Shown: positions 1 through 64,000, counted from the stretch's first letter. The stretch is 64,000 bases of DNA from Candidatus Omnitrophota bacterium (GCA_003141835.1 PLNR01000009.1:8307-72306), one strand, 5' to 3'. Notes: generated by a model not told the origin, from the letters alone. A program made the numbers and translations.

Positions 1-170
1 TTTGTGTAGTCGGTGAGGCTTATCTCTTCGGACTGCGGCTGCTGCAGGTTCATCGGCTCGCGGAAGACGTACATTATCACCAAACCGAAAAGCAAGAAAA
101 CTACCAGGCGCTGTATTACGAAAGAGGCCTGTTTTTTGTCATTTTTCTTCTTTTTCTGTCCGTTTGCCAT
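1..170 (-). CDS. ftsH: ATP-dependent zinc metalloprotease FtsH, N-terminal fragment (runs off window start)
   Basis: The minus-strand ATG at 168-170 translates to MANGQKKKKNDKKQASFVIQRLVVFLLFGLVIMYVFREPMNLQQPQSEEISLTDYT. This gives a basic N-terminus, one TM helix and an xEISYxxF-like periplasmic start typical of FtsH. It lies directly downstream of tilS, the classic tilS-(hpt)-ftsH arrangement. It is absent from the ORF track because it is under 60 aa. Confidence 0.55.
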   Translation of the reverse strand, partial: MANGQKKKKNDKKQASFVIQRLVVFLLFGLVIMYVFREPMNLQQPQSEEISLTDYT

Positions 171-229
171 TGGGTTTTTCCTTTAGAGGTTTTGATTATA
201 ACAGAAAGCCGGCGCAAAAGGCAAGAAAA

Positions 230-1618
230 TTAGGCCGTCTTGTATGAGACTTTGAGGATGCGTTCCGTGCAACGGCCGATCTTTACCGAGTCGGAAAGGC
301 GCAGGCCGCAGACCCAGATTATATCCCTGCCGGAGACGAGCAAAGGCACCTTCTCCCTTTTGCCGCGGGGGATCTTCAGGTCGATAAAGAGGTCCTGCAA
401 TTTCTTCTCTTTCGCCATCCCGAGCGGCCTGAACCTGTCGCCCTTCTCCCATGTCCTTACATAGAGCGGGCCCTTTAACTTCGCAAAATCGATATATTCG
501 GCGGCTTTCGACCCGCCGAATTTAACGTCCGATCCGGTGAACTTCGCGTCAAATGTCAATTTCAGCCCTGGGATGAACGTCGATCCCGGGACTGATATCC
601 GTTTCCGCACCTTAGGGGAAACCGCCTCGGCTTTCACCTTTCCGAACAACAGGGAATCTCCCGTCTTTACGACCCTCGTCTTCCCGGGAAGGTCCATGGC
701 GCCTTTTCCCGTTTTTATGAGGCCCTCTATATCCTCGATGTGGGAATAATCTATGTTACGCAGGTCCCCTTTCGATATCTCTATGGCCTTCCGCAGTATG
801 CCGCGGCGTATGCCTGCCTGTTTGGTTTTCAATCGCCGCAGGTCCACGGCCACGGACCCGCCCTTGGCCCTGAGGCATCCCTTGCATGACCTGTCTACTG
901 CGTCGGAGAGTGCCTCGTAGTCATAGCTGAAATTCTGCGCGCTCCTGGCGAGGACCTCTTTGATGTTCGGGTTATATTCTTTTAGAATGGCGATCAGTTC
1001 GTGCCTGATCCTGTTCCGCAGGAATTTACGCATAGAGTTGGTGGCATCCAGGCGCGGTTTTACGTCCATCCCCTCCAGGTATTCCTCGACATCTTTCCTC
1101 CAAGCCTCTATAAGCGGCCTCACTATTAACGCGCCGCCAAGCGGGCGCTTCGGCGGTATGCCGCGCAGGCCTCCCAAACCCGAGCCACGGATGAGCCTCA
1201 TCAGGACCGTCTCGGCCTGGTCGTCCATAGTATGGCCGAGCGCGATCTTTTTCGCACCGGCATCCCTGGCTGACTCGAGCAGAAATTCATATCTTTTTTC
1301 ACGCGCCGCTTCCTCAAGGGAAAACCCGCTCTCTTCGGCGTAAGCCGGGACATCGATCCGCTTAAAAATGAACGGGATACCGAGTCTTTTGGAAAGAGAC
1401 GATACGTATTCGCGGTCCCTCTTCGTCTCACCGGCCGCGCGAAACATGTGGTCGAGATGGGCTACGCGGAGCTTTAGGCAGTACTCGCGCTTCAAGCTGT
1501 CGAGCGCGAGCAGGAGCGCGGTAGAGTCCGGGCCTCCGGAGACGGCGACTATCACGTTGTCGCCTTTCCCTATTAACCCGAACTTTTTTATTGTCTTTAT
1601 TACCGTATCGATAAGCAT
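230..1618 (-). CDS. tilS: tRNA(Ile)-lysidine synthetase TilS
   Basis: PP-loop SGGPDS motif in ...NVIVAVSGGPDSTALL.... Length and C-terminal substrate-binding region match TilS. The track start at 1645 is a TTG. I prefer the ATG at 1616-1618 (MLIDTVIKT...), which sits 4 nt after the upstream gene's stop. Confidence 0.85.
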   Translation of the reverse strand: MLIDTVIKTIKKFGLIGKGDNVIVAVSGGPDSTALLLALDSLKREYCLKLRVAHLDHMFRAAGETKRDREYVSSLSKRLGIPFIFKRIDVPAYAEESGFSLEEAAREKRYEFLLESARDAGAKKIALGHTMDDQAETVLMRLIRGSGLGGLRGIPPKRPLGGALIVRPLIEAWRKDVEEYLEGMDVKPRLDATNSMRKFLRNRIRHELIAILKEYNPNIKEVLARSAQNFSYDYEALSDAVDRSCKGCLRAKGGSVAVDLRRLKTKQAGIRRGILRKAIEISKGDLRNIDYSHIEDIEGLIKTGKGAMDLPGKTRVVKTGDSLLFGKVKAEAVSPKVRKRISVPGSTFIPGLKLTFDAKFTGSDVKFGGSKAAEYIDFAKLKGPLYVRTWEKGDRFRPLGMAKEKKLQDLFIDLKIPRGKREKVPLLVSGRDIIWVCGLRLSDSVKIGRCTERILKVSYKTA

Positions 1619-1622
1619 ACTA

Positions 1623-2222
1623 TTATTCGTAGAATACGCCGCCAAAATAGAAGATCACGGTCCCTTTATTTACCTTGCTGTCCGCCGTCCAGCAGAAACC
1701 CCCTGCGACGTTGGACATGTCCTTGTTTGAGAGGTCTATAGTATACTGCTTCCATTCGGAGGAAAGCTTGACGCCTTTCAGTTCTTTAATGAACGAATCC
1801 GGGACTTCCCCCTTTATGCCGCCGGCCGTAATATTTATGACTTCCTTGCCTGTTTCTCCCCTTGCCCAGAAAGTAAGTTTTTTGTGGCCGGTGAGATCGA
1901 GCCCTTTCTTGGCCCCCCAATTGTTCGCCGGATACTGCCAATAGACGCCGGCCCAGCCGTTCTTTGAGTCCTTGGAGATGTCATATGTCCATTTCATGCA
2001 TTGTTTGCCGCTCTTCGGCTTTACTGTGCAGTTGGCGTCGACTTTTATCGCTCCGACATCGCCCATCCACCCGCTCGGGGCAAAAGTGCCCTTCCCTTCG
2101 TCGTATACCGCGACCTTCTGGATGGGTTTGAGCGAGCCGCGCGGGGTATTCTTCAGGACCTGGGCATGGCCGTAAGACACCAACATCAATAACGCTAAGA
2201 CGCATACAAAGACCTTTTTCAC
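1623..2222 (-). CDS. Secreted stand-alone carbohydrate-binding-module-like protein (CBM11/CBM4_9-like beta-sandwich)
   Basis: The track ORF starts at a TTG at 2252 that would run through a terminator hairpin. A GTG at 2220-2222 is preceded by a perfect AAGGAGG 8 nt upstream and yields MKKVFVCVLALLMLVSYGHA|Q, a clean signal peptide. The body (GWAGVYWQYPANNWG..., FWARGE...) resembles the two C-terminal modules of the 1325-aa protein at 16821-20798. Confidence 0.6.
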   Translation of the reverse strand: MKKVFVCVLALLMLVSYGHAQVLKNTPRGSLKPIQKVAVYDEGKGTFAPSGWMGDVGAIKVDANCTVKPKSGKQCMKWTYDISKDSKNGWAGVYWQYPANNWGAKKGLDLTGHKKLTFWARGETGKEVINITAGGIKGEVPDSFIKELKGVKLSSEWKQYTIDLSNKDMSNVAGGFCWTADSKVNKGTVIFYFGGVFYE

Positions 2223-2240
2223 CAGTTTTCCCTCCTTAGT

Positions 2241-2274
2241 AACAAAAAGCAACCCTTAATTTTACCGGGTTGCT
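2241..2274 (-). terminator. Rho-independent terminator downstream of the tRNA gene
   Basis: Minus-strand RNA reads AGCAACCC-GGUAAAAUUAA-GGGUUGCU, a perfect 8-bp stem, followed by UUUUUGUU. Confidence 0.6.
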
Positions 2275-2280
2275 CTTGAA

Positions 2281-2357
2281 TGGTGGCGGCGATCCGGATC
2301 GAACGGATGACATAGCGGGTATGAGCCGCTCGCTCTAACCATCTGAGCTACGCCGCC
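2281..2357 (-). tRNA. tRNA with CAU anticodon (elongator tRNA-Met, or tRNA-Ile2 that TilS converts to lysidine-CAU); CCA encoded
   Basis: The reverse complement folds as a cloverleaf: acceptor GGCGGCG/CGCCGCC, D arm GCUC-AGAUGGUUA-GAGC, anticodon arm AGCGG-CUCAUAC-CCGCU (anticodon CAU), variable loop AUGUC, T arm AUCCG-UUCGAUC-CGGAU, then ACCA. It is not an initiator: 1:72 is a G-C pair and the anticodon stem lacks the 3x G-C signature. Confidence 0.85.
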
Positions 2358-2398
2358 ATAATCTTTAAGTTTAGGTTTCATATGTTATCACAAAACCG

Positions 2399-3103
2399 TC
2401 AAAAAGCAATAGTTTCCTGAGCCGGTACACCCGCCCCGGCCGGAAGCAAGTCGCAGACATAATAACGGTTATCCCTGAGGGTTACTTCGCCTTTTACGAA
2501 CGGTATCTTGTAACGGAACATCGGGCCCGCGTAAACGAACGAATGGAATTCACCCTTCTCGCCGCAGGGGTCGACGCCTGAAGGCAGATCTGCAAGAAAG
2601 GAATCGTCGAACTCCCTGCCTACGAATTCCTTGGCGAGCAATGTGGAATCCACGCAGGTGACGATAGCCTTAAAACCAAGGTCTATAAATCTGCGGGCTA
2701 ATTGGCTGCTATTACGCTTCCAAATGGGGTATACCCCTTTCATGCCTATGCGCGCCAGGTTATCATCCCTGTATTTTTTAACATCTTCAAGCCATATATC
2801 TCCCGCTGCGCTCAGGAGGGTGCCTTTCGCAAGATATCTCTCGAGAATCTCGCGAACCTTCGACTCGTATTCCCCGTTGGGGGCGTTTTTCGATATGAGC
2901 GCTTTTTCGAGCCTGATGCCGAGTGCCGCGGCCTGTAGCTCAAGGAGAACGGTCCTTACGCCGTGCATGCTTATCCTGTCGTAATCCTTTGTGATGGTCG
3001 TAAGCAACGCCGCAACATCATAATCGCCGGCCTGCTTCAGATCATAAAGCGCGAGCGCACTATCCTTGCCGCCGCTCCAAGAGAATATAACTTTTTCTTT
3101 CAT
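2399..3103 (-). CDS. PP-loop ATPase of the MJ0570/Dph6 (diphthine-ammonia ligase-like, COG2102) family
   Basis: N-terminal SGGKDS PP-loop (VIFSWSGGKDSALAL). The ~230 aa size and C-terminal region match the MJ0570 family. The bacterial function is unknown. Confidence 0.65.
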   Translation of the reverse strand: MKEKVIFSWSGGKDSALALYDLKQAGDYDVAALLTTITKDYDRISMHGVRTVLLELQAAALGIRLEKALISKNAPNGEYESKVREILERYLAKGTLLSAAGDIWLEDVKKYRDDNLARIGMKGVYPIWKRNSSQLARRFIDLGFKAIVTCVDSTLLAKEFVGREFDDSFLADLPSGVDPCGEKGEFHSFVYAGPMFRYKIPFVKGEVTLRDNRYYVCDLLPAGAGVPAQETIAF

Positions 3104-3906
3104 TTAACCCTTCTACTTAAGACCTCGTTCATGCTGCCGCTGCGGTAACCATGCAGATCTATGGTGACATATTTAAAACCCAGTTTTTGTAGGCGTTTTG
3201 CCGCGCCTGAAGCCGCTCCGCCCTTGAAGAATTTCCTGATCTCGCGCCGGGCTACTTCTATCCTCGCGATATCGCCGTGGCAACGGACCCGCACCTGGCT
3301 GAAACCGTATTTATCCCGCAGGACATCTTCCGCTTTTCCTATCATCCCCAATTTCCGCCTGGTTATAGTATCATGATAAGGTATGCGCGATGCCAGGCAG
3401 GCGTAAGAAGGCTTATTCCATGTCGGCAATCCCAGCCTCCTCGATAACTTGCGTATTTTATCCTTTGTCAGGCGCGCCTCTTTTAACGGGCTGGCTACGC
3501 CGCCCTCTTTCGCGGCGCGGCTGCCCGGCCGGAAATCTTTCCTGTCGTCATAATTTGAGGCGTCGGCAATATACTTGTAGCCCTCACGCCGCGCTATCTC
3601 CCTTATCCGGCCGAATAGCTCTTTTTTGCAATAGTAGCATCTCTGCGGGGGGTTCTTCCTGAACCTGGGATCGTTGAACTCGCCGGTCCTTATCACCATC
3701 TGCCTGACGCCTATTTTTTTCGCGAGCCTCCTGGAATCCTTAAGCTCCGAAGACGGGTAGGTCTCCGACGCAGCGGTGACTGCCAGAACGTTGCCGCTGC
3801 CGAGCGCCTCTTTCGCGGCTTTAAGCAGGAACGTCGAATCCACACCGCCGGAGAAAGCGATCACCACCTTGCCCATCTTCTTTAAAATCTTCTTTAATCT
3901 ATCCAT
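3100..3906 (-). CDS. PP-loop ATP-utilizing enzyme of the TIGR00268/LarE family (ATP-dependent sulfur-transferase-like)
   Basis: SGGVDS PP-loop. Family motifs [34 protein letters not shown] and [14 protein letters not shown] are present. Confidence 0.7.
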
Positions 3907-4952
3907 CCGCCGCCCAATATCTTCTCGCCTTCATAAAATACGAACGCCTGGCCCGGGGTTATTGCGTACTGCGGCTCATCGAATAAAGCTTTCACCTTAT
4001 TCCCGGATACAGGCATAACCTCGCAGCCTGCTTTCGGATGGTTATACCTTATCTTCACCTCAGCGCGGATGGCAGAATCCAGCCCTCGGACAGCCATCCA
4101 CGATACGCCGCTCGCCGTCAATTCCCTGCCCTTCGCCTCAGCGGCATCGCCTAACACGATCTCGTTCTTTTCAGCGTCTATCTTCACGACATAGACCGGC
4201 TTGCCTGCCGCGATTCCCAGGCCCTCCCTCTGCCCTACGGTGTAGAACGCTATGCCTTTATGCTCTCCCAAAACCTTGCCTTCTGTATCTGTTATCCTGC
4301 CCGGCCTCGCCGCTTTTATCCTGTCCTTTATAAAATCGCGATAGTCACCTTTTATCACAAAACAGATATCCTGGCTCTCGGGTTTATCATGGATTTTGAG
4401 GCCGTTTGACCTGGCTATCTCCCTGACCTCCTTCTTTGATAAACCGCCAAGCGGGAAGAGCGTATGCTCAAGCTGTTCCTGGGTTAGGTCGAAGAGGAAA
4501 TACGACTGGTCCTTCGTCTTATCAGCGGCCTCGCTCACGAAATACCTGCCGCCGCTTCCGAGCCTGGCGTAATGGCCGGTCGCGACATAGTCCGCGCCGA
4601 GGACCTTCGCCCTCTCCAGTACCTTGCCGAATTTCATTCTGCTGTTGCAGACGACGCAGGGATTAGGCGTCCGCCCCTTTCCATACTCGGAGCAGAAATA
4701 TTTGATGACGGAATCGTTGAATTCCTTCTCGAGGTTCATGACGTAATGCGGAATATCGAGCCGCGAGGCGACCTTCCTCGCGTCCTCTATCGCATCGAGG
4801 GAACAGCAGCTCTTCTCGCCGTGCTTTCCGCAGAGGTCCTTCGACCAGAGCTGCATAGTGATCCCGATGACCTCGTATCCCTCTTCTTTCAATAAAAAAG
4901 CGGCGACGGATGAATCTACGCCGCCGCTCATAGCGACAACGGCTTTCTTCAC
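3894..4952 (-). CDS. mnmA: tRNA-specific 2-thiouridylase MnmA
   Basis: [12 protein letters not shown]-loop, catalytic cysteines ([12 protein letters not shown], ...DICF) and ~350 aa length typical of MnmA. Confidence 0.9.
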
Positions 4953-6025
4953 TTATTTTTCCGTTCCTTCTTATACATTGCCAGCAATATCACCGCCAGG
5001 ACCACCGCCGCGGCGCCGATGCCTGCCGGGTTGAGTTTACGCGACTTCGCCCGGAGCGTGAATTCCTTAAGGATAAAATCATCGTTCTTGAATTCCCATT
5101 TCGCGGAATTCGAAACTATCTTCCCTGCTTCTGCCTCGAAGACTCGTCCCGGCATGACGACCGACACATCGAACGAATAGCCCATAAACACCGGCAAGCC
5201 GTATACGCCGAAAGCGTCATCGTAATTGGCGCCGTTCATCGCGGTGCTGTAATCCGAAAGCTGTTTGTCGATGCTCGCGTGCACCGCCATAAGTTTCTCC
5301 CAAACGGCTTCCTTGCCGGCCGCTTTATCCGCGGATATTATGTAGTCGGCGAATATCGCGGAGAATTCCTCGGCGGAGCATTTCTTCTCGAACCCTTCCA
5401 TCTTCGCCTTGAATTGCGTATTCTTCTCATTGAACGCCTGCCGGCCGGCCCTGGTCAACTCGGCCGCTATATAGTCGAAATACGGGCGATATACGGCCTC
5501 CAGCAGCTCCCTGGCTTTCTCCTTTTTTACCGCCTTCGGAAAAGCCCGCGCCACTTCGGTGGAAGCCGTATCCATGGCGTGCCCGTACCAGCTATCGCAT
5601 AATTTCTTGATCCTCCCGCTGTCGGTGCAGTCCTTATACGTCTCCTCGTATTCGTAAGTCGTAAATAATATGCCCTTGTTGATCTTGAGGGAGAATTTGT
5701 TGGACGAGACATCGCCGGGTTTCGTCCCTGACCTAAAATAGTCAGGGACCAGTTTATTCAGGTCGGTAAATACCTGCTTCGCCTCGTAAATATGTTGGGG
5801 AGGGGAATCCTTTACGTACTGGTTAAGCCTCCACTCGCCGCCCGGAGGCAGGACGTAATTCTTAAGGACTTCCTCTTTCTCAGTCGCGCCGTCGGCGGTG
5901 TAGGTAGTAATGCGGAAACCTGAGCCGTCGTCGTTTATCTTAGTCGTCGCAGCCATATTTATGAAACAACCGCTGGCTGAAAGGACGACAAACGGCAAGA
6001 ACGCTAAGAAGAGAAACTTCTTCAC
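4949..6025 (-). CDS. Hypothetical lipoprotein with an additional C-terminal TM anchor
   Basis: Signal peptide [20 protein letters not shown] with a lipobox-like SASGC, and a C-terminal hydrophobic helix [18 protein letters not shown] followed by KKERKNK. No recognizable catalytic motif. Confidence 0.5.
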
Positions 6026-6028
6026 TTG

Positions 6029-7423
6029 TTATCCTTTAAGATACCTGTCTATTGCCGCGGCGGCTTTTTTGCCCGCGCCCATAGCCGCGATGACCGTGCC
6101 CTCGCCGGTCGTTATATCCCCGCCGGCGAATATGCCCTTGATCGAGGTCATACAGTTCTCATCTATCTTAAGCTCGCCGGACCTTTCGTCGACCGCGAGC
6201 TCTTTTGTCGTATGCGCTATCAACGGGTTCGGCCCCTGGCCGACCGCAATAATGACCGTGTCTACCGGCATCTCGTATTCTGAGCCCTTGATCGGGACCG
6301 GACGCCTTCTGCCGCTCGCGTCCGGTTCACCGAGCTCCATCTTCAGGCAGGTCATGCTCTTTACTTCGCCTTTTTCATTTCCCTCTATTTTGATAGGGGC
6401 GGTCAGGAACCTGAATTCTATCCTTTCTTCTTTTGCGTGCTCGAGTTCTGCGCGCCTCGCCGGGGCCTCGGCCTCACTCCTCCTGTAGATGATCATCGCG
6501 TCCTTGGCGCCAAGGCGTTTGGCCACGCGCACGCAGTCCATGGCTGTGTTACCAGCGCCGACTACAGCGACGCGGCCGCCGATCTTTACCGGAGTTTTAT
6601 ACTTCGGGAACTCGTACGCGTGCATCAGGTTGACGCGCGTCAGGAACTCGTTCGCGGAATAGACGCCGTTCAAGTTCTCTCCCGGGATGCCCAGGAAATA
6701 CGGCAGCCCTGCGCCTGTCCCGAGGAATATCGCTTTGTATCCGTCCTTGAAAAGGTCGGCTATCGAGAATGTCCGCCCTATAAGGATATTATATTTTATG
6801 TCGACGCCGAGAGACCTGATATATTCCGTCTCGCGGTCGAGTATGACCTTGGGCAGCCTGAACTCCGGTATGCCGTACCTTAAAACGCCGCCGCTGGAGC
6901 TCAACGACTCGAAGAGCGTGACCTTGTAGCCGTACCTGGCAAGGTCTGCCGCCGCTGTCAGGCCGGCCGGACCCGCGCCGACCACCGCGACTTTAATATC
7001 TTTCGTTTCTTTCGCGGCAGGCACTTCCTTAAGTCCGGGATAGGCGGCTTCCCAGTCTGCAACGAACCTCTCGAGCGCGCCGACCGCTACCGGCTGTCCT
7101 TTAGCCGCCAGTGCGCAAAGCGATTCGCACTGAGTCTCTTGCGGGCATACGCGGCCGCAGATGGCGGGAAGGTTATTCTTCTCTTTTATCTTTTGTATGG
7201 CGCCTTTATAGTCTTTCTTGGCGACGAGTTTTATGAATTCGGGTATGTCTATCTCGACCGGGCATCCGTTGCAGCAGGGCTTCTTCTTGCACGCTATGCA
7301 GCGCTGCGCCTCGAGCACCGCCTGCTCTTCGGTGAAACCCAATGATACTTCCTTGAAATCCTTGTTCCTCTCGTCCGGATTGCGTGCCGGTATCTCTTGC
7401 CTGGGTGTCTTATTGGTAGCCAT
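6029..7423 (-). CDS. nfnB: NADPH-dependent oxidoreductase large subunit, GltD family (NfnB / SudA-like)
   Basis: N-terminal Cys cluster (CIACKKKPCCNGCP...CGRVCPQETQCESLC) and two Rossmann GxGxxG motifs (VAVVGAGPAGL, VAVVGAGNTAMD), as in glutamate synthase beta / NfnB. Confidence 0.7.
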   Translation of the reverse strand: MATNKTPRQEIPARNPDERNKDFKEVSLGFTEEQAVLEAQRCIACKKKPCCNGCPVEIDIPEFIKLVAKKDYKGAIQKIKEKNNLPAICGRVCPQETQCESLCALAAKGQPVAVGALERFVADWEAAYPGLKEVPAAKETKDIKVAVVGAGPAGLTAAADLARYGYKVTLFESLSSSGGVLRYGIPEFRLPKVILDRETEYIRSLGVDIKYNILIGRTFSIADLFKDGYKAIFLGTGAGLPYFLGIPGENLNGVYSANEFLTRVNLMHAYEFPKYKTPVKIGGRVAVVGAGNTAMDCVRVAKRLGAKDAMIIYRRSEAEAPARRAELEHAKEERIEFRFLTAPIKIEGNEKGEVKSMTCLKMELGEPDASGRRRPVPIKGSEYEMPVDTVIIAVGQGPNPLIAHTTKELAVDERSGELKIDENCMTSIKGIFAGGDITTGEGTVIAAMGAGKKAAAAIDRYLKG

Positions 7424-8232
7424 TATACCTCGAGTGCTCTCCTTTCTTCGTCCAAGAACCTCTTGTTCCTCGCCATGAGTTCGTCAAAATCCACTTTATA
7501 TCCGTCAAATTCCGGGCCGTCGACGCACGAGAACTTCGTCTTGCCCTCTATAGTGCAGCGGCAGCTCCCGCACATCCCTGTCGCGTCCAAAAGTATCGCG
7601 TTCAAACTCACTATCGCGGGGATATTATGCGGCTTCGCCGTCATTGTGACCGCTTTCATCATCGGTATCGGGCCGCAGCAGATGACGCGGTCGACCTTCT
7701 GTTCCGAGATGACCTTTTTAAGGGCGTCGGTCACGAAACCCTTGATGCCGTAACTGCCGTCGTCCGTGGTAATGAGCACCTCGTCAGCGATTGGCTTGAA
7801 TTCATCCTCGAGTATTATAAGGCTCTTGTTGCGGGCGCCGATTATGGTGATAACCTTATTGCCTTTTTCTTTCAGGGCCTTTGCCGCGGTATATAATTCA
7901 GCAGCGCCGACGCCTCCGCCGATTATCACGACCGTGCCGAATTTCTCTATCTCGGTAGGGTTGCCCAGCGGCCCCAGTATATCCCTTATCTGGTCCCCCG
8001 CCTTTAACGCGCAGAGGTCTTTCGTCGACCTGCCGAGCTGCTGTATGATGAGCGTCACGGTCCCGCGCGCCTTGTCAGCGTCGCATATCGTAAGCGGTAT
8101 CCTCTCGGCGAACTCATCGAGCCGAACGACGACGAACTGCCCGGGCTTCGACTCGCGCACGACCATCGGCGCCTCGACCTTCATTAAAGTTATCGTATCT
8201 GCCAGCTGCTTCTTCTCTACTATCTTGTGCAT
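7423..8232 (-). CDS. nfnA: Ferredoxin-NADP+ reductase-like small subunit (NfnA / SudB-like; FAD + [2Fe-2S])
   Basis: ~270 aa FNR-fold protein with C-terminal cysteines (GMCGSCRCTIEGKTKFSCVDGPEF). Paired and translationally coupled with the GltD-like subunit, the canonical NfnAB/SudAB arrangement. Confidence 0.65.
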   Translation of the reverse strand: MHKIVEKKQLADTITLMKVEAPMVVRESKPGQFVVVRLDEFAERIPLTICDADKARGTVTLIIQQLGRSTKDLCALKAGDQIRDILGPLGNPTEIEKFGTVVIIGGGVGAAELYTAAKALKEKGNKVITIIGARNKSLIILEDEFKPIADEVLITTDDGSYGIKGFVTDALKKVISEQKVDRVICCGPIPMMKAVTMTAKPHNIPAIVSLNAILLDATGMCGSCRCTIEGKTKFSCVDGPEFDGYKVDFDELMARNKRFLDEERRALEV

Positions 8233-9089
8233 GCTCTCCTCTTTGTTTTTATCTTTTTAAGCTCCGATCCGTTCATCGTAAAGCTGTGCTCTTCAGTGGG
8301 AAACTTACCGCTTTCTACCTCATCTTTATATCTCTTGAACGCATTCAGAAGCAACGGCCAAAGATCGGCGTATTTCTTCACGAACTTCGGCGTGAAGCGG
8401 TCGAATAATCCTATCATGTCGTTAGTGACGAGCGCCTGGCCGTCGCAATACGAGCCGGCGCCTATGCCTATCGTGGGTACCTGCAATTTTTCCGTTATCA
8501 ATTTCGCGAGTTTATCCGGGACGCACTCGAGGAGCACCGCGAAGCATCCGGCTTTCTCCAGTGCAAGCGCGGAATCGAGCAGCTTCTGCGCGCTCGCGGC
8601 ATCCTTGCCCTGGACTTTGAACCCGCCGAGCTGGGTCGCGGTCTGCGGCGTAAGGCCTATGTGCCCCAGGACCGGGATCCCTGCTTTGACCAATGCTTTT
8701 ACGACGCTGACCATCTCGGTGCCGCCCTCGATCTTTACGGCGCCGCAGCCGCCTTCCTTTATGAACCTGCCGGCGTTCCTTATGGTCTCTTTTTCGCCTA
8801 TGTTATATGTCATAAAAGGCATATCGCCTATTATAAGCCCGTACCTGACGCCGCGTTTTACGGCTTTGGCGTGGTGGACCATCTCGTCCATAGTTATGGG
8901 GACGGTCGATTCATAGCCCAGGACCGTCATCGCCAGCGAATCGCCTATAAGTATAATGTCCACGCCCGCCTCGTCGATCAACCGGCCCGAGGGATAATCA
9001 TAGGCGGTAAGGAGCGTTATCTTCCTGCCTTCCTTTTTCTTCTTCTGGATATCCGGTATAGTCAACTTCTTCCGCTCCATCGCCGTCAC
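8220..9089 (-). CDS. panB: 3-methyl-2-oxobutanoate hydroxymethyltransferase PanB
   Basis: LLTAYDYPSGRLIDEAGVDIILIGDSLAMTVLGYESTVPITMDEM... is a strong PanB signature. Confidence 0.85.
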   Translation of the reverse strand: MTAMERKKLTIPDIQKKKKEGRKITLLTAYDYPSGRLIDEAGVDIILIGDSLAMTVLGYESTVPITMDEMVHHAKAVKRGVRYGLIIGDMPFMTYNIGEKETIRNAGRFIKEGGCGAVKIEGGTEMVSVVKALVKAGIPVLGHIGLTPQTATQLGGFKVQGKDAASAQKLLDSALALEKAGCFAVLLECVPDKLAKLITEKLQVPTIGIGAGSYCDGQALVTNDMIGLFDRFTPKFVKKYADLWPLLLNAFKRYKDEVESGKFPTEEHSFTMNGSELKKIKTKRRACTR

Positions 9090-11503
9090 CTTCTTTCTTT
9101 CATGAGCGATTTTACGATATTGACCGCTTCTATTGCGTCGCGCGCGTAGGCTGAGGCGCCTATCTCCTTGGCGAACGCCTCGGTCACTACTGCGCCGCCG
9201 ACTATCGTCTTGAAATTATAACCCTTCTTCTTCAATTCCTTAATGACGCGCTCCATCTGGATCATCGTCGTAGTCATCAGCGCGCTCAAACCGATTATGT
9301 CGGCCTTGTTCTTCACCGCTTCTTTTATTATCGTATCCGCAGGCACGCCGCGGCCGAGGTCAAGTATCTTATATCCGTGGTTTTCCAGGACCGATATGAC
9401 GATATTCTTGCCGATATCGTGTATATCGCCCTCGACCGTCGCGATGACGATCGTCCCTTTATCCTCTTCCTCCCCGGGTTTTATCTCTTTCTTCAGCCGC
9501 CCGAACGCGCGCTGGACCGCTTCCGCGGATAATATAACCTGCGGGAGGAAATATTCCCTTTTGCCGAATTTTTCGCCGACTATCTCGAGCGAGGGGATAA
9601 GTATCTTGCTGTTTATCTCGAGCGGGGCGATGCCCTGTAAAAGAGCCTCTTCGATATATGAAACGATGTTTTCCTTGTCGCCGTAAAGGACCGCCTCTTT
9701 GAGCCGTGTCTTCACATCCTTATGCTCGCCCGGCTTTACTTCCAGTTTTTTCCTCGAGGCCTCCTGGACAGGGTTGAGCGCGGTTTTAAGGAATTTATTT
9801 ATCTCGGCATCCGTCGTCACGCGCTTCTTCTTTTGTTTCGCGACCCAGAACATGTTATCGTCGCTCGGGTTTATTATGGCTAGGTCGAGGCCGAACGCGA
9901 GCGCCAGCGAAAAGAAGTCCGCGTTTATCTTCCTCCTGTTCGGGAGGCCGAACGATACATTGCTCACGCCTAATGAAGACGAATATCCTTTTTTCTTTAA
10001 TTCCTTGATCGCTTTGAGCGTCTCTTTCGTCTGCTCAGGCTCCGCCGATATGGCAAGGGTAAGAGGGTCTACGATTATATCTTCTTTTTGTATGCCGAGA
10101 GCGGCCGCCTTGCTGATTACATAGTCCGCGATCTTTACGCGCGCCTTTGCATCTTTCGGGATGCCGCATTTGTCGAGGGCAAGGACGAGTATCGCCGCGC
10201 CGTATTTCTTCGCGAGAGGCAGGATCGAATCGATCTTATCCTTCTCGCCGTTCACGGAATTTATAAGGGGCTTTCCGGCAACCTCCTTCAACGCTTCCTC
10301 GATAGCCGCGGTATTGGCGCTGTCTATGGATATGGGAGCTTCGCTTACCGCCTGGACCGCCTCGATTGCCGCGGCGATCGTCTCCTGCTCGCGCGTCCCC
10401 GGCACGCCTACATTGACGTCCAGGATATCCGCGCCTTTCTTCGTCTCCTCTATCGCCTCGCGCCTTATTATTACGGTCTTGCCGCTCTTAATCTCATCCT
10501 GGAGCTCTTTCTTACCGGTCGGGTTGATCCGCTCGCCTATTATCAGCGGCCGGGTCATCGAGTTAAGCTCAACGACCTTTGTCCTCGACGATAACCTGAA
10601 GGCAGGGAGATACTTCCTCTTTGCCGGCCTTTTATTCCTTAATATCTTTTTCAGCGCATTTATATGCTCCGGCGTCGTCCCGCAGCAGCCGCCGATAAGG
10701 TTTACCCCGAGACCGGCGAATTCCACCGCGTACTTCGCGAATGATTTCGGGCTCTCAGGAAAAAAAGTCTTACCGCCGCGCAGCTCGGGAAGCCCGGCGT
10801 TTGGCAGGCACGATATATATTTATCCGTATATGGCGAGATCTCTTTAATGACTTTTACGAGTTCTTTCGGCCCGGTAGAGCAGTTCGTCCCGATGATATC
10901 GGAGCCGAGGCTGTTGAACAGCACGGCAAAAGCCGAAGGCGACGTACCGTAAGTGCTCCGCTCCCCGCCCTCGAATGTCATCTGGGCCTGGACCGGGATT
11001 TTTCTGTCGACATGCCGGGCAGCGACAAACGCCGCTTTCAATTCCTTTATGTCTGCAAATGTCTCCAGTAGTATGATGTCGCATCCGCCTTCTTTAAGTT
11101 TCCTTATCTGGTCCTCGAATATCTTGACCGCTTCATCGAAAGTGAGGTCGCCCAACGGTGTTATCTGCCTGTCGAGAGGCCCTACCGAACCCGCGACATA
11201 CGCCTTACCGGCGGCCGCCGACCTCGCGATGCGCGCCGCCTCGTAATTTATCCTGTCAGCTTCTTTCTCAAGCCCGTACGCGGCTAGCTTTAACCTGCTG
11301 CCGCCGAATGAATTAGTTTCGATTATATCCGCGCCGGCTTTTATGTAATCGAGATGTACGGCCTTCAGGATATCGGGCCTCGAGAGGTTCAATTCCTCGG
11401 GGCAGGCTCCCGCCTTCAGCGCCCCGGTCTCCTGTAAGACCGTTCCGAGCGCGCCGTCGTATATCAATATCTCATTTTTTAAGCGGGCTAATATTTTTTT
11501 CAT
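9086..11503 (-). CDS. metH: Cobalamin-dependent methionine synthase MetH core: Hcy S-methyltransferase, pterin-binding and B12-binding domains, no reactivation domain
   Basis: N-terminal Hcy-binding barrel (ILIYDGALGT..., GGCCGTTPEHI), central pterin-binding region, C-terminal B12 module with ...TVEGDIHDIGKNIV (DxHxxG) and ...SALMTTT.... At 805 aa it lacks the AdoMet-binding domain. Confidence 0.85.
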   Translation of the reverse strand: MKKILARLKNEILIYDGALGTVLQETGALKAGACPEELNLSRPDILKAVHLDYIKAGADIIETNSFGGSRLKLAAYGLEKEADRINYEAARIARSAAAGKAYVAGSVGPLDRQITPLGDLTFDEAVKIFEDQIRKLKEGGCDIILLETFADIKELKAAFVAARHVDRKIPVQAQMTFEGGERSTYGTSPSAFAVLFNSLGSDIIGTNCSTGPKELVKVIKEISPYTDKYISCLPNAGLPELRGGKTFFPESPKSFAKYAVEFAGLGVNLIGGCCGTTPEHINALKKILRNKRPAKRKYLPAFRLSSRTKVVELNSMTRPLIIGERINPTGKKELQDEIKSGKTVIIRREAIEETKKGADILDVNVGVPGTREQETIAAAIEAVQAVSEAPISIDSANTAAIEEALKEVAGKPLINSVNGEKDKIDSILPLAKKYGAAILVLALDKCGIPKDAKARVKIADYVISKAAALGIQKEDIIVDPLTLAISAEPEQTKETLKAIKELKKKGYSSSLGVSNVSFGLPNRRKINADFFSLALAFGLDLAIINPSDDNMFWVAKQKKKRVTTDAEINKFLKTALNPVQEASRKKLEVKPGEHKDVKTRLKEAVLYGDKENIVSYIEEALLQGIAPLEINSKILIPSLEIVGEKFGKREYFLPQVILSAEAVQRAFGRLKKEIKPGEEEDKGTIVIATVEGDIHDIGKNIVISVLENHGYKILDLGRGVPADTIIKEAVKNKADIIGLSALMTTTMIQMERVIKELKKKGYNFKTIVGGAVVTEAFAKEIGASAYARDAIEAVNIVKSLMKERR

Positions 11504-12092
11504 AGACCTTTCTTATGGGCCTTTGGCCTTTCTTTACGAGGCCGATGCATGCCGTGACCGATTTCTCCGGGAGCATGATATAGCTTTTTGTCGCCTTTAC
11601 GCCTATCTTGCCTGACTTCAGAATTTTCAGGACCTTTACCTGGTCGAATATCGTCCAGTCACCGTATCCCGGGCTGAACCGCGCCGTTGCCGCGTAGCCG
11701 TCGGCCTTTGCTTTCGTCTTTATCACGCCATCTATGTAATCTGCCAGCGCCTCGACCGCTTCCGAACCTGCCGCGTCGAGCACTGTCGCGCGTGCTACTT
11801 CACCTTTAGTAACGTATTTATTAACCATATCCACAAAGTCGCTTCCGATCGTGCACACAAATAGCGCGGCCCTGCCCGCCCCTTTTAGGCGCTTTGCCAA
11901 GGCGCTGCTCTTTATGGTAAGGTTCACTGAAGCGAACCTTACCACTTCGCGGCTCACCGCGACATCAAATATCCCGTAGGCGGCCTTCGGCCCTATGAGC
12001 GAATGGCCCTCTTCGATCACGCCGGATATGAAATCGAGTATCTTCTTGTCTGCCTTTGTCTTGTATTTTGCGAATTTGAGGCGAGATAGCAC
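11472..12092 (-). CDS. Stand-alone methionine synthase reactivation (AdoMet-binding activation) domain protein
   Basis: ~200 aa protein matching the MetH C-terminal activation-domain fold (...RFSPGYGDWTIFDQ...). Immediately upstream of, and overlapping, the truncated metH. Confidence 0.65.
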   Translation of the reverse strand: MLSRLKFAKYKTKADKKILDFISGVIEEGHSLIGPKAAYGIFDVAVSREVVRFASVNLTIKSSALAKRLKGAGRAALFVCTIGSDFVDMVNKYVTKGEVARATVLDAAGSEAVEALADYIDGVIKTKAKADGYAATARFSPGYGDWTIFDQVKVLKILKSGKIGVKATKSYIMLPEKSVTACIGLVKKGQRPIRKVYEKNISPLKK

Positions 12093-12146
12093 GAGGTCCG
12101 TCGGTATCTTTATAGGGACGTTCTTAAGAAAGACGATTTTAGTCTC

Positions 12147-13013
12147 CTAGAGGCCGGCTTTGTCCAGGATCTGCGGAACAAGCTTGTTCCAGCCCAATGA
12201 CATTATATGGACGCCCTGCGCCAGGCCCTTCAACTCTTTTATGGTGCGCGCCGCGATCTCAACGGCCTTCTGCTGTTTGTCAGGCGCGGCTTCGACTTCC
12301 TTTATCAGGTCATCCGGTATGAATATGCCGGCCACGTTCTTGTTCATGAACCTGGCCATGTCCGGGGATTTGATAAGTATGATCCCTGCGATGATGCAGG
12401 TATTATGATGTTTGACCTGGCCGATGAATTTCGAGAACGCCTTGACGTCATATACGCCCTGCGTCTGGAAGAATTCGGCGCCGGCCTTTATCTTCTTCTC
12501 GAATTTAATAAGTTCCGGTTCGATCGGGTCCGCGCCCGGGTTCACGACCGCGCCGATGCAGAATTTAGGTGCGCCTTTAAGTTCTTTCCCTGCGAGGTCC
12601 TTACCGCTCTCGAGCTTTTTTAAGGTCTCGATCAATTGTACCGAGTCGAGGTCGAATACGGGTTTCGCTTCCGGATGGTCGCCGCGCGACGGATGGTCGC
12701 CGGTCAGTACCAGGATATTCTCTATCCCGAGCACGGCCGCGGACAACGCGTCAGACTGCAGCGCTATCCTGTTCCTGTCGCGGCAGGTCAGCTGGTATAT
12801 CGGCTCGATGCCCTCTTGTTTAAGAAGGCGGCTTACGGCAAGCGAACCAAGCCTCATAACGGCGCTCTGGGAGTCGGTCACGTTCATTGCGTCGACCCTG
12901 CCTTTGAGGAGCCGCGCCTCGTCAAGGTTCGCCTTGACGTCGATACCCTTAGGCGGGCCTATTTCGGCCGTGACTATGAATTTTTTATTATTTATCTTTT
13001 CTTTTAAAGTCAT
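12147..13013 (-). CDS. metF: Methylenetetrahydrofolate reductase MetF (acetogen-type)
   Basis: MTHFR TIM-barrel motifs (FIVTAEIGPPKG, NILVLTGDHP). 288 aa and paired with a metV gene. Confidence 0.8.
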   Translation of the reverse strand: MTLKEKINNKKFIVTAEIGPPKGIDVKANLDEARLLKGRVDAMNVTDSQSAVMRLGSLAVSRLLKQEGIEPIYQLTCRDRNRIALQSDALSAAVLGIENILVLTGDHPSRGDHPEAKPVFDLDSVQLIETLKKLESGKDLAGKELKGAPKFCIGAVVNPGADPIEPELIKFEKKIKAGAEFFQTQGVYDVKAFSKFIGQVKHHNTCIIAGIILIKSPDMARFMNKNVAGIFIPDDLIKEVEAAPDKQQKAVEIAARTIKELKGLAQGVHIMSLGWNKLVPQILDKAGL

Positions 13014-13676
13014 CTATATCCTTTTCTTCGCCGCGTCCACCACGACCTTGCGCGGTTTTATCGATTTAGAGTGGTCCTTCGGGGGATGGACCTTTTTCAT
13101 CTTATCCAGTTCCCCGAGGTCCTTGAGGCGATTATATATCAACAGCCAGCCGCAGTCAATATCAGGGCTGACTTCGCATTTGCCGTCCTTGACGCCGCCG
13201 CACGGCCCGTTCTGCAGCCCCTTGGGGCAGAACGTATTGGGACAGTAACCGCCGGTCATGAATAACGTGCAGTCGCCGCAGAGTGAACACGCTTCGGCAA
13301 AATGTCCGGCCCTCTCTGCCTCGCCCAAGAAGAGCGTGTCGGTCGCCGGGATCACCTTTTTGCCGGTCCCGTGGAATATCGTAAAACAGCCGTCGCCGCA
13401 GCTCATAGAAAGTATCACGTCGGCCTTATCGAGCACAGCTATATTGTCGCGCGCGCGTTTCTTTACCTCGAGCAGGTGGCACGGCGGATCCCAGATCTCT
13501 GTGGCCACGATATTCTTGCCGTGTCCCTTGAGGAGCTCCTCCATCTTCTTTACTTCATCCTCGCCGCCTGTCTTGCAGACGGTCGCGCACTGGGCGCAGC
13601 CGGCTATGAAGACGTTCTTGACGCCCTCCAGGTATTTAAGTATCTCGTCTATGGGTTTTTGTTTTGTGATTATCAT
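13014..13676 (-). CDS. metV: MetV, the Cys-rich MTHFR C-terminal-domain-like subunit of MetVF
   Basis: Cys-rich ~220 aa protein (GCAQCATVC..., CGDGC, CSLCGDCTLFMTGGYCP..FCPKGLQNGPCGG). Immediately upstream of metF, as in acetogen metV-metF loci. Confidence 0.7.
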   Translation of the reverse strand: MIITKQKPIDEILKYLEGVKNVFIAGCAQCATVCKTGGEDEVKKMEELLKGHGKNIVATEIWDPPCHLLEVKKRARDNIAVLDKADVILSMSCGDGCFTIFHGTGKKVIPATDTLFLGEAERAGHFAEACSLCGDCTLFMTGGYCPNTFCPKGLQNGPCGGVKDGKCEVSPDIDCGWLLIYNRLKDLGELDKMKKVHPPKDHSKSIKPRKVVVDAAKKRI

Positions 13677-14488
13677 CTTTTCACCTGCTCCTTAAAGAGC
13701 GCGATGCAATTGCACATCGACATTATCACGGTAAGCGGCCCGACGCCTCCGGGTACCGGGGTTATGAAGCCCGCGCGCTTCTTCGCCGCCTCGAATTCCA
13801 CGTCGCCTACTATCCTGTCGCCCACCTTGCTTATGCCAACATCGACCACGATAGCGCCTTTCTTTATCCAGGCGCCTTTTATCAGGCCCGGCTTCCCGAC
13901 CGCGACGACCAGTATTTCGGCCCGCGCTATATGGTCTTTTAGATTTCCGCGGGTGGCCGTGCCGATGTGGCATACGGTCACAGTCGCCAGCTTATCCAGC
14001 AAAGACATCGCTATCGGCTTGCCTACCAGCTCGCCATGCCCCACAACAACCGCTTCCCTGCCGAATAGGCTTATCCCAGTCGACCTTATTATCTCCATGA
14101 CCGCCGACGCCGTCGGGTTGACCCTCTCGACGTTCTTGGACGGATCTATGTAAAATATCGTCTGCTTAAGGTTTATCGTCTTCGGCAGAGGCAGGCCGAG
14201 CATTATAGCTGTTGTCTTTTTATCCCCGTTCAGTTTCTTTATCGCGCGGATAAGCTCGTCCTGCGAGACCGAAGAGCTTAAACCTACCTTCCTGTACTTT
14301 ATGCCGAGTTCCTTTGCCAGTTTCTCCTGCGAATTTATATAGATAGTCGCGGGTTTCTGCACTCCCACCTGAATGACCGAGAGCATGGGCGTCCTGCCGT
14401 ATCTTTTCTTTATGGCGGCCACCTCGCGCTTCAATTGCGCTTTCAATTTGGAAGCAAGAACCTTGCCGTTCAGGACTTTAGCCGTCAT
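13673..14488 (-). CDS. folD: Bifunctional methylene-THF dehydrogenase / methenyl-THF cyclohydrolase FolD
   Basis: FolD signatures (KVLNGK..., VVVGHGELVGKP, PVPGGVGPLT). Start moved to MTAKVLNGK. Confidence 0.85.
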   Translation of the reverse strand: MTAKVLNGKVLASKLKAQLKREVAAIKKRYGRTPMLSVIQVGVQKPATIYINSQEKLAKELGIKYRKVGLSSSVSQDELIRAIKKLNGDKKTTAIMLGLPLPKTINLKQTIFYIDPSKNVERVNPTASAVMEIIRSTGISLFGREAVVVGHGELVGKPIAMSLLDKLATVTVCHIGTATRGNLKDHIARAEILVVAVGKPGLIKGAWIKKGAIVVDVGISKVGDRIVGDVEFEAAKKRAGFITPVPGGVGPLTVIMSMCNCIALFKEQVKR

Positions 14489-14973
14489 CTGACGACCCAC
14501 CTCTTCTTTTTCTGTTTTACCAGTTTCCCTGCCGCTTTGACCGACGCCCGCAGGAATAATTCCGCGGCCGCCATATCTCCCTTGAGGTTCTTATTACCTA
14601 TCTTTTTGAGCCTCATGCATATCCTCACGCCTCTCTCTGAAAGCGCCGATATCTCTTGCGCGCAATCCGAGGCCTTTTTCATGGAGATATTGCTTCTTGT
14701 CCTTGCGTATTCATTATATGTCTTTGCGTCTTTTTCAATATACGCGCTTAATTTATCCCTGACCGCGCCGGCATTTTTCGAAATGGCCTTGGCTTCGTTA
14801 TCGTATCTTTTATATTTCTTTTTCCCGATCGTAAAATTCGCGACTTTTACGATCAGGGCAGCACCGAGTGCGCCGACCAAAGCTGCTGCCGCGCCTCCGC
14901 CCGGCGAGGGCTTCCTCTCTCCCAGCTCTTTTACAAAAAGATCGATCCTGTTCTTCGCGCATATTTTAATCAT
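14485..14973 (-). CDS. fchA: Methenyl-THF cyclohydrolase FchA (formiminotransferase-cyclodeaminase family)
   Basis: ~160 aa helical protein with PSPGGGAAAALVGALGAAL, typical of the FTCD_C/FchA family. Lies between fhs and folD. Confidence 0.7.
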   Translation of the reverse strand: MIKICAKNRIDLFVKELGERKPSPGGGAAAALVGALGAALIVKVANFTIGKKKYKRYDNEAKAISKNAGAVRDKLSAYIEKDAKTYNEYARTRSNISMKKASDCAQEISALSERGVRICMRLKKIGNKNLKGDMAAAELFLRASVKAAGKLVKQKKKRWVVR

Positions 14974-16652
14974 CAGAATAACCCCGTTATATTGCCATCG
15001 TTATCGACATCCACGCGCTCGGCGAGAGGGACCTTCGGCATCCCCGGCATCAGGTTCATCTCGCCGGTCAAGGCGACCAGGAAGCCCGCGCCTGCAGAGA
15101 CCTTCACCTCTTTTACCTTGAGGCGCCATCCGGTCGGGGCGCCTTTCACCTTCGGGTCGTCTGTGAATGACAGGTGCGTCCTCGCCATATTCACCGGAAG
15201 CTCATCGTAATTATTTTCCGTAAGGAAATTTATATCGTCCTCGGACGTCCCGACATATACCACGCCCTCGGCTCCGTATACCTCGGTGGCGATCTTCTCT
15301 ATCTTCTCCTTTATCGAAAGGCTCGGGTCATAAAGCGGCTTGAATTTCGAGGGATGCTCCTGCATCGTCGCGATGACCGCCTGCGCGAGCTTCTCGCCGC
15401 CCTCCCCGCCCTTGGCGACCACTTCGGCGATCTCGGCCAGGACGCCTTTGCTCCTGCAAAATTCCTTTATCCTGTTCAACTCGTTATCCGTATCCTTAGG
15501 GAACCTGTTTATCGCCACGACCAGCCATATCCCGAACTTCTTTACGTTCTCAATGTGCCGTTCGAGGTTCGGCAGGCCCTTATTGAGCGCTTCCAGGTCT
15601 TCCTTCTCCAGGTCGATTTCAGCCATGCCGCCGTGCGCTTTTAACGCGCGGGCGCTCGCGACCACTACTGCGCAGTCGGGCCTGAATTTCCCCTGCCGCG
15701 TCACGACATCGCAGAATTTCTCGAAACCCAGGTCGGTCCCGAAGCCTGTCTCGACTACCGCATAATCGGCAAGTTTGAGCGCCATCTGCGTAGCGAGGAT
15801 GCTGTTCGTCCCGTGCGCGATATTCCCGAACGGCCCCATGTGCACGAATGCCGGCTGGCCCTCGAGCGTCTGAACCATATTGGGCTTTACCGCTTCCTTT
15901 AAGATGGCGGCCATCGCGCCGACGATTTTCAACTCGGACGCGGTGACGGGCCTGCCCTTATTCGTGAAACCGATTATTATCTTTCCGAGCCTCTCCTTCA
16001 GGTCTTTGTATCCGGTGGTAAGCGCCAGGCACGCCATTATCTCCGAAGCGGCCGTGATATCGAAACCTTCGCGGCGCTTTACCGCGCCCTCGGTTATCCC
16101 GACCTGCACCTCGCGCAAACTCCTGTCGCAAAGGTCTATCGTCCTGCGCCAGATCACCCTTTTCGGGTCGAGTTTTAACTCGTTGCCCTTTGCCAGGTGG
16201 TTATCTATTATGGCAGCCAAAAGATTGTGCGCTGCAGTGACCGCGTGTATGTCTCCCGTGAAATGGAGATTGATATCCTCCATCGGCAGGACTTGCGCGT
16301 ATCCCCCGCCGCATCCGCCGCCCTTAAGCCCTAATGCCGGGCCCAGCGACGGTTCGCGAAGGCATAAAATGACGCGTTTCTTCAGCCGGCCAAGCGCCTG
16401 GGTCAGGCCTATCGAGATACAGGTCTTGCCTTCTCCGTGCTTAGTCGGGGTCATGGCCGTGACAAGGATAAGTTTACCGTCAGGGCGCTGCTTCAGCCTC
16501 TGGAGGACGACGAGCGTGATCTTAGCCTTAAAATTACCGTAAAGCTCAAGCTCGTCGGCGTTCAAGCCGGCTTTTGTCGCAACCCCAACGATCTGCTTGG
16601 GATGCGTGAGTTTCGCGATCTCTGATGTGGAATGCGGTTTTTTAGCGAACAT
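14973..16652 (-). CDS. fhs: Formate--tetrahydrofolate ligase
   Basis: 559 aa with hallmark FTHFS motifs (PTKHGEGKTC, GGGYAQVLPMEDINLHFTGD, FGNIAHGTNS). Confidence 0.9.
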   Translation of the reverse strand: MFAKKPHSTSEIAKLTHPKQIVGVATKAGLNADELELYGNFKAKITLVVLQRLKQRPDGKLILVTAMTPTKHGEGKTCISIGLTQALGRLKKRVILCLREPSLGPALGLKGGGCGGGYAQVLPMEDINLHFTGDIHAVTAAHNLLAAIIDNHLAKGNELKLDPKRVIWRRTIDLCDRSLREVQVGITEGAVKRREGFDITAASEIMACLALTTGYKDLKERLGKIIIGFTNKGRPVTASELKIVGAMAAILKEAVKPNMVQTLEGQPAFVHMGPFGNIAHGTNSILATQMALKLADYAVVETGFGTDLGFEKFCDVVTRQGKFRPDCAVVVASARALKAHGGMAEIDLEKEDLEALNKGLPNLERHIENVKKFGIWLVVAINRFPKDTDNELNRIKEFCRSKGVLAEIAEVVAKGGEGGEKLAQAVIATMQEHPSKFKPLYDPSLSIKEKIEKIATEVYGAEGVVYVGTSEDDINFLTENNYDELPVNMARTHLSFTDDPKVKGAPTGWRLKVKEVKVSAGAGFLVALTGEMNLMPGMPKVPLAERVDVDNDGNITGLF

Positions 16653-16663
16653 AGTGAATCTTT

Positions 16664-16692
16664 ATTATAGGAAAATAAACGACTTGCGTCAA
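16664..16692 (-). promoter_or_regulatory. Near-consensus sigma70-type promoter for the fhs operon
   Basis: Read on the minus strand: TTGACG (16692-16687), 17-nt spacer, TATAAT (16669-16664). Only 11 nt separate the -10 from the fhs ATG (16652) and there is no SD, so the transcript may be leaderless or near-leaderless. Confidence 0.5.
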
Positions 16693-16820
16693 GGCATATA
16701 TATTAATTTTCTGGTCACAAGAGGAGAAGGGGCTTACAGAATGTTTACAATTGCGAGAATCAGGAGTTAAAATTGATTGTAGATTGTTAAAATTTCAAGC
16801 GAAATACGCTACGTTAGATT

Positions 16821-19800
16821 TCACTGATCTGGAAATAAGGTAAGAAACTGTATATCGTCAATGTATACAACTCCTTCCATATCGTCCCACTCAAAAACTA
16901 TCTTAAACATCTTAAGTCGACTTATATCTACGTGGCGTTTTACAAAATCTATCAATGGTATATTAACTTTCTGCCAAGAGGTGGTAACAGTTACGTATTT
17001 TTCTAAATCTACGCAGTTCTTTGTATATTCCGCATTTGAACCATCATCTAAATATATATTAGGCTTTTCCCCCCCATTTTTACCCTTTATCCAGAAAGAT
17101 AAAGTGTTGTAATCGGAAACATTTAATCCGTTCAACATCGAAAGATAACCACAGTATGTGCCCGGGGTACCGTCTCTTTTTGCTGCTTTGACGCCAAAAT
17201 AGGATATTTGATAACAATATCCTCTTTCTTTATCATCGAAATAACTTGTTCGTATCTTGCTAAGTCCGTCCCCAAAAACCCAATTACCTCCACCAATTAA
17301 ATTTATAGATTCTCTCCCGACGTTGAAGTCATCCACGATAATAGGCTGTACCTGTTTTGTTAACTGGATATTCTTTATATAAACTATCCCTTCCCTCATT
17401 CCCATCCAATTTTCAAAAGCGAAAGAGAGCCTCGCTATTTTAGACAAATCCAATTCTCCGCCAAAACTTGACAAAGGAATTGCCACCTTTTGCCATTCTT
17501 TTGAAAATTCGCCTGTCAAATAACCCCCTAATGTTACTTTCGGCTCAATTCCATTTGAATCTCTAAGGCCTACTCGTATAAGCTTATTGGCATCCACATT
17601 TTTTACCCAAAAAACCAATGAATTGTAGGCTCGAAAATCCGCCTTCTCTAAGGACGTCCAATAACCCGCATAATCCTTCAAACCAGGAACTTTATAATTT
17701 AGGGCTAATGAATAACCGACTTCTTCACTATTGTAGTCGGCTTTGCATTCTCCGCCTGCCTTCGGATTTGTAAAATAATAAGATTTCCCGCCAAGTTTAT
17801 TCGGAGGTCCTCCGGCATTGAAATCGTCTATGAGGAGTATAGATTTATCTTTTGTATCTTTTACGACTATTTTATAATGTACCGTCTCTGACCAGGCACC
17901 AGCTTTATCTTGGTAGCGAATATGAAAATACCATACCCCGGCTTCCAAATCGCTGAAAATTTTTGACGCGGTACAGCTATCTACCTCATCACCAGGTAAG
18001 GTATCCGGATTTTGGTCTATTAGAGAAGAATAACCCTTTATGGAAACCGCGTCCTCGGTTTCCCAACAAAACAACACTAAATTTGCCTCTTTATTATAGG
18101 ATACGAGGGAATATATTCTTGGTAAATCTAGTTTTTTCGGCTTTTTGGAATAATCCACAATAAAACTGAATCTAGATGTTCCATTTAGCGGATTGCCACA
18201 AAGATCCTCAGCTTCGATTAACTGAACATTAACTTTATCTTTATCCCCAAAAACAATACCGGCCAAGCTGGGACTAAAAGTCAATATCTTGTAATCCGGA
18301 TTGTAACTTAACACTGGGGGGGCGGTCCTGAATATTTTATCGTTTATTTTCACCTTTATCGTTTCTGGATTAACACCTACGCCATTCCCATCTGTTAGAT
18401 TAAAGATTATTTTATCCGGAAATGAATGGCTGCCATCGGAAGGAATAGTTGAATTTACAACCGGCCCTTTGGTATCTACCTTTATCCAATAATGATTTGC
18501 CCTGCCCCAATTTCCCGCCTCATCCTCAGCGCGAACGTGAAAATACCATTCGCCGTCAGCTACATTTTGATAGGAAACAGAATTGTTTCTACCTTCGCTT
18601 TTCGCACGAGGCAAAGTGTCCGGATTTTGATCAAGGCAGTAACTATATTCTAAATCTTTGCTTAAATCATCTTCCGCGAAAAAGGTAAACTTAACATTAG
18701 AATTGGCGAAGCCCAGTTTGGATATTCTGAAATTATCCATAAAATAGGTGGCACCCGTTTTATTTTTCCCATACTCCAATTTCATATACCCCGCCTCATC
18801 CCAATCCGCCATCACTAATTCCTCTATGATAAACACGCCCAACTTTTGCTTGAGCATTTGGTAAAGATTAAATTGAGCAGTATGCCATTTACCATCGGCA
18901 ATGATGCCCTGAACATGTCCTATCTCTTCTATGTTAAGCCGGCGATATCTCTTCGGGTCATCGTTAAATCTAATTTCATACCATCTTCCTTCGATTTTTG
19001 CCAAAAAATCTATTTTTACATCCTTCGGAATTTTATAATCGAAAGAAACTAAGGGATATTCTTTCGCGTCAAATGGTTTTGAGATAACCGTGGAGGAAAA
19101 ATTCCCTCTCTCATTTTGGTTGGTAAATTTCAGGCAATATCCACCCTCTTTAGCCGTATCATCTAACGATAATAGAGCTCCCCTTCCTCTATCACGATCC
19201 GACCAAGAGCCTAAGCCATCTTCGAAGGTATCTTGTATTAAGGAGGGATGCGTAGCGGAGGCAATCTTTGGCGCAGAAGGCGGAGTAAGATCAAGGAAAG
19301 GGATTTTATCCTGTTTATCCGGATCGGCTTTTGATACTACGATGATCATTTCTTTTTCTTGTTTTACGGCAATTATTCTTTCTTTGGGGGAGCTTTCTTT
19401 TGAAACCGCAGCGACGCCTCTGTATATCCCGGTATTGCTACCTGTCTCCAATAACTGAATTGTTATGCCCTTCGGGTCCGAAATACTGCTTAAAATCTTT
19501 ACTTCCGCGGCGTCAATCGTATTAGAGTTTGCATCTTTTCCTTTCATCTCGATATATAGTCTATCCTCCAATTTCAAAGGCTCAGTCCTATGGCTTAAAA
19601 AATCTTTATTCATAACCTTTAGATATTCTATCTGCTGAGGCGAATTCTGGATTACCTCGCATACCACATTTTCAGAGGGCAGGCTTACCTGCCCAAATGG
19701 GTCGGTTGCCCGAGAATAAATAATATTTTCCCCGTCGTTCAACAAAATGTTACTTAAATTAAAAATACCCGTGTCTTTGTCCGATTCTGCTTTACCCTGG

Positions 19801-20798
19801 CTTTGTCCGTTTACAAATACCTCCACCTCTGTATTTGGGTCGGACTCGCCTTTTACGGTTATTAATTTTAACGGAGTAGGCGAATAGGGTTTATAGATAA
19901 TAGGGGGCTGAGGCGGCTTGACTTTAGCCAGTATACAATAATAAGCGACGCCTGAGGTTATACTTGAAACGGGAGTCCTCAGGATATTCTTTTCGATATC
20001 GGAGACGCCGGCCAGATAGTCCCAATTGCCCGTTCTCGGCTCATATGCATATATGCCCAACTTTTTCTCTTCATCCGGCGACTTTAAATCTGTATTTAAA
20101 TAATTCATTTCCAATACAGCGTCTTTGGTAAAACTCTCGCCCTGCGGCCTAATCACATATACTTGCCCTACTAATATATAGCCTTCGGGAATAGTAGCAT
20201 TTTTGTCTATAACAGACCTTATCCCAAAGACCTTGAAAGGGCCATCCATGGCCTGTTCGGGAACGGTTAAAACCACTTTGTTATCCTTGCTTTCAACCTT
20301 TCCGCCGTAAACATTAGGAATTACTCTTCCTACTTCCACGGTAACTCTATCCTCTGCTTTTTCCCCGCCCTTTCCAAATACTGAAAGCTTTACCGTATAT
20401 ATCCCGTTTAAATCAACAGGATGCTCTCCGTAGACATAATTGGAAAGCCCCGTGCCCCAAGTGGCTAAATTGCCATGGATGGTCTGGTCTCCTATGGCGA
20501 GCTCGTCGATATCCACGTTTTCCATCTGAGGACTGGTTGAAGCGATAATTTCAACCCATTCCCTTGGGTCAGGGCCTTCTCCATATTCTACCCTGTATCT
20601 TTCAAAATCTCTGCCGTAGGCTTTGCCGAATATGGGAACATCTCCCCTTACTAATGTGTCTTTGCCGGGAAGATCTATCTTAGCAATAAGTAAGGCAGGA
20701 TTGGACTTTGGATTGGAGGAATTCTCCGCAAAGACCGAGGAATGCGAAATGGCAATTAATCCTATGATAATTACAAACGCTGCCTTCTTGATATTCAC
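16821..20798 (-). CDS. Large secreted surface protein (1325 aa) with Ig/FN3-like repeats and two C-terminal CBM-like modules
   Basis: N-terminal signal peptide (MNIKKAAFVIIIGLIAISHSSVFA). The body is rich in beta-sandwich-type segments. Two C-terminal ~150-aa modules resemble the stand-alone CBM-like protein at 1623-2222. Low GC. Confidence 0.6.
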   Translation of the reverse strand: MNIKKAAFVIIIGLIAISHSSVFAENSSNPKSNPALLIAKIDLPGKDTLVRGDVPIFGKAYGRDFERYRVEYGEGPDPREWVEIIASTSPQMENVDIDELAIGDQTIHGNLATWGTGLSNYVYGEHPVDLNGIYTVKLSVFGKGGEKAEDRVTVEVGRVIPNVYGGKVESKDNKVVLTVPEQAMDGPFKVFGIRSVIDKNATIPEGYILVGQVYVIRPQGESFTKDAVLEMNYLNTDLKSPDEEKKLGIYAYEPRTGNWDYLAGVSDIEKNILRTPVSSITSGVAYYCILAKVKPPQPPIIYKPYSPTPLKLITVKGESDPNTEVEVFVNGQSQGKAESDKDTGIFNLSNILLNDGENIIYSRATDPFGQVSLPSENVVCEVIQNSPQQIEYLKVMNKDFLSHRTEPLKLEDRLYIEMKGKDANSNTIDAAEVKILSSISDPKGITIQLLETGSNTGIYRGVAAVSKESSPKERIIAVKQEKEMIIVVSKADPDKQDKIPFLDLTPPSAPKIASATHPSLIQDTFEDGLGSWSDRDRGRGALLSLDDTAKEGGYCLKFTNQNERGNFSSTVISKPFDAKEYPLVSFDYKIPKDVKIDFLAKIEGRWYEIRFNDDPKRYRRLNIEEIGHVQGIIADGKWHTAQFNLYQMLKQKLGVFIIEELVMADWDEAGYMKLEYGKNKTGATYFMDNFRISKLGFANSNVKFTFFAEDDLSKDLEYSYCLDQNPDTLPRAKSEGRNNSVSYQNVADGEWYFHVRAEDEAGNWGRANHYWIKVDTKGPVVNSTIPSDGSHSFPDKIIFNLTDGNGVGVNPETIKVKINDKIFRTAPPVLSYNPDYKILTFSPSLAGIVFGDKDKVNVQLIEAEDLCGNPLNGTSRFSFIVDYSKKPKKLDLPRIYSLVSYNKEANLVLFCWETEDAVSIKGYSSLIDQNPDTLPGDEVDSCTASKIFSDLEAGVWYFHIRYQDKAGAWSETVHYKIVVKDTKDKSILLIDDFNAGGPPNKLGGKSYYFTNPKAGGECKADYNSEEVGYSLALNYKVPGLKDYAGYWTSLEKADFRAYNSLVFWVKNVDANKLIRVGLRDSNGIEPKVTLGGYLTGEFSKEWQKVAIPLSSFGGELDLSKIARLSFAFENWMGMREGIVYIKNIQLTKQVQPIIVDDFNVGRESINLIGGGNWVFGDGLSKIRTSYFDDKERGYCYQISYFGVKAAKRDGTPGTYCGYLSMLNGLNVSDYNTLSFWIKGKNGGEKPNIYLDDGSNAEYTKNCVDLEKYVTVTTSWQKVNIPLIDFVKRHVDISRLKMFKIVFEWDDMEGVVYIDDIQFLTLFPDQ

Positions 20799-23095
20799 GG
20801 AAGAATGCGGGACGAGACGGTTAAATTCTGTTTGTGTGGATGGGCTGGGCTTTCTAACTCAGCGATAACCTTTTTTTCGGCACCGAGTTCTTTAAGGTGA
20901 GATGCCAATTCGTAATTAGAGCCTTCGTAGGTTTGTCTTTGGCTTAGGCGGTACCTATCCGCTCGTTGTTTTAAGCGGTTTTGTATGTTATCTGAGAAGA
21001 AGTCGATACCTAATTCTTTAGAATGCTGGATGAAGGTTGGGTCTGCTGATATTATGTCCATAAATGGCGTATCCCAACTTGTCCCAAGGAGAAGTTGTTT
21101 TGTTACAGGGGGATCTGCGTGGGGATAGATATAAGGATCGGCGCTTGTAGGCTTAGCAAGCAAGAAAAGTCTATAAACAACTTGAGAAGTTAGCCACTCA
21201 GGAACGTAATTTCCATTTTTATCTTTACCATCCCACGCAGTGAAGTTCGTAACTGTTTTGGAATAACCGCCTGAGTTACGATCTAAAACCTGCACTTCGT
21301 CCTTGAGAACTACAAGGGGATTTATAATCTTTAGCCCTTCTGGCGTATTTACATATAATGAAGCGGATACATTCATATTTTCTGACTGAGCCTCTGTTAC
21401 CGCTTCATCCGTAATAGTAAATTGTGAGAGTGTACCGGAATTCTTTAGCGCGTCTATAAATGGATCTCTGTCTTCATCATAAGGGGGCACATCTATTCCC
21501 CAGCCGTAACTCGCAGGAGGATAATCACCAAAGGTAAAATATACATCTCCGATTATTGGTCGGGACAGATACGCCGTAACCTCATCCGTAAATGTGTCGT
21601 TTTGAGCAAATTCCTCAGCAGGGTTCTTAATTTTTAGACTTAAGGTATTTACGCCAGGGCTCAAAGTAGCCTTAACAAAGAACTCCCCAGGCTCTAATTT
21701 TATCTTTGTTTTATTGCCAAGAATATCTATAACTTCAGGGCCATCTCTTGATTTTAGGAAACCTCTGCCGGGGTACGCATAATAGGGCATGTTAGCTACA
21801 AAATTACCAGGAATGATGTTTTTACCGTTTAATCTCATATATTCCAGCTCTATATCTGCCAATAGGTATTCCTTTATCTTGACTACTATATAGTAATCCA
21901 TATTAGGAGCTCTTTGAGATTCGTCTAATGCAATAACTTTTATGCGCTCAATCTGAGGTTTATCTTCAATGGCCTCAAGGGTCTCTTTAATGGCATTGTC
22001 AGCAACCCCCACATGAAACCCACTTACTTGATAATCAGCTCTAGCTATCTCACCAACTTTTGTTTGACTTGACATAGTCACAATACCATCGCCATTAAAG
22101 ATGGCATTATCTAATGACTGCGATTCGCCAGCTAATGTAGAAAACGTAAAAGGAGAGCTAAGTTTCGACAGTTTATCTACTGACCATATCGCGATTTGAT
22201 GCCCCACAGGGTTGCTTCCGGTTATAACTTTATAATCTGTCGGTACAGCAAGACTATTATTATTCCCTAAAAAGGTATCGTTTGCTGCATAATCTGTGTG
22301 TAATGTAACTGCAAAATTGCTTAAAAGTCCAGAATATGTAGCTTCATAACGTGTAAATGCTGGCGTGCGAAGATCTTTTATTGCATCCCCTCTAGGCTTC
22401 GGCCCTGTAAAATCTAAGGGTGTTAGTAACAAATTAATATGTAGTTGGTTATTAAAAATTTTAGCATAAATCGACGCCCTTTCAACAGCTTCTTTATTAG
22501 CAAAAAGAAGCGGAGAAAATGCTGTATAGGAATTATACGTTATACTTTTAACTGGAGAATCCATCTGCGCATTTCCGTCCCTAACTTGGTTAAGTAACCA
22601 CAAAATACTTGCATACGGAGAACCTAAGTGCGGCGTATCAATAAATACCACACGAAATATTTTATTCTGGTAGGACGGATGTAGAGCTAATAACGAACGG
22701 GTAACCAATCCTCCCATGCTGTGACAAACTATTATAACTTTTCGGTCATTTGCAGATATTTCAGGTGGATAATAAGAGAGGGCTCTATCTATCAAATAAC
22801 TTAATCTAGTTATAATATCAGGAATATGGCTATTATTTTGATTTTCATAATCGCAATTTACAAAATAATAATTTTCACTAACCTGACCAGGATATTTAAA
22901 TTTTTCTTCGATTCCAGTCGTCCAAAAATATCGCCTTAGCTCATCTCTCATCCCTCTCCACATCGCATCGCTTGAATTTAAACCGTGAACAAAAACAATT
23001 GGGTATGGGTAATACGTTTGCTCAGCGTAAGCAAAATTTATGTTTATCATTATAAGAAATGAAATGAGCATAAACTTTCCCGAAATTTTCTTCAT
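20795..23095 (-). CDS. Secreted alpha/beta-hydrolase (lipase/esterase, GHSMGG type) with a long C-terminal extension
   Basis: Signal peptide, then IVFVHGLNSSD (oxyanion region) and the nucleophile-elbow VIIVCHSMGGLVTRS, typical of lipase class 2 / PGAP1-like hydrolases. The ~500-aa C-terminal beta-rich tail has no identified function. Confidence 0.65.
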   Translation of the reverse strand: MKKISGKFMLISFLIMININFAYAEQTYYPYPIVFVHGLNSSDAMWRGMRDELRRYFWTTGIEEKFKYPGQVSENYYFVNCDYENQNNSHIPDIITRLSYLIDRALSYYPPEISANDRKVIIVCHSMGGLVTRSLLALHPSYQNKIFRVVFIDTPHLGSPYASILWLLNQVRDGNAQMDSPVKSITYNSYTAFSPLLFANKEAVERASIYAKIFNNQLHINLLLTPLDFTGPKPRGDAIKDLRTPAFTRYEATYSGLLSNFAVTLHTDYAANDTFLGNNNSLAVPTDYKVITGSNPVGHQIAIWSVDKLSKLSSPFTFSTLAGESQSLDNAIFNGDGIVTMSSQTKVGEIARADYQVSGFHVGVADNAIKETLEAIEDKPQIERIKVIALDESQRAPNMDYYIVVKIKEYLLADIELEYMRLNGKNIIPGNFVANMPYYAYPGRGFLKSRDGPEVIDILGNKTKIKLEPGEFFVKATLSPGVNTLSLKIKNPAEEFAQNDTFTDEVTAYLSRPIIGDVYFTFGDYPPASYGWGIDVPPYDEDRDPFIDALKNSGTLSQFTITDEAVTEAQSENMNVSASLYVNTPEGLKIINPLVVLKDEVQVLDRNSGGYSKTVTNFTAWDGKDKNGNYVPEWLTSQVVYRLFLLAKPTSADPYIYPHADPPVTKQLLLGTSWDTPFMDIISADPTFIQHSKELGIDFFSDNIQNRLKQRADRYRLSQRQTYEGSNYELASHLKELGAEKKVIAELESPAHPHKQNLTVSSRILP

Positions 23096-24240
23096 TTTAC
23101 CTTAACCGTTCCTTCATCTTTGAACAAATCTTCAAGGCTCATGATAGTAATTTTTCTCCCTGCGAATAATGGCCGACTGTGTGCGTCTTTTTTCATCAAC
23201 ACATCAATATATGCTAACTTTTCCCCAGCAGAAGATACAGATGGGTATTCTTTGTAAAAGTCTTTTACTAGCACCCAACCATCATCTTTCTTTCCATATA
23301 TTCCAAAATTTCCGGCAATCAGAAATTTCTCATCTTTTGTGATAGCGAAGCTACTGGGAAGAGCGATTGCATATTCATCGCCATAATAATTAGCTATGGA
23401 GTCAAAATGAGAACTCGATAAAAACAACTTATCTACTAATTCAACATTGCCGTCAGGAATATTTATTAAATAAATATAATTCCCCCTATCCAGCTTGCTG
23501 GAATCACCCGTATAAGAAAATGCTAGCTTATTCTTTGATATTAATTTCAAATCTTTCACATCTCCCCTTTTTGAACCTTCAAATCTATTTTCGGTTATTT
23601 CAGTCAATTTCTTGACAGTATTATCTCTTATAGAATATTCCAAAATGTAATTCTCATGACGCTCATAAAAGTTATCATATCGAACCCCATATAGCTTTTC
23701 CCCATCCTGTGAGATATCAAAAGGAATTATCTCCGGAACTCTTTCTTTAAAATTTCTTCCTGTTATATCAAGGGTGATATAGCGATAATCGCTTGGGATA
23801 CCGCCATAATAGTTATAATACAGAAATATCTTTTTGCCGTTATCATATACTCTAAACCCCAAATTCTCATCCAAGGAGCCCTCAAGCGATTGACTCGGTT
23901 GGATATGCCTTCTGGCGATATGTTTTATCAGTTTTTTCGTTTCGGGATGACTTGCCCTTTCACGATATATGTAAATATCCATTATGGGATTCTTTATTAA
24001 TAAGATAAACTTACCTTGTTCAAAAACCGTCTTATCCCTATGAAGAACAAGCTCAACATAGCAAATTTCATCGTTACTTATCCATTGCGGAAAGGTTGTC
24101 CTTCGCTGTATTTCCTCATATGGCGTAAGTTTAAGTAGAAATACCGGCCCCCAGGCATAAAGCAATATAAAAACTATAAAGGCAATCACAACTAACACAG
24201 GCGTTGTTATTATTCCTATTAATATTTTATTACTTTTCAA
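23092..24240 (-). CDS. Hypothetical membrane-anchored protein (single N-terminal TM, beta-rich ectodomain)
   Basis: N-terminal TM ILIGIITTPVLVVIAFIVFILLYAW and no catalytic motifs. Very AT-rich coding sequence, translationally coupled to the lipase gene. Confidence 0.45.
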   Translation of the reverse strand: MKSNKILIGIITTPVLVVIAFIVFILLYAWGPVFLLKLTPYEEIQRRTTFPQWISNDEICYVELVLHRDKTVFEQGKFILLIKNPIMDIYIYRERASHPETKKLIKHIARRHIQPSQSLEGSLDENLGFRVYDNGKKIFLYYNYYGGIPSDYRYITLDITGRNFKERVPEIIPFDISQDGEKLYGVRYDNFYERHENYILEYSIRDNTVKKLTEITENRFEGSKRGDVKDLKLISKNKLAFSYTGDSSKLDRGNYIYLINIPDGNVELVDKLFLSSSHFDSIANYYGDEYAIALPSSFAITKDEKFLIAGNFGIYGKKDDGWVLVKDFYKEYPSVSSAGEKLAYIDVLMKKDAHSRPLFAGRKITIMSLEDLFKDEGTVKVK

Positions 24241-24261
24241 AGTTGCCTTCTTTCCTATAAA

Positions 24262-27200
24262 TTATTGGAATTCACTATCGGGTATACCAGTATTAATATA
24301 AACATTTGAATATATGTGTGTGGTTGTATACAATAGCTTACCGCCTTCTCCATATACTTTATCAACTTCATTCTGATAACCCCAGGCATTTTCCATTTGT
24401 ACAAAATCTGAATATTCACTTGTATTAATTGTTTCAAAGCCATTTTGTAATATGTGGTACTCAGTTTTTATAATGACCCCTTTCCCATAATCTATATAAT
24501 TAACTACGTAGGGGTATTCGTCAGTTTGCCCTTCCTTTTTAATTTTAACAACATAGATGTTCGATGTAGAATCACCTGAAACGATCTCTTTGCTCATTGT
24601 CGCTACGCTTTCTTCAATAATTGGTCTTATATAAACTCCAGGATTAGGTGAAATTTCTTGTACCTTTTGTTTATTCCCCTTTATCCATATCTTAAGATAC
24701 GTTATAGGCGCGAGAAATGGTGAATTTGAGGTGACTGTAATATCTGCTTTTGTATCCTGTATCATAGAGTCATTTAAGTTTACTCTGGCAATAATATCAT
24801 CTGCGGTCACCGTCAGAAGCGCTGAAGTCGTAATATTAAAGGTCACGGCTACAAAAGGATTGGCATTCGTTGATACCTGAATCTGGGTCAAAGCTAAAGC
24901 TAAGTTTGGACATGTTAAATTTACTTCTGCTTCGCCATAATCAGTAGTAACAGTCGTTGGTGAGGATATAGTTCCTGCGCCTTGTATCACCTGGAAGTTT
25001 ATAGTTTCATTCTGTATTGGATTATTGTTTGAATCAGTCAGTTTTACTATTAAGGGTATTGTGACGGCGGGTGCAGGAGTTACTGAGTCATCTGTAATCT
25101 TCGTAAGTACAGAAGGTTGCGCTGGCTTTGTAGCTACGGAGAAAACAGTTTTGACTAACGGATTGCTGACGGAATGAGCTTCAACCTGGTTTGTTGTCTC
25201 AGAATTAGTATCTGTAGTCAAGGTTATAGCTGCTTCCCCGTTTGCATCGGTAAAGGAGGACGTAGATGATAAGGAGCCGTTCCCTTGGGTTATGCTAAAT
25301 AAGATCTCTTCATTTGGCTCGTGTTGATTATTTTTATCAAGTCTTACCTTTAACGTCTGGTTCGAGCCGGCGCTTGGACAGTTTGGGTCGCCTTGAGTTA
25401 CATCGCCTGAAACTTTAAATAATTCATAATTGGCCAGGTCTGGTGAATTAACTAATATTGAATCGCAAAATTGATTGTTATTGGCATCATAGCCAGAGGC
25501 GGTTACGACTGTTTTAATTGTATCTAAAACTATCTCCTCTGCCGTAAAATTAGTGTTATTAATGAGGGCGGTTGTGGAATTAACCATTATAAGTGAGAGA
25601 TCCGTGGTATTTGTTCCCTGAACATTTATGGGCGATATATCCTGTTCTGCGTTATCCACAGGCGAGGTTATTGTTACTTTTGGAGTTTGGGTGTTATACG
25701 TTATATTAATTTGTTTTTGGTTGGTGTTCCCTGCCTGGTCAGTTGCCTGAATTGTGATCGTATCCGCCCCCTCACTTAAAGTCGGCCTTGCGATGAATCT
25801 AAAGTCAGCTAATGGTTCAATAACTGCACCATTTATTGTAACTATTTGAGCATCATCTGAAACTCTTCCACAGACTATATTGCTTCTGGTAGTTGAGTTA
25901 TTATCCGGGGCATAAATACTTATGCCCGGTGGTGTCGTATCTAATATGACATTTATAATAGCTTGTGTACTTATAGTATCCTTGACTGCCCACGCTGTTA
26001 TTATATTTGTGCCTTCAGTCAAAGGTATATTCGAGGCGATAAAGGTATTATCTGCTACATCGGCTTGTATGTCCCCTATCGTAACAGTTGCTGTATTGTC
26101 ACTTACCGTGCCCGAGATGGTTATTGTGGGGGTATTTACCAAAACATTATCTGCCGGAAAAGTTATGGCAATTGAGAGCGTTACTTCCTCTTGTTGATAG
26201 TTTACGGTTATGGAATTTGAGTTAGATGAGTTGGTTGCCGGGTCGGTTGCAACCGCGACAATTGTATTTGTGCCTTGGGTTAATGGGACACTCGCAGAAT
26301 ATGCCCCGTTTACCGGCACGGGTGTCGCTTTAACCACGTCATTTACCTTGATCACGACAGTCGCCGTGTTGTCATCTACCGTGCCTGATACGGTTATCGG
26401 CGATACAGTTGATGTAGAATTATTTTCGGGAGACGTGATCGCGATTACTGGTGAGGCAGTATCTAATATTATAGTATCGGATACAGCTGCTGACCAGTTT
26501 CCGGCAACATCCTTGAACTTGGCATAGGCTGTCTTGATGCCCTCTCCTGTTGTCAATGTCCAGGATTTAGAAGTTGCATAGACTTCTGGTGTTGACCAAT
26601 TAATGTTATCATTTGAGAACTGCATCTGGCTTAGATCTGAACCGTTATCAGTTGCGGACAGAGTTAGGGTAACTGCGACCGAGTTGGTATATTGTGCCCC
26701 ACTATTGATCGTGACTGTTCCTGACGGGGCTGCAGCATCCAAAAGGATATTGGTTGTAGCAGGGCCGCTCTGATTTCCGGCGGCATCTTCGGCCTTTACG
26801 CTTATACTATTCTCGCCTTCCGCTAAACTTGATAATAAGCAAGACCAGGTAGTGGATGTGGGATAGGTTACCGTGCCTATCGTTGCCGTAGAACAGGTCA
26901 CTATTATAGCGGCTGCATCTTCTGTCTTTGTGCCTGTCACGGTCTGCGAGTTTGCGTTCGTAGGAGAAGTGACTGCATCTATGGTCGGCTGTGCAGGTGC
27001 CGTTGTATCCAATATTATGGTATCGCTTGCGGCTCCGGACCAGTTACCGGCGCCGTCTTTTGCCTTGGCATAGACGGTCTTAGTACCGCTTCCGGAAGGC
27101 AGTGTGTAATTTATTTCCGACGTAGCGGGCTCCGGATCCGACCAGTTAACGTTATCGTTGGAGAACTTCATTTCAGTTATACCGGATTGCGTATCGTAAG

Positions 27201-30200
27201 CATAGAACCGGAGGATCACGGAGGTGCTATTGGTGTAGGGATCATCGAAATTTATACTTAGACTTGTATATACTGGAGGGCTTGTGTCAAGAATTATCGA
27301 GTCATTTGCGGCACCAGACCAGTTACCGGCGACGTCTTTGAACTTGGCATAGACGGTCTTGGTGCCGTTCCCTGTTGCCAGGGTCCAGGATTTCGAGGTC
27401 GAGTAGGCCTCAGCGTCGGACCAAGTGGAATTGTCGTTTGAGAACTGCATCTGGCTTAGCCCGCTACCTGTATCTGTTGCCGAAAGAGTTAAGCTAACGT
27501 TTGCTGAATTGGTATATTGCTCGTCGTTATTTATTACGACTGTACCTGTAGGTGCTGTTGTGTCCGATGGGGTTATCTGTATATTATAAATCTTAAGCTC
27601 ATCAAATATGGCATCGGAGGGCACTCCTCCTTCGCCTCCTCCGCCTATGTATATGTCAGAATTGAAAGTGTCAGGAAGTGCGCCGGTATAGGCAGGTTCA
27701 CCGTTAAATGTCCAACTAACAGGGAGTTGCTGGTAATCAAGGTAGAGTTTCATGCCTGCCGGGCCGTAGGAGGTCGCCAGGTGATGCCAAGTGTTTGCAT
27801 CCCAGAGCCTTGAGGTGGCTGAGACTATGCCGTGCTGGACGCCGTCTTTTACTATCTTAAAATAGAGCGCGTTATCGGAATGTTTGAATATCTCTATACA
27901 GCTGTCCCAGCTCCAGTTGGTTGAGAATAAATGGTGCCAGACGTTATCATCTGAGTTCCAGACAGGCTTAAACCAGAACTCTATCTCCCCTTCCTTCTTA
28001 TTTAGGTCGGCTGAGGAGAATTGGACTAACCCCTCGTTACTACTATCAGAACCGGAGAGATATACTCCGTTTGAGAACTTGGCCGGTACGAAGTTAACGG
28101 TGCCTGTGCCGGTCTGAATTATAGATCCGGAATGGCCGATTGCTTCCGGGGTCTGGATAGAGGCCGCGCTATTTAAGGAGCAATGGAGATTTAATGAGGC
28201 GTCCTCTTCTGAAAGGGTTGTCCTTAAGTGATCCTGGGGAATTGCCATCTTTGGCGTTGAGGCCGAGGAATAGGAGACTTTTGCCGTCGCAAGGCCGCTG
28301 CCATTATAATACTCGACCTTTATATCGTGCCAGCCGGAGGTTAGGTTGACTGTGGCGCTTGTCTCCCCTACACCGTGGTCATACCAGGTGTCTATAAGAA
28401 GTGAGTTATCCACCCAGAGCTTTAGGCCGTCATCTGAGTTGGCATAGAAGGAGTATGTTTCGTTATAGTCGGCTTTGACCTGGCCTGTCCATCTTATAGA
28501 GTATGTGGAGCCCTCTATCGAGCTGTCGGGATAGAACGATAACCAGTCAAAGTCTATGTTCGGGTCAATGCGTCTTATCTTAAGGTTGGTTAAGTCTGAG
28601 TTATCGTAGTATTCGGCCAAGAGGCCGCCGGAGGAGCTATCATTGTTATAATAGAGGTTGGTTGACGGAATAACGGATTTAGCTATGGCAGTTGAGCTCC
28701 AGAGGAGCTTACATACCGCTGAACCGGTGTTCTCAAAATAATCTAGTTCTATATCATAGAGGCCGGGCGATAGGGCAACACTTGCCTGTCTCTCTGTTGC
28801 TCCTCCATTCTGCCAGGCGTCAATTAAGACCTGGCCGTTGACCCAGAGCCTGACTCCGTCATCTGTTGTAGCATAGAAGGTGTAGGTGTCAGAGGCATCT
28901 ATCTTTATCTTGCCCTTCCATTTGGCTGTATAGAGGTCGTTTCCTAAGGCGGCATCGGCCATATTCTCGCCCCAGTCGAAGTTTATTTGGGGGTCTATCT
29001 TAGTCAGGACGTATGAGGTTGGGCCGTAGATGTTAGTATATTTGCTATAGATGCCTTTAAGACCGCCCTGGTTGTATCCTGCCTGGGGCAGCTTGTCGTA
29101 ATAATAGAGATGATCCGAGGGGATTATGGTCTTGTTCGTAGATGAGGTGTTCCAGTAGAGCTTGGCGACAGCCCAGCCTGAACTATTGTAATATTCATAT
29201 TTAATGACATGAAGGCCGGGGTTTAAGTATACGGTCGCCTGGTGGTCTGAAGGGCCGTGGTCGTACCACTCATTTATTATAAGCTGGTTGTCTATCCAGA
29301 GCCGTGAGCCGTCATCTGTAGTCAAATAAAAGGTATAGCTGTCGGCAAAGTCTACCTTTACCTTCCCTGTCCACCGTACTGAGAATGTGGTGGGAGCTAT
29401 CGAGGCCTCCGGAGAATAGTTGCCCCAGTCAAAGTCTATCCTGGGATCGATGCGAGCAACTTTTAAGCCGGTAAAGTCTGAGTTATCGAAGTACTCTGCC
29501 GAAAGCCCGCCTTGGACAGGATCATGGCTATAGAGATCGTAGGCGCCTATGTCTATCCTATTACCTGGTATAGAGGACTCATCGGATGGCGAGCCGGAAT
29601 CTATGCAGGGACTCTCGTTTGCGTCGTTATTGGCTAAGTATTGGAGCTTTAGGAAGTCTGCGGATTCAGGGTCGGTTGATTTAAATAAGGGGTCTAGGAC
29701 AATATCGCCAGGACCAGGAAGTATTCCTCCATAATTCTTTGTGCCGCCTTGGCCGTTATTATAGAGGTCATTATAGCTTAAGACAGCTGAACAATCAGGG
29801 TCCATAACTATGCCATAGCAGGAGGGGTTGTTCAGACCGTTATTTACTATGATGTTGTTTTTGAGATAATTGGGACCGCTGTAATTATTTGACTGTATGC
29901 CGTTTGTGCCGTTGTTATAGATTGTGTTGTTAGAAATAGCGTTGTCATGAGAACCATAACTTAAGTCCACACCCAGCTGGCCGTTAGAGTAGATGAGATT
30001 ATTGTTTACCGCGTTATTACTGGTTCCTCCTACGACTATTATTCCGCCGTAGCCGTTTGAATAGGATTTGTTGCCCTTTACAGTGCAGTAGCTTGAGGAG
30101 CCCTCAAGCCATATGCCTGTGGATGTGTTATTGCGGCAAATATTAGTATCTATAATATTATAGTTGCAGGAGGTATATAGGTATATGCCGCAGGGACGGT

Positions 30201-31176
30201 CGCCTAAGGCGCCTGTTGAGCCGGAGCCGTTTGAGTAACAGGTATTATTTGAGATAACGTTATGATCGGAGGCGTTAACAAGAAAGATACCGCTGTTTGC
30301 GGCATTACGGACGGTAAAGCCGTCTATTTTGATATAGGATGCGCCGTCTAATTTAAAGCCATAGGGGAGTGTGGACTGACCGTCTATTATTACCTCTCCA
30401 TCGGCATGGAAGGTCAATAGCTGGTTGGCAAGACCTGAACGGGTAATTACTACCTGTTCATTATAGGCGCCGGGCTCGACTAGGACTAGATCAGAGGGGT
30501 TAGCGGTATCTGCAGCATGCTGGATGGTAGCCCAGGCGCCGGAAGAGCTGTTCTCGGTTCCGGGGTTATCGTCATCGCCATCAGCACGCACATAGTAGAT
30601 GTTCGCCTGGATGAGCTCGGCGTCGTCGAACTTGGCAGTCAAGTTTGCGTTTGTGCTTATAAAGACAACCCTTACCTTGTTCGCATTAGAAGGCGATATG
30701 GCAGAAATAGCCTGCTTAGCCCAGGCATTGGAAGGGATATTAATAAGCTTGTCCTCCTCGCCCAGCGTAAGGGTATCTTGGCACCAGTAAAGCTTGATGT
30801 AATAATTACCCGTTAGGGTGCCTTGATCCCTTAAGGTCCATATTGAAAATACATAAGGGGTATTTGGCGAGACGCTTACTTCCTGGTATTCGGCGCCGTT
30901 GCCTGAATTTATCCAGGAACACATGGCCGCGCCCCAGCTATCGGTATGATTAGCCCAGGATTCTGTTGTTACGCAGCCGTAGTTCGTCCAATTAGCGGCA
31001 GTTCCCCCGCTTCCGGTGTTGTCCTCGAAGGAAGGATTTAATAATAGATTGGTTGCCGATGCCGAAGGAAAGATGGCAAGCGTGGCGAGCATGAAATAAA
31101 AAAACCAGCGAAAAGCTGGTTTATTGATCAATGACTTATTTGTTCTTGTTACCGCTGGATGCGGGGAGCAATCCAT
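24262..31176 (-). CDS. Giant multidomain surface adhesin-like protein (2304 aa): parallel beta-helix, 3x PA14, LamG-like lectin, repeated Ig-like/FN3-like modules
   Basis: Signal-like N-terminus (KPAFRWFFYFMLATLAIFPSASA). A right-handed beta-helix repeat region (NAANSGIFLVNASDHNVISNNTCYSNG...). Three tandem PA14 domains (GGLSAEYFDNSDFTG...WTGKVKVDFADSYTFYLTTDDGSRLWIDN...). A ConA/LamG-like segment. Three ~97-aa repeats (TAPTGTVVINNDEQYTNSANVSLTLSATDTGSGLSQMQFSNDNSTW...). The C-terminal ~180 aa are very AT-rich. Confidence 0.7.
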   Translation of the reverse strand: MDCSPHPAVTRTNKSLINKPAFRWFFYFMLATLAIFPSASATNLLLNPSFEDNTGSGGTAANWTNYGCVTTESWANHTDSWGAAMCSWINSGNGAEYQEVSVSPNTPYVFSIWTLRDQGTLTGNYYIKLYWCQDTLTLGEEDKLINIPSNAWAKQAISAISPSNANKVRVVFISTNANLTAKFDDAELIQANIYYVRADGDDDNPGTENSSSGAWATIQHAADTANPSDLVLVEPGAYNEQVVITRSGLANQLLTFHADGEVIIDGQSTLPYGFKLDGASYIKIDGFTVRNAANSGIFLVNASDHNVISNNTCYSNGSGSTGALGDRPCGIYLYTSCNYNIIDTNICRNNTSTGIWLEGSSSYCTVKGNKSYSNGYGGIIVVGGTSNNAVNNNLIYSNGQLGVDLSYGSHDNAISNNTIYNNGTNGIQSNNYSGPNYLKNNIIVNNGLNNPSCYGIVMDPDCSAVLSYNDLYNNGQGGTKNYGGILPGPGDIVLDPLFKSTDPESADFLKLQYLANNDANESPCIDSGSPSDESSIPGNRIDIGAYDLYSHDPVQGGLSAEYFDNSDFTGLKVARIDPRIDFDWGNYSPEASIAPTTFSVRWTGKVKVDFADSYTFYLTTDDGSRLWIDNQLIINEWYDHGPSDHQATVYLNPGLHVIKYEYYNSSGWAVAKLYWNTSSTNKTIIPSDHLYYYDKLPQAGYNQGGLKGIYSKYTNIYGPTSYVLTKIDPQINFDWGENMADAALGNDLYTAKWKGKIKIDASDTYTFYATTDDGVRLWVNGQVLIDAWQNGGATERQASVALSPGLYDIELDYFENTGSAVCKLLWSSTAIAKSVIPSTNLYYNNDSSSGGLLAEYYDNSDLTNLKIRRIDPNIDFDWLSFYPDSSIEGSTYSIRWTGQVKADYNETYSFYANSDDGLKLWVDNSLLIDTWYDHGVGETSATVNLTSGWHDIKVEYYNGSGLATAKVSYSSASTPKMAIPQDHLRTTLSEEDASLNLHCSLNSAASIQTPEAIGHSGSIIQTGTGTVNFVPAKFSNGVYLSGSDSSNEGLVQFSSADLNKKEGEIEFWFKPVWNSDDNVWHHLFSTNWSWDSCIEIFKHSDNALYFKIVKDGVQHGIVSATSRLWDANTWHHLATSYGPAGMKLYLDYQQLPVSWTFNGEPAYTGALPDTFNSDIYIGGGGEGGVPSDAIFDELKIYNIQITPSDTTAPTGTVVINNDEQYTNSANVSLTLSATDTGSGLSQMQFSNDNSTWSDAEAYSTSKSWTLATGNGTKTVYAKFKDVAGNWSGAANDSIILDTSPPVYTSLSINFDDPYTNSTSVILRFYAYDTQSGITEMKFSNDNVNWSDPEPATSEINYTLPSGSGTKTVYAKAKDGAGNWSGAASDTIILDTTAPAQPTIDAVTSPTNANSQTVTGTKTEDAAAIIVTCSTATIGTVTYPTSTTWSCLLSSLAEGENSISVKAEDAAGNQSGPATTNILLDAAAPSGTVTINSGAQYTNSVAVTLTLSATDNGSDLSQMQFSNDNINWSTPEVYATSKSWTLTTGEGIKTAYAKFKDVAGNWSAAVSDTIILDTASPVIAITSPENNSTSTVSPITVSGTVDDNTATVVIKVNDVVKATPVPVNGAYSASVPLTQGTNTIVAVATDPATNSSNSNSITVNYQQEEVTLSIAITFPADNVLVNTPTITISGTVSDNTATVTIGDIQADVADNTFIASNIPLTEGTNIITAWAVKDTISTQAIINVILDTTPPGISIYAPDNNSTTRSNIVCGRVSDDAQIVTINGAVIEPLADFRFIARPTLSEGADTITIQATDQAGNTNQKQINITYNTQTPKVTITSPVDNAEQDISPINVQGTNTTDLSLIMVNSTTALINNTNFTAEEIVLDTIKTVVTASGYDANNNQFCDSILVNSPDLANYELFKVSGDVTQGDPNCPSAGSNQTLKVRLDKNNQHEPNEEILFSITQGNGSLSSTSSFTDANGEAAITLTTDTNSETTNQVEAHSVSNPLVKTVFSVATKPAQPSVLTKITDDSVTPAPAVTIPLIVKLTDSNNNPIQNETINFQVIQGAGTISSPTTVTTDYGEAEVNLTCPNLALALTQIQVSTNANPFVAVTFNITTSALLTVTADDIIARVNLNDSMIQDTKADITVTSNSPFLAPITYLKIWIKGNKQKVQEISPNPGVYIRPIIEESVATMSKEIVSGDSTSNIYVVKIKKEGQTDEYPYVVNYIDYGKGVIIKTEYHILQNGFETINTSEYSDFVQMENAWGYQNEVDKVYGEGGKLLYTTTHIYSNVYINTGIPDSEFQ
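26400..27560 (-). repeat. Three near-identical ~290-bp intragenic tandem repeats encoding Ig-like modules of the giant adhesin
   Basis: DNA segments near 26460, 27010 and 27300 share long identical runs (...gaccagttaccggc...tttgccttggcatagacggtctt...). They encode the TxSxxVTINSGAQYTNS...AKFKDVAGNWS repeats. Boundaries are approximate. Confidence 0.6.
28220..29510 (-). repeat. Three tandem PA14-domain-encoding repeats (~370 bp each) inside the giant adhesin gene
   Basis: Three consecutive PA14 domains in the protein; the DNA-level similarity is visible (e.g. ...ccagtcaaagtctat...gggtcgat... recurring). Boundaries are approximate. Confidence 0.5.
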
Positions 31177-31234
31177 AGAGTGAGGTGCTCGCTTAAATTT
31201 GACGGGTTAAGTTACTTTGTGCCCACGTGAGCAT

Positions 31235-31262
31235 ATATTAGCACCTATTTTTCCTTTGTCAA
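31235..31262 (-). promoter_or_regulatory. Near-consensus sigma70-type promoter driving the low-GC adhesin/lipase island operon
   Basis: On the minus strand: TTGACA (31262-31257), 16-nt spacer, TAATAT (31240-31235). It lies in the rlmN-adhesin intergenic region, ~55 nt upstream of the adhesin ATG (31176). Confidence 0.5.
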
Positions 31263-31277
31263 GAAAAATTCTTATGC

Positions 31278-32348
31278 TTAACTTTTGCCTGTTTCGCGCA
31301 GGCGCAACTGTCCGCAGGCGGCGTCGATGTCGGCGCCTTTTTCTGCCCTTACGGTGGAATTGATCCCCGCTTTTTCAAGTATCTCCTGGAAAATCTTGAC
31401 GTCCTTAAAAGAAGGCGGGGCAAATTTAAAATCGGAGACCGCGTTGAACGGAATGAGGTTCACTTTGCAGTTTAATCCCTTCAGCAGTTTGGCGAGGTTC
31501 TGCGCGTCGGTAGGCGAAGAATTGACGTCCTTGATGAGGATATATTCGAAGGTTATTATCCTTCCCTTCCCTTTGGTGTATTCGCGGCAGAATTCCATAA
31601 GTTCGGCCAGGGGATATTTTTTGTTTATGGGCATGAGCCTTGAGCGTTTTATGTCGTCGGCTGAGTGCAGCGAAACGGAAAGCTCGAACTGTTCTTTCTC
31701 CTGCATGAACCGTTTCATTCCCGGGATGTATCCTGCGGTCGAGACGGTTATCTTCCTGGCGCCGATGCCCAACCCCAACGGGGAATTCATTATCCCGATC
31801 GCCTTGATGACGTTATCATAATTGGCAAGCGGCTCGCCTGTGCCCATCATCACCACATTGGTTATGCGCTTGGCCGCGCCGATATCATCCTGTATGGCGA
31901 GCGCTTGGTCGAGTATCTCGCCGCAGCGCAGGTCCCTCTTGAACCCGAGGAGCCCGCTGGCGCAGAAATAACAGCCAAACGCGCACCCAGCCTGCGACGA
32001 AAGGCATATCGTATGCCTGCCTGTCCCGCCGCCTGCGGGATCTTTGGCCGGGATATAAACACCCTCGACCTCCTCGCCGTCATTTAATTTGAAGAGGTAT
32101 TTCCGCGTGCCGTCGGACTTTGAGACCTGTTTTTTTATTATCTCAGAACCGGAAATTAAGAATTTGTTGGTGAGGTAGTCGCGTAGTTTGGAGGGCAGGT
32201 CTGTCATCAGCCCGAATGTCCTGGCCCCTTTTTTATGTATCCACTCGAAGACCTGTTCGGCCCTGTACGGCGGCTCATTGAGGCTTTTAATGCGCGCCGT
32301 AAGCTCGACGAGCGAGAGGTCCTTTATATCCTCTTTATTTTCGGCCAT
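31278..32348 (-). CDS. rlmN: 23S rRNA / tRNA (adenine-C2)-methyltransferase RlmN (radical SAM)
   Basis: Radical-SAM CxxxCxxC (GCAFGCYFCASG) plus RlmN-specific C-terminal motifs. 356 aa. Confidence 0.85.
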   Translation of the reverse strand: MAENKEDIKDLSLVELTARIKSLNEPPYRAEQVFEWIHKKGARTFGLMTDLPSKLRDYLTNKFLISGSEIIKKQVSKSDGTRKYLFKLNDGEEVEGVYIPAKDPAGGGTGRHTICLSSQAGCAFGCYFCASGLLGFKRDLRCGEILDQALAIQDDIGAAKRITNVVMMGTGEPLANYDNVIKAIGIMNSPLGLGIGARKITVSTAGYIPGMKRFMQEKEQFELSVSLHSADDIKRSRLMPINKKYPLAELMEFCREYTKGKGRIITFEYILIKDVNSSPTDAQNLAKLLKGLNCKVNLIPFNAVSDFKFAPPSFKDVKIFQEILEKAGINSTVRAEKGADIDAACGQLRLRETGKS

Positions 32349-32354
32349 CGGTTC

Positions 32355-33668
32355 CTATTCTACTTTGAAGGACCTGTTCGCCGTGGCGGCGTTCCCGTTG
32401 CCGTCGTTCACGAAGAGATATAGCCTGTAGAGGCCTTTTACTGCGGGCGCGGTCATCCTGAATTTTGCCCCGACGTTCTCGAACTTGGCCGGCACTTCTT
32501 CGTTCACGTAATACTGCAGTATCCCTTCCTGCGCGGTGGAAACGGAGAATGAATAATCGAGCGGGTTGCTGTCGATATCAACGGCCTCAGCCGTGATATC
32601 GATGGTCTCGCCCGGGGCGATATTTTTGGTCTTGCTCAATTTTAACTCAACGACGCGGGGCGGAAGGTTGACCTGCCTGCTTCCCGTATATATCTTGTAT
32701 AATTCCCAATACGAGGCCTTCTTCAGCAATTTTTGGTTTATGTTCCACCACGTGAACGATTCCTGCGAGGTCTCCCCGAGATGGAACGCGAAACCCCCGA
32801 TATCGTATCCCTTGAAGTTCATTATCTCATGCGTCATGTTCCTGTATATCGCCGCCTTTGCCTGGTCCGATTCTTCCAACGAGGCGCCGTTCTGGTCCTT
32901 CTTTACGTCCCAGGGCCCGTGCGGGCCGTATTCGGTCACGCAATAAGGGATGTTCAGCCCTGACTTATCCCACTTGGTGTGGGAGATCCTCACACTGCCG
33001 TATATATTCATCCCGAATATATCCAGGCTCGGTACGTATTGCTGGATATAAGGCAACGCCGTCGTATCGGCCGAGGTATAGATTACCGGGTGGTTTGGGT
33101 CGAGTTTATGGACCATCTGCACCGTCTCCTCGAGGAATTTAGCCAAGGCCACGCGTTCCTCCTCGTCCTTCGTGAAGAATAACGCCTCGTTGCCTATGTT
33201 CCACATCAAGAGCGCAGGATGGCCCTTGAATTTAATGACATAATCCATTATCTCCTGCGTCTTCTTCTTTTTATATTCGTTATCTCCGATATACGTGTAC
33301 TCCGTGTCTTTCTTGGCGTAATTTATCCATATCCCGGCGTCGACCATGAGGTCGTACTTCTGAGCCGCATCGAAATATTCCTGCGTGCCCTGGTCGGTGC
33401 CCCAGGTGCGGACCGCGTTTGCTCCCAGCTCCTGCGCCATTTTGAGGTAATCCGCGCCGCCGAGGCCGGCCATTTTACCGACGCCGACGCCTTTGATGTA
33501 GAACGGCTTGCCGTTGACTTCCAAACTCCAGTTGCCTTTCTTTCCGGTGATCTTTACCATGGTTGGAACCACGTCAGTGGTTCCAACCAGACCATCTCCA
33601 TAACATGGCGCGGTAAAAAATAACAATATTAAAGCGATCAGGAGAAATGACGGGTATCGTTTATGCAT
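32355..33668 (-). CDS. Secreted clan GH-A glycoside hydrolase (GH2-TIM-barrel-like) with a C-terminal Ig-like domain
   Basis: Signal peptide from MHKRYPSFLLIALILLFF, an internal start that avoids the overlap with the upstream gene. Acid/base motif HPALLMWNIGNEA and nucleophile motif CVTEYGPHG, as in GH2/GH5 TIM barrels. Confidence 0.55.
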   Translation of the reverse strand: MHKRYPSFLLIALILLFFTAPCYGDGLVGTTDVVPTMVKITGKKGNWSLEVNGKPFYIKGVGVGKMAGLGGADYLKMAQELGANAVRTWGTDQGTQEYFDAAQKYDLMVDAGIWINYAKKDTEYTYIGDNEYKKKKTQEIMDYVIKFKGHPALLMWNIGNEALFFTKDEEERVALAKFLEETVQMVHKLDPNHPVIYTSADTTALPYIQQYVPSLDIFGMNIYGSVRISHTKWDKSGLNIPYCVTEYGPHGPWDVKKDQNGASLEESDQAKAAIYRNMTHEIMNFKGYDIGGFAFHLGETSQESFTWWNINQKLLKKASYWELYKIYTGSRQVNLPPRVVELKLSKTKNIAPGETIDITAEAVDIDSNPLDYSFSVSTAQEGILQYYVNEEVPAKFENVGAKFRMTAPAVKGLYRLYLFVNDGNGNAATANRSFKVE

Positions 33669-34243
33669 TGTATTATTGCCTTTCCGTTCATGTAGGAAAC
33701 TTCGCTGATGCCGCAATTATCCACCCTTATCCCCTGGAAGATGCGGTCGAAATCCGCATCGAGCGTCTTCGCGAGGTGCGCGGCTATCACGCCCCAGTGC
33801 GTCACGACGCAGATATTTCCGGCGGGATCTTTTCCCAGTATCGACTTGAACGCGCGGTTTACCCTCTTCCTGAATTTCGGCACGCCCTCCCAGCCCGGGA
33901 TCCCTGCCTTCGAAGGGTCCTTAAGCCACATCGCGTATGACCTGGGATAAAGCCTTTTCACCTCGTTCATTGTCTTTCCCTGCCAGACGCCGAGGATTAT
34001 CTCCTGTAAACCGTGATCGAATTTTATCTTCGCCCCGGTCCGCCTCGAGATGATGCGCGCGGTCTGCGCGCAGCGCTTAAGCGGGCTGGAATAAATGATA
34101 TCTACCTTTTTCTTCTTAAGCCGTTTGCCGGCGCTGTTCGCCTGCCGTTTCCCTTTTTCGCTTAAGCCCGGGTCCTTGCTTCCCTGGACCCTCTTCTCCC
34201 TGTTCCAGACCGACTCGCCGTGCCTCAATATGAATAAGTTCAT
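33638..34243 (-). CDS. Histidine phosphatase family protein (phosphoglycerate-mutase-like)
   Basis: The catalytic RHGES motif (LFILRHGESVWN) is near the N-terminus, and a conserved His lies in VVTHWGVI. Confidence 0.75.
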   Translation of the reverse strand: MNLFILRHGESVWNREKRVQGSKDPGLSEKGKRQANSAGKRLKKKKVDIIYSSPLKRCAQTARIISRRTGAKIKFDHGLQEIILGVWQGKTMNEVKRLYPRSYAMWLKDPSKAGIPGWEGVPKFRKRVNRAFKSILGKDPAGNICVVTHWGVIAAHLAKTLDADFDRIFQGIRVDNCGISEVSYMNGKAIIQCINDTRHFS

Positions 34244-34842
34244 TTTATCAGCGTGAAACTCCGCCTATGAATCGGCGACGGCCCGAATCTCCTTATTGCC
34301 AGGAAATGCAAACGCGTCCCGTAGCCTTTGTGCCTCGCAAACCCGTATTCGGGATAGATTATATCGTAATAAGACATTATGAAGTCCCTCGTCACCTTCG
34401 CGATGATAGAAGCGCAGGCGATCGAAATGGAATGGGATTCGCCGTGTATAATAGTCTTCTTTGGATGGGGCAATTCAGGAGAGATGTTGCCGTCTATGAG
34501 GAGGTAGTCCGGATCTACTCCGAGGTCGTAGACCGCCAGCTCCATCGCGTGAAGGCTCGCCCGCAGGATATTGACCCTGTCTATATCTTTTTCGCCCACT
34601 ATGCCGATCCCGACGACCGCCTTCCGCAATATCTCCTCGTAAGCCCTCTCGCGCGAGAGCCTGGTAAGGGCCTTGGAATCGGCTATCCTGTTCTTGAACC
34701 TGAAATTCCTCAATATGACCGCGGCAGCCACGACCGGGCCTGCCAGGGGGCCGCGGCCTGCCTCATCGATCCCCGCGATCTGTTTTTTGCCCTGCCTGGT
34801 TAGTTTGCGCTCATTATACAACATCGGCCTTTTTGCCGACAT
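34240..34842 (-). CDS. rnhB: Ribonuclease HII
   Basis: IAGIDEAGRGPLAGPVV carries the DEAGRG catalytic motif. 200 aa. Confidence 0.85.
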   Translation of the reverse strand: MSAKRPMLYNERKLTRQGKKQIAGIDEAGRGPLAGPVVAAAVILRNFRFKNRIADSKALTRLSRERAYEEILRKAVVGIGIVGEKDIDRVNILRASLHAMELAVYDLGVDPDYLLIDGNISPELPHPKKTIIHGESHSISIACASIIAKVTRDFIMSYYDIIYPEYGFARHKGYGTRLHFLAIRRFGPSPIHRRSFTLIK

Positions 34843-35146
34843 TTTTACGCATGTAATAGAGTTTGGCCCTCTTCGGATTCGAGGATTTTATAACCTCTAC
34901 CTTATCCACGGAAGGCGAATGGAGCGGGAAAGTCCTCTCTACGCCCTCGCCGTAAGAAACGCGGCGAACAGTGAAGCTCGACGAGATGCCGCTTCCCCTC
35001 TTTTTTATCACTACGCCCTCGAATGACTGGAGGCGGAACTTGTCCTCTTCCCTGATCTTTACGAAGACCTTTACCGTATCGCCGACCTTGAACGCCGGGA
35101 CCTCTTTTTTCATGTAATCTTTTTCTGCGGCTGCGCACTTATTCAT
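34814..35146 (-). CDS. rplS: 50S ribosomal protein L19
   Basis: ...VPAFKVGDTVKV...LQSFEGVVI...FTVRRVSYGEGVERTFPLHSP... aligns with bacterial L19. Confidence 0.85.
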   Translation of the reverse strand: MNKCAAAEKDYMKKEVPAFKVGDTVKVFVKIREEDKFRLQSFEGVVIKKRGSGISSSFTVRRVSYGEGVERTFPLHSPSVDKVEVIKSSNPKRAKLYYMRKNVGKKADVV

Positions 35147-35886
35147 TACTTCTTCTCCTTATTTATCCCGCTGAGGCGGGATTTCCCCGCTGAGGCGGGA
35201 CTCCGCGCCCCGAATGCGGGGCTCAACATGTCCGGACGCCTTGATCTCGTCCTGCTCAATGCCATCTTCCTTCTCCAAACATCTATTTTATTATGGTCGC
35301 CGGATAAAAGTACATCCGGCACCTTAAGGCCCCTGAAATCCGCCGGCCTCGTGTACTGGGGATATTCCAGCAGGCCCGACTCGAACGACTCGTGCTCGAG
35401 CGAACCCTTATCCCCGACGACTCCCGGCACAAGCCTTACCACGCTGTCGACCAGCGCCATCGCCGGTATCTCCCCGCCTGTCAGCACGAAATCCCCGAGA
35501 GATATTTCATCCGTCACGAGCTTCTTGCGGAACCGTTCGTCGATCCCCTCGTAATGCCCGCAGACTATTATGATGTGCTTATATCCGGACATCTTTTTTG
35601 CGGCCGGCTGGTCGAGCCTCTTGCCCTGCGGCGTCATAAGGACGACCCTCGACGACTTCGTCTTCAAATCCCCTACAGCATCAAAGAGCGGCTGCGGCTT
35701 TATCACCATCCCAGGCCCGCCGCCGAACGGCTTGTCGTCGACTTTTTTATGCTTGTCGTCCGTCCAGTCCCGCAGGTTGTGGACCCGTATATCGACCTTC
35801 CCCGCCTTGCGAGCCCGTTTGATTATCGATTCACCGAGCACGCCTTCGAACATCCCGGGGAAGAGCGTAAGTATATCTATCCGCAT
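35146..35886 (-). CDS. trmD: tRNA (guanine37-N1)-methyltransferase TrmD
   Basis: [13 protein letters not shown]... with SPOUT-knot motifs ([26 protein letters not shown]). Confidence 0.9.
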
Positions 35887-35890
35887 CGAG

Positions 35891-36133
35891 TTAAATTATG
35901 CCGGACTTCCTGAATATGTTCGCGCACGCTGAAGAAGGTTTCGCGCCGAGCTTGATCCAGTGCAGAATCCTCTCCTTCTTGAGGTTGCCGAATGCCGGCG
36001 TCTTCGTCGGGTCGTAATAGCCGAGCTCTTCGATCGCCTTCATGTCGCGTCCCCTGCGGGAATCTATGACTATGATCCTCTGATGGGGCATCTTCTTTGT
36101 GCCTAACCTCTTTAACCTGATCACTGCTGCCAT
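35891..36133 (-). CDS. rpsP: 30S ribosomal protein S16
   Basis: [30 protein letters not shown]...GYYDP is a canonical S16 N-terminus. Confidence 0.85.
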
Positions 36134-36136
36134 TGA

Positions 36137-37402
36137 TTACTCCTCCCTTTCTCTGTGTATATTCGCTCCCAATTGCGACAATTTATTCTCTATCCTATCA
36201 TAACCCCTGTCCAAATGGTAGACCCTTGAGACGTCGGTCCTGCCTCTCGCGGCCATGCCGGCCAATACCAGCGCGGCCGAGGCGCGCAGATCCGACGCCA
36301 TCACCGGGGCGCCGCTCAGCTGTTTTATGCCTTTTACTATAGCCGAGTCGCCCTCGAGTTTTATCTGCGCTCCCATCCTTGCCAATTCGCTCACATGCAT
36401 ATACCTATCGGGATAGATCTTCTCTGTTATGACGCTTATCCCGTTTATTGTAGTCATCAGGGCCATCATCTGCGCCTGAAGATCGGTCGGGAACCCCGGG
36501 TATGGCAGCGTCGTGATATCTACAGGCCTAAGCTGCCGCTGGACCCTGACGCGTATATCCTTCCCGTGGCGCGTTATAGTGACGCCGGAATCCTGCAATT
36601 TATCGACGAGCGCCCCGAGATGGTCGAACCTGGCGCCTTTTACGGTGATATCGCCCCGGGTTATGGCAGCAGCCACCATGAAAGTTCCGGCCTCTATCCT
36701 GTCGGGTATCACCTCGGCCTCGGCCCCGCCGAGTTTCTTTACGCCCTCTATCTCGATAAAATGCGTACCCGCTCCTTTTATCTTCGCGCCCATCTTATTA
36801 AGAAAATCCGCGAGGTCCACGACTTCCGGCTCGCAGGCCGCGTTCTCTATGACCGTCCTGCCTTTGGCCAGTGTCGCGGCCATCATGACGTTATCGGTCG
36901 CCAGGACCGACGAGCCGAACGCCCCGCCCAAATATACATGCGCGCCTTTAAGCTGCTTCGTCTCGCCCATGACGTAACCGTGCTCTATCTTAAGGTCTGC
37001 GCCGAGCGCCTTTATGCCTTTAAGGTGGAGGTCCACCGGGCGGTTGCCGATGGCGCAGCCTCCGGGATACGACACCTGCGCTCTCTTGTGTTTTGCGAGG
37101 ATCGGACCCAGGACGCAGAACGAGGCGCGCATCTCCTTGACGTATTTATACGGCGCTATGTAATTCTTATATCCTTTCGGCTCTATCACCAGCCGCCCTG
37201 ACTCGACCTGCACCTTCACGCCAAGGTTGCGCAGGATCTTTATCATGGTGTTGACGTCGCGCAGCGGCGGGACCCGTTTTATCACGCATTTCTCGTCGGT
37301 GAGCAGCGTGGCGGCCATTATCGGCAGCGCGGAGTTCTTGGCCCCGCTTACCTCGACCGATCCTTTTAACCGCGTCGGGCCTTCTATTACTATCTTATCC
37401 AT
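36137..37402 (-). CDS. murA: UDP-N-acetylglucosamine 1-carboxyvinyltransferase MurA
   Basis: 421 aa with EPSP-synthase-fold MurA motifs (LSGAKNSALPIMAA, catalytic Cys in GGCAIGNRPVDLH). Confidence 0.9.
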   Translation of the reverse strand: MDKIVIEGPTRLKGSVEVSGAKNSALPIMAATLLTDEKCVIKRVPPLRDVNTMIKILRNLGVKVQVESGRLVIEPKGYKNYIAPYKYVKEMRASFCVLGPILAKHKRAQVSYPGGCAIGNRPVDLHLKGIKALGADLKIEHGYVMGETKQLKGAHVYLGGAFGSSVLATDNVMMAATLAKGRTVIENAACEPEVVDLADFLNKMGAKIKGAGTHFIEIEGVKKLGGAEAEVIPDRIEAGTFMVAAAITRGDITVKGARFDHLGALVDKLQDSGVTITRHGKDIRVRVQRQLRPVDITTLPYPGFPTDLQAQMMALMTTINGISVITEKIYPDRYMHVSELARMGAQIKLEGDSAIVKGIKQLSGAPVMASDLRASAALVLAGMAARGRTDVSRVYHLDRGYDRIENKLSQLGANIHREREE

Positions 37403-38188
37403 TTAACGCCTCTTCGCGAAGACTATCCTGTCTATATCGTTATAATCTTTTAATATCTCTATATCGCAGTATGACCCGTCCGACTCGAGGAGATCCTTGA
37501 TCGCCCGAGCCTGGCCGAATCCTATCTCCAGTATAAGGAATCCTCCGCGGCCCAGCCTCTTCGCCGCGCCGGGGATTATCCTTTTATAAAACTCGAGGCC
37601 TTTCAGCCCGCCGTCCAGGGCGATCCTCGGCTCGCTCCTCACTTCCGGGGGCAAAGAGTCGTAATCTTCGCTCGGTATGTACGGAGGGTTCGAGATGACC
37701 AGGTCGAACTTCTTCTTCCCGGGAATGCGCTCAAAAAGGTCCGAGAGGACGAATTCTATCCTGTCGCCTACGCCGTTTGCCGCGGCGTTCTCCCTGCCGA
37801 CTTCCAGGGCCTCCTCAGAGACGTCGGAAGCTACTATTTTACAGGACGGGCTCAATTTTGTCAAACTTACGGCTATGGCGCCGGAACCGGTCCCAAGGTC
37901 GAGGATCGACGGTTCGGAGATGCCTTCCCTCTCCATGAGAGTCAGGACCCTCTCGACGAGTATCTCAGTTTCCGGTCTCGGTATAAGGACGGAAGGGTTT
38001 ACGTCGAAATCAAAACCCATGAACTCCGCCTCGCCGGTAATATATTGGACCGGGATACCGCGGGCGTATGAATCGAGCGCTTCGTGGAAGAGCTTTATGT
38101 TCTCCTCGTCGGCCTCGTAATCACCCGTATATAATTGCGCGCGGTCGCAGTTGAACGCCCAGCACGCCAGTTGTTCGAATGAATCCAT
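37403..38188 (-). CDS. prmC: Release factor glutamine N5-methyltransferase PrmC (HemK)
   Basis: NPPY motif (VISNPPYIP) and the SAM-binding LDLGTGSGAI. Immediately downstream of prfA. Confidence 0.85.
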   Translation of the reverse strand: MDSFEQLACWAFNCDRAQLYTGDYEADEENIKLFHEALDSYARGIPVQYITGEAEFMGFDFDVNPSVLIPRPETEILVERVLTLMEREGISEPSILDLGTGSGAIAVSLTKLSPSCKIVASDVSEEALEVGRENAAANGVGDRIEFVLSDLFERIPGKKKFDLVISNPPYIPSEDYDSLPPEVRSEPRIALDGGLKGLEFYKRIIPGAAKRLGRGGFLILEIGFGQARAIKDLLESDGSYCDIEILKDYNDIDRIVFAKRR

Positions 38189-38190
38189 AT

Positions 38191-39261
38191 TTATTTTGCC
38201 TCTTTAAGCCTGAGGTCCTTCTCCTGTTTTAACAGCGCCATTATCACTTCTTCCAGGTCGCCTTCGAGCACGTTCTCGAGGTTATGGACCGTAAAACCTA
38301 TCCTGTGGTCGGTGATGCGCCTGTCCGGGTAATTATAAGTGCGGATCTTCTCGCTGCGTTCGCCCGTGCCTATCTGCGTCTTGCGCTCTTTAGCTATCTT
38401 CTGCTGCTGTTCGGAAACCGCTTTATCCATGATCCTCGCGCGCAGGACCTTCATAGCCTTGTTCTTATTCTTCAACTGGGAACGCTCGTCCTGGCACTGG
38501 ACGACTATCCCGGTCGGGATGTGCGTGATCCTGACCGCTGAGTCCGCGGTATTTACGGACTGGCCGCCTGCGCCCGACGACCTGAATACGTCCACTTTCA
38601 GATCTTTCGCGTCGATCTTTATGTCTACGTCCTCGGCTTCGGGGAGCACAGCTACCGAGACCGTCGAGGTATGTATCCTGCCCGACGCTTCGGTGGCCGG
38701 GACCCTCTGCACCCTGTGGACGCCCGACTCGAATTTCATCTTCCTGTAGACGCCGTTTCCGTCCACTCCGAAGACGACTTCCTTGAACCCGCCGGCCTCG
38801 GATAAGCTCGAGCTCAGCATCTCGACTTTCCAGCCCTGGCTCGCGGCGTATCTGGAATACATCCTGAAAAGGTCTGAAGCAAAAAGCGACGCCTCCTGCC
38901 CCCCGGTGCCGGCGCGGATCTCGACGATTATATTTTTATCCGCATCCGGGTCGTTCTCGAGGAGCATCTCCTCAACCTCTTTTTCGAGGCCCGGCCTTAT
39001 CTTCCTGAGGCCGGATAATTCATCCTTGGCCATCTCGGCGAATTCCGCGTCGGATGACTTCTTCTCCAGGAGATCCTCGAGCTCGACAATCTCGGAGTCT
39101 ATTTTCCTGTACTCCTTATACTTGGAGACTATGCGCCTGAGCGAAGCCAATTCCTTCATATGCCGCTGGTAGGCGTACGAATCCGCTATCACCTTCGGAT
39201 CAGTGACTAGCTTCTCGAGCTCCTCATAGCGCCTGACTTTGGTCTCTAAAGCTTCGAACAT
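38191..39261 (-). CDS. prfA: Peptide chain release factor 1
   Basis: The GGQ motif (SGAGGQSVNT) and RF1 tripeptide-anticodon region are present. 356 aa. Confidence 0.9.
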   Translation of the reverse strand: MFEALETKVRRYEELEKLVTDPKVIADSYAYQRHMKELASLRRIVSKYKEYRKIDSEIVELEDLLEKKSSDAEFAEMAKDELSGLRKIRPGLEKEVEEMLLENDPDADKNIIVEIRAGTGGQEASLFASDLFRMYSRYAASQGWKVEMLSSSLSEAGGFKEVVFGVDGNGVYRKMKFESGVHRVQRVPATEASGRIHTSTVSVAVLPEAEDVDIKIDAKDLKVDVFRSSGAGGQSVNTADSAVRITHIPTGIVVQCQDERSQLKNKNKAMKVLRARIMDKAVSEQQQKIAKERKTQIGTGERSEKIRTYNYPDRRITDHRIGFTVHNLENVLEGDLEEVIMALLKQEKDLRLKEAK

Positions 39262-39276
39262 CCGGTATAAGCCCTT

Positions 39277-39477
39277 TTACTTCTTGTTGTATTTCTTTTT
39301 GAATTTCTCGACCCTGCCGGCGACATCCATCAGCTTTGAAAGGCCGGTGAAGAACGGGTGGCATTTCGAGCAGATCTCGACCCTTATGTTCTGTTTTGTC
39401 GAGCGGGTATGGATGACCTCGCCGCACGCGCAGGAGATAGTCGTCTCCTCGTATTTCGGATGGATCTTCTCTTTCAT
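39277..39477 (-). CDS. rpmE: 50S ribosomal protein L31 (zinc-ribbon type)
   Basis: MKEKIHPKY...CACGEV...[10 protein letters not shown] is a canonical L31 with CxC...CxxC. Confidence 0.85.
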
Positions 39478-39495
39478 TTTCGTTTCTCCTTTTTG

Positions 39496-40827
39496 TTATT
39501 TTGCCTGCATGTTCATCAGGAACTCGGCGTTGTTCTTGGTCTTTCCCAACCTGTCGACCAACAGCTCCATCGCCTCGTCCGAATTCATCTCGTTTAACAC
39601 CTTCCTCATGATCCAGATGCGCTTCAGTTCGTCTTCCTTGAAGAGCAGGTCTTCCTTCCTGGTGTTGGAACGCTTGATGTCAATGGCCGGGTATATCCTC
39701 TTCTGGAACATGTTCCTGTCGAGCTGCAACTCCATGTTGCCGGTGCCCTTGAACTCCTCAAAGATAACCTCATCCATGCGGCTTCCCGTATCGACGAGCG
39801 CGGTAGCGATGATAGTAAGCGATCCGCCCTCTTCGACTGCGCGGGCCGCTCCGAAGAACCTCTTCGGCTTATGCAGCGCGCTTGAATCGACGCCGCCGGA
39901 GAGTATCTTACCGCTGTGCGGGGCGACCGTGTTGTAGGCGCGCGCGAGGCGCGTTATCGAGTCGAGGAGGACAACGACATCCTTCTTGTTCTCGACGAGC
40001 CTCTTCGCCTTCTCGAGGACTATCTCGGCGACCTGTATGTGCCTTTCGGCCGGTTCATCGAAAGTCGAGCTGACGACCTCGCCTTTGACCGAACGCTGCA
40101 TATCGGTGACTTCCTCGGGGCGCTCGTCGATCAAAAGGACTATCAGCACAACCTCGGGATAGTTATTCATGATGGAGTTCGCGATCTTCTGGAGCAGGAT
40201 AGTCTTTCCGCTGTACGGCTGGGCGACAATAAGGCCCCTCTGGCCTTTTCCTATAGGGGTCAACATGTCCATGATCCTCATCGAAATCTCTTCCGTATCG
40301 GTCTCGAGGACATACCTTTGGTTAGCGTAGAGCGGCGTCAGGTTATCGAATAAAGTGCGCTCCTTCATCGATTCCGGATGCTCCATATTCACGACTTCCA
40401 CTTTGAGCAGCGCGAAATAACGTTCGCCCTCTTTGGGCGGGCGTATCTGTCCGCTGACCGTGTCGCCTGTGCGCAGGTCGAACCTCCTTATCTGGCTCGG
40501 CGAGACGTAGATATCGTCCGGCGACGGCAGGTAATTATAGTTCGACGACCGCAGGAAGCCAAACCCGTCCGGAAGGATCTCGAGGACGCCCTCGCCGAAC
40601 ATGAAACCTTCTTTTTCGGCCTGCGCCTGGAGTATCTTGAAGATCAGGTCCTGCTTCTTGAGCCCGCTTATGGAATTGACGCTCAGGTCCTTGGCGGCTT
40701 TAGTGAGCTCCTGGATCGTCATCTTCTTGAGCTTCGTTATATTGAAACCCGTACCCGACGGCTCTTTCGTCTCGGCCGCCTCTTTTGCAGGTTGTTTCCC
40801 GTTTGTCTCTTCGTTATTAGTCTTCAT
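39496..40827 (-). CDS. rho: Transcription termination factor Rho
   Basis: N-terminal RNA-binding OB region, a Walker A GKT ([10 protein letters not shown]) and the RecA-like core. 443 aa. Confidence 0.9.
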
Positions 40828-41335
40828 TCCATTCCTCCTCTTCCATGAACACCTTGAATGTTCCTCCCTCTTTTTGTGCCAACGCTAAAGCCTCTACGGC
40901 GCATCCCAGCAATTCATCACCCGAGAAAGCGAAAGAAAAATAATGCGCTATCCCGATCGAAGCCGAGATCTTCAGCCTGTCCGAGGCGAAATCGTGGTTC
41001 TTTAAAGATTCTATTATCTTTGACGCCTTCTCCTTCGCTTCTTTAAGCGTGATCTCGCGCAACAGGAGAAGGAACTCATCCCCGCCGAACCTTGCTAGAA
41101 GGTCCGCCGGCCTCAGCATGTGGTTCAGCACATTAGCCGTAGCGGCCAGCACCTCATTGCCGGTGTTCCTGCCGTACCACCGGTTGACCCTCTCCAAGTT
41201 GTCTATATCGACCAAAAGAAGCGCGATAGGCGGAAGTATTCTCTTGTTCTTTGATCCCGATATCTCACTGTTAAGGACATCGAGGACATCCTCTATCCCG
41301 TGAGGACAGTTTACGCTCCCACTAGCTTCTTCCAT
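40817..41335 (-). CDS. Minimal stand-alone GGDEF-domain protein (putative diguanylate cyclase), no sensor domain
   Basis: Intact GGDEF motif ([11 protein letters not shown]) preceded by a DxD-type metal site ([13 protein letters not shown]). 172 aa. Overlaps the coaE 3' end by 25 nt and the rho 5' end by 11 nt. Confidence 0.65.
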
Positions 41336-41910
41336 ATAGCCCTTGATTGTTTTGCCGTAGAGACGAAGCTGCCGCCGTTGTCAATCACGAAATCAGCGGC
41401 CTTTATCTTTTCCTTTATCGGCATCTGCATCTTTATGCGCCGCAATATTTCGGATTTGCCGAGCCCGAATTTCCCGCCGGCCCTGACGAGTTGCACGCTT
41501 CTCGGCGCGGCGACTACCACCACTTTGTCCACCTGTTTTTGGCCGCCGCTCTCCAGCAAGAGCGGGACATCGACGACGACTATCGCCGAGGGATCGGACC
41601 TTTTTATCCTGGCGATCCTGCCGCGGATCTCCTTGTATACAAGCGGGTGGATGATCCCGCCTAATTTCTTAAGGAGCCGACGGTCCGCAAAGACTTTCCG
41701 GCCCAGGGCTTTCCTGTCTATGAAATGGTCGCGCCTCAGGATCGTCTTACCGAAAACCGAGACGACTTTCTTCCACGCGGGTTTTCCCGGATAAATAAGC
41801 TGGTGGGAGATCTCGTCCGCGTCGATCACCGCCGCTCCCATCCTCCTGAACATCCCCGAGACGGTCGTCTTACCCGTGCCTATGCTTCCCGTCACCCCGA
41901 TTATGACCAT
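41311..41910 (-). CDS. coaE: Dephospho-CoA kinase
   Basis: Walker A at MVIIGVTGSIGTGKTT. The start was moved from the track's 41976 to the ATG at 41908-41910, 2 nt after the glgA stop. Confidence 0.8.
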   Translation of the reverse strand: MVIIGVTGSIGTGKTTVSGMFRRMGAAVIDADEISHQLIYPGKPAWKKVVSVFGKTILRRDHFIDRKALGRKVFADRRLLKKLGGIIHPLVYKEIRGRIARIKRSDPSAIVVVDVPLLLESGGQKQVDKVVVVAAPRSVQLVRAGGKFGLGKSEILRRIKMQMPIKEKIKAADFVIDNGGSFVSTAKQSRAIWKKLVGA

Positions 41911-41912
41911 CG

Positions 41913-43307
41913 TCACACCAGCTTCTTGTATACTTCGAGATATTTTTCCGCGGACCTGTCCCACGAGAAATCGCATTTCATCGCATTGGATACGAGCTTA
42001 GCCCAAAGACCCCTCTGCTTGTAAAGGCCTATCGCCTTCTTTATCTCATCCAAAAGCTCCCACGCGTCGTACATCTCGAAAACGAATCCGTTGCCGCGCG
42101 TCGTCTCCGGGTCGTATTCGGTTATCGTATCGGCGAGCCCGCCTGTCCTGCGCACGACCGGGATCGTCCCGTACCTTAGCGATATCATCTGGCCGAGGCC
42201 GCACGGTTCGTAACTTGATGGTACTAAGAAAAGATCTGTACCAGCATATATCTTTTTCGCCAGGACCTCGTCGAACTTAAGGTTTATCGACGCTTTGCGC
42301 GGGAACTTCTTTTTTATCCCCTCAAACAGCCGGTGGTACTTCTCTTCGCCTGTGCCGAGCAATATGAATTGGACGTCGTGGTCCAGGAGCGGGTCTATTA
42401 TCCGGGCGACCAGGTCGAGGCCTTTCTGGTCCGCGAGCCTCGATATGATCCCGACGATCGGGACGTCCCGCCTCTCGTCCAAGCCCGCTTCCTTTTGGAG
42501 CAGGGCTTTATCCTTGTATTTTCCTTCCGGTTTCGGCTGCGAAAAATGGTATTTAAGCTCTTTATCCTCCGAGGGATCCCAATCGCCGTAATCGATGCCG
42601 TTCAAGATGCCGAAAAGGTCCTTCTTCCTCTCGGATAGCAGCCCGTTGAGTCCCCATCCGAATTCGGGCGTCTGTATCTCCTTCGCGTAGGTCGGCGAGA
42701 CCGTCGTTATTGCGTCCGCGAATACGAGCCCGCCTTTAAGGATATTCACCTTGTCATAAAATTCGAGCCGATTAATAGTGAAATATTCCCAACCGAGGCC
42801 GGTCTTGGGCAATTCCTGTTTCGGGAATACCCCCTGATAGCCAAGGTTGTGGATCGTGAGCACACTCTTCATATTTTCGTAGAACTTATCTTTCTTTCCG
42901 TATATCTCCTTCAAATAGACCGGGACGAGCGCAGTTTGCCAGTCGTTGCAATGGATCACGTCCGGCTTAAAATCCAGTTCCTTTAACTGCTCGATCACGC
43001 TCCTCGAGAAGAACGAGAACCTGTCGAGGTTATCGGCGTAGTCGCCGTTCTTGTCGGAGTAGAGCTTATCCCTCATGAAAAATTTGTCGTTCTTTACGAA
43101 ATAGACCGGCACCTTATCGGCCAGCATCGCCTCGTTGCCGAAGGCCCTTACGCATTTGTAATGGGGGGTTATTACCCTGACGTCAACCCCGGCCTTGTCC
43201 AGGGCCACCGGAAGGCTGCCCGCCACATCGGCAAGTCCTCCGGTCTTGGAGAAAGGGTCTACCTCGCTTGAGGCGAAGAGCACTTTTATTCTCTTGCCTT
43301 TAGCCAT
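41913..43307 (-). CDS. glgA: Glycogen synthase (ADP-glucose type)
   Basis: N-terminal KTGGLADVAGSLP motif and GT-B fold length (464 aa). Confidence 0.85.
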   Translation of the reverse strand: MAKGKRIKVLFASSEVDPFSKTGGLADVAGSLPVALDKAGVDVRVITPHYKCVRAFGNEAMLADKVPVYFVKNDKFFMRDKLYSDKNGDYADNLDRFSFFSRSVIEQLKELDFKPDVIHCNDWQTALVPVYLKEIYGKKDKFYENMKSVLTIHNLGYQGVFPKQELPKTGLGWEYFTINRLEFYDKVNILKGGLVFADAITTVSPTYAKEIQTPEFGWGLNGLLSERKKDLFGILNGIDYGDWDPSEDKELKYHFSQPKPEGKYKDKALLQKEAGLDERRDVPIVGIISRLADQKGLDLVARIIDPLLDHDVQFILLGTGEEKYHRLFEGIKKKFPRKASINLKFDEVLAKKIYAGTDLFLVPSSYEPCGLGQMISLRYGTIPVVRRTGGLADTITEYDPETTRGNGFVFEMYDAWELLDEIKKAIGLYKQRGLWAKLVSNAMKCDFSWDRSAEKYLEVYKKLV

Positions 43308-43308
43308 A

Positions 43309-45978
43309 TCAGGCCGCCTCCAGCCAGTTCTTCCCCGCTTTTACCTGGACCTTGACCGGGACGGTAAGCTTTATGACCTCTTCCATCCCTTTCCTAACTA
43401 TCTTCTTCATCTCGTCGGCCTCAGCATCCGGGACCTCAAAGACCAGCTCGTCGTGCACCTGTAGTATCATCTTTGAGGCAAGCTTCTTCTCCTTCAGGAT
43501 ATTATGTATGTTTATCATGGCTATTTTTATGAGGTCGGCGGCCGAGCCCTGTATCGGGGCGTTTATGGCTGCCCTCTCGGCGAATTGCCTCACGGAATTA
43601 TTCTGGCTGTTTATCTCCGGCAGGTATCTCCTGCGGTTCAATATGGTCGTAACATAGCCGTTCTCCCTCGCCTCGTCAACGAGGTCCCCGAGGAACGTCT
43701 TTACGCGGCCGTATTTTTCGAAATAGGCGTCTATGAATTCCTTCGCCTTCGATACCTCTATCTTCAGTTCTTTGGAAAGGCCGAACGGGCTCATGCCGTA
43801 GATGATCCCGAAGTTGACCGTCTTCGCTATCGAGCGCATCTCCTGGGTGACTTCGCTCTCCTTGACGCCGAAGATGAGCGATGCCGTATGCGTGTGGATA
43901 TCGCGGTCGTTCTCAAAGGCCTCAAGCAGTTCCTTGTCCTGCGAGAAATGCGCGAGTATCCTCAGCTCTATCTGGGAATAATCGGCCGACATGATAACCC
44001 ATCCCTTTTCCCCCGGGATGAACGCCTTCCTTATCTGCCTTCCCGTCTCGGTCTTTATCGGTATATTCTGGAAATTAGGATCGGAAGAGCTTAGCCTTCC
44101 CGTCGCCGTGACCGTCTGGTTGAACGAAGTGTGCACCCGGCCCGACCTCGGGTTGATAAGCTTGGGCAGCGCGTCCACGTACGTCGATTTCAATTTCGAG
44201 ATCTCCCTGTATTTCAGCAGCAGAGCCGGCAGCGCGTGGACCGCCGAAAGCGCCTCGAGGACCTCGACATCTGTCGAATGGCCGGTCTTGGTCTTCTTTA
44301 CGACGGGAAGCTTCATCTTCACGAATAATATCTCGGATAATTGTTTCGGCGAATTTATGTTAAACTCGGTCCCGGCGATCTCATAGATCTCGGAGGTCGT
44401 CTTCTCGAGCAGCTTCTCCATCTCTTTCGACATCTTAGCCAGGTAATCCACGTCTATGGCCACTCCGGTCAACTCCATGGAGGCCAAGCAGCCGAGCAGC
44501 GGCATCTCGACCTCGTGGAAAAGCTTGGCCAGGTTCTTCTCCTCGAGCTGGGCTTCGAGGACGTTCTTTAGCCTGAAGGCCGCGTCTGAGTCCTGGCAGC
44601 AGTAATCCTTTATCTTTTCTATCTCCACTTCCTTCATCGTTATCTTCTTCTTGCCTTCGCCTATGAGGTCGGTTATCGGCGTTTTTTTGAAGCTAAGGTA
44701 TTCCAGTGTTATGTCCTCGAGGTTATGGTTAAATTTCGAGGGGTTTAGCAGGTACGAAGCGACCATCGTATCGAAGACCGGCCCTTCCATGTTGATGCCG
44801 TTCACCGCGAGCAGGAGCTGTTCATATTTGATGTTCTGCCCTATCTTAAGCTTCCTCGTGTCTTCCAGAACAGGCTTGAGCTTCTTGAAAAGGGCTTCTT
44901 TGCCGAAACCTCCTTTAACGTCCCCTATCGGCACGTAATCCGCGGAGCCTTCTTCCCGGCAGAAAGATATACCCACCGGCTCGCATGAAAGGGGATCTGT
45001 CCCGGTAGTCTCGAAATCCAGCGCGAATCCCTTGCTGCCGGCCAATTTCTCCACAAGGCCGTCAAGCGCGGCCTCATCCTCTATTAGGCGGTATTTCCCG
45101 GTAAGCTGCTTCCCCGGGCCGGAAAGATCCTTGAGCAGGCGCTTGAACTCAAACTCGTTGAATAATTCGTAGAGCCTGGCGCTGTCCGGCTCCTTTACCT
45201 TAAGTTCGTCGAAATCTATTTTTATAGGGACATCCCTGTCCACGGTAGCGAGCTCCTTGCTTAATATCGCCTGGTCCCTGTATTCGGTAAGCTTTTTGCG
45301 CAGGCTCTCGGATTTTATCTTATCCCCGGCCGAAAGGACCTTATCGAGGCTGCCGAAATCCTCCATCAGCTTCTTCGCGGTGACCTCGCCTATACCGGTG
45401 ACGCCGGGTATATTATCCGAAGAATCTCCCATGAGCGCGATCAGGTCGACCATACCTTCCGGCGGGACGCCGTAGCGTTCTTTCACCTTATCCTTGTCGT
45501 AGATGAGCCCTTCCTTGTGGACGTTATACACTTTTATGCGCGGCCCGACGAGCTGGAGCATGTCCTTATCGCCGGTCACGATGTAGACCTCATATCCCTT
45601 CTCCGCCGCCTTTACCGCCAGCGTCGCCAGGACGTCGTCTGCCTCATAGCCCTGCATCTCGAAGAGCTGGATATTATAACCCCTGACCACTTCCTTTATA
45701 AGCGGCATCTGGTCGACCAGTTCGTCCGGCATCGGCTTCCTGTGGATCTTGTATTCCTCGAACTTCTTATGCCGAAACGTCGGCCCTTTGAGGTCAAACG
45801 CTATAGCCAGGTATCCGGGCTTCTCGTCCTCGATCAATTTCTTGATCATGGTTATGAACCCGTATATCGCGTTCGTCGGCTGGCCTTTTGAGTTCGTGAG
45901 GCTGCGGATAGCGTAGAATGCCCTATAGCAGAATGAATTACCGTCTATTAAGAAAAGGCGATCTGGATTTTCCGTCAT
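43309..45978 (-). CDS. polA: DNA polymerase I
   Basis: 889 aa with a 5'-3' exonuclease N-terminus (LFLIDGNSFCYRAFYA), a 3'-5' exonuclease region and polymerase motifs (...DYSQIELRILAH..., QVHDELVFE). Confidence 0.9.
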   Translation of the reverse strand: MTENPDRLFLIDGNSFCYRAFYAIRSLTNSKGQPTNAIYGFITMIKKLIEDEKPGYLAIAFDLKGPTFRHKKFEEYKIHRKPMPDELVDQMPLIKEVVRGYNIQLFEMQGYEADDVLATLAVKAAEKGYEVYIVTGDKDMLQLVGPRIKVYNVHKEGLIYDKDKVKERYGVPPEGMVDLIALMGDSSDNIPGVTGIGEVTAKKLMEDFGSLDKVLSAGDKIKSESLRKKLTEYRDQAILSKELATVDRDVPIKIDFDELKVKEPDSARLYELFNEFEFKRLLKDLSGPGKQLTGKYRLIEDEAALDGLVEKLAGSKGFALDFETTGTDPLSCEPVGISFCREEGSADYVPIGDVKGGFGKEALFKKLKPVLEDTRKLKIGQNIKYEQLLLAVNGINMEGPVFDTMVASYLLNPSKFNHNLEDITLEYLSFKKTPITDLIGEGKKKITMKEVEIEKIKDYCCQDSDAAFRLKNVLEAQLEEKNLAKLFHEVEMPLLGCLASMELTGVAIDVDYLAKMSKEMEKLLEKTTSEIYEIAGTEFNINSPKQLSEILFVKMKLPVVKKTKTGHSTDVEVLEALSAVHALPALLLKYREISKLKSTYVDALPKLINPRSGRVHTSFNQTVTATGRLSSSDPNFQNIPIKTETGRQIRKAFIPGEKGWVIMSADYSQIELRILAHFSQDKELLEAFENDRDIHTHTASLIFGVKESEVTQEMRSIAKTVNFGIIYGMSPFGLSKELKIEVSKAKEFIDAYFEKYGRVKTFLGDLVDEARENGYVTTILNRRRYLPEINSQNNSVRQFAERAAINAPIQGSAADLIKIAMINIHNILKEKKLASKMILQVHDELVFEVPDAEADEMKKIVRKGMEEVIKLTVPVKVQVKAGKNWLEAA

Positions 45979-46036
45979 TAGTATAATTTTTTACGGGGAA
46001 AAATGAAAAAGGCGTGGTCTTTCCGGATTATTCTTC

Positions 46037-46363
46037 CTATTCCTTGATCTTTACGGCCGTCCCATAGGCATATACGTAGCCGCTGTAGGTGAAATACTGT
46101 ATGCCTATCACGGCATCGGCCCCCAATTCCTTTCCCGCGTCCTTAAGCTTGCTGTTTAGGGCGTCGAGATTCACTTCGCCGCCGCGGATCGAGACGATCC
46201 CTATGACCTTATAGGAATCTTTTATGTCCGCGGTGGTGAGGACAATGTCCTTCTGTTTGGCACTCTTTGTAATCATGGTAGAAGTAGGGGGCTGGGCCAT
46301 CACGGTTGACGATAATATGATAGCGCATAAAAGGACGGATATCAGTAATATTGTGCGTTTCAT
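46037..46363 (-). CDS. Small secreted YbjQ/DUF74 (UPF0145)-like protein
   Basis: Signal peptide MKRTILLISVLLCAIILSSTVMA, then ...YKVIGIVSIRGGE...GADAVIGIQYFTYSG... resembling the YbjQ_1 fold. Overlaps the 3' end of the second secretin gene by 4 nt. Confidence 0.5.
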   Translation of the reverse strand: MKRTILLISVLLCAIILSSTVMAQPPTSTMITKSAKQKDIVLTTADIKDSYKVIGIVSIRGGEVNLDALNSKLKDAGKELGADAVIGIQYFTYSGYVYAYGTAVKIKE

Positions 46364-47475
46364 AACACCGGTTCTCCTCTTGAGTCCAATATCGTGGCTG
46401 TCAGGAAGATCAACAGGTTCTTCTTGGTCTTATCCGTATGGTCGGTCGTAAATAAATATTTGCCTATGACGGGTATATCGCCCAGGAAGGGGATCTTCCT
46501 TTTTGTGACCTTTTCATCTTCCCTTATCAATCCGCCCAGGACAACGGTCTCTCCGCTCTTTACGACTACCGACGTCTGCGTAGTCCTCGTGTCGATGACC
46601 GGGTACCCTAAATCCGCGGGAAAGTCTGCCGAAGCGGAGATCGGGATCTGGTCGACCAGGACGCTAACCTCCGGGTGTATATCCATAGTGACCACTTTAT
46701 TGTCGCCGCCGACCGAAGGCGTGACTTCAAGGGATATCCCCGTGACCTTTTCCGCGACTTTGTATATCTCTACCATGACCGGCAAATCTGCGGTCCCGAT
46801 GTTCGTCCTCGTAAAATCAGACGCGTAAGGGACTATGTTGGCCACCTGGATGTTCGCCATCTGTCCCGACAATGTAGTGACCGAAGGCGAAGACAAGAGG
46901 CTGGCTTTTCCCTCTTCGATAAGCGCCTTTATATACGCCCTGTATATATCTCCCGAGTTTGTCATCCTTCCGATAGTCAAACCCAGTCCTGAAGTCTCGT
47001 TTGCCTGGCCGAATAAAGCTGCGGCGGTCTGGTCTTCGCTTATCGACCCGCTGTTAACCTCGCCACCGAAATTGCTCCAGTGGCCGTTCTTATCCATGGG
47101 GTATCTTTGCGCTTTATGGATCTCCCATTGGACGCCCAGTTCCTGCAGATTTGTGACCTGGATCTCCACAAACCTCGCTTGTATCTTTACCTGGGTAGGC
47201 CCGGTATCCCATAATTTGACCAGGTCCTTGGCCATCGACTGGTTGGTCGGGGTATCGGTAACGGTAAGCACGCCGGTTATCCCGTCATAAACGATCTTCC
47301 TCTCCGGATTTTCAGGTAAAGCCTCTTGCAGGTATTGCTCGATACCGGAACCCTCTCCGCCGGATGACGCCTCGGCATCGGCCGCCGCAAAGACCGGCCC
47401 GGATGCCAGTGAAAGAAGGATAACTGCGGAGTATAAGATTATCGATCTCAAAGAAATGCCGTATTTATATTTCAT
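46360..47475 (-). CDS. Minimal secretin (GspD/PilQ family), paralog B: signal peptide, one N-domain and the secretin domain
   Basis: The C-terminal secretin signature VVVKSGETVVLGGLIREDEKVTKRKIPFLGDIPVIGKYLF...KNLLIFLTATILD. Only ~370 aa, lacking N0-N2 domains. ~50% identical to the adjacent gene. Confidence 0.75.
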   Translation of the reverse strand: MKYKYGISLRSIILYSAVILLSLASGPVFAAADAEASSGGEGSGIEQYLQEALPENPERKIVYDGITGVLTVTDTPTNQSMAKDLVKLWDTGPTQVKIQARFVEIQVTNLQELGVQWEIHKAQRYPMDKNGHWSNFGGEVNSGSISEDQTAAALFGQANETSGLGLTIGRMTNSGDIYRAYIKALIEEGKASLLSSPSVTTLSGQMANIQVANIVPYASDFTRTNIGTADLPVMVEIYKVAEKVTGISLEVTPSVGGDNKVVTMDIHPEVSVLVDQIPISASADFPADLGYPVIDTRTTQTSVVVKSGETVVLGGLIREDEKVTKRKIPFLGDIPVIGKYLFTTDHTDKTKKNLLIFLTATILDSRGEPVL

Positions 47476-48596
47476 CTTATAGCCTCGCCTTTCGAGTCAA
47501 TGATGCTCGCCGTAATGAATATAAGCAGGTTTGTCTTGGTCTGGTTTTTGTAATCATACCGGAAAGCCTGCCCGAGCAAGGGGATGTCCCCCAGGACCGG
47601 GATCTTCCTCTTCGTCACGGTCTCGCTGTCCTTGATCAACCCGCCGAGCACTATCGTCGCCCCGCTGTCAACCGAAACGCTCGTCTGGGTGGTCCTCACG
47701 TCCACAACAGGCCAGCCTAACGCAGCCGGTATGACTTTTACCGAGGTGGTAGAAGTTACGTTGCCGAGATTACCGGTTTGGCCGCTCGTATTTAAGTTCG
47801 AGATGGGCACCTGGTTCCGCAGGACGCTTACTTCGGGATGCAAGTCCAGCGTTATGGTATTCGAACCCTCTGTCACATAAGGGGTCGCTTCAAGGAATAT
47901 ACCTATCGGTTTTTCGGCAAGCGTCAATTTATAAGTCCAGATAGGGAACTCAGCCGTTCCTATGTTCTCAAGAGTGAAATCCGAAACATACGGATAGGTC
48001 CTAACCACCTGTATGTTCGCCATCTGTCCGGAGATCGTGGTGATCTTGGGAGCGGAAAGGAGGTTCGCCTTCCCCTGCTGCTCTAAAAACCTGAGGTTCG
48101 CGATATACTGTTCGCCGTTTGCCAGGACTTTGGATATCAAAAGCTGTCCGGCGAAATTCCCTGTCACAGGGAACGTGGAAAGGAGATCGTTGTTCCAGTG
48201 TACGTTCTGGTAGTTTTGATGTCCGGGGGAGCCGATAGTGAACCCGCTATTGTTGCCGTTGGCGTTTGCCGGATGGAAAAAATCCCATTCTATGCCGAGC
48301 TCGTCCAGATCGTTGACCGAGATCTCCACGAACCGCGTCTCGATCATTACCTGTTTGGGGCCGACCTCGAACTCCTTTATCAGCCTCTTTATGAGCTCCT
48401 GGTTATCCTTGGTATCCGTGACGGTCAGGAGTTTGCTGCTGTCGTTATAGGTTATCTTCCTGCCATCTTGGCTGGGGAGGCTTTGCTCAAGATACTGTTT
48501 AATGTCGCGGCTGCCGCCGTCATCAGCCGCAAAGACCGCAACAGCCGGGATCGCCAAAAAGACCGATAACGCTGCCGCGATAAGTTTTCTTGTCAT
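47472..48596 (-). CDS. Minimal secretin (GspD/PilQ family), paralog A
   Basis: Signal peptide plus secretin signature VSVDSGATIVLGGLIKDSETVTKRKIPVLGDIPLLGQAF...TNLLIFITASIID. Tandem paralog of 46360-47475. Confidence 0.75.
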   Translation of the reverse strand: MTRKLIAAALSVFLAIPAVAVFAADDGGSRDIKQYLEQSLPSQDGRKITYNDSSKLLTVTDTKDNQELIKRLIKEFEVGPKQVMIETRFVEISVNDLDELGIEWDFFHPANANGNNSGFTIGSPGHQNYQNVHWNNDLLSTFPVTGNFAGQLLISKVLANGEQYIANLRFLEQQGKANLLSAPKITTISGQMANIQVVRTYPYVSDFTLENIGTAEFPIWTYKLTLAEKPIGIFLEATPYVTEGSNTITLDLHPEVSVLRNQVPISNLNTSGQTGNLGNVTSTTSVKVIPAALGWPVVDVRTTQTSVSVDSGATIVLGGLIKDSETVTKRKIPVLGDIPLLGQAFRYDYKNQTKTNLLIFITASIIDSKGEAIR

Positions 48597-49729
48597 TTCT
48601 TCTCTTTCGTTTCGGAGGTAGCCCCGAATTCCATCGGCGGTTTGATAGAATGGGTCGAACGCTGCCCGTATTTGAGTTTGTATGTCCTCGTGACAAGATC
48701 TTCCTTCTCTCTATTTGCCCTACTCGTCACATAAACGTAATTCGTCTCGACCTTATAAGCGAGCTGTGTGGTCTTGAATGCGATGTCGAGGACATCGAGC
48801 AAAGGCATCGGGGAAACGGTACTTATCGTGATCTTCATCGGCTGCTCTTTGGTAAGGGCCGCCAAAGATTTCTCGTCTATGACGATCGTTACGCCGGTCA
48901 TTTCGGTCAGCTGGCGGATAAGGTCCTGGACGTCGGCGTCGGTAACGGATATGGCCGGGACGATAACGCTCGCCATCTTCTCCTGGAGCTTCTTCCTTGC
49001 CTCCGCGTCGAGCCTTTCCTGCTCCGGGATCACCTCTTCGATCACCATCTCTTCCTTACTGGTCTTCTCAGGAGGCAGCCATCCCCTATCCACATCAAGG
49101 AGCGCCTTCTGTTCGGATGTATCTTTCTCCTCGTTGGTGACGTGCCTGTCTTTTACGACGTACTTGCGTTCTTCCTTGGTAACTTTTTCCCTGGTCGATA
49201 ATCCATCGGCCTGCTGCGCCTTGGCCAGCCACGCCTGCGCTTCCTGGTCGTTAGGATTGGCCGCGAGGGCGCTCTCAAAATCCGCTATTGCCGCGGAATA
49301 TTCTTTGCTCACGTAATTCGCTTTTCCGCGCTTGACCATAGAGCCGGTTATCGTCTCCGGGACGGTCGAAACTATCCCTTCCTTGCATAATTGGACATAA
49401 TGTACGGCTTGTTTATTCTTGGGGTCTATCTGGACTATCTTTTCGAAGATCTGCTGTGCGGTTTCGAAATTTTTAGCATCGTATTCGGCCTTGGCCTGGT
49501 TGAAGAGGTCCGTAACGATGGATTTGTGTTCGGCTTTCTTTTCCTTGGCCAGGTCCTGGGCTATTAACCTTGCCTCGACCGAATCTCCGGCCGAGCCCGA
49601 ATCGCCCACGGCGTAAACCTTGGCGCAAAAACCGTTACATAATGAGATAATAAAGAACAAACCAAAAGCCAAAAAGATGCAAACAAAGAACCTGCCTGCT
49701 GTTCTTTTAACCTCATTGGTTATACTCAT
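48593..49729 (-). CDS. Secreted TPR-repeat protein carrying a secretin-N (STN/N0-like) domain
   Basis: N-terminal signal/TM, TPR-like helical repeats (...AKAEYDAKNFETAQQIFEKIVQIDPKNKQAV...AAIADFESALAANPNDQEAQAWLAKA), then an STN-like domain (ISVTDADVQDLIRQLTEMTGVTIVIDEKSL...LLDVLDIAFKTTQLAYKVETNYVYVTS). It sits between the pilP-like gene and the secretins. Confidence 0.6.
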   Translation of the reverse strand: MSITNEVKRTAGRFFVCIFLAFGLFFIISLCNGFCAKVYAVGDSGSAGDSVEARLIAQDLAKEKKAEHKSIVTDLFNQAKAEYDAKNFETAQQIFEKIVQIDPKNKQAVHYVQLCKEGIVSTVPETITGSMVKRGKANYVSKEYSAAIADFESALAANPNDQEAQAWLAKAQQADGLSTREKVTKEERKYVVKDRHVTNEEKDTSEQKALLDVDRGWLPPEKTSKEEMVIEEVIPEQERLDAEARKKLQEKMASVIVPAISVTDADVQDLIRQLTEMTGVTIVIDEKSLAALTKEQPMKITISTVSPMPLLDVLDIAFKTTQLAYKVETNYVYVTSRANREKEDLVTRTYKLKYGQRSTHSIKPPMEFGATSETKEKK

Positions 49730-49734
49730 TTATA

Positions 49735-50409
49735 TCATCTCCCCTTTGTTATGACCCACTCTTTATTTTGGCCGTATAATACCACAGAATCAGTTTTTAT
49801 GTCAAGAACTTTATACTCTCCGACCATCTCATCCTTCTTTACCTCAATATCCCTATTATTCATTGAGTCGTGCAGCGTTACGACCAATTCCCTGCCCTTT
49901 GCGACCTTCTTATATTCGAGGGTAATCTGGCCGTCCTTGTTTTCTATCTTGAGAATCTTGCTATTGATCTCGATCACCTTAAAATCCTTGAACTTATCCC
50001 CCTTCTTTACGAAATATGTCTTGCCTGACCAGTTGATCTGGCCTATTATCGTCCCGTCTGACCTCGCGATAAAACCGTTGTACATAAAAGGAAGCGGAAC
50101 GTAGGAGACGGATGTTATACTTAGCTTTTCAGGTGTAAAGACCGGCGGCGGAGTTTCGGGCTTTATGAACATATTCTTGTCGAAAAGCGGCTGGTATCTC
50201 GAGATCGTATAAGGCGATTTAAGCAAATTCTCCGCATACAATAATGAATCGGGAGCGACGTTTGGCTCTTCTTTGGGCTGCGCAGCCCCCTTGCCTTCTT
50301 CGGATTGGAACGGGATCTGCTTCGGTTCAAAGACCGAAGACGATTTCCACATCACGAATAGCCATAAGATGAACGCGACTGCTGCTATTATCCTGGCTGG
50401 GCCTTTCAT
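49735..50409 (-). CDS. PilP/GspC-like inner-membrane protein (N-terminal TM, C-terminal beta-sandwich HR-like domain)
   Basis: TM ARIIAAVAFILWLFVMW, a Pro-rich linker (IKPETPPPVFTPE) and a C-terminal ~90-aa beta-rich domain (TYFVKKGDKFKDFKVIEINSKILKIENKDGQITLEYK). Sits in the pilMNOP-Q gene order. Confidence 0.5.
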   Translation of the reverse strand: MKGPARIIAAVAFILWLFVMWKSSSVFEPKQIPFQSEEGKGAAQPKEEPNVAPDSLLYAENLLKSPYTISRYQPLFDKNMFIKPETPPPVFTPEKLSITSVSYVPLPFMYNGFIARSDGTIIGQINWSGKTYFVKKGDKFKDFKVIEINSKILKIENKDGQITLEYKKVAKGRELVVTLHDSMNNRDIEVKKDEMVGEYKVLDIKTDSVVLYGQNKEWVITKGR

Positions 50410-51161
50410 GTCTTCTCCGCGGGCAGTATTGCGGCAACTATGACCAGCTCCGCAGTCAGGTCGCCGGGGGCCACGGCTTCCTCGTTAGAAACTTTTATTT
50501 TGAACGAATCTATCCTGAAAGGCATATCCGCGACGCTCAACTTCTGTATAAAATTGACCAGGTTGTCGTTCTTGCATTTCAGGACCACCCTGACCGGGAA
50601 CTCCATATAAAGGCCGCTCTCCGCCGATACCTTCTTGACTTCAAGGAATTCGACGGTAGATATCTCAGGCACCTTCGAGGCCAGCGCTATATTACCGACC
50701 TCCCCTATGATATCGAGCTGCTTGACCCTGAACGGGAGGTCTGCAGCATTCGGTATGTCATGTTCGTACCTGTCGAAACCGAGCCAGAACGGGAATTGGA
50801 AATTTATGGAGGCGCCGTCCTCTTTCATCTTATTCTGGACCTTGTATAATTCTTCCTTGAATTTAAGCGGGTCGCCGGCCTCCTTCGCCATCCTGGAAAC
50901 CGGTTTAGAGAAAAGTATGCCGCTTATATCCTTGTCGGCCTCACGCAGGGAATTGAGCTGCCTTTGGAGCCGGTTCTTCTCGCTGTTCAGGAAAGCGAAG
51001 CCCTGGTTCTTATAAACCTTGAGCTGCTGCTGTTTCTGCTCGACAGCGTGTTCGATCCTCAATCTCTCATACACGACGATCCCCAGGAAAAGGAAAGAGA
51101 CCAGGATGACCGCGCCCAGCGTAACTTTAGTAGTAAGCGATTCGCTCATGCCTTTTGGCAT
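50406..51161 (-). CDS. PilO-like (GspM-like) bitopic membrane protein
   Basis: N-terminal TM (VTLGAVILVSFLFLGIVVY), a coiled-coil segment, then an alpha/beta periplasmic domain. Lies directly after pilMN. Confidence 0.55.
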   Translation of the reverse strand: MPKGMSESLTTKVTLGAVILVSFLFLGIVVYERLRIEHAVEQKQQQLKVYKNQGFAFLNSEKNRLQRQLNSLREADKDISGILFSKPVSRMAKEAGDPLKFKEELYKVQNKMKEDGASINFQFPFWLGFDRYEHDIPNAADLPFRVKQLDIIGEVGNIALASKVPEISTVEFLEVKKVSAESGLYMEFPVRVVLKCKNDNLVNFIQKLSVADMPFRIDSFKIKVSNEEAVAPGDLTAELVIVAAILPAEKT

Positions 51162-51164
51162 CTT

Positions 51165-52811
51165 TTATTTCTTGCCTTTCGTTTCGCTCTTCTCGACCTT
51201 CGGGGCCGGCGCGTCGCCCTGCCCCTTTAGTTTGAACTTTATGGAAAAATCCCTGTACTGTCCCGCGCCTTCTTCCGTCTCGCGCGGCAGGCTCGCGTAA
51301 ATTATCTCCACCGAATCGAATAACGGCGATGCGGCGAGCTTGTTCTTGAACTCATTGATGGTCAGGAGGCTTGATGTCGTCCTGCCTTCCAGCTGGAAAA
51401 GGTCCTTGTCCTTGGAGATCGATGTCAACCAGGTCTCCTCCGGCAGGAGTTTCCTTATCTCCAATATCGCCTCGAGCGAGATGCTTTTCTTCACGGCGAG
51501 GCTCTCAAAAGGCTTGAGCTTGGCTTCGCTGGATTTTATGTCTTCCTTAAGCTTGGCTATATCCTTGTTGACGTTCTCATAATCCGACAAAAGCGAATCC
51601 AGGAATGTCAATTCCTTCCTCAGGGTCGATGACTGGAACCAGATATTATACGCTATCGTTATCGGTATAACGGCTATGAGGAGGCCGGCCGAGATTATCC
51701 AGAACTTCTCTTTCTTGAAATCCCTCTCTTCCTTCCTTTCGACCGGCAGCAGGTCTATATTGGTCGGGCACTTCTGGAGCAGGCGCAGCGCCAGGCCGAT
51801 CGAGGAGCCGAAGCGGGTCTGGAAATCTATATCCACCCTGAGGGCAGACGGGCATTTTATCTTTTGGCCGAGGTTGGCGCGCCTTATCTGCATGCCCAGC
51901 CCCTTCGACAGGAAATCCTCTATACCCTTGAGCTTCGATCCGCCGCCGGATAATATGATCTCATTGAAGGCGGTATCGCGGGCATGCTTGGTTTTGTAGA
52001 ATTCCATCGACTGGATGACGGACGACACGAGGTCGGAGACGACCGGGTTCAGGGCATTGATGAGGTCTTTGCCGGCCGGGGTGATGCTCGAGGGAACGAG
52101 GCTGTCCGAGGCGACTACCATCCCCTCCTTGCGCTTAAGCTCTTCCGCCTTATCGAAAGGTATGTTCAACTTCGAGGCGATCGCATGGGTCATCTCGTCG
52201 CCGGCGATGAGTATCGAACGGACCCAGAACCCCTTGTCCGAGATCACGATAAGGTTGGTCGCCTTGGCACCTATATCCAGGATCAGCCCCTTGCCGAGAG
52301 GCTCATTGTAAGTCACGGCGTTGAGCAGGGCCAGCGGGCTTACATCGACGAACTCTATATCCAGGTTGGTCCTCGCCACGTACGAGAGCGTGGTCTCTAC
52401 GATCTCTTTTTTCGCGGCGACGAAAAGGACATCCTCTTCCGGGCCCGCGCCGGCGCGGAAGATCTGGTGGTCCCAGCTTATCTTATCGAGGGGGAACGGG
52501 ATCTGCTGCTGGGCTTCGTATTTTATTATCTTGTCTATCTTGCCTTGCTGTATCTTGGGGAGCTTGAGGAAGCGGATGAACACCGACTGGCCCGAGAGGG
52601 AGAGCGCCAGCCTGCCGGCTTTTATCTTTTCTGTTTTCAGCAACCCCTCTACGCCGTCCCTTACCAGCGTGTCCCTTTTTTCCTGGTCGGCGTATTGGGT
52701 CAAATCAAAAAATTTCGCCCGAATAAGCTGGATGCCCTCGGGTGTCTTTTCCAGCTCGACGAGCTTAATCGAGCCTGCGCCTATATCGATGCCTAGAGCA
52801 CGTTTTCCCAT
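51165..52811 (-). CDS. PilM-PilN fusion protein (actin-like ATPase-fold PilM fused to TM/coiled-coil PilN)
   Basis: N-terminal ~350 aa carry PilM/FtsA-like motifs (LGIDIGAGSIKLVEL, IILSGGGSKLKGI). Then a TM helix (FWIISAGLLIAVIPITIAYNIWF) and a coiled-coil/periplasmic PilN-like tail. Confidence 0.7.
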   Translation of the reverse strand: MGKRALGIDIGAGSIKLVELEKTPEGIQLIRAKFFDLTQYADQEKRDTLVRDGVEGLLKTEKIKAGRLALSLSGQSVFIRFLKLPKIQQGKIDKIIKYEAQQQIPFPLDKISWDHQIFRAGAGPEEDVLFVAAKKEIVETTLSYVARTNLDIEFVDVSPLALLNAVTYNEPLGKGLILDIGAKATNLIVISDKGFWVRSILIAGDEMTHAIASKLNIPFDKAEELKRKEGMVVASDSLVPSSITPAGKDLINALNPVVSDLVSSVIQSMEFYKTKHARDTAFNEIILSGGGSKLKGIEDFLSKGLGMQIRRANLGQKIKCPSALRVDIDFQTRFGSSIGLALRLLQKCPTNIDLLPVERKEERDFKKEKFWIISAGLLIAVIPITIAYNIWFQSSTLRKELTFLDSLLSDYENVNKDIAKLKEDIKSSEAKLKPFESLAVKKSISLEAILEIRKLLPEETWLTSISKDKDLFQLEGRTTSSLLTINEFKNKLAASPLFDSVEIIYASLPRETEEGAGQYRDFSIKFKLKGQGDAPAPKVEKSETKGKK

Positions 52812-52823
52812 ATAGTTATGTAT

Positions 52824-52852
52824 ATTTTATAGGATTAAACAAATGTTGTCAA
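52824..52852 (-). promoter_or_regulatory. Putative sigma70-type promoter for the pilMN...secretin operon
   Basis: Minus strand: TTGACA (52852-52847), 17-nt spacer, TAAAAT (52829-52824), in an AT-rich 81-nt gap. Only 12 nt to the pilMN ATG and no SD. Confidence 0.4.
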
Positions 52853-52892
52853 TTATTTCTTTTCAAAAAGCAAAAAAATACGAATCCGCTGT

Positions 52893-54128
52893 TTAATTCT
52901 TAGCGCGGGTCAATCTTCGCGCCTCTAATATCCGGTCGGCTATAACCTGCCTTATCTTCTCGTCTTTTGAGAAATTGTCCGCTAGTGAATAACAGAAAAG
53001 CGCGTCCTGGGCCTTCTGTCCTTTCAAGGGCTGCTTTAATTTTTTTGCCTTTTTGTACAGCAGGTCATCTCCTATTTTGAAATACCGGTTGGCTACGTTC
53101 GCCACGAAATCCCTGTCCTCGACTATGTTAAGATATTCCTCCATTTCCGCAAGTTTCGCGTCATCGCGGGGAATGGGGTTATCTTCGAAAAATCCTTTCA
53201 GCAGCAGCTGGACCCGGGATCTCGCAATTTCTTTTATGCTTGGTTCATCTAAACTCGAGAGCGCTTCGTAATAATTTATGGCATATCTGTAATAACCCAG
53301 CTTTTTTTCTTTCGCAACTTCTCCCGCCCTGTTCTCGTAATCCTTCGCTTTCGCCATGCATTTCGCGAGATATGCCTCCTTCATATCTTTATCGTCCATA
53401 TGGGAGGACGCCAAAGAAAGGGAATCAGCCGAGAAAACAACTTCCGGGAGGCCGTCTTTTGCGTTTAAGATCTTGGATGCTATATTACCGCCCCATATCT
53501 TTACCAGGAGATCTTTTGACTTATCGGCGTAAGCGGATTCCGGATAATCTGCTATTATCGAGAGCAGCATCCTCTCCGAATTAGGGTATTGCTCGATGTT
53601 GAAATCGACCTCTGCCCATTTATAGAGCTCCTTTGCCTTTCTGTCAACGGCATCTTTAAGGTCTTTTCCGGACTTCTCGGCAACAGCGGGGTCCAGCTCA
53701 TTAGCTTTGTTAAAATGCATTATCGCCATATCGGCGAGGCGGTTCTCGGGCGTGCTGTTTTTCAGGCACCACTCTGCCAGGGCAAGCTGCGCCTTAGCGT
53801 CTTTCGGGTCCGTATTTTCAAATTTCTTAAGATAGATATCCTGCACGGTATATAATTCACTTTCCGGGATATCTTCTTTCTTTATCTCCTTCACCCATGA
53901 TTTAGGGAATCTCACTGTCCCGCCGGTCTTTAGCTTGACTGTCATCTCAGTACCGGTCTCGTTAATTATCTTCCCGTTAAAAGTTTCGCTCCTGTTATTC
54001 AATGTGATTATATCGGCGAGGGCCGGCTTAAATCCATATAAAGGAAATACCAGGGAACAAATTAAAATAAACAACAAAAAAGAACTGCGCATGATCCCTC
54101 CTAAAAAATTGTTTTGGTAGCATTGCAA
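52893..54128 (-). CDS. Secreted TPR-like helical-repeat protein
   Basis: Signal peptide (SSFLLFILICSLVFPLYG) and a helical-repeat-rich body. No catalytic motif. Confidence 0.45.
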   Translation of the reverse strand: MQCYQNNFLGGIMRSSFLLFILICSLVFPLYGFKPALADIITLNNRSETFNGKIINETGTEMTVKLKTGGTVRFPKSWVKEIKKEDIPESELYTVQDIYLKKFENTDPKDAKAQLALAEWCLKNSTPENRLADMAIMHFNKANELDPAVAEKSGKDLKDAVDRKAKELYKWAEVDFNIEQYPNSERMLLSIIADYPESAYADKSKDLLVKIWGGNIASKILNAKDGLPEVVFSADSLSLASSHMDDKDMKEAYLAKCMAKAKDYENRAGEVAKEKKLGYYRYAINYYEALSSLDEPSIKEIARSRVQLLLKGFFEDNPIPRDDAKLAEMEEYLNIVEDRDFVANVANRYFKIGDDLLYKKAKKLKQPLKGQKAQDALFCYSLADNFSKDEKIRQVIADRILEARRLTRAKN

Positions 54129-56738
54129 CTACCTTAAATACAGGACACTGGCCTTCGGAAGGTACGTTATGGTTATATCCTCAAAAACCGGCGTCTCGCT
54201 GTAATCGTCATCCGAAGACGAGAGGTTCACCTTGAACACTTCAGAATTAGAAATACCTCCGATGGGCCCATTGATAGTCAGATTACCACTGAGCCCGCCG
54301 CCGGTATTTACCTGGACCAAGCACAGCTCCTTGCTTGCATCGGCCGTCTCGGGTATCGTAAGCGTCCAGGAGACCGTGCCCCAACGGACAGAACCGCCCG
54401 GACTGAAAGAAGGCGATTGGTAATAACCGCTGTCGGGTATGATCCTCAGGTCGTCCCAGCAAGGGTCGCAACTATTTCCGTATAAAACCAGGTACCAATA
54501 GGTGGTCCGCCAGGAATTAGGCTGGCTATTGGAATATGGCCAATAATTATATCTGTCACCCATGGCGGAATTAGCGCCATCGCTATGGAAAGGAACGAGG
54601 GTATAACCTGACGTCGGCGGACCACAAAGGTACGAACCCAGGCTCCAACCATTACTGTAATTATAATAACGATGCGATGCCGTTCCCAGCGCCAGCCAGA
54701 CGCGGTAGTTCGGCGTAAGAACACCTGGATTGCTGTTTACAACCAGTTTAAAAGTCTGGTAATCCGGAAATATCCCGTGATGCTGGTCATTATTCTGTTC
54801 CGTAGCCCAGCCGTAATAATGGCTGGGCGTCGTAGGAGGAGTATCGTAATGGTCGGTTATCGGGTCTACCAGGCCGTAGAGGTCCCCCATGCGATAAATA
54901 CGCTCATTCTGGGGCGGATCCAACAATTCAAGGAACACCCTGCTGTCATAAAAGTCCTTTCCCTCCTTCGGTTTGCTGTTGAACGTGTCACTCTTAGTCC
55001 AATCCCAAACGCCATCGGGGTCAATGGCGATAGAAGGCTTCCAGTAATCCGGCGGCCTTGTAATATCTCTCCGACCGGTATTTTTGTCATAATAAAAACC
55101 CCAGTGTTGTATCCACAGTTTGGCCTTGGAAGTTACGGGGGCCGAGTGAAATTCTACGGATCCGGTACTTTCATTCCCGTCGCCATAGACGTTCGGCTTC
55201 AAATATACGCGGAGCGAGAAGTTATTGCCGAACGCCCATCTGGCAGAATCGAGCGTGAATTTAGGAAACCCCGACCCCCAGAGTTTATTACTGCCGGTAC
55301 CGTTGAGACCTATATTCATCGGATACGTACTGGTTTCCTGGCTAAAGCTCTTCCAACTGTAACCGAATGAATTACTGTTGTCGTTATCTTCTTCAAAGTT
55401 ATCCCAATAACCCAATTTAAGCGAATTCGGGATAGTCTTGTAATTAGCCACTATGCTGCCGGCCGGATCCGCGTTATTCATTTCGACGGGGCAGCTGTTA
55501 AGCCATGTGGCTTTCAAGAAAACCGGTAGGCTGGGACCGGCAGCATAGGTATCGGCCCGGAATTGCTCCTTTGTAGTGTAATTCAATATCTTGTACACCT
55601 GCACGATGGCGGTTATTTGTTTCCGGGCCGGCCCGGCCGTCCCGGTCGAGGTTATCTCGTATATCCCGCTCGGATGGAAACAGAAATCCGTCGAATACCC
55701 CGATGGCTTGACCCTGTTCGGGTTGGCGTTATTCTTAATATTGGTCTTCTCCGTTGCGGTAAGCGCGGCCGCGGGCGATAAGTCTACTGTCTCTATGAAA
55801 TGGTCAAAACCCGCTACGGATACGCCGCCGGAAAACCCCTGGTCGTTCCATACCCTGAAAAAGGTTATCTCCCGCTCGGCCTTGATAGCATTGGCCAAAG
55901 CCAGGGCTTTATTGGTATCCGTTATTATCGGCCTTAAGACCGCCTGTAGGACCTCGGTGCTTGCTGAATTTATATTAATTGGGGCCTTGGCCTGATAAAT
56001 TGAGGAGGAGGGATTGCCCGAGATGTTCGGGTCGGCAAGTCCTGTCAAAGGCATAGCGGTAGTGCTTTCGCTGTTCTGGTCGATATAGCTGTTTACCGTT
56101 ATATAGGGCGCTATCGCGTTGTACTTAGCCGTTCTCGCGGCCAGGTTCGCGCTTGTCGGCGGGCTAGGGGGTATGGCGGAAATAATCTGTTCCTTGGTGA
56201 TGTAACCCCCGGCCGGGCGGTTCGCTATTATCGCGTTCCCGTCGCCTGCCTGCAACGGGCCTCCTAATATCGCGACAAGGTTTTCAAGCATTACGGCTTG
56301 CGGGGCAGTGGGGTTGTTGAGACCGATATTATCTACTACGTTTACGTTTATCTGGCTTGCGGTATCGGTTATCGTTACGGAGTAGGCGGCGGTATTGCCC
56401 ATCCCCACGTTCCCGAGGGAAATAGGGCCAATGGTAGCCGGTTGCGCTGGAATAACAGTATAAGGAGAAACACTGGTTGGCAGGGCAGTGAAATTTCCCA
56501 AGGCGGCGTTCCTGGCAGAGATGATGGCGAGATTAAGGCCGGCCTCGGCCGCGTCTTTGGCCTGCGCCGACACCGCCATATTCACGGCCGACTTATAATC
56601 AACAATCATATTGATAGTAAAGGACGTCCCGATGATCAGCATCATCGCGAGGATGCCAACCGTCACTATAAGGGCGATGCCTTTGTTATTTTTTCCGGTT
56701 CTCATTTTCATCTGCCTGAACGCCCTCGGGGGTAACAT
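54129..56738 (-). CDS. Giant GspK-like minor pseudopilin #2 (869 aa)
   Basis: GspK-type N-terminus (KGIALIVTVGILAMMLIIGTSF, no Glu5) and the GspK INxxxAsxEeL motif (ININSASTEVLQAVL). The C-terminus is paralogous to the 990-aa protein (SLKLGYWDNFEED..., ETPVFEDITITYLP). The true start is probably MKMRTG at about 56711. Confidence 0.65.
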   Translation of the reverse strand: MLPPRAFRQMKMRTGKNNKGIALIVTVGILAMMLIIGTSFTINMIVDYKSAVNMAVSAQAKDAAEAGLNLAIISARNAALGNFTALPTSVSPYTVIPAQPATIGPISLGNVGMGNTAAYSVTITDTASQINVNVVDNIGLNNPTAPQAVMLENLVAILGGPLQAGDGNAIIANRPAGGYITKEQIISAIPPSPPTSANLAARTAKYNAIAPYITVNSYIDQNSESTTAMPLTGLADPNISGNPSSSIYQAKAPININSASTEVLQAVLRPIITDTNKALALANAIKAEREITFFRVWNDQGFSGGVSVAGFDHFIETVDLSPAAALTATEKTNIKNNANPNRVKPSGYSTDFCFHPSGIYEITSTGTAGPARKQITAIVQVYKILNYTTKEQFRADTYAAGPSLPVFLKATWLNSCPVEMNNADPAGSIVANYKTIPNSLKLGYWDNFEEDNDNSNSFGYSWKSFSQETSTYPMNIGLNGTGSNKLWGSGFPKFTLDSARWAFGNNFSLRVYLKPNVYGDGNESTGSVEFHSAPVTSKAKLWIQHWGFYYDKNTGRRDITRPPDYWKPSIAIDPDGVWDWTKSDTFNSKPKEGKDFYDSRVFLELLDPPQNERIYRMGDLYGLVDPITDHYDTPPTTPSHYYGWATEQNNDQHHGIFPDYQTFKLVVNSNPGVLTPNYRVWLALGTASHRYYNYSNGWSLGSYLCGPPTSGYTLVPFHSDGANSAMGDRYNYWPYSNSQPNSWRTTYWYLVLYGNSCDPCWDDLRIIPDSGYYQSPSFSPGGSVRWGTVSWTLTIPETADASKELCLVQVNTGGGLSGNLTINGPIGGISNSEVFKVNLSSSDDDYSETPVFEDITITYLPKASVLYLR

Positions 56739-56823
56739 ATGCCGGTAATAATACCGCGTTTATCTTATGAATTTTATTTCTTTTCCTGGATAGGAAAAAG
56801 CCGCGATGCCGTTCCTTGGTACC

Positions 56824-58503
56824 TCAGCGTTGCCGTATTTGGGATCGGGGGTCCTGCCTCGGCGAACCTTCTTTATTGTTTACCTGGGGAGAAGGAACAT
56901 ATATTGCCAGCTTTCCGTCTCCCAAAAACGGCACTATACTACCCGCGCCGAATTTCATACCCTGTATTTCGATATTTTTTGAAGGCGAAACGCTCTTAAG
57001 CTTGGCTGAAGGATACAGATCTATTGCGCTGCCCTTTGGTAACTTTATGCCGTTTATTTCAGTATCCCTTGATAGTATCCCGCTCGATACCTTCCCCGAC
57101 TCAAAAAAGAATACCTTACCTGCGGCAAAAGGGAACCCCTGGATATCCTGGTCCTTGGGCAGATATACCACAAATAGCTTCCCTGAATCGCCGAAATACA
57201 CATCCGCGCCCTTCGGCAAAGCCACATCCTGCACCTTCTGGTCCTTGTCCAGGGCGCCTCCGTGTATCTTCCCGGATTGCAGCAGGCCTATCCTGCTCCC
57301 TTTAGAGAACGATAAACCCTGGACATCTATACTCCGGGTCAGGATGGCGTTATTGAGCTTTCCGGATTTATAGAAATAGGCGTCGCCTATGCACGGGATC
57401 CCCTGGATATTATGCTCCTGGCGCAGTACTGCTATCCTTATATTGCCCGTTTCGTAAAATAACAACCTCGTCCCCTTTTTAAAGTCTATGTCTTTTATTT
57501 TTTGGTCCTTAGCGAGCCTGGCCAGGGACAGCTGTCCCGAACCGTAAAATTCGACCTCTGTGCCTGCCGGGAACGCGATACCCTGGATGACCTTTGCCGA
57601 ATTCAGGGTCTCAGTGCTTGCCGTCTCCGCCCTCAAGTTGGATCTACCTTTTGAATACGGGAGAGCGCCCATATCATTCCTTGACCCGTCCGGCCCGTTA
57701 TACTTGGGATCGGGGTCGCCGGCACCGATACAGGGAGAATCGCCGTTAAGGTGGAAATCGCCTCCTTTGGGGGCCACGAATGCGGGATCGCGGGTGATGT
57801 CCTTCTCCCCTTTCTGGCAATTCTCAAAATCCTTGGCGTTATAAAAATCGTTATAAGCGAGGACCAGAGAGATGTCCTTCCTCGGCTCGTTTATCCCGGC
57901 GGGCTTAGATATCCCGCCGCCATATCCCGTGGAAGATAATATATTGATCCCGATCTTATTATTATAGAAGATCGAATTACGGACGGCTATCTCGGACGGC
58001 CCCCGCCACAACCTTAAGCCGCATTCGCTGTCGGCAAAAGTGCAGTTGACCACTTTTACATTAACGCTTGAATCCACCTTCAAAGATGCCAGGAGGCTCT
58101 TGGAGGTAAGTATACAATTGCTAATCGTAAATCCGTTGGCGCCCGAGACCTCAAGAGTTTCCTTATCGAACCGGAGGCTTAAGCCTTTTACCGCTATATT
58201 GACCAGCTTAGCACTCTGCGACGACACGCTTATCCCTTCGCCGCCTACCTCTAAAATAGTCTTATCGGCTCCCGCGCCGACAAGATTCATATCTGTCTTA
58301 AGTTTGAAACCGTCTTTCTCCTTATAGGTACCTTCCCCTATCGCTATCGTGTCGCCAGGCATCCCGCGCTCGACGGCTTCCTTGACCGTTTTATAATCAC
58401 CCGGAACGGCGACATCGTACCCGGGCGCCGCTTCGGAGCTCAGGGGCGCAAAAATGACCATACCGAAAAGCAATAACAGGGATATTTTTTTAGACATGAT
58501 CAA
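56824..58503 (-). CDS. Secreted parallel beta-helix protein with seven C-terminal ~30-aa tandem repeats
   Basis: Signal peptide, PbH1-like beta-helix region (NIAVKGLSL...FTISNCILTS...VVNCTFADSECGLRLW...VRNSIFYNN), then 7 repeats of the pattern xxDxxIQGxxFxxGxxxxFxxSGKLxxxxL. Confidence 0.55.
   Translation of the reverse strand: MIMSKKISLLLLFGMVIFAPLSSEAAPGYDVAVPGDYKTVKEAVERGMPGDTIAIGEGTYKEKDGFKLKTDMNLVGAGADKTILEVGGEGISVSSQSAKLVNIAVKGLSLRFDKETLEVSGANGFTISNCILTSKSLLASLKVDSSVNVKVVNCTFADSECGLRLWRGPSEIAVRNSIFYNNKIGINILSSTGYGGGISKPAGINEPRKDISLVLAYNDFYNAKDFENCQKGEKDITRDPAFVAPKGGDFHLNGDSPCIGAGDPDPKYNGPDGSRNDMGALPYSKGRSNLRAETASTETLNSAKVIQGIAFPAGTEVEFYGSGQLSLARLAKDQKIKDIDFKKGTRLLFYETGNIRIAVLRQEHNIQGIPCIGDAYFYKSGKLNNAILTRSIDVQGLSFSKGSRIGLLQSGKIHGGALDKDQKVQDVALPKGADVYFGDSGKLFVVYLPKDQDIQGFPFAAGKVFFFESGKVSSGILSRDTEINGIKLPKGSAIDLYPSAKLKSVSPSKNIEIQGMKFGAGSIVPFLGDGKLAIYVPSPQVNNKEGSPRQDPRSQIRQR
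56916..57561 (-). repeat. Seven ~90-bp tandem coding repeats (30-aa units) in the beta-helix protein gene
   Basis: Protein-level periodicity (KDQKIKDIDFKKGTRLLFYETGNIRIAVL / ...IQGIPCIGDAYFYKSGKLNNAIL / ...VQGLSFSKGSRIGLLQSGKIHGGAL / ...). Coordinates inferred from residue positions. Confidence 0.5.
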
Positions 58504-58512
58504 GGCCTCTCA

Positions 58513-61485
58513 CTAATAATGCACATAAAGAAATTCCACCGGCGGAAGATATGTCACCGTGATATCCTTAAAGACGGGCGTTTGGCTGGCCGTGGAATAA
58601 CCGGTTTCGTCCAAAGTGGCACTCCCTAAATTCCTGGTCTCTAACGTAGCTTTATACTGGATATTCCTGCCTGAAAAACCGGAGAGCGGATCGCCCTTAT
58701 TCTTCGCCTGCCAATTTACATCGTGCTCGCTCAGGCTATCAGCCGCCCTTAGGCCTATGCTCACCGAGGTGCCTGACGGCTCTGCTGAATTCCAAGTGAC
58801 CGTTCCCCACACGATATTCGAGTTATCATCGGCGGATTTAGCCGAGAACGGCGTCGAGGCAAGAAAACCCCTGGGATATATTACCCTTATATTATCGAAT
58901 ACGCTCACCAGTTCAGAGCGGCATCCATAGTACGGGCCTCCTCTTTCCTTAATTGTATTAATCCAATCTGCAGGCGAATTGGTATCAAATTTATACGCAT
59001 TCCGGCAGGCAAATTTAACCGATCCCGTAACGTTAGTCCCGACACTCGAATTGGTGCTCGCCGCAAGGAAATCTACATCTTGAACCGCCCCGTTAAGTTT
59101 AGTCAAGCGATAACGGAACGCGCGAAGGCTTGAGTCTTTCCACATCTCGCCCAGGACATAAGGAAGCGGTACACCGGTGCCGTAATCCATAGGATAGGTC
59201 GTATCCATAGTCAATCTATCGCCACCCACATTCAATTCCTGGCTATCCGAGCCGGTGTAGAGAACGCCATCCTCATCTTTGAGTTGGGTATAATAATCAT
59301 TTGGCTGGTCCAGTTCACTTTTTGCGACAAGCCAGGCTCCGCTCCACGGCGGTGCCGGACAGCGGGGAGAACCTCCCTCGTTACGCCCGCTTGCAGGAAA
59401 CTCCCAGCCGCCGCTTGGCTCGTATTGGCCCTTATCCTGGGTATATACCCTCACAAACATATCGTATCCCAAACCGAAATCATTACCCGAATGGTCACCC
59501 TTCGGCGAGTAATAGAACGGATTTAACGCATTCTGCCTCTCTTCCCTGGCTTTTGAATTGATCTTAAGGCAGAAGGTGCTGTGACCCGAAGAATCAACCG
59601 CTCCTTCCGGGGATGATAGCCCGTTGCCATCAGGGCCCATAAAAGTAGCCCAACAGATAGAGATAGTATCCGCAGGATAAGCTCCCGGAGCCGGAGCCGA
59701 TCCGTCAGAAGGGAGACTGGCAGGGTCGGGCGGTATTATTGTGGTAAGTACATCCCCTTTTAACATTATGACGTCATAGCCTATATCCTCGTCAAAATTG
59801 GTCCAATAACCGAGCTTGAGGGAATCGGGTGTGGTCGCGTAACTGCCCTCCCAATTCATCTTTTGGGTCGCATCAATAAACGAATCTTCGTCGGTGGGAC
59901 AGGAGTCCATCCAGTTCACGTTCCTTAGTTCGCCGTCGGAAAAACCGGCCCCGCCATAAGAATTCCCCTGAGCGTAATAATCGCTGAACCACGCCCCGGA
60001 AAACTCCGATCTTGTCGTTTGGGTCCAGGTGCCGAAGGCCCTGACCGTTGCCGTTATCTGTTTTGTCGCCAGTGTACTCCCGGACGCGTCCTTCACTTTT
60101 CCCGTGGAAGTTATCCTGAATACGCCGGCCTGGTCATACTGGATGCCTGTCGTCGTCGGCTGCAGGCTCTCCTCCATTATAAACTTTTGCACAGGAGCAC
60201 CGATATTTCCGTAATCATAGATCTTGCCGTAGAAGGAAGTCGGGCAATAGCCGAGATAATCGGAAAGGACTAAAAATCTTTGGTTGCCTCCGTAGGGGTC
60301 CCATGTATAAGGTAAAGCGTTCCACTCCAGGTACAACACGTTCTCGTGAGTATAATTAAAATATTCCATCCTTATCGGATGCCAGCCCGCATAGGTGAAC
60401 GTCACGTTCCCGCTCTCTTCCCTATTCCCGCCGGATGTAGACCAGTAAGATGTCACCTGGTTGCCGTCTATGTATAATTTGCCCCCGTCACGGCTCGTCA
60501 CCCAAAATTGAATATTCTGGTTTAACCTGCTCGATGGAATATAGATATAACCCGTAAAGACGGCCCCATACTGGTCAAGGCCTGCGCCCACCGACCAGTC
60601 GATGCCGATATATCCTCCCGCCCATTCTCCGTCATGGGCCTCGGACCAGCCCCCGTTGTCGCCGTCCACGCCGGCAAAGGTCTTGCCGGGCTCCCAGGAC
60701 TGGCAGCGCCTGCCTAACTCGATGATCTTTCCCCTGAAATTAGCCACGTTCAGGATCGTACTAGAATCCCAGCTTATCCTGTTCGAATAATATTTTGCTA
60801 TCAATCCGCCCCTTATTACCGGCGAGGCAATGGTTATCATGTCTTTAATAGCGTTATACCTGGCGTCGTTTAAATTAAGTACGAGCTTCACTTCTTCCAA
60901 GGAAGCGTAAGGGGCATATTTCACGGCCACTCCCTCGCTGTTGCATGCTTGTACCCATGGGTCATGGTAGCCCCTGGCGCTGTTCGTCAAAAGAAAAGAT
61001 GTGGAAGTGGGGCTGTCGCCGCGGTAATCTATTATCTTGGCTATTTCGTCATAAGAGAGGCCTGCAGCCTTCAGCCTGTCTATCCAGGGATAGTCGGTCT
61101 CGTCGAGAGTATTTATGTTTATCTTCTGCAGGGGTGTAGAGTCGACCGTCACCTCCTCGCGCTCGACCGTGACCTTGTAAGTATTTGTGGTGCCGGGTAT
61201 CACGACCTCGGGAGATGTCGTCGTCGAATAGTTATTCGCGATATTATCCAATACCGTTTGATAGTTGACGGTCTTCACCCAATTGCGGATGTCCGCAATG
61301 GCGATATCTGCGGCGCCTTTGGCGATCTGCGTGGCGACCGAGGAGTGATAGAAATTGGAGGCAGCCTTATATTCTATCTGCATGTTTATGGCGAAACTCG
61401 TGGCTACCATGGCAATGAGGGCCAGGACGCCCACAGAGATTATTAGGGCTATGCCTCTCTTCTGTTTATTCTTCTTGTTCTTCAT
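58513..61485 (-). CDS. Giant GspK-like minor pseudopilin #1 (990 aa) with an inserted PA14 domain
   Basis: GspK-type N-terminus (KRGIALIISVGVLALIAMVATSFAINM) and GspK motif (KININTLDETD...). PA14 domain (GAVFTGYIYIPSSRLNQNIQFWVTSRDGGKLYIDGNQVTSYW...GWHPIRMEYFN...LYLEW). C-terminal region paralogous to the 869-aa protein (QTPVFKDITVTYLP). Confidence 0.7.
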   Translation of the reverse strand: MKNKKNKQKRGIALIISVGVLALIAMVATSFAINMQIEYKAASNFYHSSVATQIAKGAADIAIADIRNWVKTVNYQTVLDNIANNYSTTTSPEVVIPGTTNTYKVTVEREEVTVDSTPLQKININTLDETDYPWIDRLKAAGLSYDEIAKIIDYRGDSPTSTSFLLTNSARGYHDPWVQACNSEGVAVKYAPYASLEEVKLVLNLNDARYNAIKDMITIASPVIRGGLIAKYYSNRISWDSSTILNVANFRGKIIELGRRCQSWEPGKTFAGVDGDNGGWSEAHDGEWAGGYIGIDWSVGAGLDQYGAVFTGYIYIPSSRLNQNIQFWVTSRDGGKLYIDGNQVTSYWSTSGGNREESGNVTFTYAGWHPIRMEYFNYTHENVLYLEWNALPYTWDPYGGNQRFLVLSDYLGYCPTSFYGKIYDYGNIGAPVQKFIMEESLQPTTTGIQYDQAGVFRITSTGKVKDASGSTLATKQITATVRAFGTWTQTTRSEFSGAWFSDYYAQGNSYGGAGFSDGELRNVNWMDSCPTDEDSFIDATQKMNWEGSYATTPDSLKLGYWTNFDEDIGYDVIMLKGDVLTTIIPPDPASLPSDGSAPAPGAYPADTISICWATFMGPDGNGLSSPEGAVDSSGHSTFCLKINSKAREERQNALNPFYYSPKGDHSGNDFGLGYDMFVRVYTQDKGQYEPSGGWEFPASGRNEGGSPRCPAPPWSGAWLVAKSELDQPNDYYTQLKDEDGVLYTGSDSQELNVGGDRLTMDTTYPMDYGTGVPLPYVLGEMWKDSSLRAFRYRLTKLNGAVQDVDFLAASTNSSVGTNVTGSVKFACRNAYKFDTNSPADWINTIKERGGPYYGCRSELVSVFDNIRVIYPRGFLASTPFSAKSADDNSNIVWGTVTWNSAEPSGTSVSIGLRAADSLSEHDVNWQAKNKGDPLSGFSGRNIQYKATLETRNLGSATLDETGYSTASQTPVFKDITVTYLPPVEFLYVHY

Positions 61486-62249
61486 TTCGCACCTACGATC
61501 CTGATGTAGTCGGTAAATGTCTTCGACTGGGTGCCGTCCCTGCTCTGGACGGTCAAAGACACTGAGACGGCGTCGGGAAGGCCGTCCGGTATCAACTTGT
61601 TGCCGTTGGAATCATAATTCTCGGTGGCGGCGCCGGTCAAGGCGTCCGAGCCTGAATTCCAGCTGGGCACGGTTGCGGTCGGCGCAGCGCCCGCGACGTG
61701 CCTGTAATAGTAGGTAAAACTCAGGGCCTTCACGTTGGTTGCGATCGGCGTATCCAGCGCGCCGGTATCGGCCGAGCCGTCAGCCCTTTTCGTGAAATCA
61801 TAGACGGCCGGCGCCCCGGGAACGTTGAAATACTCAAAATGGCGCATCAGCCTGTTATCATAGTCCCTTAACCAGTAGCCTACCTCACAGAGGTCCTGCA
61901 GGCCGGGATTATTGGCTATCGGCGCGACAAAATATATCTCATCGCCTGCGGAATTCGTTTTAAAACCGTGGGTGGCGGAATAGCCCTGGAACTTGGTCCG
62001 GTAAGATGTATTATTACTATTCTGCCATAGATAAGCGGAAGCCATCTCTTTCTCCATCATGTCGAGGGCAAAGCGCGCGTTCTGGTACATATCGAGGATA
62101 GTCTCGGCCTTGCGCCACGAATCGAGGCTGCCCTTAAAGACCATAAATATAGAGGTGACGAGAATGGAGAATATGACGGCCACGACCAGGATCTCTACCA
62201 AGGTCAGGCCGGAGGTGTTCCTCTTTATATGTCTATCTGGTCGCCACAT
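61482..62249 (-). CDS. GspJ-like minor pseudopilin (prepilin-type N-terminus)
   Basis: Class III signal G|LTLVEILVVAVIFSIL (prepilin peptidase site plus Glu5). Size and position after the gspI-like gene and before the gspK-like gene match GspJ. Confidence 0.6.
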   Translation of the reverse strand: MWRPDRHIKRNTSGLTLVEILVVAVIFSILVTSIFMVFKGSLDSWRKAETILDMYQNARFALDMMEKEMASAYLWQNSNNTSYRTKFQGYSATHGFKTNSAGDEIYFVAPIANNPGLQDLCEVGYWLRDYDNRLMRHFEYFNVPGAPAVYDFTKRADGSADTGALDTPIATNVKALSFTYYYRHVAGAAPTATVPSWNSGSDALTGAATENYDSNGNKLIPDGLPDAVSVSLTVQSRDGTQSKTFTDYIRIVGAK

Positions 62250-62589
62250 AGGTCGTGAATACCTGATGATAACCTTTGTTCCTATATTGCCAGCTTATTG
62301 TCAAGTCCACCTGCCTTAACGTGTCCGCGGATGCGCCTGTAGTTGAAACGCTCTGCGACCAGGTGTAAGCCGGGTCGGAAAATGAGCCTGTTGAAATACC
62401 TAAGACGGGAAATCCCGCGTTCCTCAGCTCTTCCATATGATTATGCCCGTAGATCGCCACTTGCGTGGAATTCACGGACCGCCTCGCCGCGTCGAAGCCT
62501 ATAGGGAAGAGGGACAATATCCCAACTAACCCTACGGCGAGTATCGCGAGCGAGATGACTATCTCTATTAAAGTGAAACCTTTTCTCAT
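62233..62589 (-). CDS. GspI-like (or GspH-like) minor pseudopilin
   Basis: MRKG|FTLIEIVISLAILAVGL prepilin N-terminus. 118 aa. Confidence 0.6.
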   Translation of the reverse strand: MRKGFTLIEIVISLAILAVGLVGILSLFPIGFDAARRSVNSTQVAIYGHNHMEELRNAGFPVLGISTGSFSDPAYTWSQSVSTTGASADTLRQVDLTISWQYRNKGYHQVFTTYVATR

Positions 62590-62602
62590 GATGCTTAAAG
62601 GA

Positions 62603-63088
62603 CTACCTTCTCCAGTTGGTTATATCGTCGCTGCCGCCGTTATTATCAGTTTTGTTGGGCCCGTTTGACCATATATCGACATAATTAGTGAAACCGCTGC
62701 GCGAGCTATCGCTTGGATTAGCGTAATGATAGGCGCTGCCCCAGGAATCGAGTATATTGCTACCGCTCACTTCATTCGTCTGGAAATTCATGTAAGGGCC
62801 TGACCAGTTGACAGTGCTTAAACCATAGGTCGTCAGATTAGCAGTTGAAGTGAGAGAGCTGTATAGTTTATCGATGCCGCTGGGCGGATAGATCCCCTCA
62901 TCCGCCTGGAGCATCCCAAGCGCCGTTTCAAGGGCGGCTATCATCGCCCTGGCCTTGGTAACCATCGCGCGCTCTTTAGCTTTCTGCGCGGCGCCGGTTA
63001 TGAGGCCTGCTAATATCAGGATGATCGTCATGACGACTATCAGCTCTATTATCGTGAACCCGCCTTTACGTTTTTCCATTTTAACCAT
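62603..63088 (-). CDS. gspG: Major pseudopilin GspG-like
   Basis: KGG|FTIIELIVVMTIILILAGLITGAAQKAKERAMVTKARAMIAALETAL is a near-canonical GspG N-terminal helix. 161 aa. Confidence 0.7.
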   Translation of the reverse strand: MVKMEKRKGGFTIIELIVVMTIILILAGLITGAAQKAKERAMVTKARAMIAALETALGMLQADEGIYPPSGIDKLYSSLTSTANLTTYGLSTVNWSGPYMNFQTNEVSGSNILDSWGSAYHYANPSDSSRSGFTNYVDIWSNGPNKTDNNGGSDDITNWRR

Positions 63089-64000
63089 TCCCTCCCAATG
63101 CGGTTATGAGGCCGAAGAGCGGCATGAACATCGAGACTACTATAAAGCCGACTATCAGGCCCATGCCGATTATCAAGAAAGGTTCCAGTAAGGACATAAG
63201 TCCCGTTACCGTGACATCCACTTCTTCATCGTACACATCGGCGATCTTCAACAGCATCTGGTCGAGGGCGCCGGTCTCCTCGCCTACGGATATCATGTTA
63301 ACGGCCATCGCCGGGAACAATCCGGCTTTCAGGAGCGGCTTGGCCACGGTCTCGCCTTCACGGACGCTGTCATGGACGTGGATTATCGACTGCGCCATGA
63401 CCTCGTTACCTGTCGTATCTTTCGCGACCATGAGCGACTGAAGTATCGGCACGCCGCTCGAAAGCAAAGTGCCCAACGTCCTCGAGAAGCGCGCGATAGC
63501 TATCCTCCGGATCAACGGCCCCATTACGGGAAGCTCCAATTTTATCCTGTCGATCACCAGCCTCGTCGCCGCTATCTTTGACAGGATCGTATAGGTCACG
63601 ATGAAAAAGATGATGAGCCCGAGGCCTATAAACCACCTGTCCTTCATCAAACTGCTGATGAAGAGGAGTACCCTTGTCGGAGGAGGCAAGGCGACGTTCA
63701 TTTCTTTGAATATCATCATGAATTTCGGGACTATGAAAGTTATCAGGAAAAATAATACCGAAAGAGCCAACGTCAGGACAAGGGCGGGATATATAAGCGC
63801 GGCCTTTATCCTGCTGTTCAATTTCTGCGATTTCTCTGCGAATTCGGCCAGTCGCGTCAATACGAGCTCAAGGACGCCGCCGGTCTCGCCGGCCTTTACC
63901 GTGTTTACATAAAGCGGCGGGAAGGCTTTCGGATATTTAGAGAGGGCTTCAGAGAAAGAACTTCCGCCTTCTACCTGTTCGGCCAGGCCGCGGATAGTCG
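63081..64000 (-). CDS. gspF: Type II secretion / type IV pilus platform protein GspF/PilC, C-terminal part (runs off window end)
   Basis: T2SS-F domain motifs: ...KYPKAFPPLYVNTVKAGETGGVLELVLTRLAEF... and a second-repeat C-terminus with 3 TM helices. The frame stays open upstream to 64000; the TTG 'start' at 63860 in the track is an artifact. Confidence 0.75.
   Translation of the reverse strand, partial: TIRGLAEQVEGGSSFSEALSKYPKAFPPLYVNTVKAGETGGVLELVLTRLAEFAEKSQKLNSRIKAALIYPALVLTLALSVLFFLITFIVPKFMMIFKEMNVALPPPTRVLLFISSLMKDRWFIGLGLIIFFIVTYTILSKIAATRLVIDRIKLELPVMGPLIRRIAIARFSRTLGTLLSSGVPILQSLMVAKDTTGNEVMAQSIIHVHDSVREGETVAKPLLKAGLFPAMAVNMISVGEETGALDQMLLKIADVYDEEVDVTVTGLMSLLEPFLIIGMGLIVGFIVVSMFMPLFGLITALGGNG

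Follow-up and report, generated by a model that had tools for sequence, protein, structure and literature searches.

In the 64,000-nt window, that is, the whole stretch of Candidatus Omnitrophota DNA analysed here, the secretin of a pilus/T2SS-like machine is encoded in pieces. An ancestral single polypeptide comprising a signal peptide, TPR, N0, one Secretin_N domain and the barrel underwent gene fission, and a single tandem duplication of the secretin half dates back to the base of the clade, before its diversification, making this duplication ancient rather than recent or trivial. With moderate confidence, we favour a machine of the Amuc_1098-1101 kind with a split and duplicated secretin, whose pieces reassemble and whose paralogues co-assemble in one channel complex.

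Gene content of the locus

The relevant features are the following:

46037..46363, minus strand: small secreted protein, 108 aa, with a weak YbjQ/DUF1471-like signature
46360..47475, minus strand: secretin paralogue 2 ('position 2' group), 371 aa; architecture as paralogue 1, ancestral loop length
47472..48596, minus strand: secretin paralogue 1 ('position 1' clade), 374 aa; signal peptide, N-domain from alpha1, barrel
47745..47798, minus strand: ~18-aa Ser/Thr/Gly/Asn-rich insertion, paralogue 1 only (BLASTP gap, clade consensus, length statistics)
48593..49729, minus strand: TPR-N0 adaptor, 378 aa; signal peptide, TPR, N0/STN-like domain, C-terminal tail
48668..48697, minus strand: orphan Secretin_N strand beta1, LVTRTYKLKY, adaptor aa 345-354 (alignment A1, junction alignment, rejoining test)
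48722..48967, minus strand: N0/STN-like domain, adaptor aa ~255-336 (AF2, Foldseek, homology to STN-positive fused secretins)
49735..50409, minus strand: bitopic 224-aa protein with two small beta-rich domains, presumably PilP/GspC HR-like (position and motif)
50406..51161, minus strand: PilO/GspM-like protein, Amuc_1100 family, 251 aa (NCBIfam; Pfam Amuc_1100 on orthologues)
51165..52811, minus strand: PilM-PilN fusion, Amuc_1101 family, 548 aa (Pfam, NCBIfam)
52893..64000, minus strand: remaining upstream part of the gene cluster (ORFs and domain matches)

The adaptor and the two secretins lie exactly at the minus-strand coordinates given in the earlier note, and the tandem secretins it described, each with a signal peptide-like N-terminus and a secretin domain, were seen in both ORFs (Pfam PF00263). 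Stop and start codons overlap by 4 nt (ATGA) at the adaptor/secretin 1 and secretin 1/secretin 2 junctions and likewise between paralogue 2 and the gene at 46037-46363. The two secretins are close relatives as had been proposed, albeit with 44% identity and 62% similarity over their full length (BLASTP, E 3e-102) instead of ~50% identity. Both belong to the secretin superfamily (PF00263, E 3e-42 and 4e-39; 144.5 and 134.5 bits versus a cutoff of 27.5) and match PDB secretins with E 5e-24 and weaker, while scoring below the equivalog cutoffs for GspD (TIGR02517, 177/171 versus 351 bits), PilQ (TIGR02515, 164/143 versus 284) and MshL (TIGR02519, 145/146 versus 250). Paralogue 1 possesses the PxLGDIPxLG loop and lacks an S-domain, and paralogue 2 has the same architecture.

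Upstream of the adaptor, the 548-aa protein matches Pfam PilM_2 (E 2e-34) and PilN (E 4e-9) as well as NCBIfam Amuc_1101_fam (E 1.5e-79), and the 251-aa protein matches Amuc_1100_fam (E 2e-8) and GspM (E 6e-4). The scores of these neighbours stay below the equivalog cutoffs (268 versus 650 bits), and the PilMN and PilO-like genes thus encode related proteins rather than equivalogs; their homology is nonetheless clear, and a PilM-N fusion together with a PilO-like Amuc_1100 neighbour is what characterizes an Amuc_1098-1101-type locus. The 224-aa protein, which carries the motif LPFxYxGFI..dG..iGQI....kTYFVKKG, yielded no match to PilP/GspC HR or any other model in Pfam, NCBIfam and PDB sequence searches, and is presumed to be the PilP/GspC HR-like partner of N0 on the basis of its gene position, bitopic topology and beta-rich motif. 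The remaining upstream genes encode a 411-aa secreted protein, an 869-aa GspK/PilX-like giant minor pseudopilin, a 559-aa beta-helix protein, a 990-aa minor pseudopilin with a PA14 domain, three small pseudopilins and a GspF/PilC platform protein that extends past the window end. The locus adjoins polA-glgA-coaE-rho. It is the Omnitrophota version of a PVC-type pilus/T2SS-like cluster, as in Akkermansia Amuc_1098-1101, and specifies a machine of this kind, in which T2SS-like pseudopilins occur alongside a PilMN/PilO/PilP-like platform and a TPR-bearing secretin.

The adaptor is a detached piece of the secretin

The adaptor begins with a signal peptide, probably cleaved after a conserved VYA at about aa 44, followed by TPR helices at approximately aa 47-217 (TPR_2 E 2e-8, and other TPR models); it also contains a conserved LLDVDxxWLPP motif. 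Matches to Pfam STN (PF07660, 20.3 bits versus a cutoff of 28.4) and GspD_N0 (PF21305, E 0.015) are sub-threshold. However, residues 195-378 match fused secretins that do pass the Pfam STN threshold (E-values between 1e-9 and 1e-14 among 1.8 billion proteins searched), AF2 predicts a beta-alpha-beta-beta-alpha-beta-beta domain for residues 255-336 (pLDDT 65-73), and Foldseek retrieves the N0 domain of Neisseria PilQ (4ar0, E 1.8e-3, TM 0.52) as well as the signalling (STN) domain of FpvA. Homology, predicted topology and Foldseek favour the assignment of this domain as a putative N0 in spite of the sub-threshold Pfam scores, in line with the earlier claim of an STN/N0-like domain at the C-terminus of the TPR protein encoded upstream.

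The same search with adaptor residues 195-378 returned 117 hits, 27 of which also match the secretin half: 22 are 560-964 aa long and cover the secretin half end to end, and five are shorter or partial (382-509 aa). A Pfam scan of 11 long fused proteins detected Secretin in all of them, TPR in most and STN or GspD_N0 in nine, with P0103 and P0126 having only a FecR_C match over the N0 region. The adaptor and either secretin map collinearly onto these one-polypeptide TPR-N0-N-domain-secretin relatives with just a short gap in between, as expected for the split secretin that the earlier note had postulated. As fused relatives exist and are collinear with the window proteins, N0 is supplied in trans in the window; this part of the earlier proposal follows from the split of a fused ancestral form.

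In Akkermansia, and likewise in other Omnitrophota with this synteny, TPR, N0, N-domain and secretin reside in one protein of 660-920 aa, and Akkermansia PilQ has been described as an outer-membrane protein in which TPR and secretin are fused (PMC4960237). The Akkermansia muciniphila Amuc_1098-1102 cluster resembles the window in its PilM-N fusion (Amuc_1101 family) and PilO-like protein (Amuc_1100 family) followed by a secretin, PilQ (Amuc_1098), which has the same domain order of TPR, N0/STN, one Secretin_N and secretin. In contrast to Amuc_1098, the window has separate genes cut within Secretin_N, two ancient secretin paralogues and an extra ~105-aa protein. With the corresponding model NF042912 (Amuc_1098 family type IV pilus outer membrane protein), the three window proteins score 45-155 bits at a cutoff of 750: the adaptor obtains 44.6 bits over positions 162-370 of the 805-position model, and the secretins obtain 130 and 155 bits, their best stretches among the matches listed running from 725 (paralogue 2) and 661 (paralogue 1) to 803-804. 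Hence, the window parts are homologous to and collinear with the Amuc_1098 family, but they are located on separate chains, one of which is duplicated.

Two loci with the flanks of the window document the fused type at the syntenic site. Locus L037 (P0095, GCA_043800345.1) is from Candidatus Omnitrophota and L038 (P0110) is a metagenome contig; both encode PilMN, an Amuc_1100-like protein and one fused secretin, followed by polA-(glgA)-coaE-rho. Their fused proteins are 30-35% identical to the window secretins and 24-29% to the adaptor. Unlike in the window, the secretin is a single polypeptide and single copy, and no ~105-aa gene was found downstream of it in these two loci.

Fission occurred inside the N-domain

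The earlier note had implied a break between N0 and the N-domain. While the split architecture as such stands, the junction alignment and the rejoining test locate the break inside the N-domain: in this lineage, the cut lies in a variable, low-complexity, predicted-disordered loop between beta1 and alpha1 of Secretin_N. The upstream product keeps TPR, N0 and beta1 plus a short conserved tail, whereas the downstream product acquired a signal peptide, after which it begins at helix alpha1. Consequently, adaptor and secretins share one domain. In agreement, the Pfam Secretin_N matches of the two secretins do not start before profile position 12-14 of 69, at 22-28 bits (cutoff 28.2), or 12-16 with the rejoining test included, and beta1 is missing from both chains. 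The C-terminal tail of the adaptor is nearly invariant: T347, Y350, L352, Y354 and R357 show no change across 16 homologues with as little as 31% identity (alignment A1). When the tail was joined in silico to the N-domain of secretin 1, Secretin_N matched with 43.6 bits over profile positions 1-69; the tail-less N-domain reached 31.7 bits over 12-69, and a shuffled tail gave 31.0 bits. Thus, the tail contributes ~12 bits and its shuffled version nothing; for paralogue 2 the gain is 1.5 bits only.

In the junction alignment, the fused proteins read N0 - E(T/M)ETRxYxLxxG - 0-90 low-complexity linker residues - TIKDVLE..GVPWPEGSKIFLD. The junction is nearly linker-free in P0145, where it represents a plain beta1-loop-alpha1, and in P0134, whose alpha1 stretch aligns poorly. 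AF2 of fused P0095 predicts a strand at 290-295 (pLDDT ~74), disorder at 303-375 and then alpha1, indicating that the fused type at the syntenic site keeps the disordered beta1-alpha1 linker, i.e. the later fission site. In the adaptor alone, residues 348-378 are predicted to be unstructured (pLDDT < 50).

The adaptor, which combines N0 with a piece of the secretin's N-domain, is not an independent pilotin, and the pilotin role previously suggested for its TPR part is not supported. Alignment A1 shows no conservation of the Cys residues present in the signal region, leaving no conserved lipobox, and scores with the TPR pilotin models are low (PilF/PilW TIGR02521, 18 bits versus a cutoff of 154; BamD, 18.7 versus 81). 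The TPR was the N-terminal module of the ancestral secretin, and it sits where other PilQ proteins have AMIN domains; P0110 carries AMIN, TPR and N0. PilF/PilW/Tgl, TadD (RcpA-TadD, 8odn) and MshN are likewise TPR proteins that are encoded beside a secretin and act with it, but the window protein has no lipobox, in contrast to PilF/PilW/Tgl/TadD, and is not homologous to PilW/PilF at the family level.

Split and duplication are ancient and conserved

Downstream DNA was sufficient in 34 distinct related loci, and every one of them has the order adaptor, secretin, secretin, ~105-aa gene; among the genomes examined none has only one secretin copy. Position-1 and position-2 copies form separate groups in the phylogeny, together separated from the fused proteins with a bootstrap of 100/100; monophyly is well supported for position 1 (94/100) and weak for position 2 (43/100). 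Both secretin genes have uninterrupted reading frames, and so do the orthologues in all related loci that no contig end truncates. Paralogue 1 has a dN/dS of 0.11-0.12 and paralogue 2 one of 0.12-0.16. A pseudogene or a single-secretin locus, either of which the earlier note had named as contrary to its proposal, was not encountered in this clade. Both copies are held in fixed order, mostly with overlapping stop/start codons, and under equally strong purifying selection.

These data bear on a trivial origin of the arrangement, that is, a recent tandem duplication, a pseudogene or an assembly/frameshift error splitting one gene. The adjacent ORFs lie in different frames, which was the only hint in this direction before testing, but none remained afterwards: independent assemblies from many studies share the three-gene arrangement even where the adaptors are no more than 31% identical, a separate signal peptide precedes each secretin, the paralogues are 44% identical and group by position, and strong purifying selection acts on all parts. 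We therefore reject this explanation, to which we attach almost no weight. Duplication and fission map to the same stem branch, which suggests that they are functionally linked.

Proposed assembly of the channel

In the mechanism that we propose, fragment complementation would bring the pieces together again in the periplasm. The adaptor's invariant beta1 tail would insert into the N-domain sheet, which is incomplete in the secretin subunits; we infer from the sequences that it completes this domain and so holds N0 in trans. N0, which is bound by PilP/GspC-HR-like proteins, and the TPR array would thereby hang under the pore as in the fused protein. T4aP PilQ and T2SS GspD (6ve2, 6w6m, 5wq7, 6hcg, 4ar0) share with the window proteins a barrel with the PxLGDIPxLG loop, an N3-like domain right below it (sequence and fold matches) and the N0 domain, where PilQ and GspD dock the inner-membrane platform via PilP or the GspC HR domain. 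They differ in being single-gene homo-oligomers with covalent N0 and with N1/N2 or AMIN in place of TPR. An N0-like fold encoded apart from the secretin has a precedent in DotD, a lipoprotein of the Dot/Icm T4BSS.

The paralogues would most probably co-assemble into one channel complex, either as a mixed ring or as two rings sharing the adaptor, with paralogue 1 contributing an enlarged inner-gate loop. Its ~18-aa insertion sits between the PEVS strand and the GGL strand, a region that we take to be gate 2 of GspD, as placed through the PDB secretin alignment, and is absent from paralogue 2 and fused relatives according to BLASTP, clade consensus and loop lengths (median 63 aa versus 45 and 46, respectively). 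Systematic differences between the paralogues are few, namely three columns at the 80% threshold, and thus give no clear signature of complementary interface specialization.

The insertion could also be read as a sign of different gating or cargo, as expected if the paralogues were subfunctionalized and formed two separate homo-oligomeric channels that dock the same inner-membrane platform via the shared adaptor, e.g. one pore for the pseudopilus with its 870-990 aa minor pilins and the other for secreted substrates or DNA. The unusually large pilins with PA14 domains in the cluster and the retention of every core secretin element in each paralogue are compatible with such a division. Moreover, all secretins studied so far are, to our knowledge, homo-oligomers, leaving a mixed ring without precedent. 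However, the operon provides one adaptor gene and one platform only, the fused-type relatives run an otherwise similar cluster on a single secretin, no single-copy genome was found among those examined, and fixed order, overlapping codons and co-retention in 34/34 complete loci fit obligate partners better. Separate channels appear possible but less likely.

It is less probable still, and in our view doubtful, that one paralogue forms the pore while the other serves in assembly or as a scaffold (a secretin-like 'pilotin' or transient template), needed since the covalent TPR/N0 part was lost. The split-type loci offer no lipoprotein pilotin candidate, and the shared stem branch of duplication and fission would suit this idea. 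Nevertheless, the copies show the same degree of conservation (54% and 53% identity within their groups; dN/dS ~0.12), and both kept the outer-membrane-inserting PxLGDIPxLG loop and the terminal strand, which is unexpected for a mere chaperone.

Retention of all pieces in every genome examined hints at a pore made from several different proteins, and within the co-assembly that we favour a mixed two-paralogue ring is plausible. A stricter version, an obligate complex with the two paralogues alternating in one ring, N0/TPR attached by strand complementation and the ~105-aa protein as fourth subunit, is put forward only tentatively. If true, this ring would be the first natural multi-chain secretin, in which the N0 ring and TPR array of a third protein connect the pore with the inner-membrane platform. 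The ~105-aa secreted protein is probably an accessory subunit; BfpG/TcpQ (9u5s) is likewise a small periplasmic protein that is encoded beside a secretin and acts with it, and in split-type loci the gene always follows the second secretin.

Organization of the split secretin locus

Inspection of the minus strand confirmed that the three ORFs claimed in the earlier note for 46360-49729 are present at exactly these coordinates. From the adaptor, a TPR protein with a C-terminal N0-like domain, through the 108-aa ORF behind the second secretin, all junctions are ATGA stop/start overlaps of 4 nt.

Features of the secretin unit and its neighbourhood (first four entries from the ORF listing)
46037-46363, minus strand: small secreted protein, 108 aa
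46360-47475, minus strand: secretin paralogue 2, 371 aa
47472-48596, minus strand: secretin paralogue 1, 374 aa
48593-49729, minus strand: TPR-N0 adaptor, 378 aa
49735-50409: bitopic protein just upstream of the adaptor, 224 aa, with two small beta-rich domains and a PilP/HR-like motif
50406-51161: PilO-like protein, 251 aa (Amuc_1100 family, NCBIfam E 2e-8; GspM also matched)
51165-52811: PilM-PilN fusion, 548 aa (Amuc_1101 family, NCBIfam E 1.5e-79)
54129-56738, minus strand: giant minor pseudopilin, 869 aa, with weak GspK/PilX_N signatures and a prepilin-like N-terminal hydrophobic segment
58513-61485, minus strand: giant minor pseudopilin, 990 aa, with a PA14 domain and a prepilin-like N-terminal hydrophobic segment

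That the tandem secretins are paralogues was borne out by a full-length BLASTP match (E 3e-102), at 44% identity rather than the ~50% previously estimated. Pfam assigns the Secretin domain to both (E 3e-42 and 4e-39), and PDB secretins of T2SS, T4P, T3SS, Tad and phage were also hit (best E 5e-24). The adaptor shows TPR repeats along with STN/GspD_N0 matches below the Pfam threshold. Searches of PDB, Pfam and NCBIfam yielded no match, to PilP, GspC or anything else, for the 224-aa protein, which we infer to be PilP-like. Further upstream lie T2SS-like pseudopilins, the two giant minor pseudopilins, a beta-helix protein and GspF. Versions of the giant pseudopilins with 774-1028 aa occur in orthologous loci, and HHH_3-domain proteins of 714-914 aa are found at this position in loci of the fused type described below.

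The split, two-secretin state is ancient and strictly conserved

All homologues of the TPR protein that bear a name belong to Candidatus Omnitrophota/Omnitrophica. The lengths of the homologues, named or not (249-463 aa in 69 of 69 cases, the two shortest, of 249 and 254 aa, spanning about two-thirds of the query) indicate that none is fused to a secretin. For comparison of gene order, we used 4 homologue contexts and 32 loci from species-representative genomes, with ORFs typed by BLASTP. Every locus with enough downstream DNA (33/33, corresponding to 31 distinct loci as L002 and L003 repeat L016 and L029) has the order PilMN, Amuc_1100-like protein, ~225-aa protein, TPR-N0 protein, secretin, secretin, ~100-aa protein and polA, at TPR-protein identities as low as 31%; in some loci peptidase_MA is inserted before polA. 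The order is identical in the more distant locus L041, whose adaptor has 485 aa. Thus, the two copies, whose constancy in related loci the earlier note had proposed to check, occur in 33 of 33 loci and in L041, and neither is missing from any genome examined. A split adaptor with a single secretin was also sought through distant unfused adaptors: P0073 is accompanied by two secretins, and the contigs of P0079 and P0078 end too early to show the secretin number.

In a neighbour-joining tree, the copies at position 1 and position 2, i.e. the first and second secretin after the adaptor, form separate groups. Bootstrapping (100 replicates), for which 23 fused secretin halves served as outgroup, recovered the split-family secretins as monophyletic in 100/100 replicates, the position-1 copies in 94/100 and the position-2 copies in only 43/100. 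On average, position-1 copies share 54% identity with one another and position-2 copies 53%, as compared to 44-45% between the positions, same-genome pairs included. Relative to three orthologous loci, paralogue 1 has a dN/dS of 0.11-0.12 and paralogue 2 one of 0.12-0.16. Taken together, these data show that a single, ancient tandem duplication was followed by strict co-retention of both copies under purifying selection. Neither of the two outcomes that the earlier note had named as evidence against its reading, one copy being a pseudogene and a lone secretin in homologous loci, was found; pseudogenization, a frameshift and a recent duplication are ruled out by the conserved loci, the tree and the dN/dS ratios.

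The split lineage also gained the small secreted protein. This ~105-aa family (orthologues in L001-L036 and L041) carries a conserved YKVxGxV...ADxVIGIxYFxYSGYxYAYGTAVK motif, gives weak matches to YbjQ, selenium-binding-like and DUF1471-like proteins, and is restricted to split-type loci, where it is always located immediately 3' of secretin 2.

Fused relatives reveal the direction of change

When adaptor residues 195-378 were compared by HMMER with 1.8 billion representative proteins, 117 hits were obtained, 27 of which also match the secretin half. Among these, 22 are fused proteins of 560-964 aa in which the secretin half is covered end to end, and five are shorter or partial (382-509 aa). 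Pfam scanning of 11 long fused proteins detected Secretin in all 11 and TPR in the majority. Nine carry STN or GspD_N0, and in the remaining two FecR_C is the sole match at this place; one protein additionally contains an AMIN domain. The adaptor and either secretin align collinearly on the fused proteins, with few residues separating the two matches. Two fused proteins are syntenic, namely P0095 from an Omnitrophota genome (locus L037, GCA_043800345.1) and P0110 from a metagenome contig (locus L038). Their loci read PilMN, Amuc_1100-like protein, one fused secretin, polA, (glgA), coaE, rho and (L31, RF1, prmC), the downstream order being that of the window itself, and lack the second secretin and the small gene. 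Since the fused form is widespread in relatives and the split secretins form one nested clade, fission plus duplication is the derived state.

Both fused-type loci show further peculiarities. In L037, the Amuc_1100-like gene product (7732-8964) has 410 aa, and a separate PilP-like gene was not called; split-type loci encode an Amuc_1100-like protein of only ~250 aa and, separately, one of ~225 aa. In the L037 lineage, the PilO-like part may be joined to the PilP-like part in one protein. In L038, polA (11763-14333) was called as two genes, encoding a 287-aa 5'-3' exonuclease and a 531-aa exo/polymerase part; this division may be genuine or an artefact of assembly.

By its NCBIfam matches, the neighbourhood belongs with the pilus cluster of PVC type described in Akkermansia, and the nearest known system is the Amuc_1098-1101 cluster, whose parts are homologous. 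Akkermansia PilQ/Amuc_1098, the most abundant outer-membrane protein of this organism, is one polypeptide that carries TPR repeats at its N-terminus and the secretin domain at its C-terminus (PMC4960237). In alignments to the Amuc_1098 family model (805 positions), the adaptor spans 162-370 and both secretins reach the end, their best stretches starting at 661 (paralogue 1) and 725 (paralogue 2). However, the window proteins are separate chains with scores under the cutoffs and hence fall outside the Amuc_1098 family.

The gene was cut within the Secretin_N domain

According to the junction alignment, the fused proteins continue from N0 into 'ExxETRxYxLxxG', followed by a variable low-complexity linker of 0-90 residues and then by 'TIKDVLE..GVPWPEGSKIFLDxRTGTLIVRNTPxN...', which corresponds to alpha1, beta2, beta3 and alpha2 of Secretin_N. 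Next to no linker is present in P0145, in which beta1, loop and alpha1 are joined plainly, and in P0134, which aligns poorly over alpha1. The window's adaptor has the C-terminal sequence 'EDLVTRTYKLKYGQRSTHSIKPPMEFG...', and both secretins begin directly after the signal peptide with '..IKQYLEQSLP' or '..IEQYLQEALP', placing the cut in the beta1-alpha1 loop of Secretin_N. The Pfam Secretin_N match in both secretins begins only at profile position 12-16 (of 69). When the adaptor tail was joined in silico to the N-domain of secretin 1, the match extended over 1-69 and scored 43.6 bits, as compared to 31.7 bits for the N-domain alone and 31.0 bits with a shuffled tail. With secretin 2, the match reached position 2 and gained only 1.5 bits.

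No part of the adaptor is more conserved than this tail, in which T347, Y350, L352, Y354 and R357 are invariant across 16 sequences of at least 31% identity. In the AF2 model of the adaptor alone, residues 348-378 have pLDDT values below 50. In the model of P0095, a strand 'TTRIYR' is confidently predicted where beta1 is expected (290-295, pLDDT ~74), followed by 70 disordered residues and then by alpha1-beta2-beta3-alpha2 and the barrel. Fission took place within a disordered intradomain loop, and the downstream half gained a signal peptide.

The N0-like domain and the TPR part of the adaptor

In T2SS and T4aP, GspC-HR or PilP makes its contact with N0. AF2 predicts a beta-alpha-beta-beta-alpha-beta-beta order for adaptor residues 255-336, and Foldseek retrieved Neisseria PilQ N0 (4ar0, E 1.8e-3, TM 0.52) and the FpvA signalling domain besides generic TPR hits. 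The corresponding region of the fused relatives scores above the Pfam STN threshold. PDB sequence searches with the adaptor returned generic TPR proteins only, plus GspD N0 at E 0.16. The TPR part had been considered a possible pilotin; it carries no lipobox and no family-level similarity to PilW/PilF, BamD or TadD, and as it is the N-terminal module inherited from the ancestral secretin and lies distal to N0, such a role is not supported.

In many relatives, N0 is interrupted between strands 2 and 3 by a long stretch of low complexity, up to ~90 aa (fused relatives P0085, P0092, P0101, P0109, P0140, P0147 and others; proteins P0067-P0069). It comes on top of the beta1-alpha1 linker and is absent from the adaptor of the window.

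Differences between the secretins and possible assemblies

Both paralogues keep the remainder of the N-domain, the barrel motifs, the PxLGDIPxLG loop and the terminal strand, with 85 alignment columns conserved in both groups, and both lack the S-domain. In paralogue 1, ~18 aa rich in Ser, Thr, Gly and Asn are inserted between the PEVS and GGL strands (47745-47798), in a region that, aligned via the PDB match, we take to be inner gate 2 of GspD. These strands are a median of 63 residues apart in paralogue 1, the values for paralogue 2 and the fused relatives being 45 and 46, which identifies paralogue 1 as the derived copy at this site.

We propose that the beta1 tail of the adaptor would complete the N-domain sheet of secretin subunits by fragment complementation. 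This would keep N0 and the TPR array beneath the pore in the manner of the fused ancestor, and N0 would dock the PilP-like protein of the PilMN/PilO platform. The presence of one adaptor and one platform, the overlapping genes and the lack of copy loss in any examined genome favour a shared complex of both paralogues over two separate channels, one per paralogue, which we regard as rather unlikely. Obligate retention of both copies hints at a possible heteromeric ring. A strictly mixed two-paralogue ring is, to the same degree, rather unlikely. At 80% conservation only three columns differ systematically between the paralogue groups, too few to suggest specialised interfaces, and these conserved-but-different columns form no clear complementary-interface signature. 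It appears improbable that one paralogue forms the pore and the other acts as a secretin-like assembly factor. The remaining weight falls on a shared complex in some other arrangement. These estimates cut across our broader judgement of the best explanation as a whole, which we hold to be somewhat better than an even bet. The evolutionary dissection of the secretin is well supported, its mechanistic consequences being hypothetical.

Secretins of T2SS, T3SS, T4P, Tad and filamentous phage are regarded as single-gene homo-oligomers with covalently attached N0. Here, evolution has dissected a single-gene secretin, genetically separating pore from inner-membrane coupling functions. The cut in a disordered intradomain loop predicts a natural fragment-complementation interface with a 10-residue invariant strand, which could possibly serve as a tool. 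A heteromeric ring, if true, would alter the understanding of secretin symmetry, gating and assembly. Full-text searches turned up no heteromeric or tandem-paralogue secretin, and the present arrangement is not described in the literature found on heteromeric, paralogous or two-secretin systems or on Omnitrophota secretins. The consulted passages of a survey of type-IV-filament evolution give examples including TadBC gene fission and duplications of pilins and ATPases, and make no mention of secretin fission or duplication. Omnitrophota are ultra-small and probably host-dependent, and their pilus/T2SS-like loci, thought to serve attachment or predation, have been described as T4aP/T2SS-like without mention of secretins (PMC10066038; 10.1101/2023.11.21.568195).

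Other features of the window

A stand-alone GGDEF-domain protein of 172 aa (40817-41335, minus strand) is encoded between rho and coaE; it is missing from several other syntenic loci and found in L001 too. A lower-GC block (16821-31176, minus strand; 36-44% as compared to ~53% elsewhere in the window) comprises four large ORFs. The product of the largest (2304 aa) combines three PA14 stretches with a beta-helix and with Glucodextranase_B, Ig-like and laminin-G domains, and that of the second (1325 aa) carries CBM30/CBM11/CBM4_9 domains. The third encodes a PGAP1-like alpha/beta hydrolase of 766 aa and the fourth a 382-aa protein without hits. This block looks like the adhesin/glycan-binding cargo reported beside Omnitrophota T2SS-like loci.
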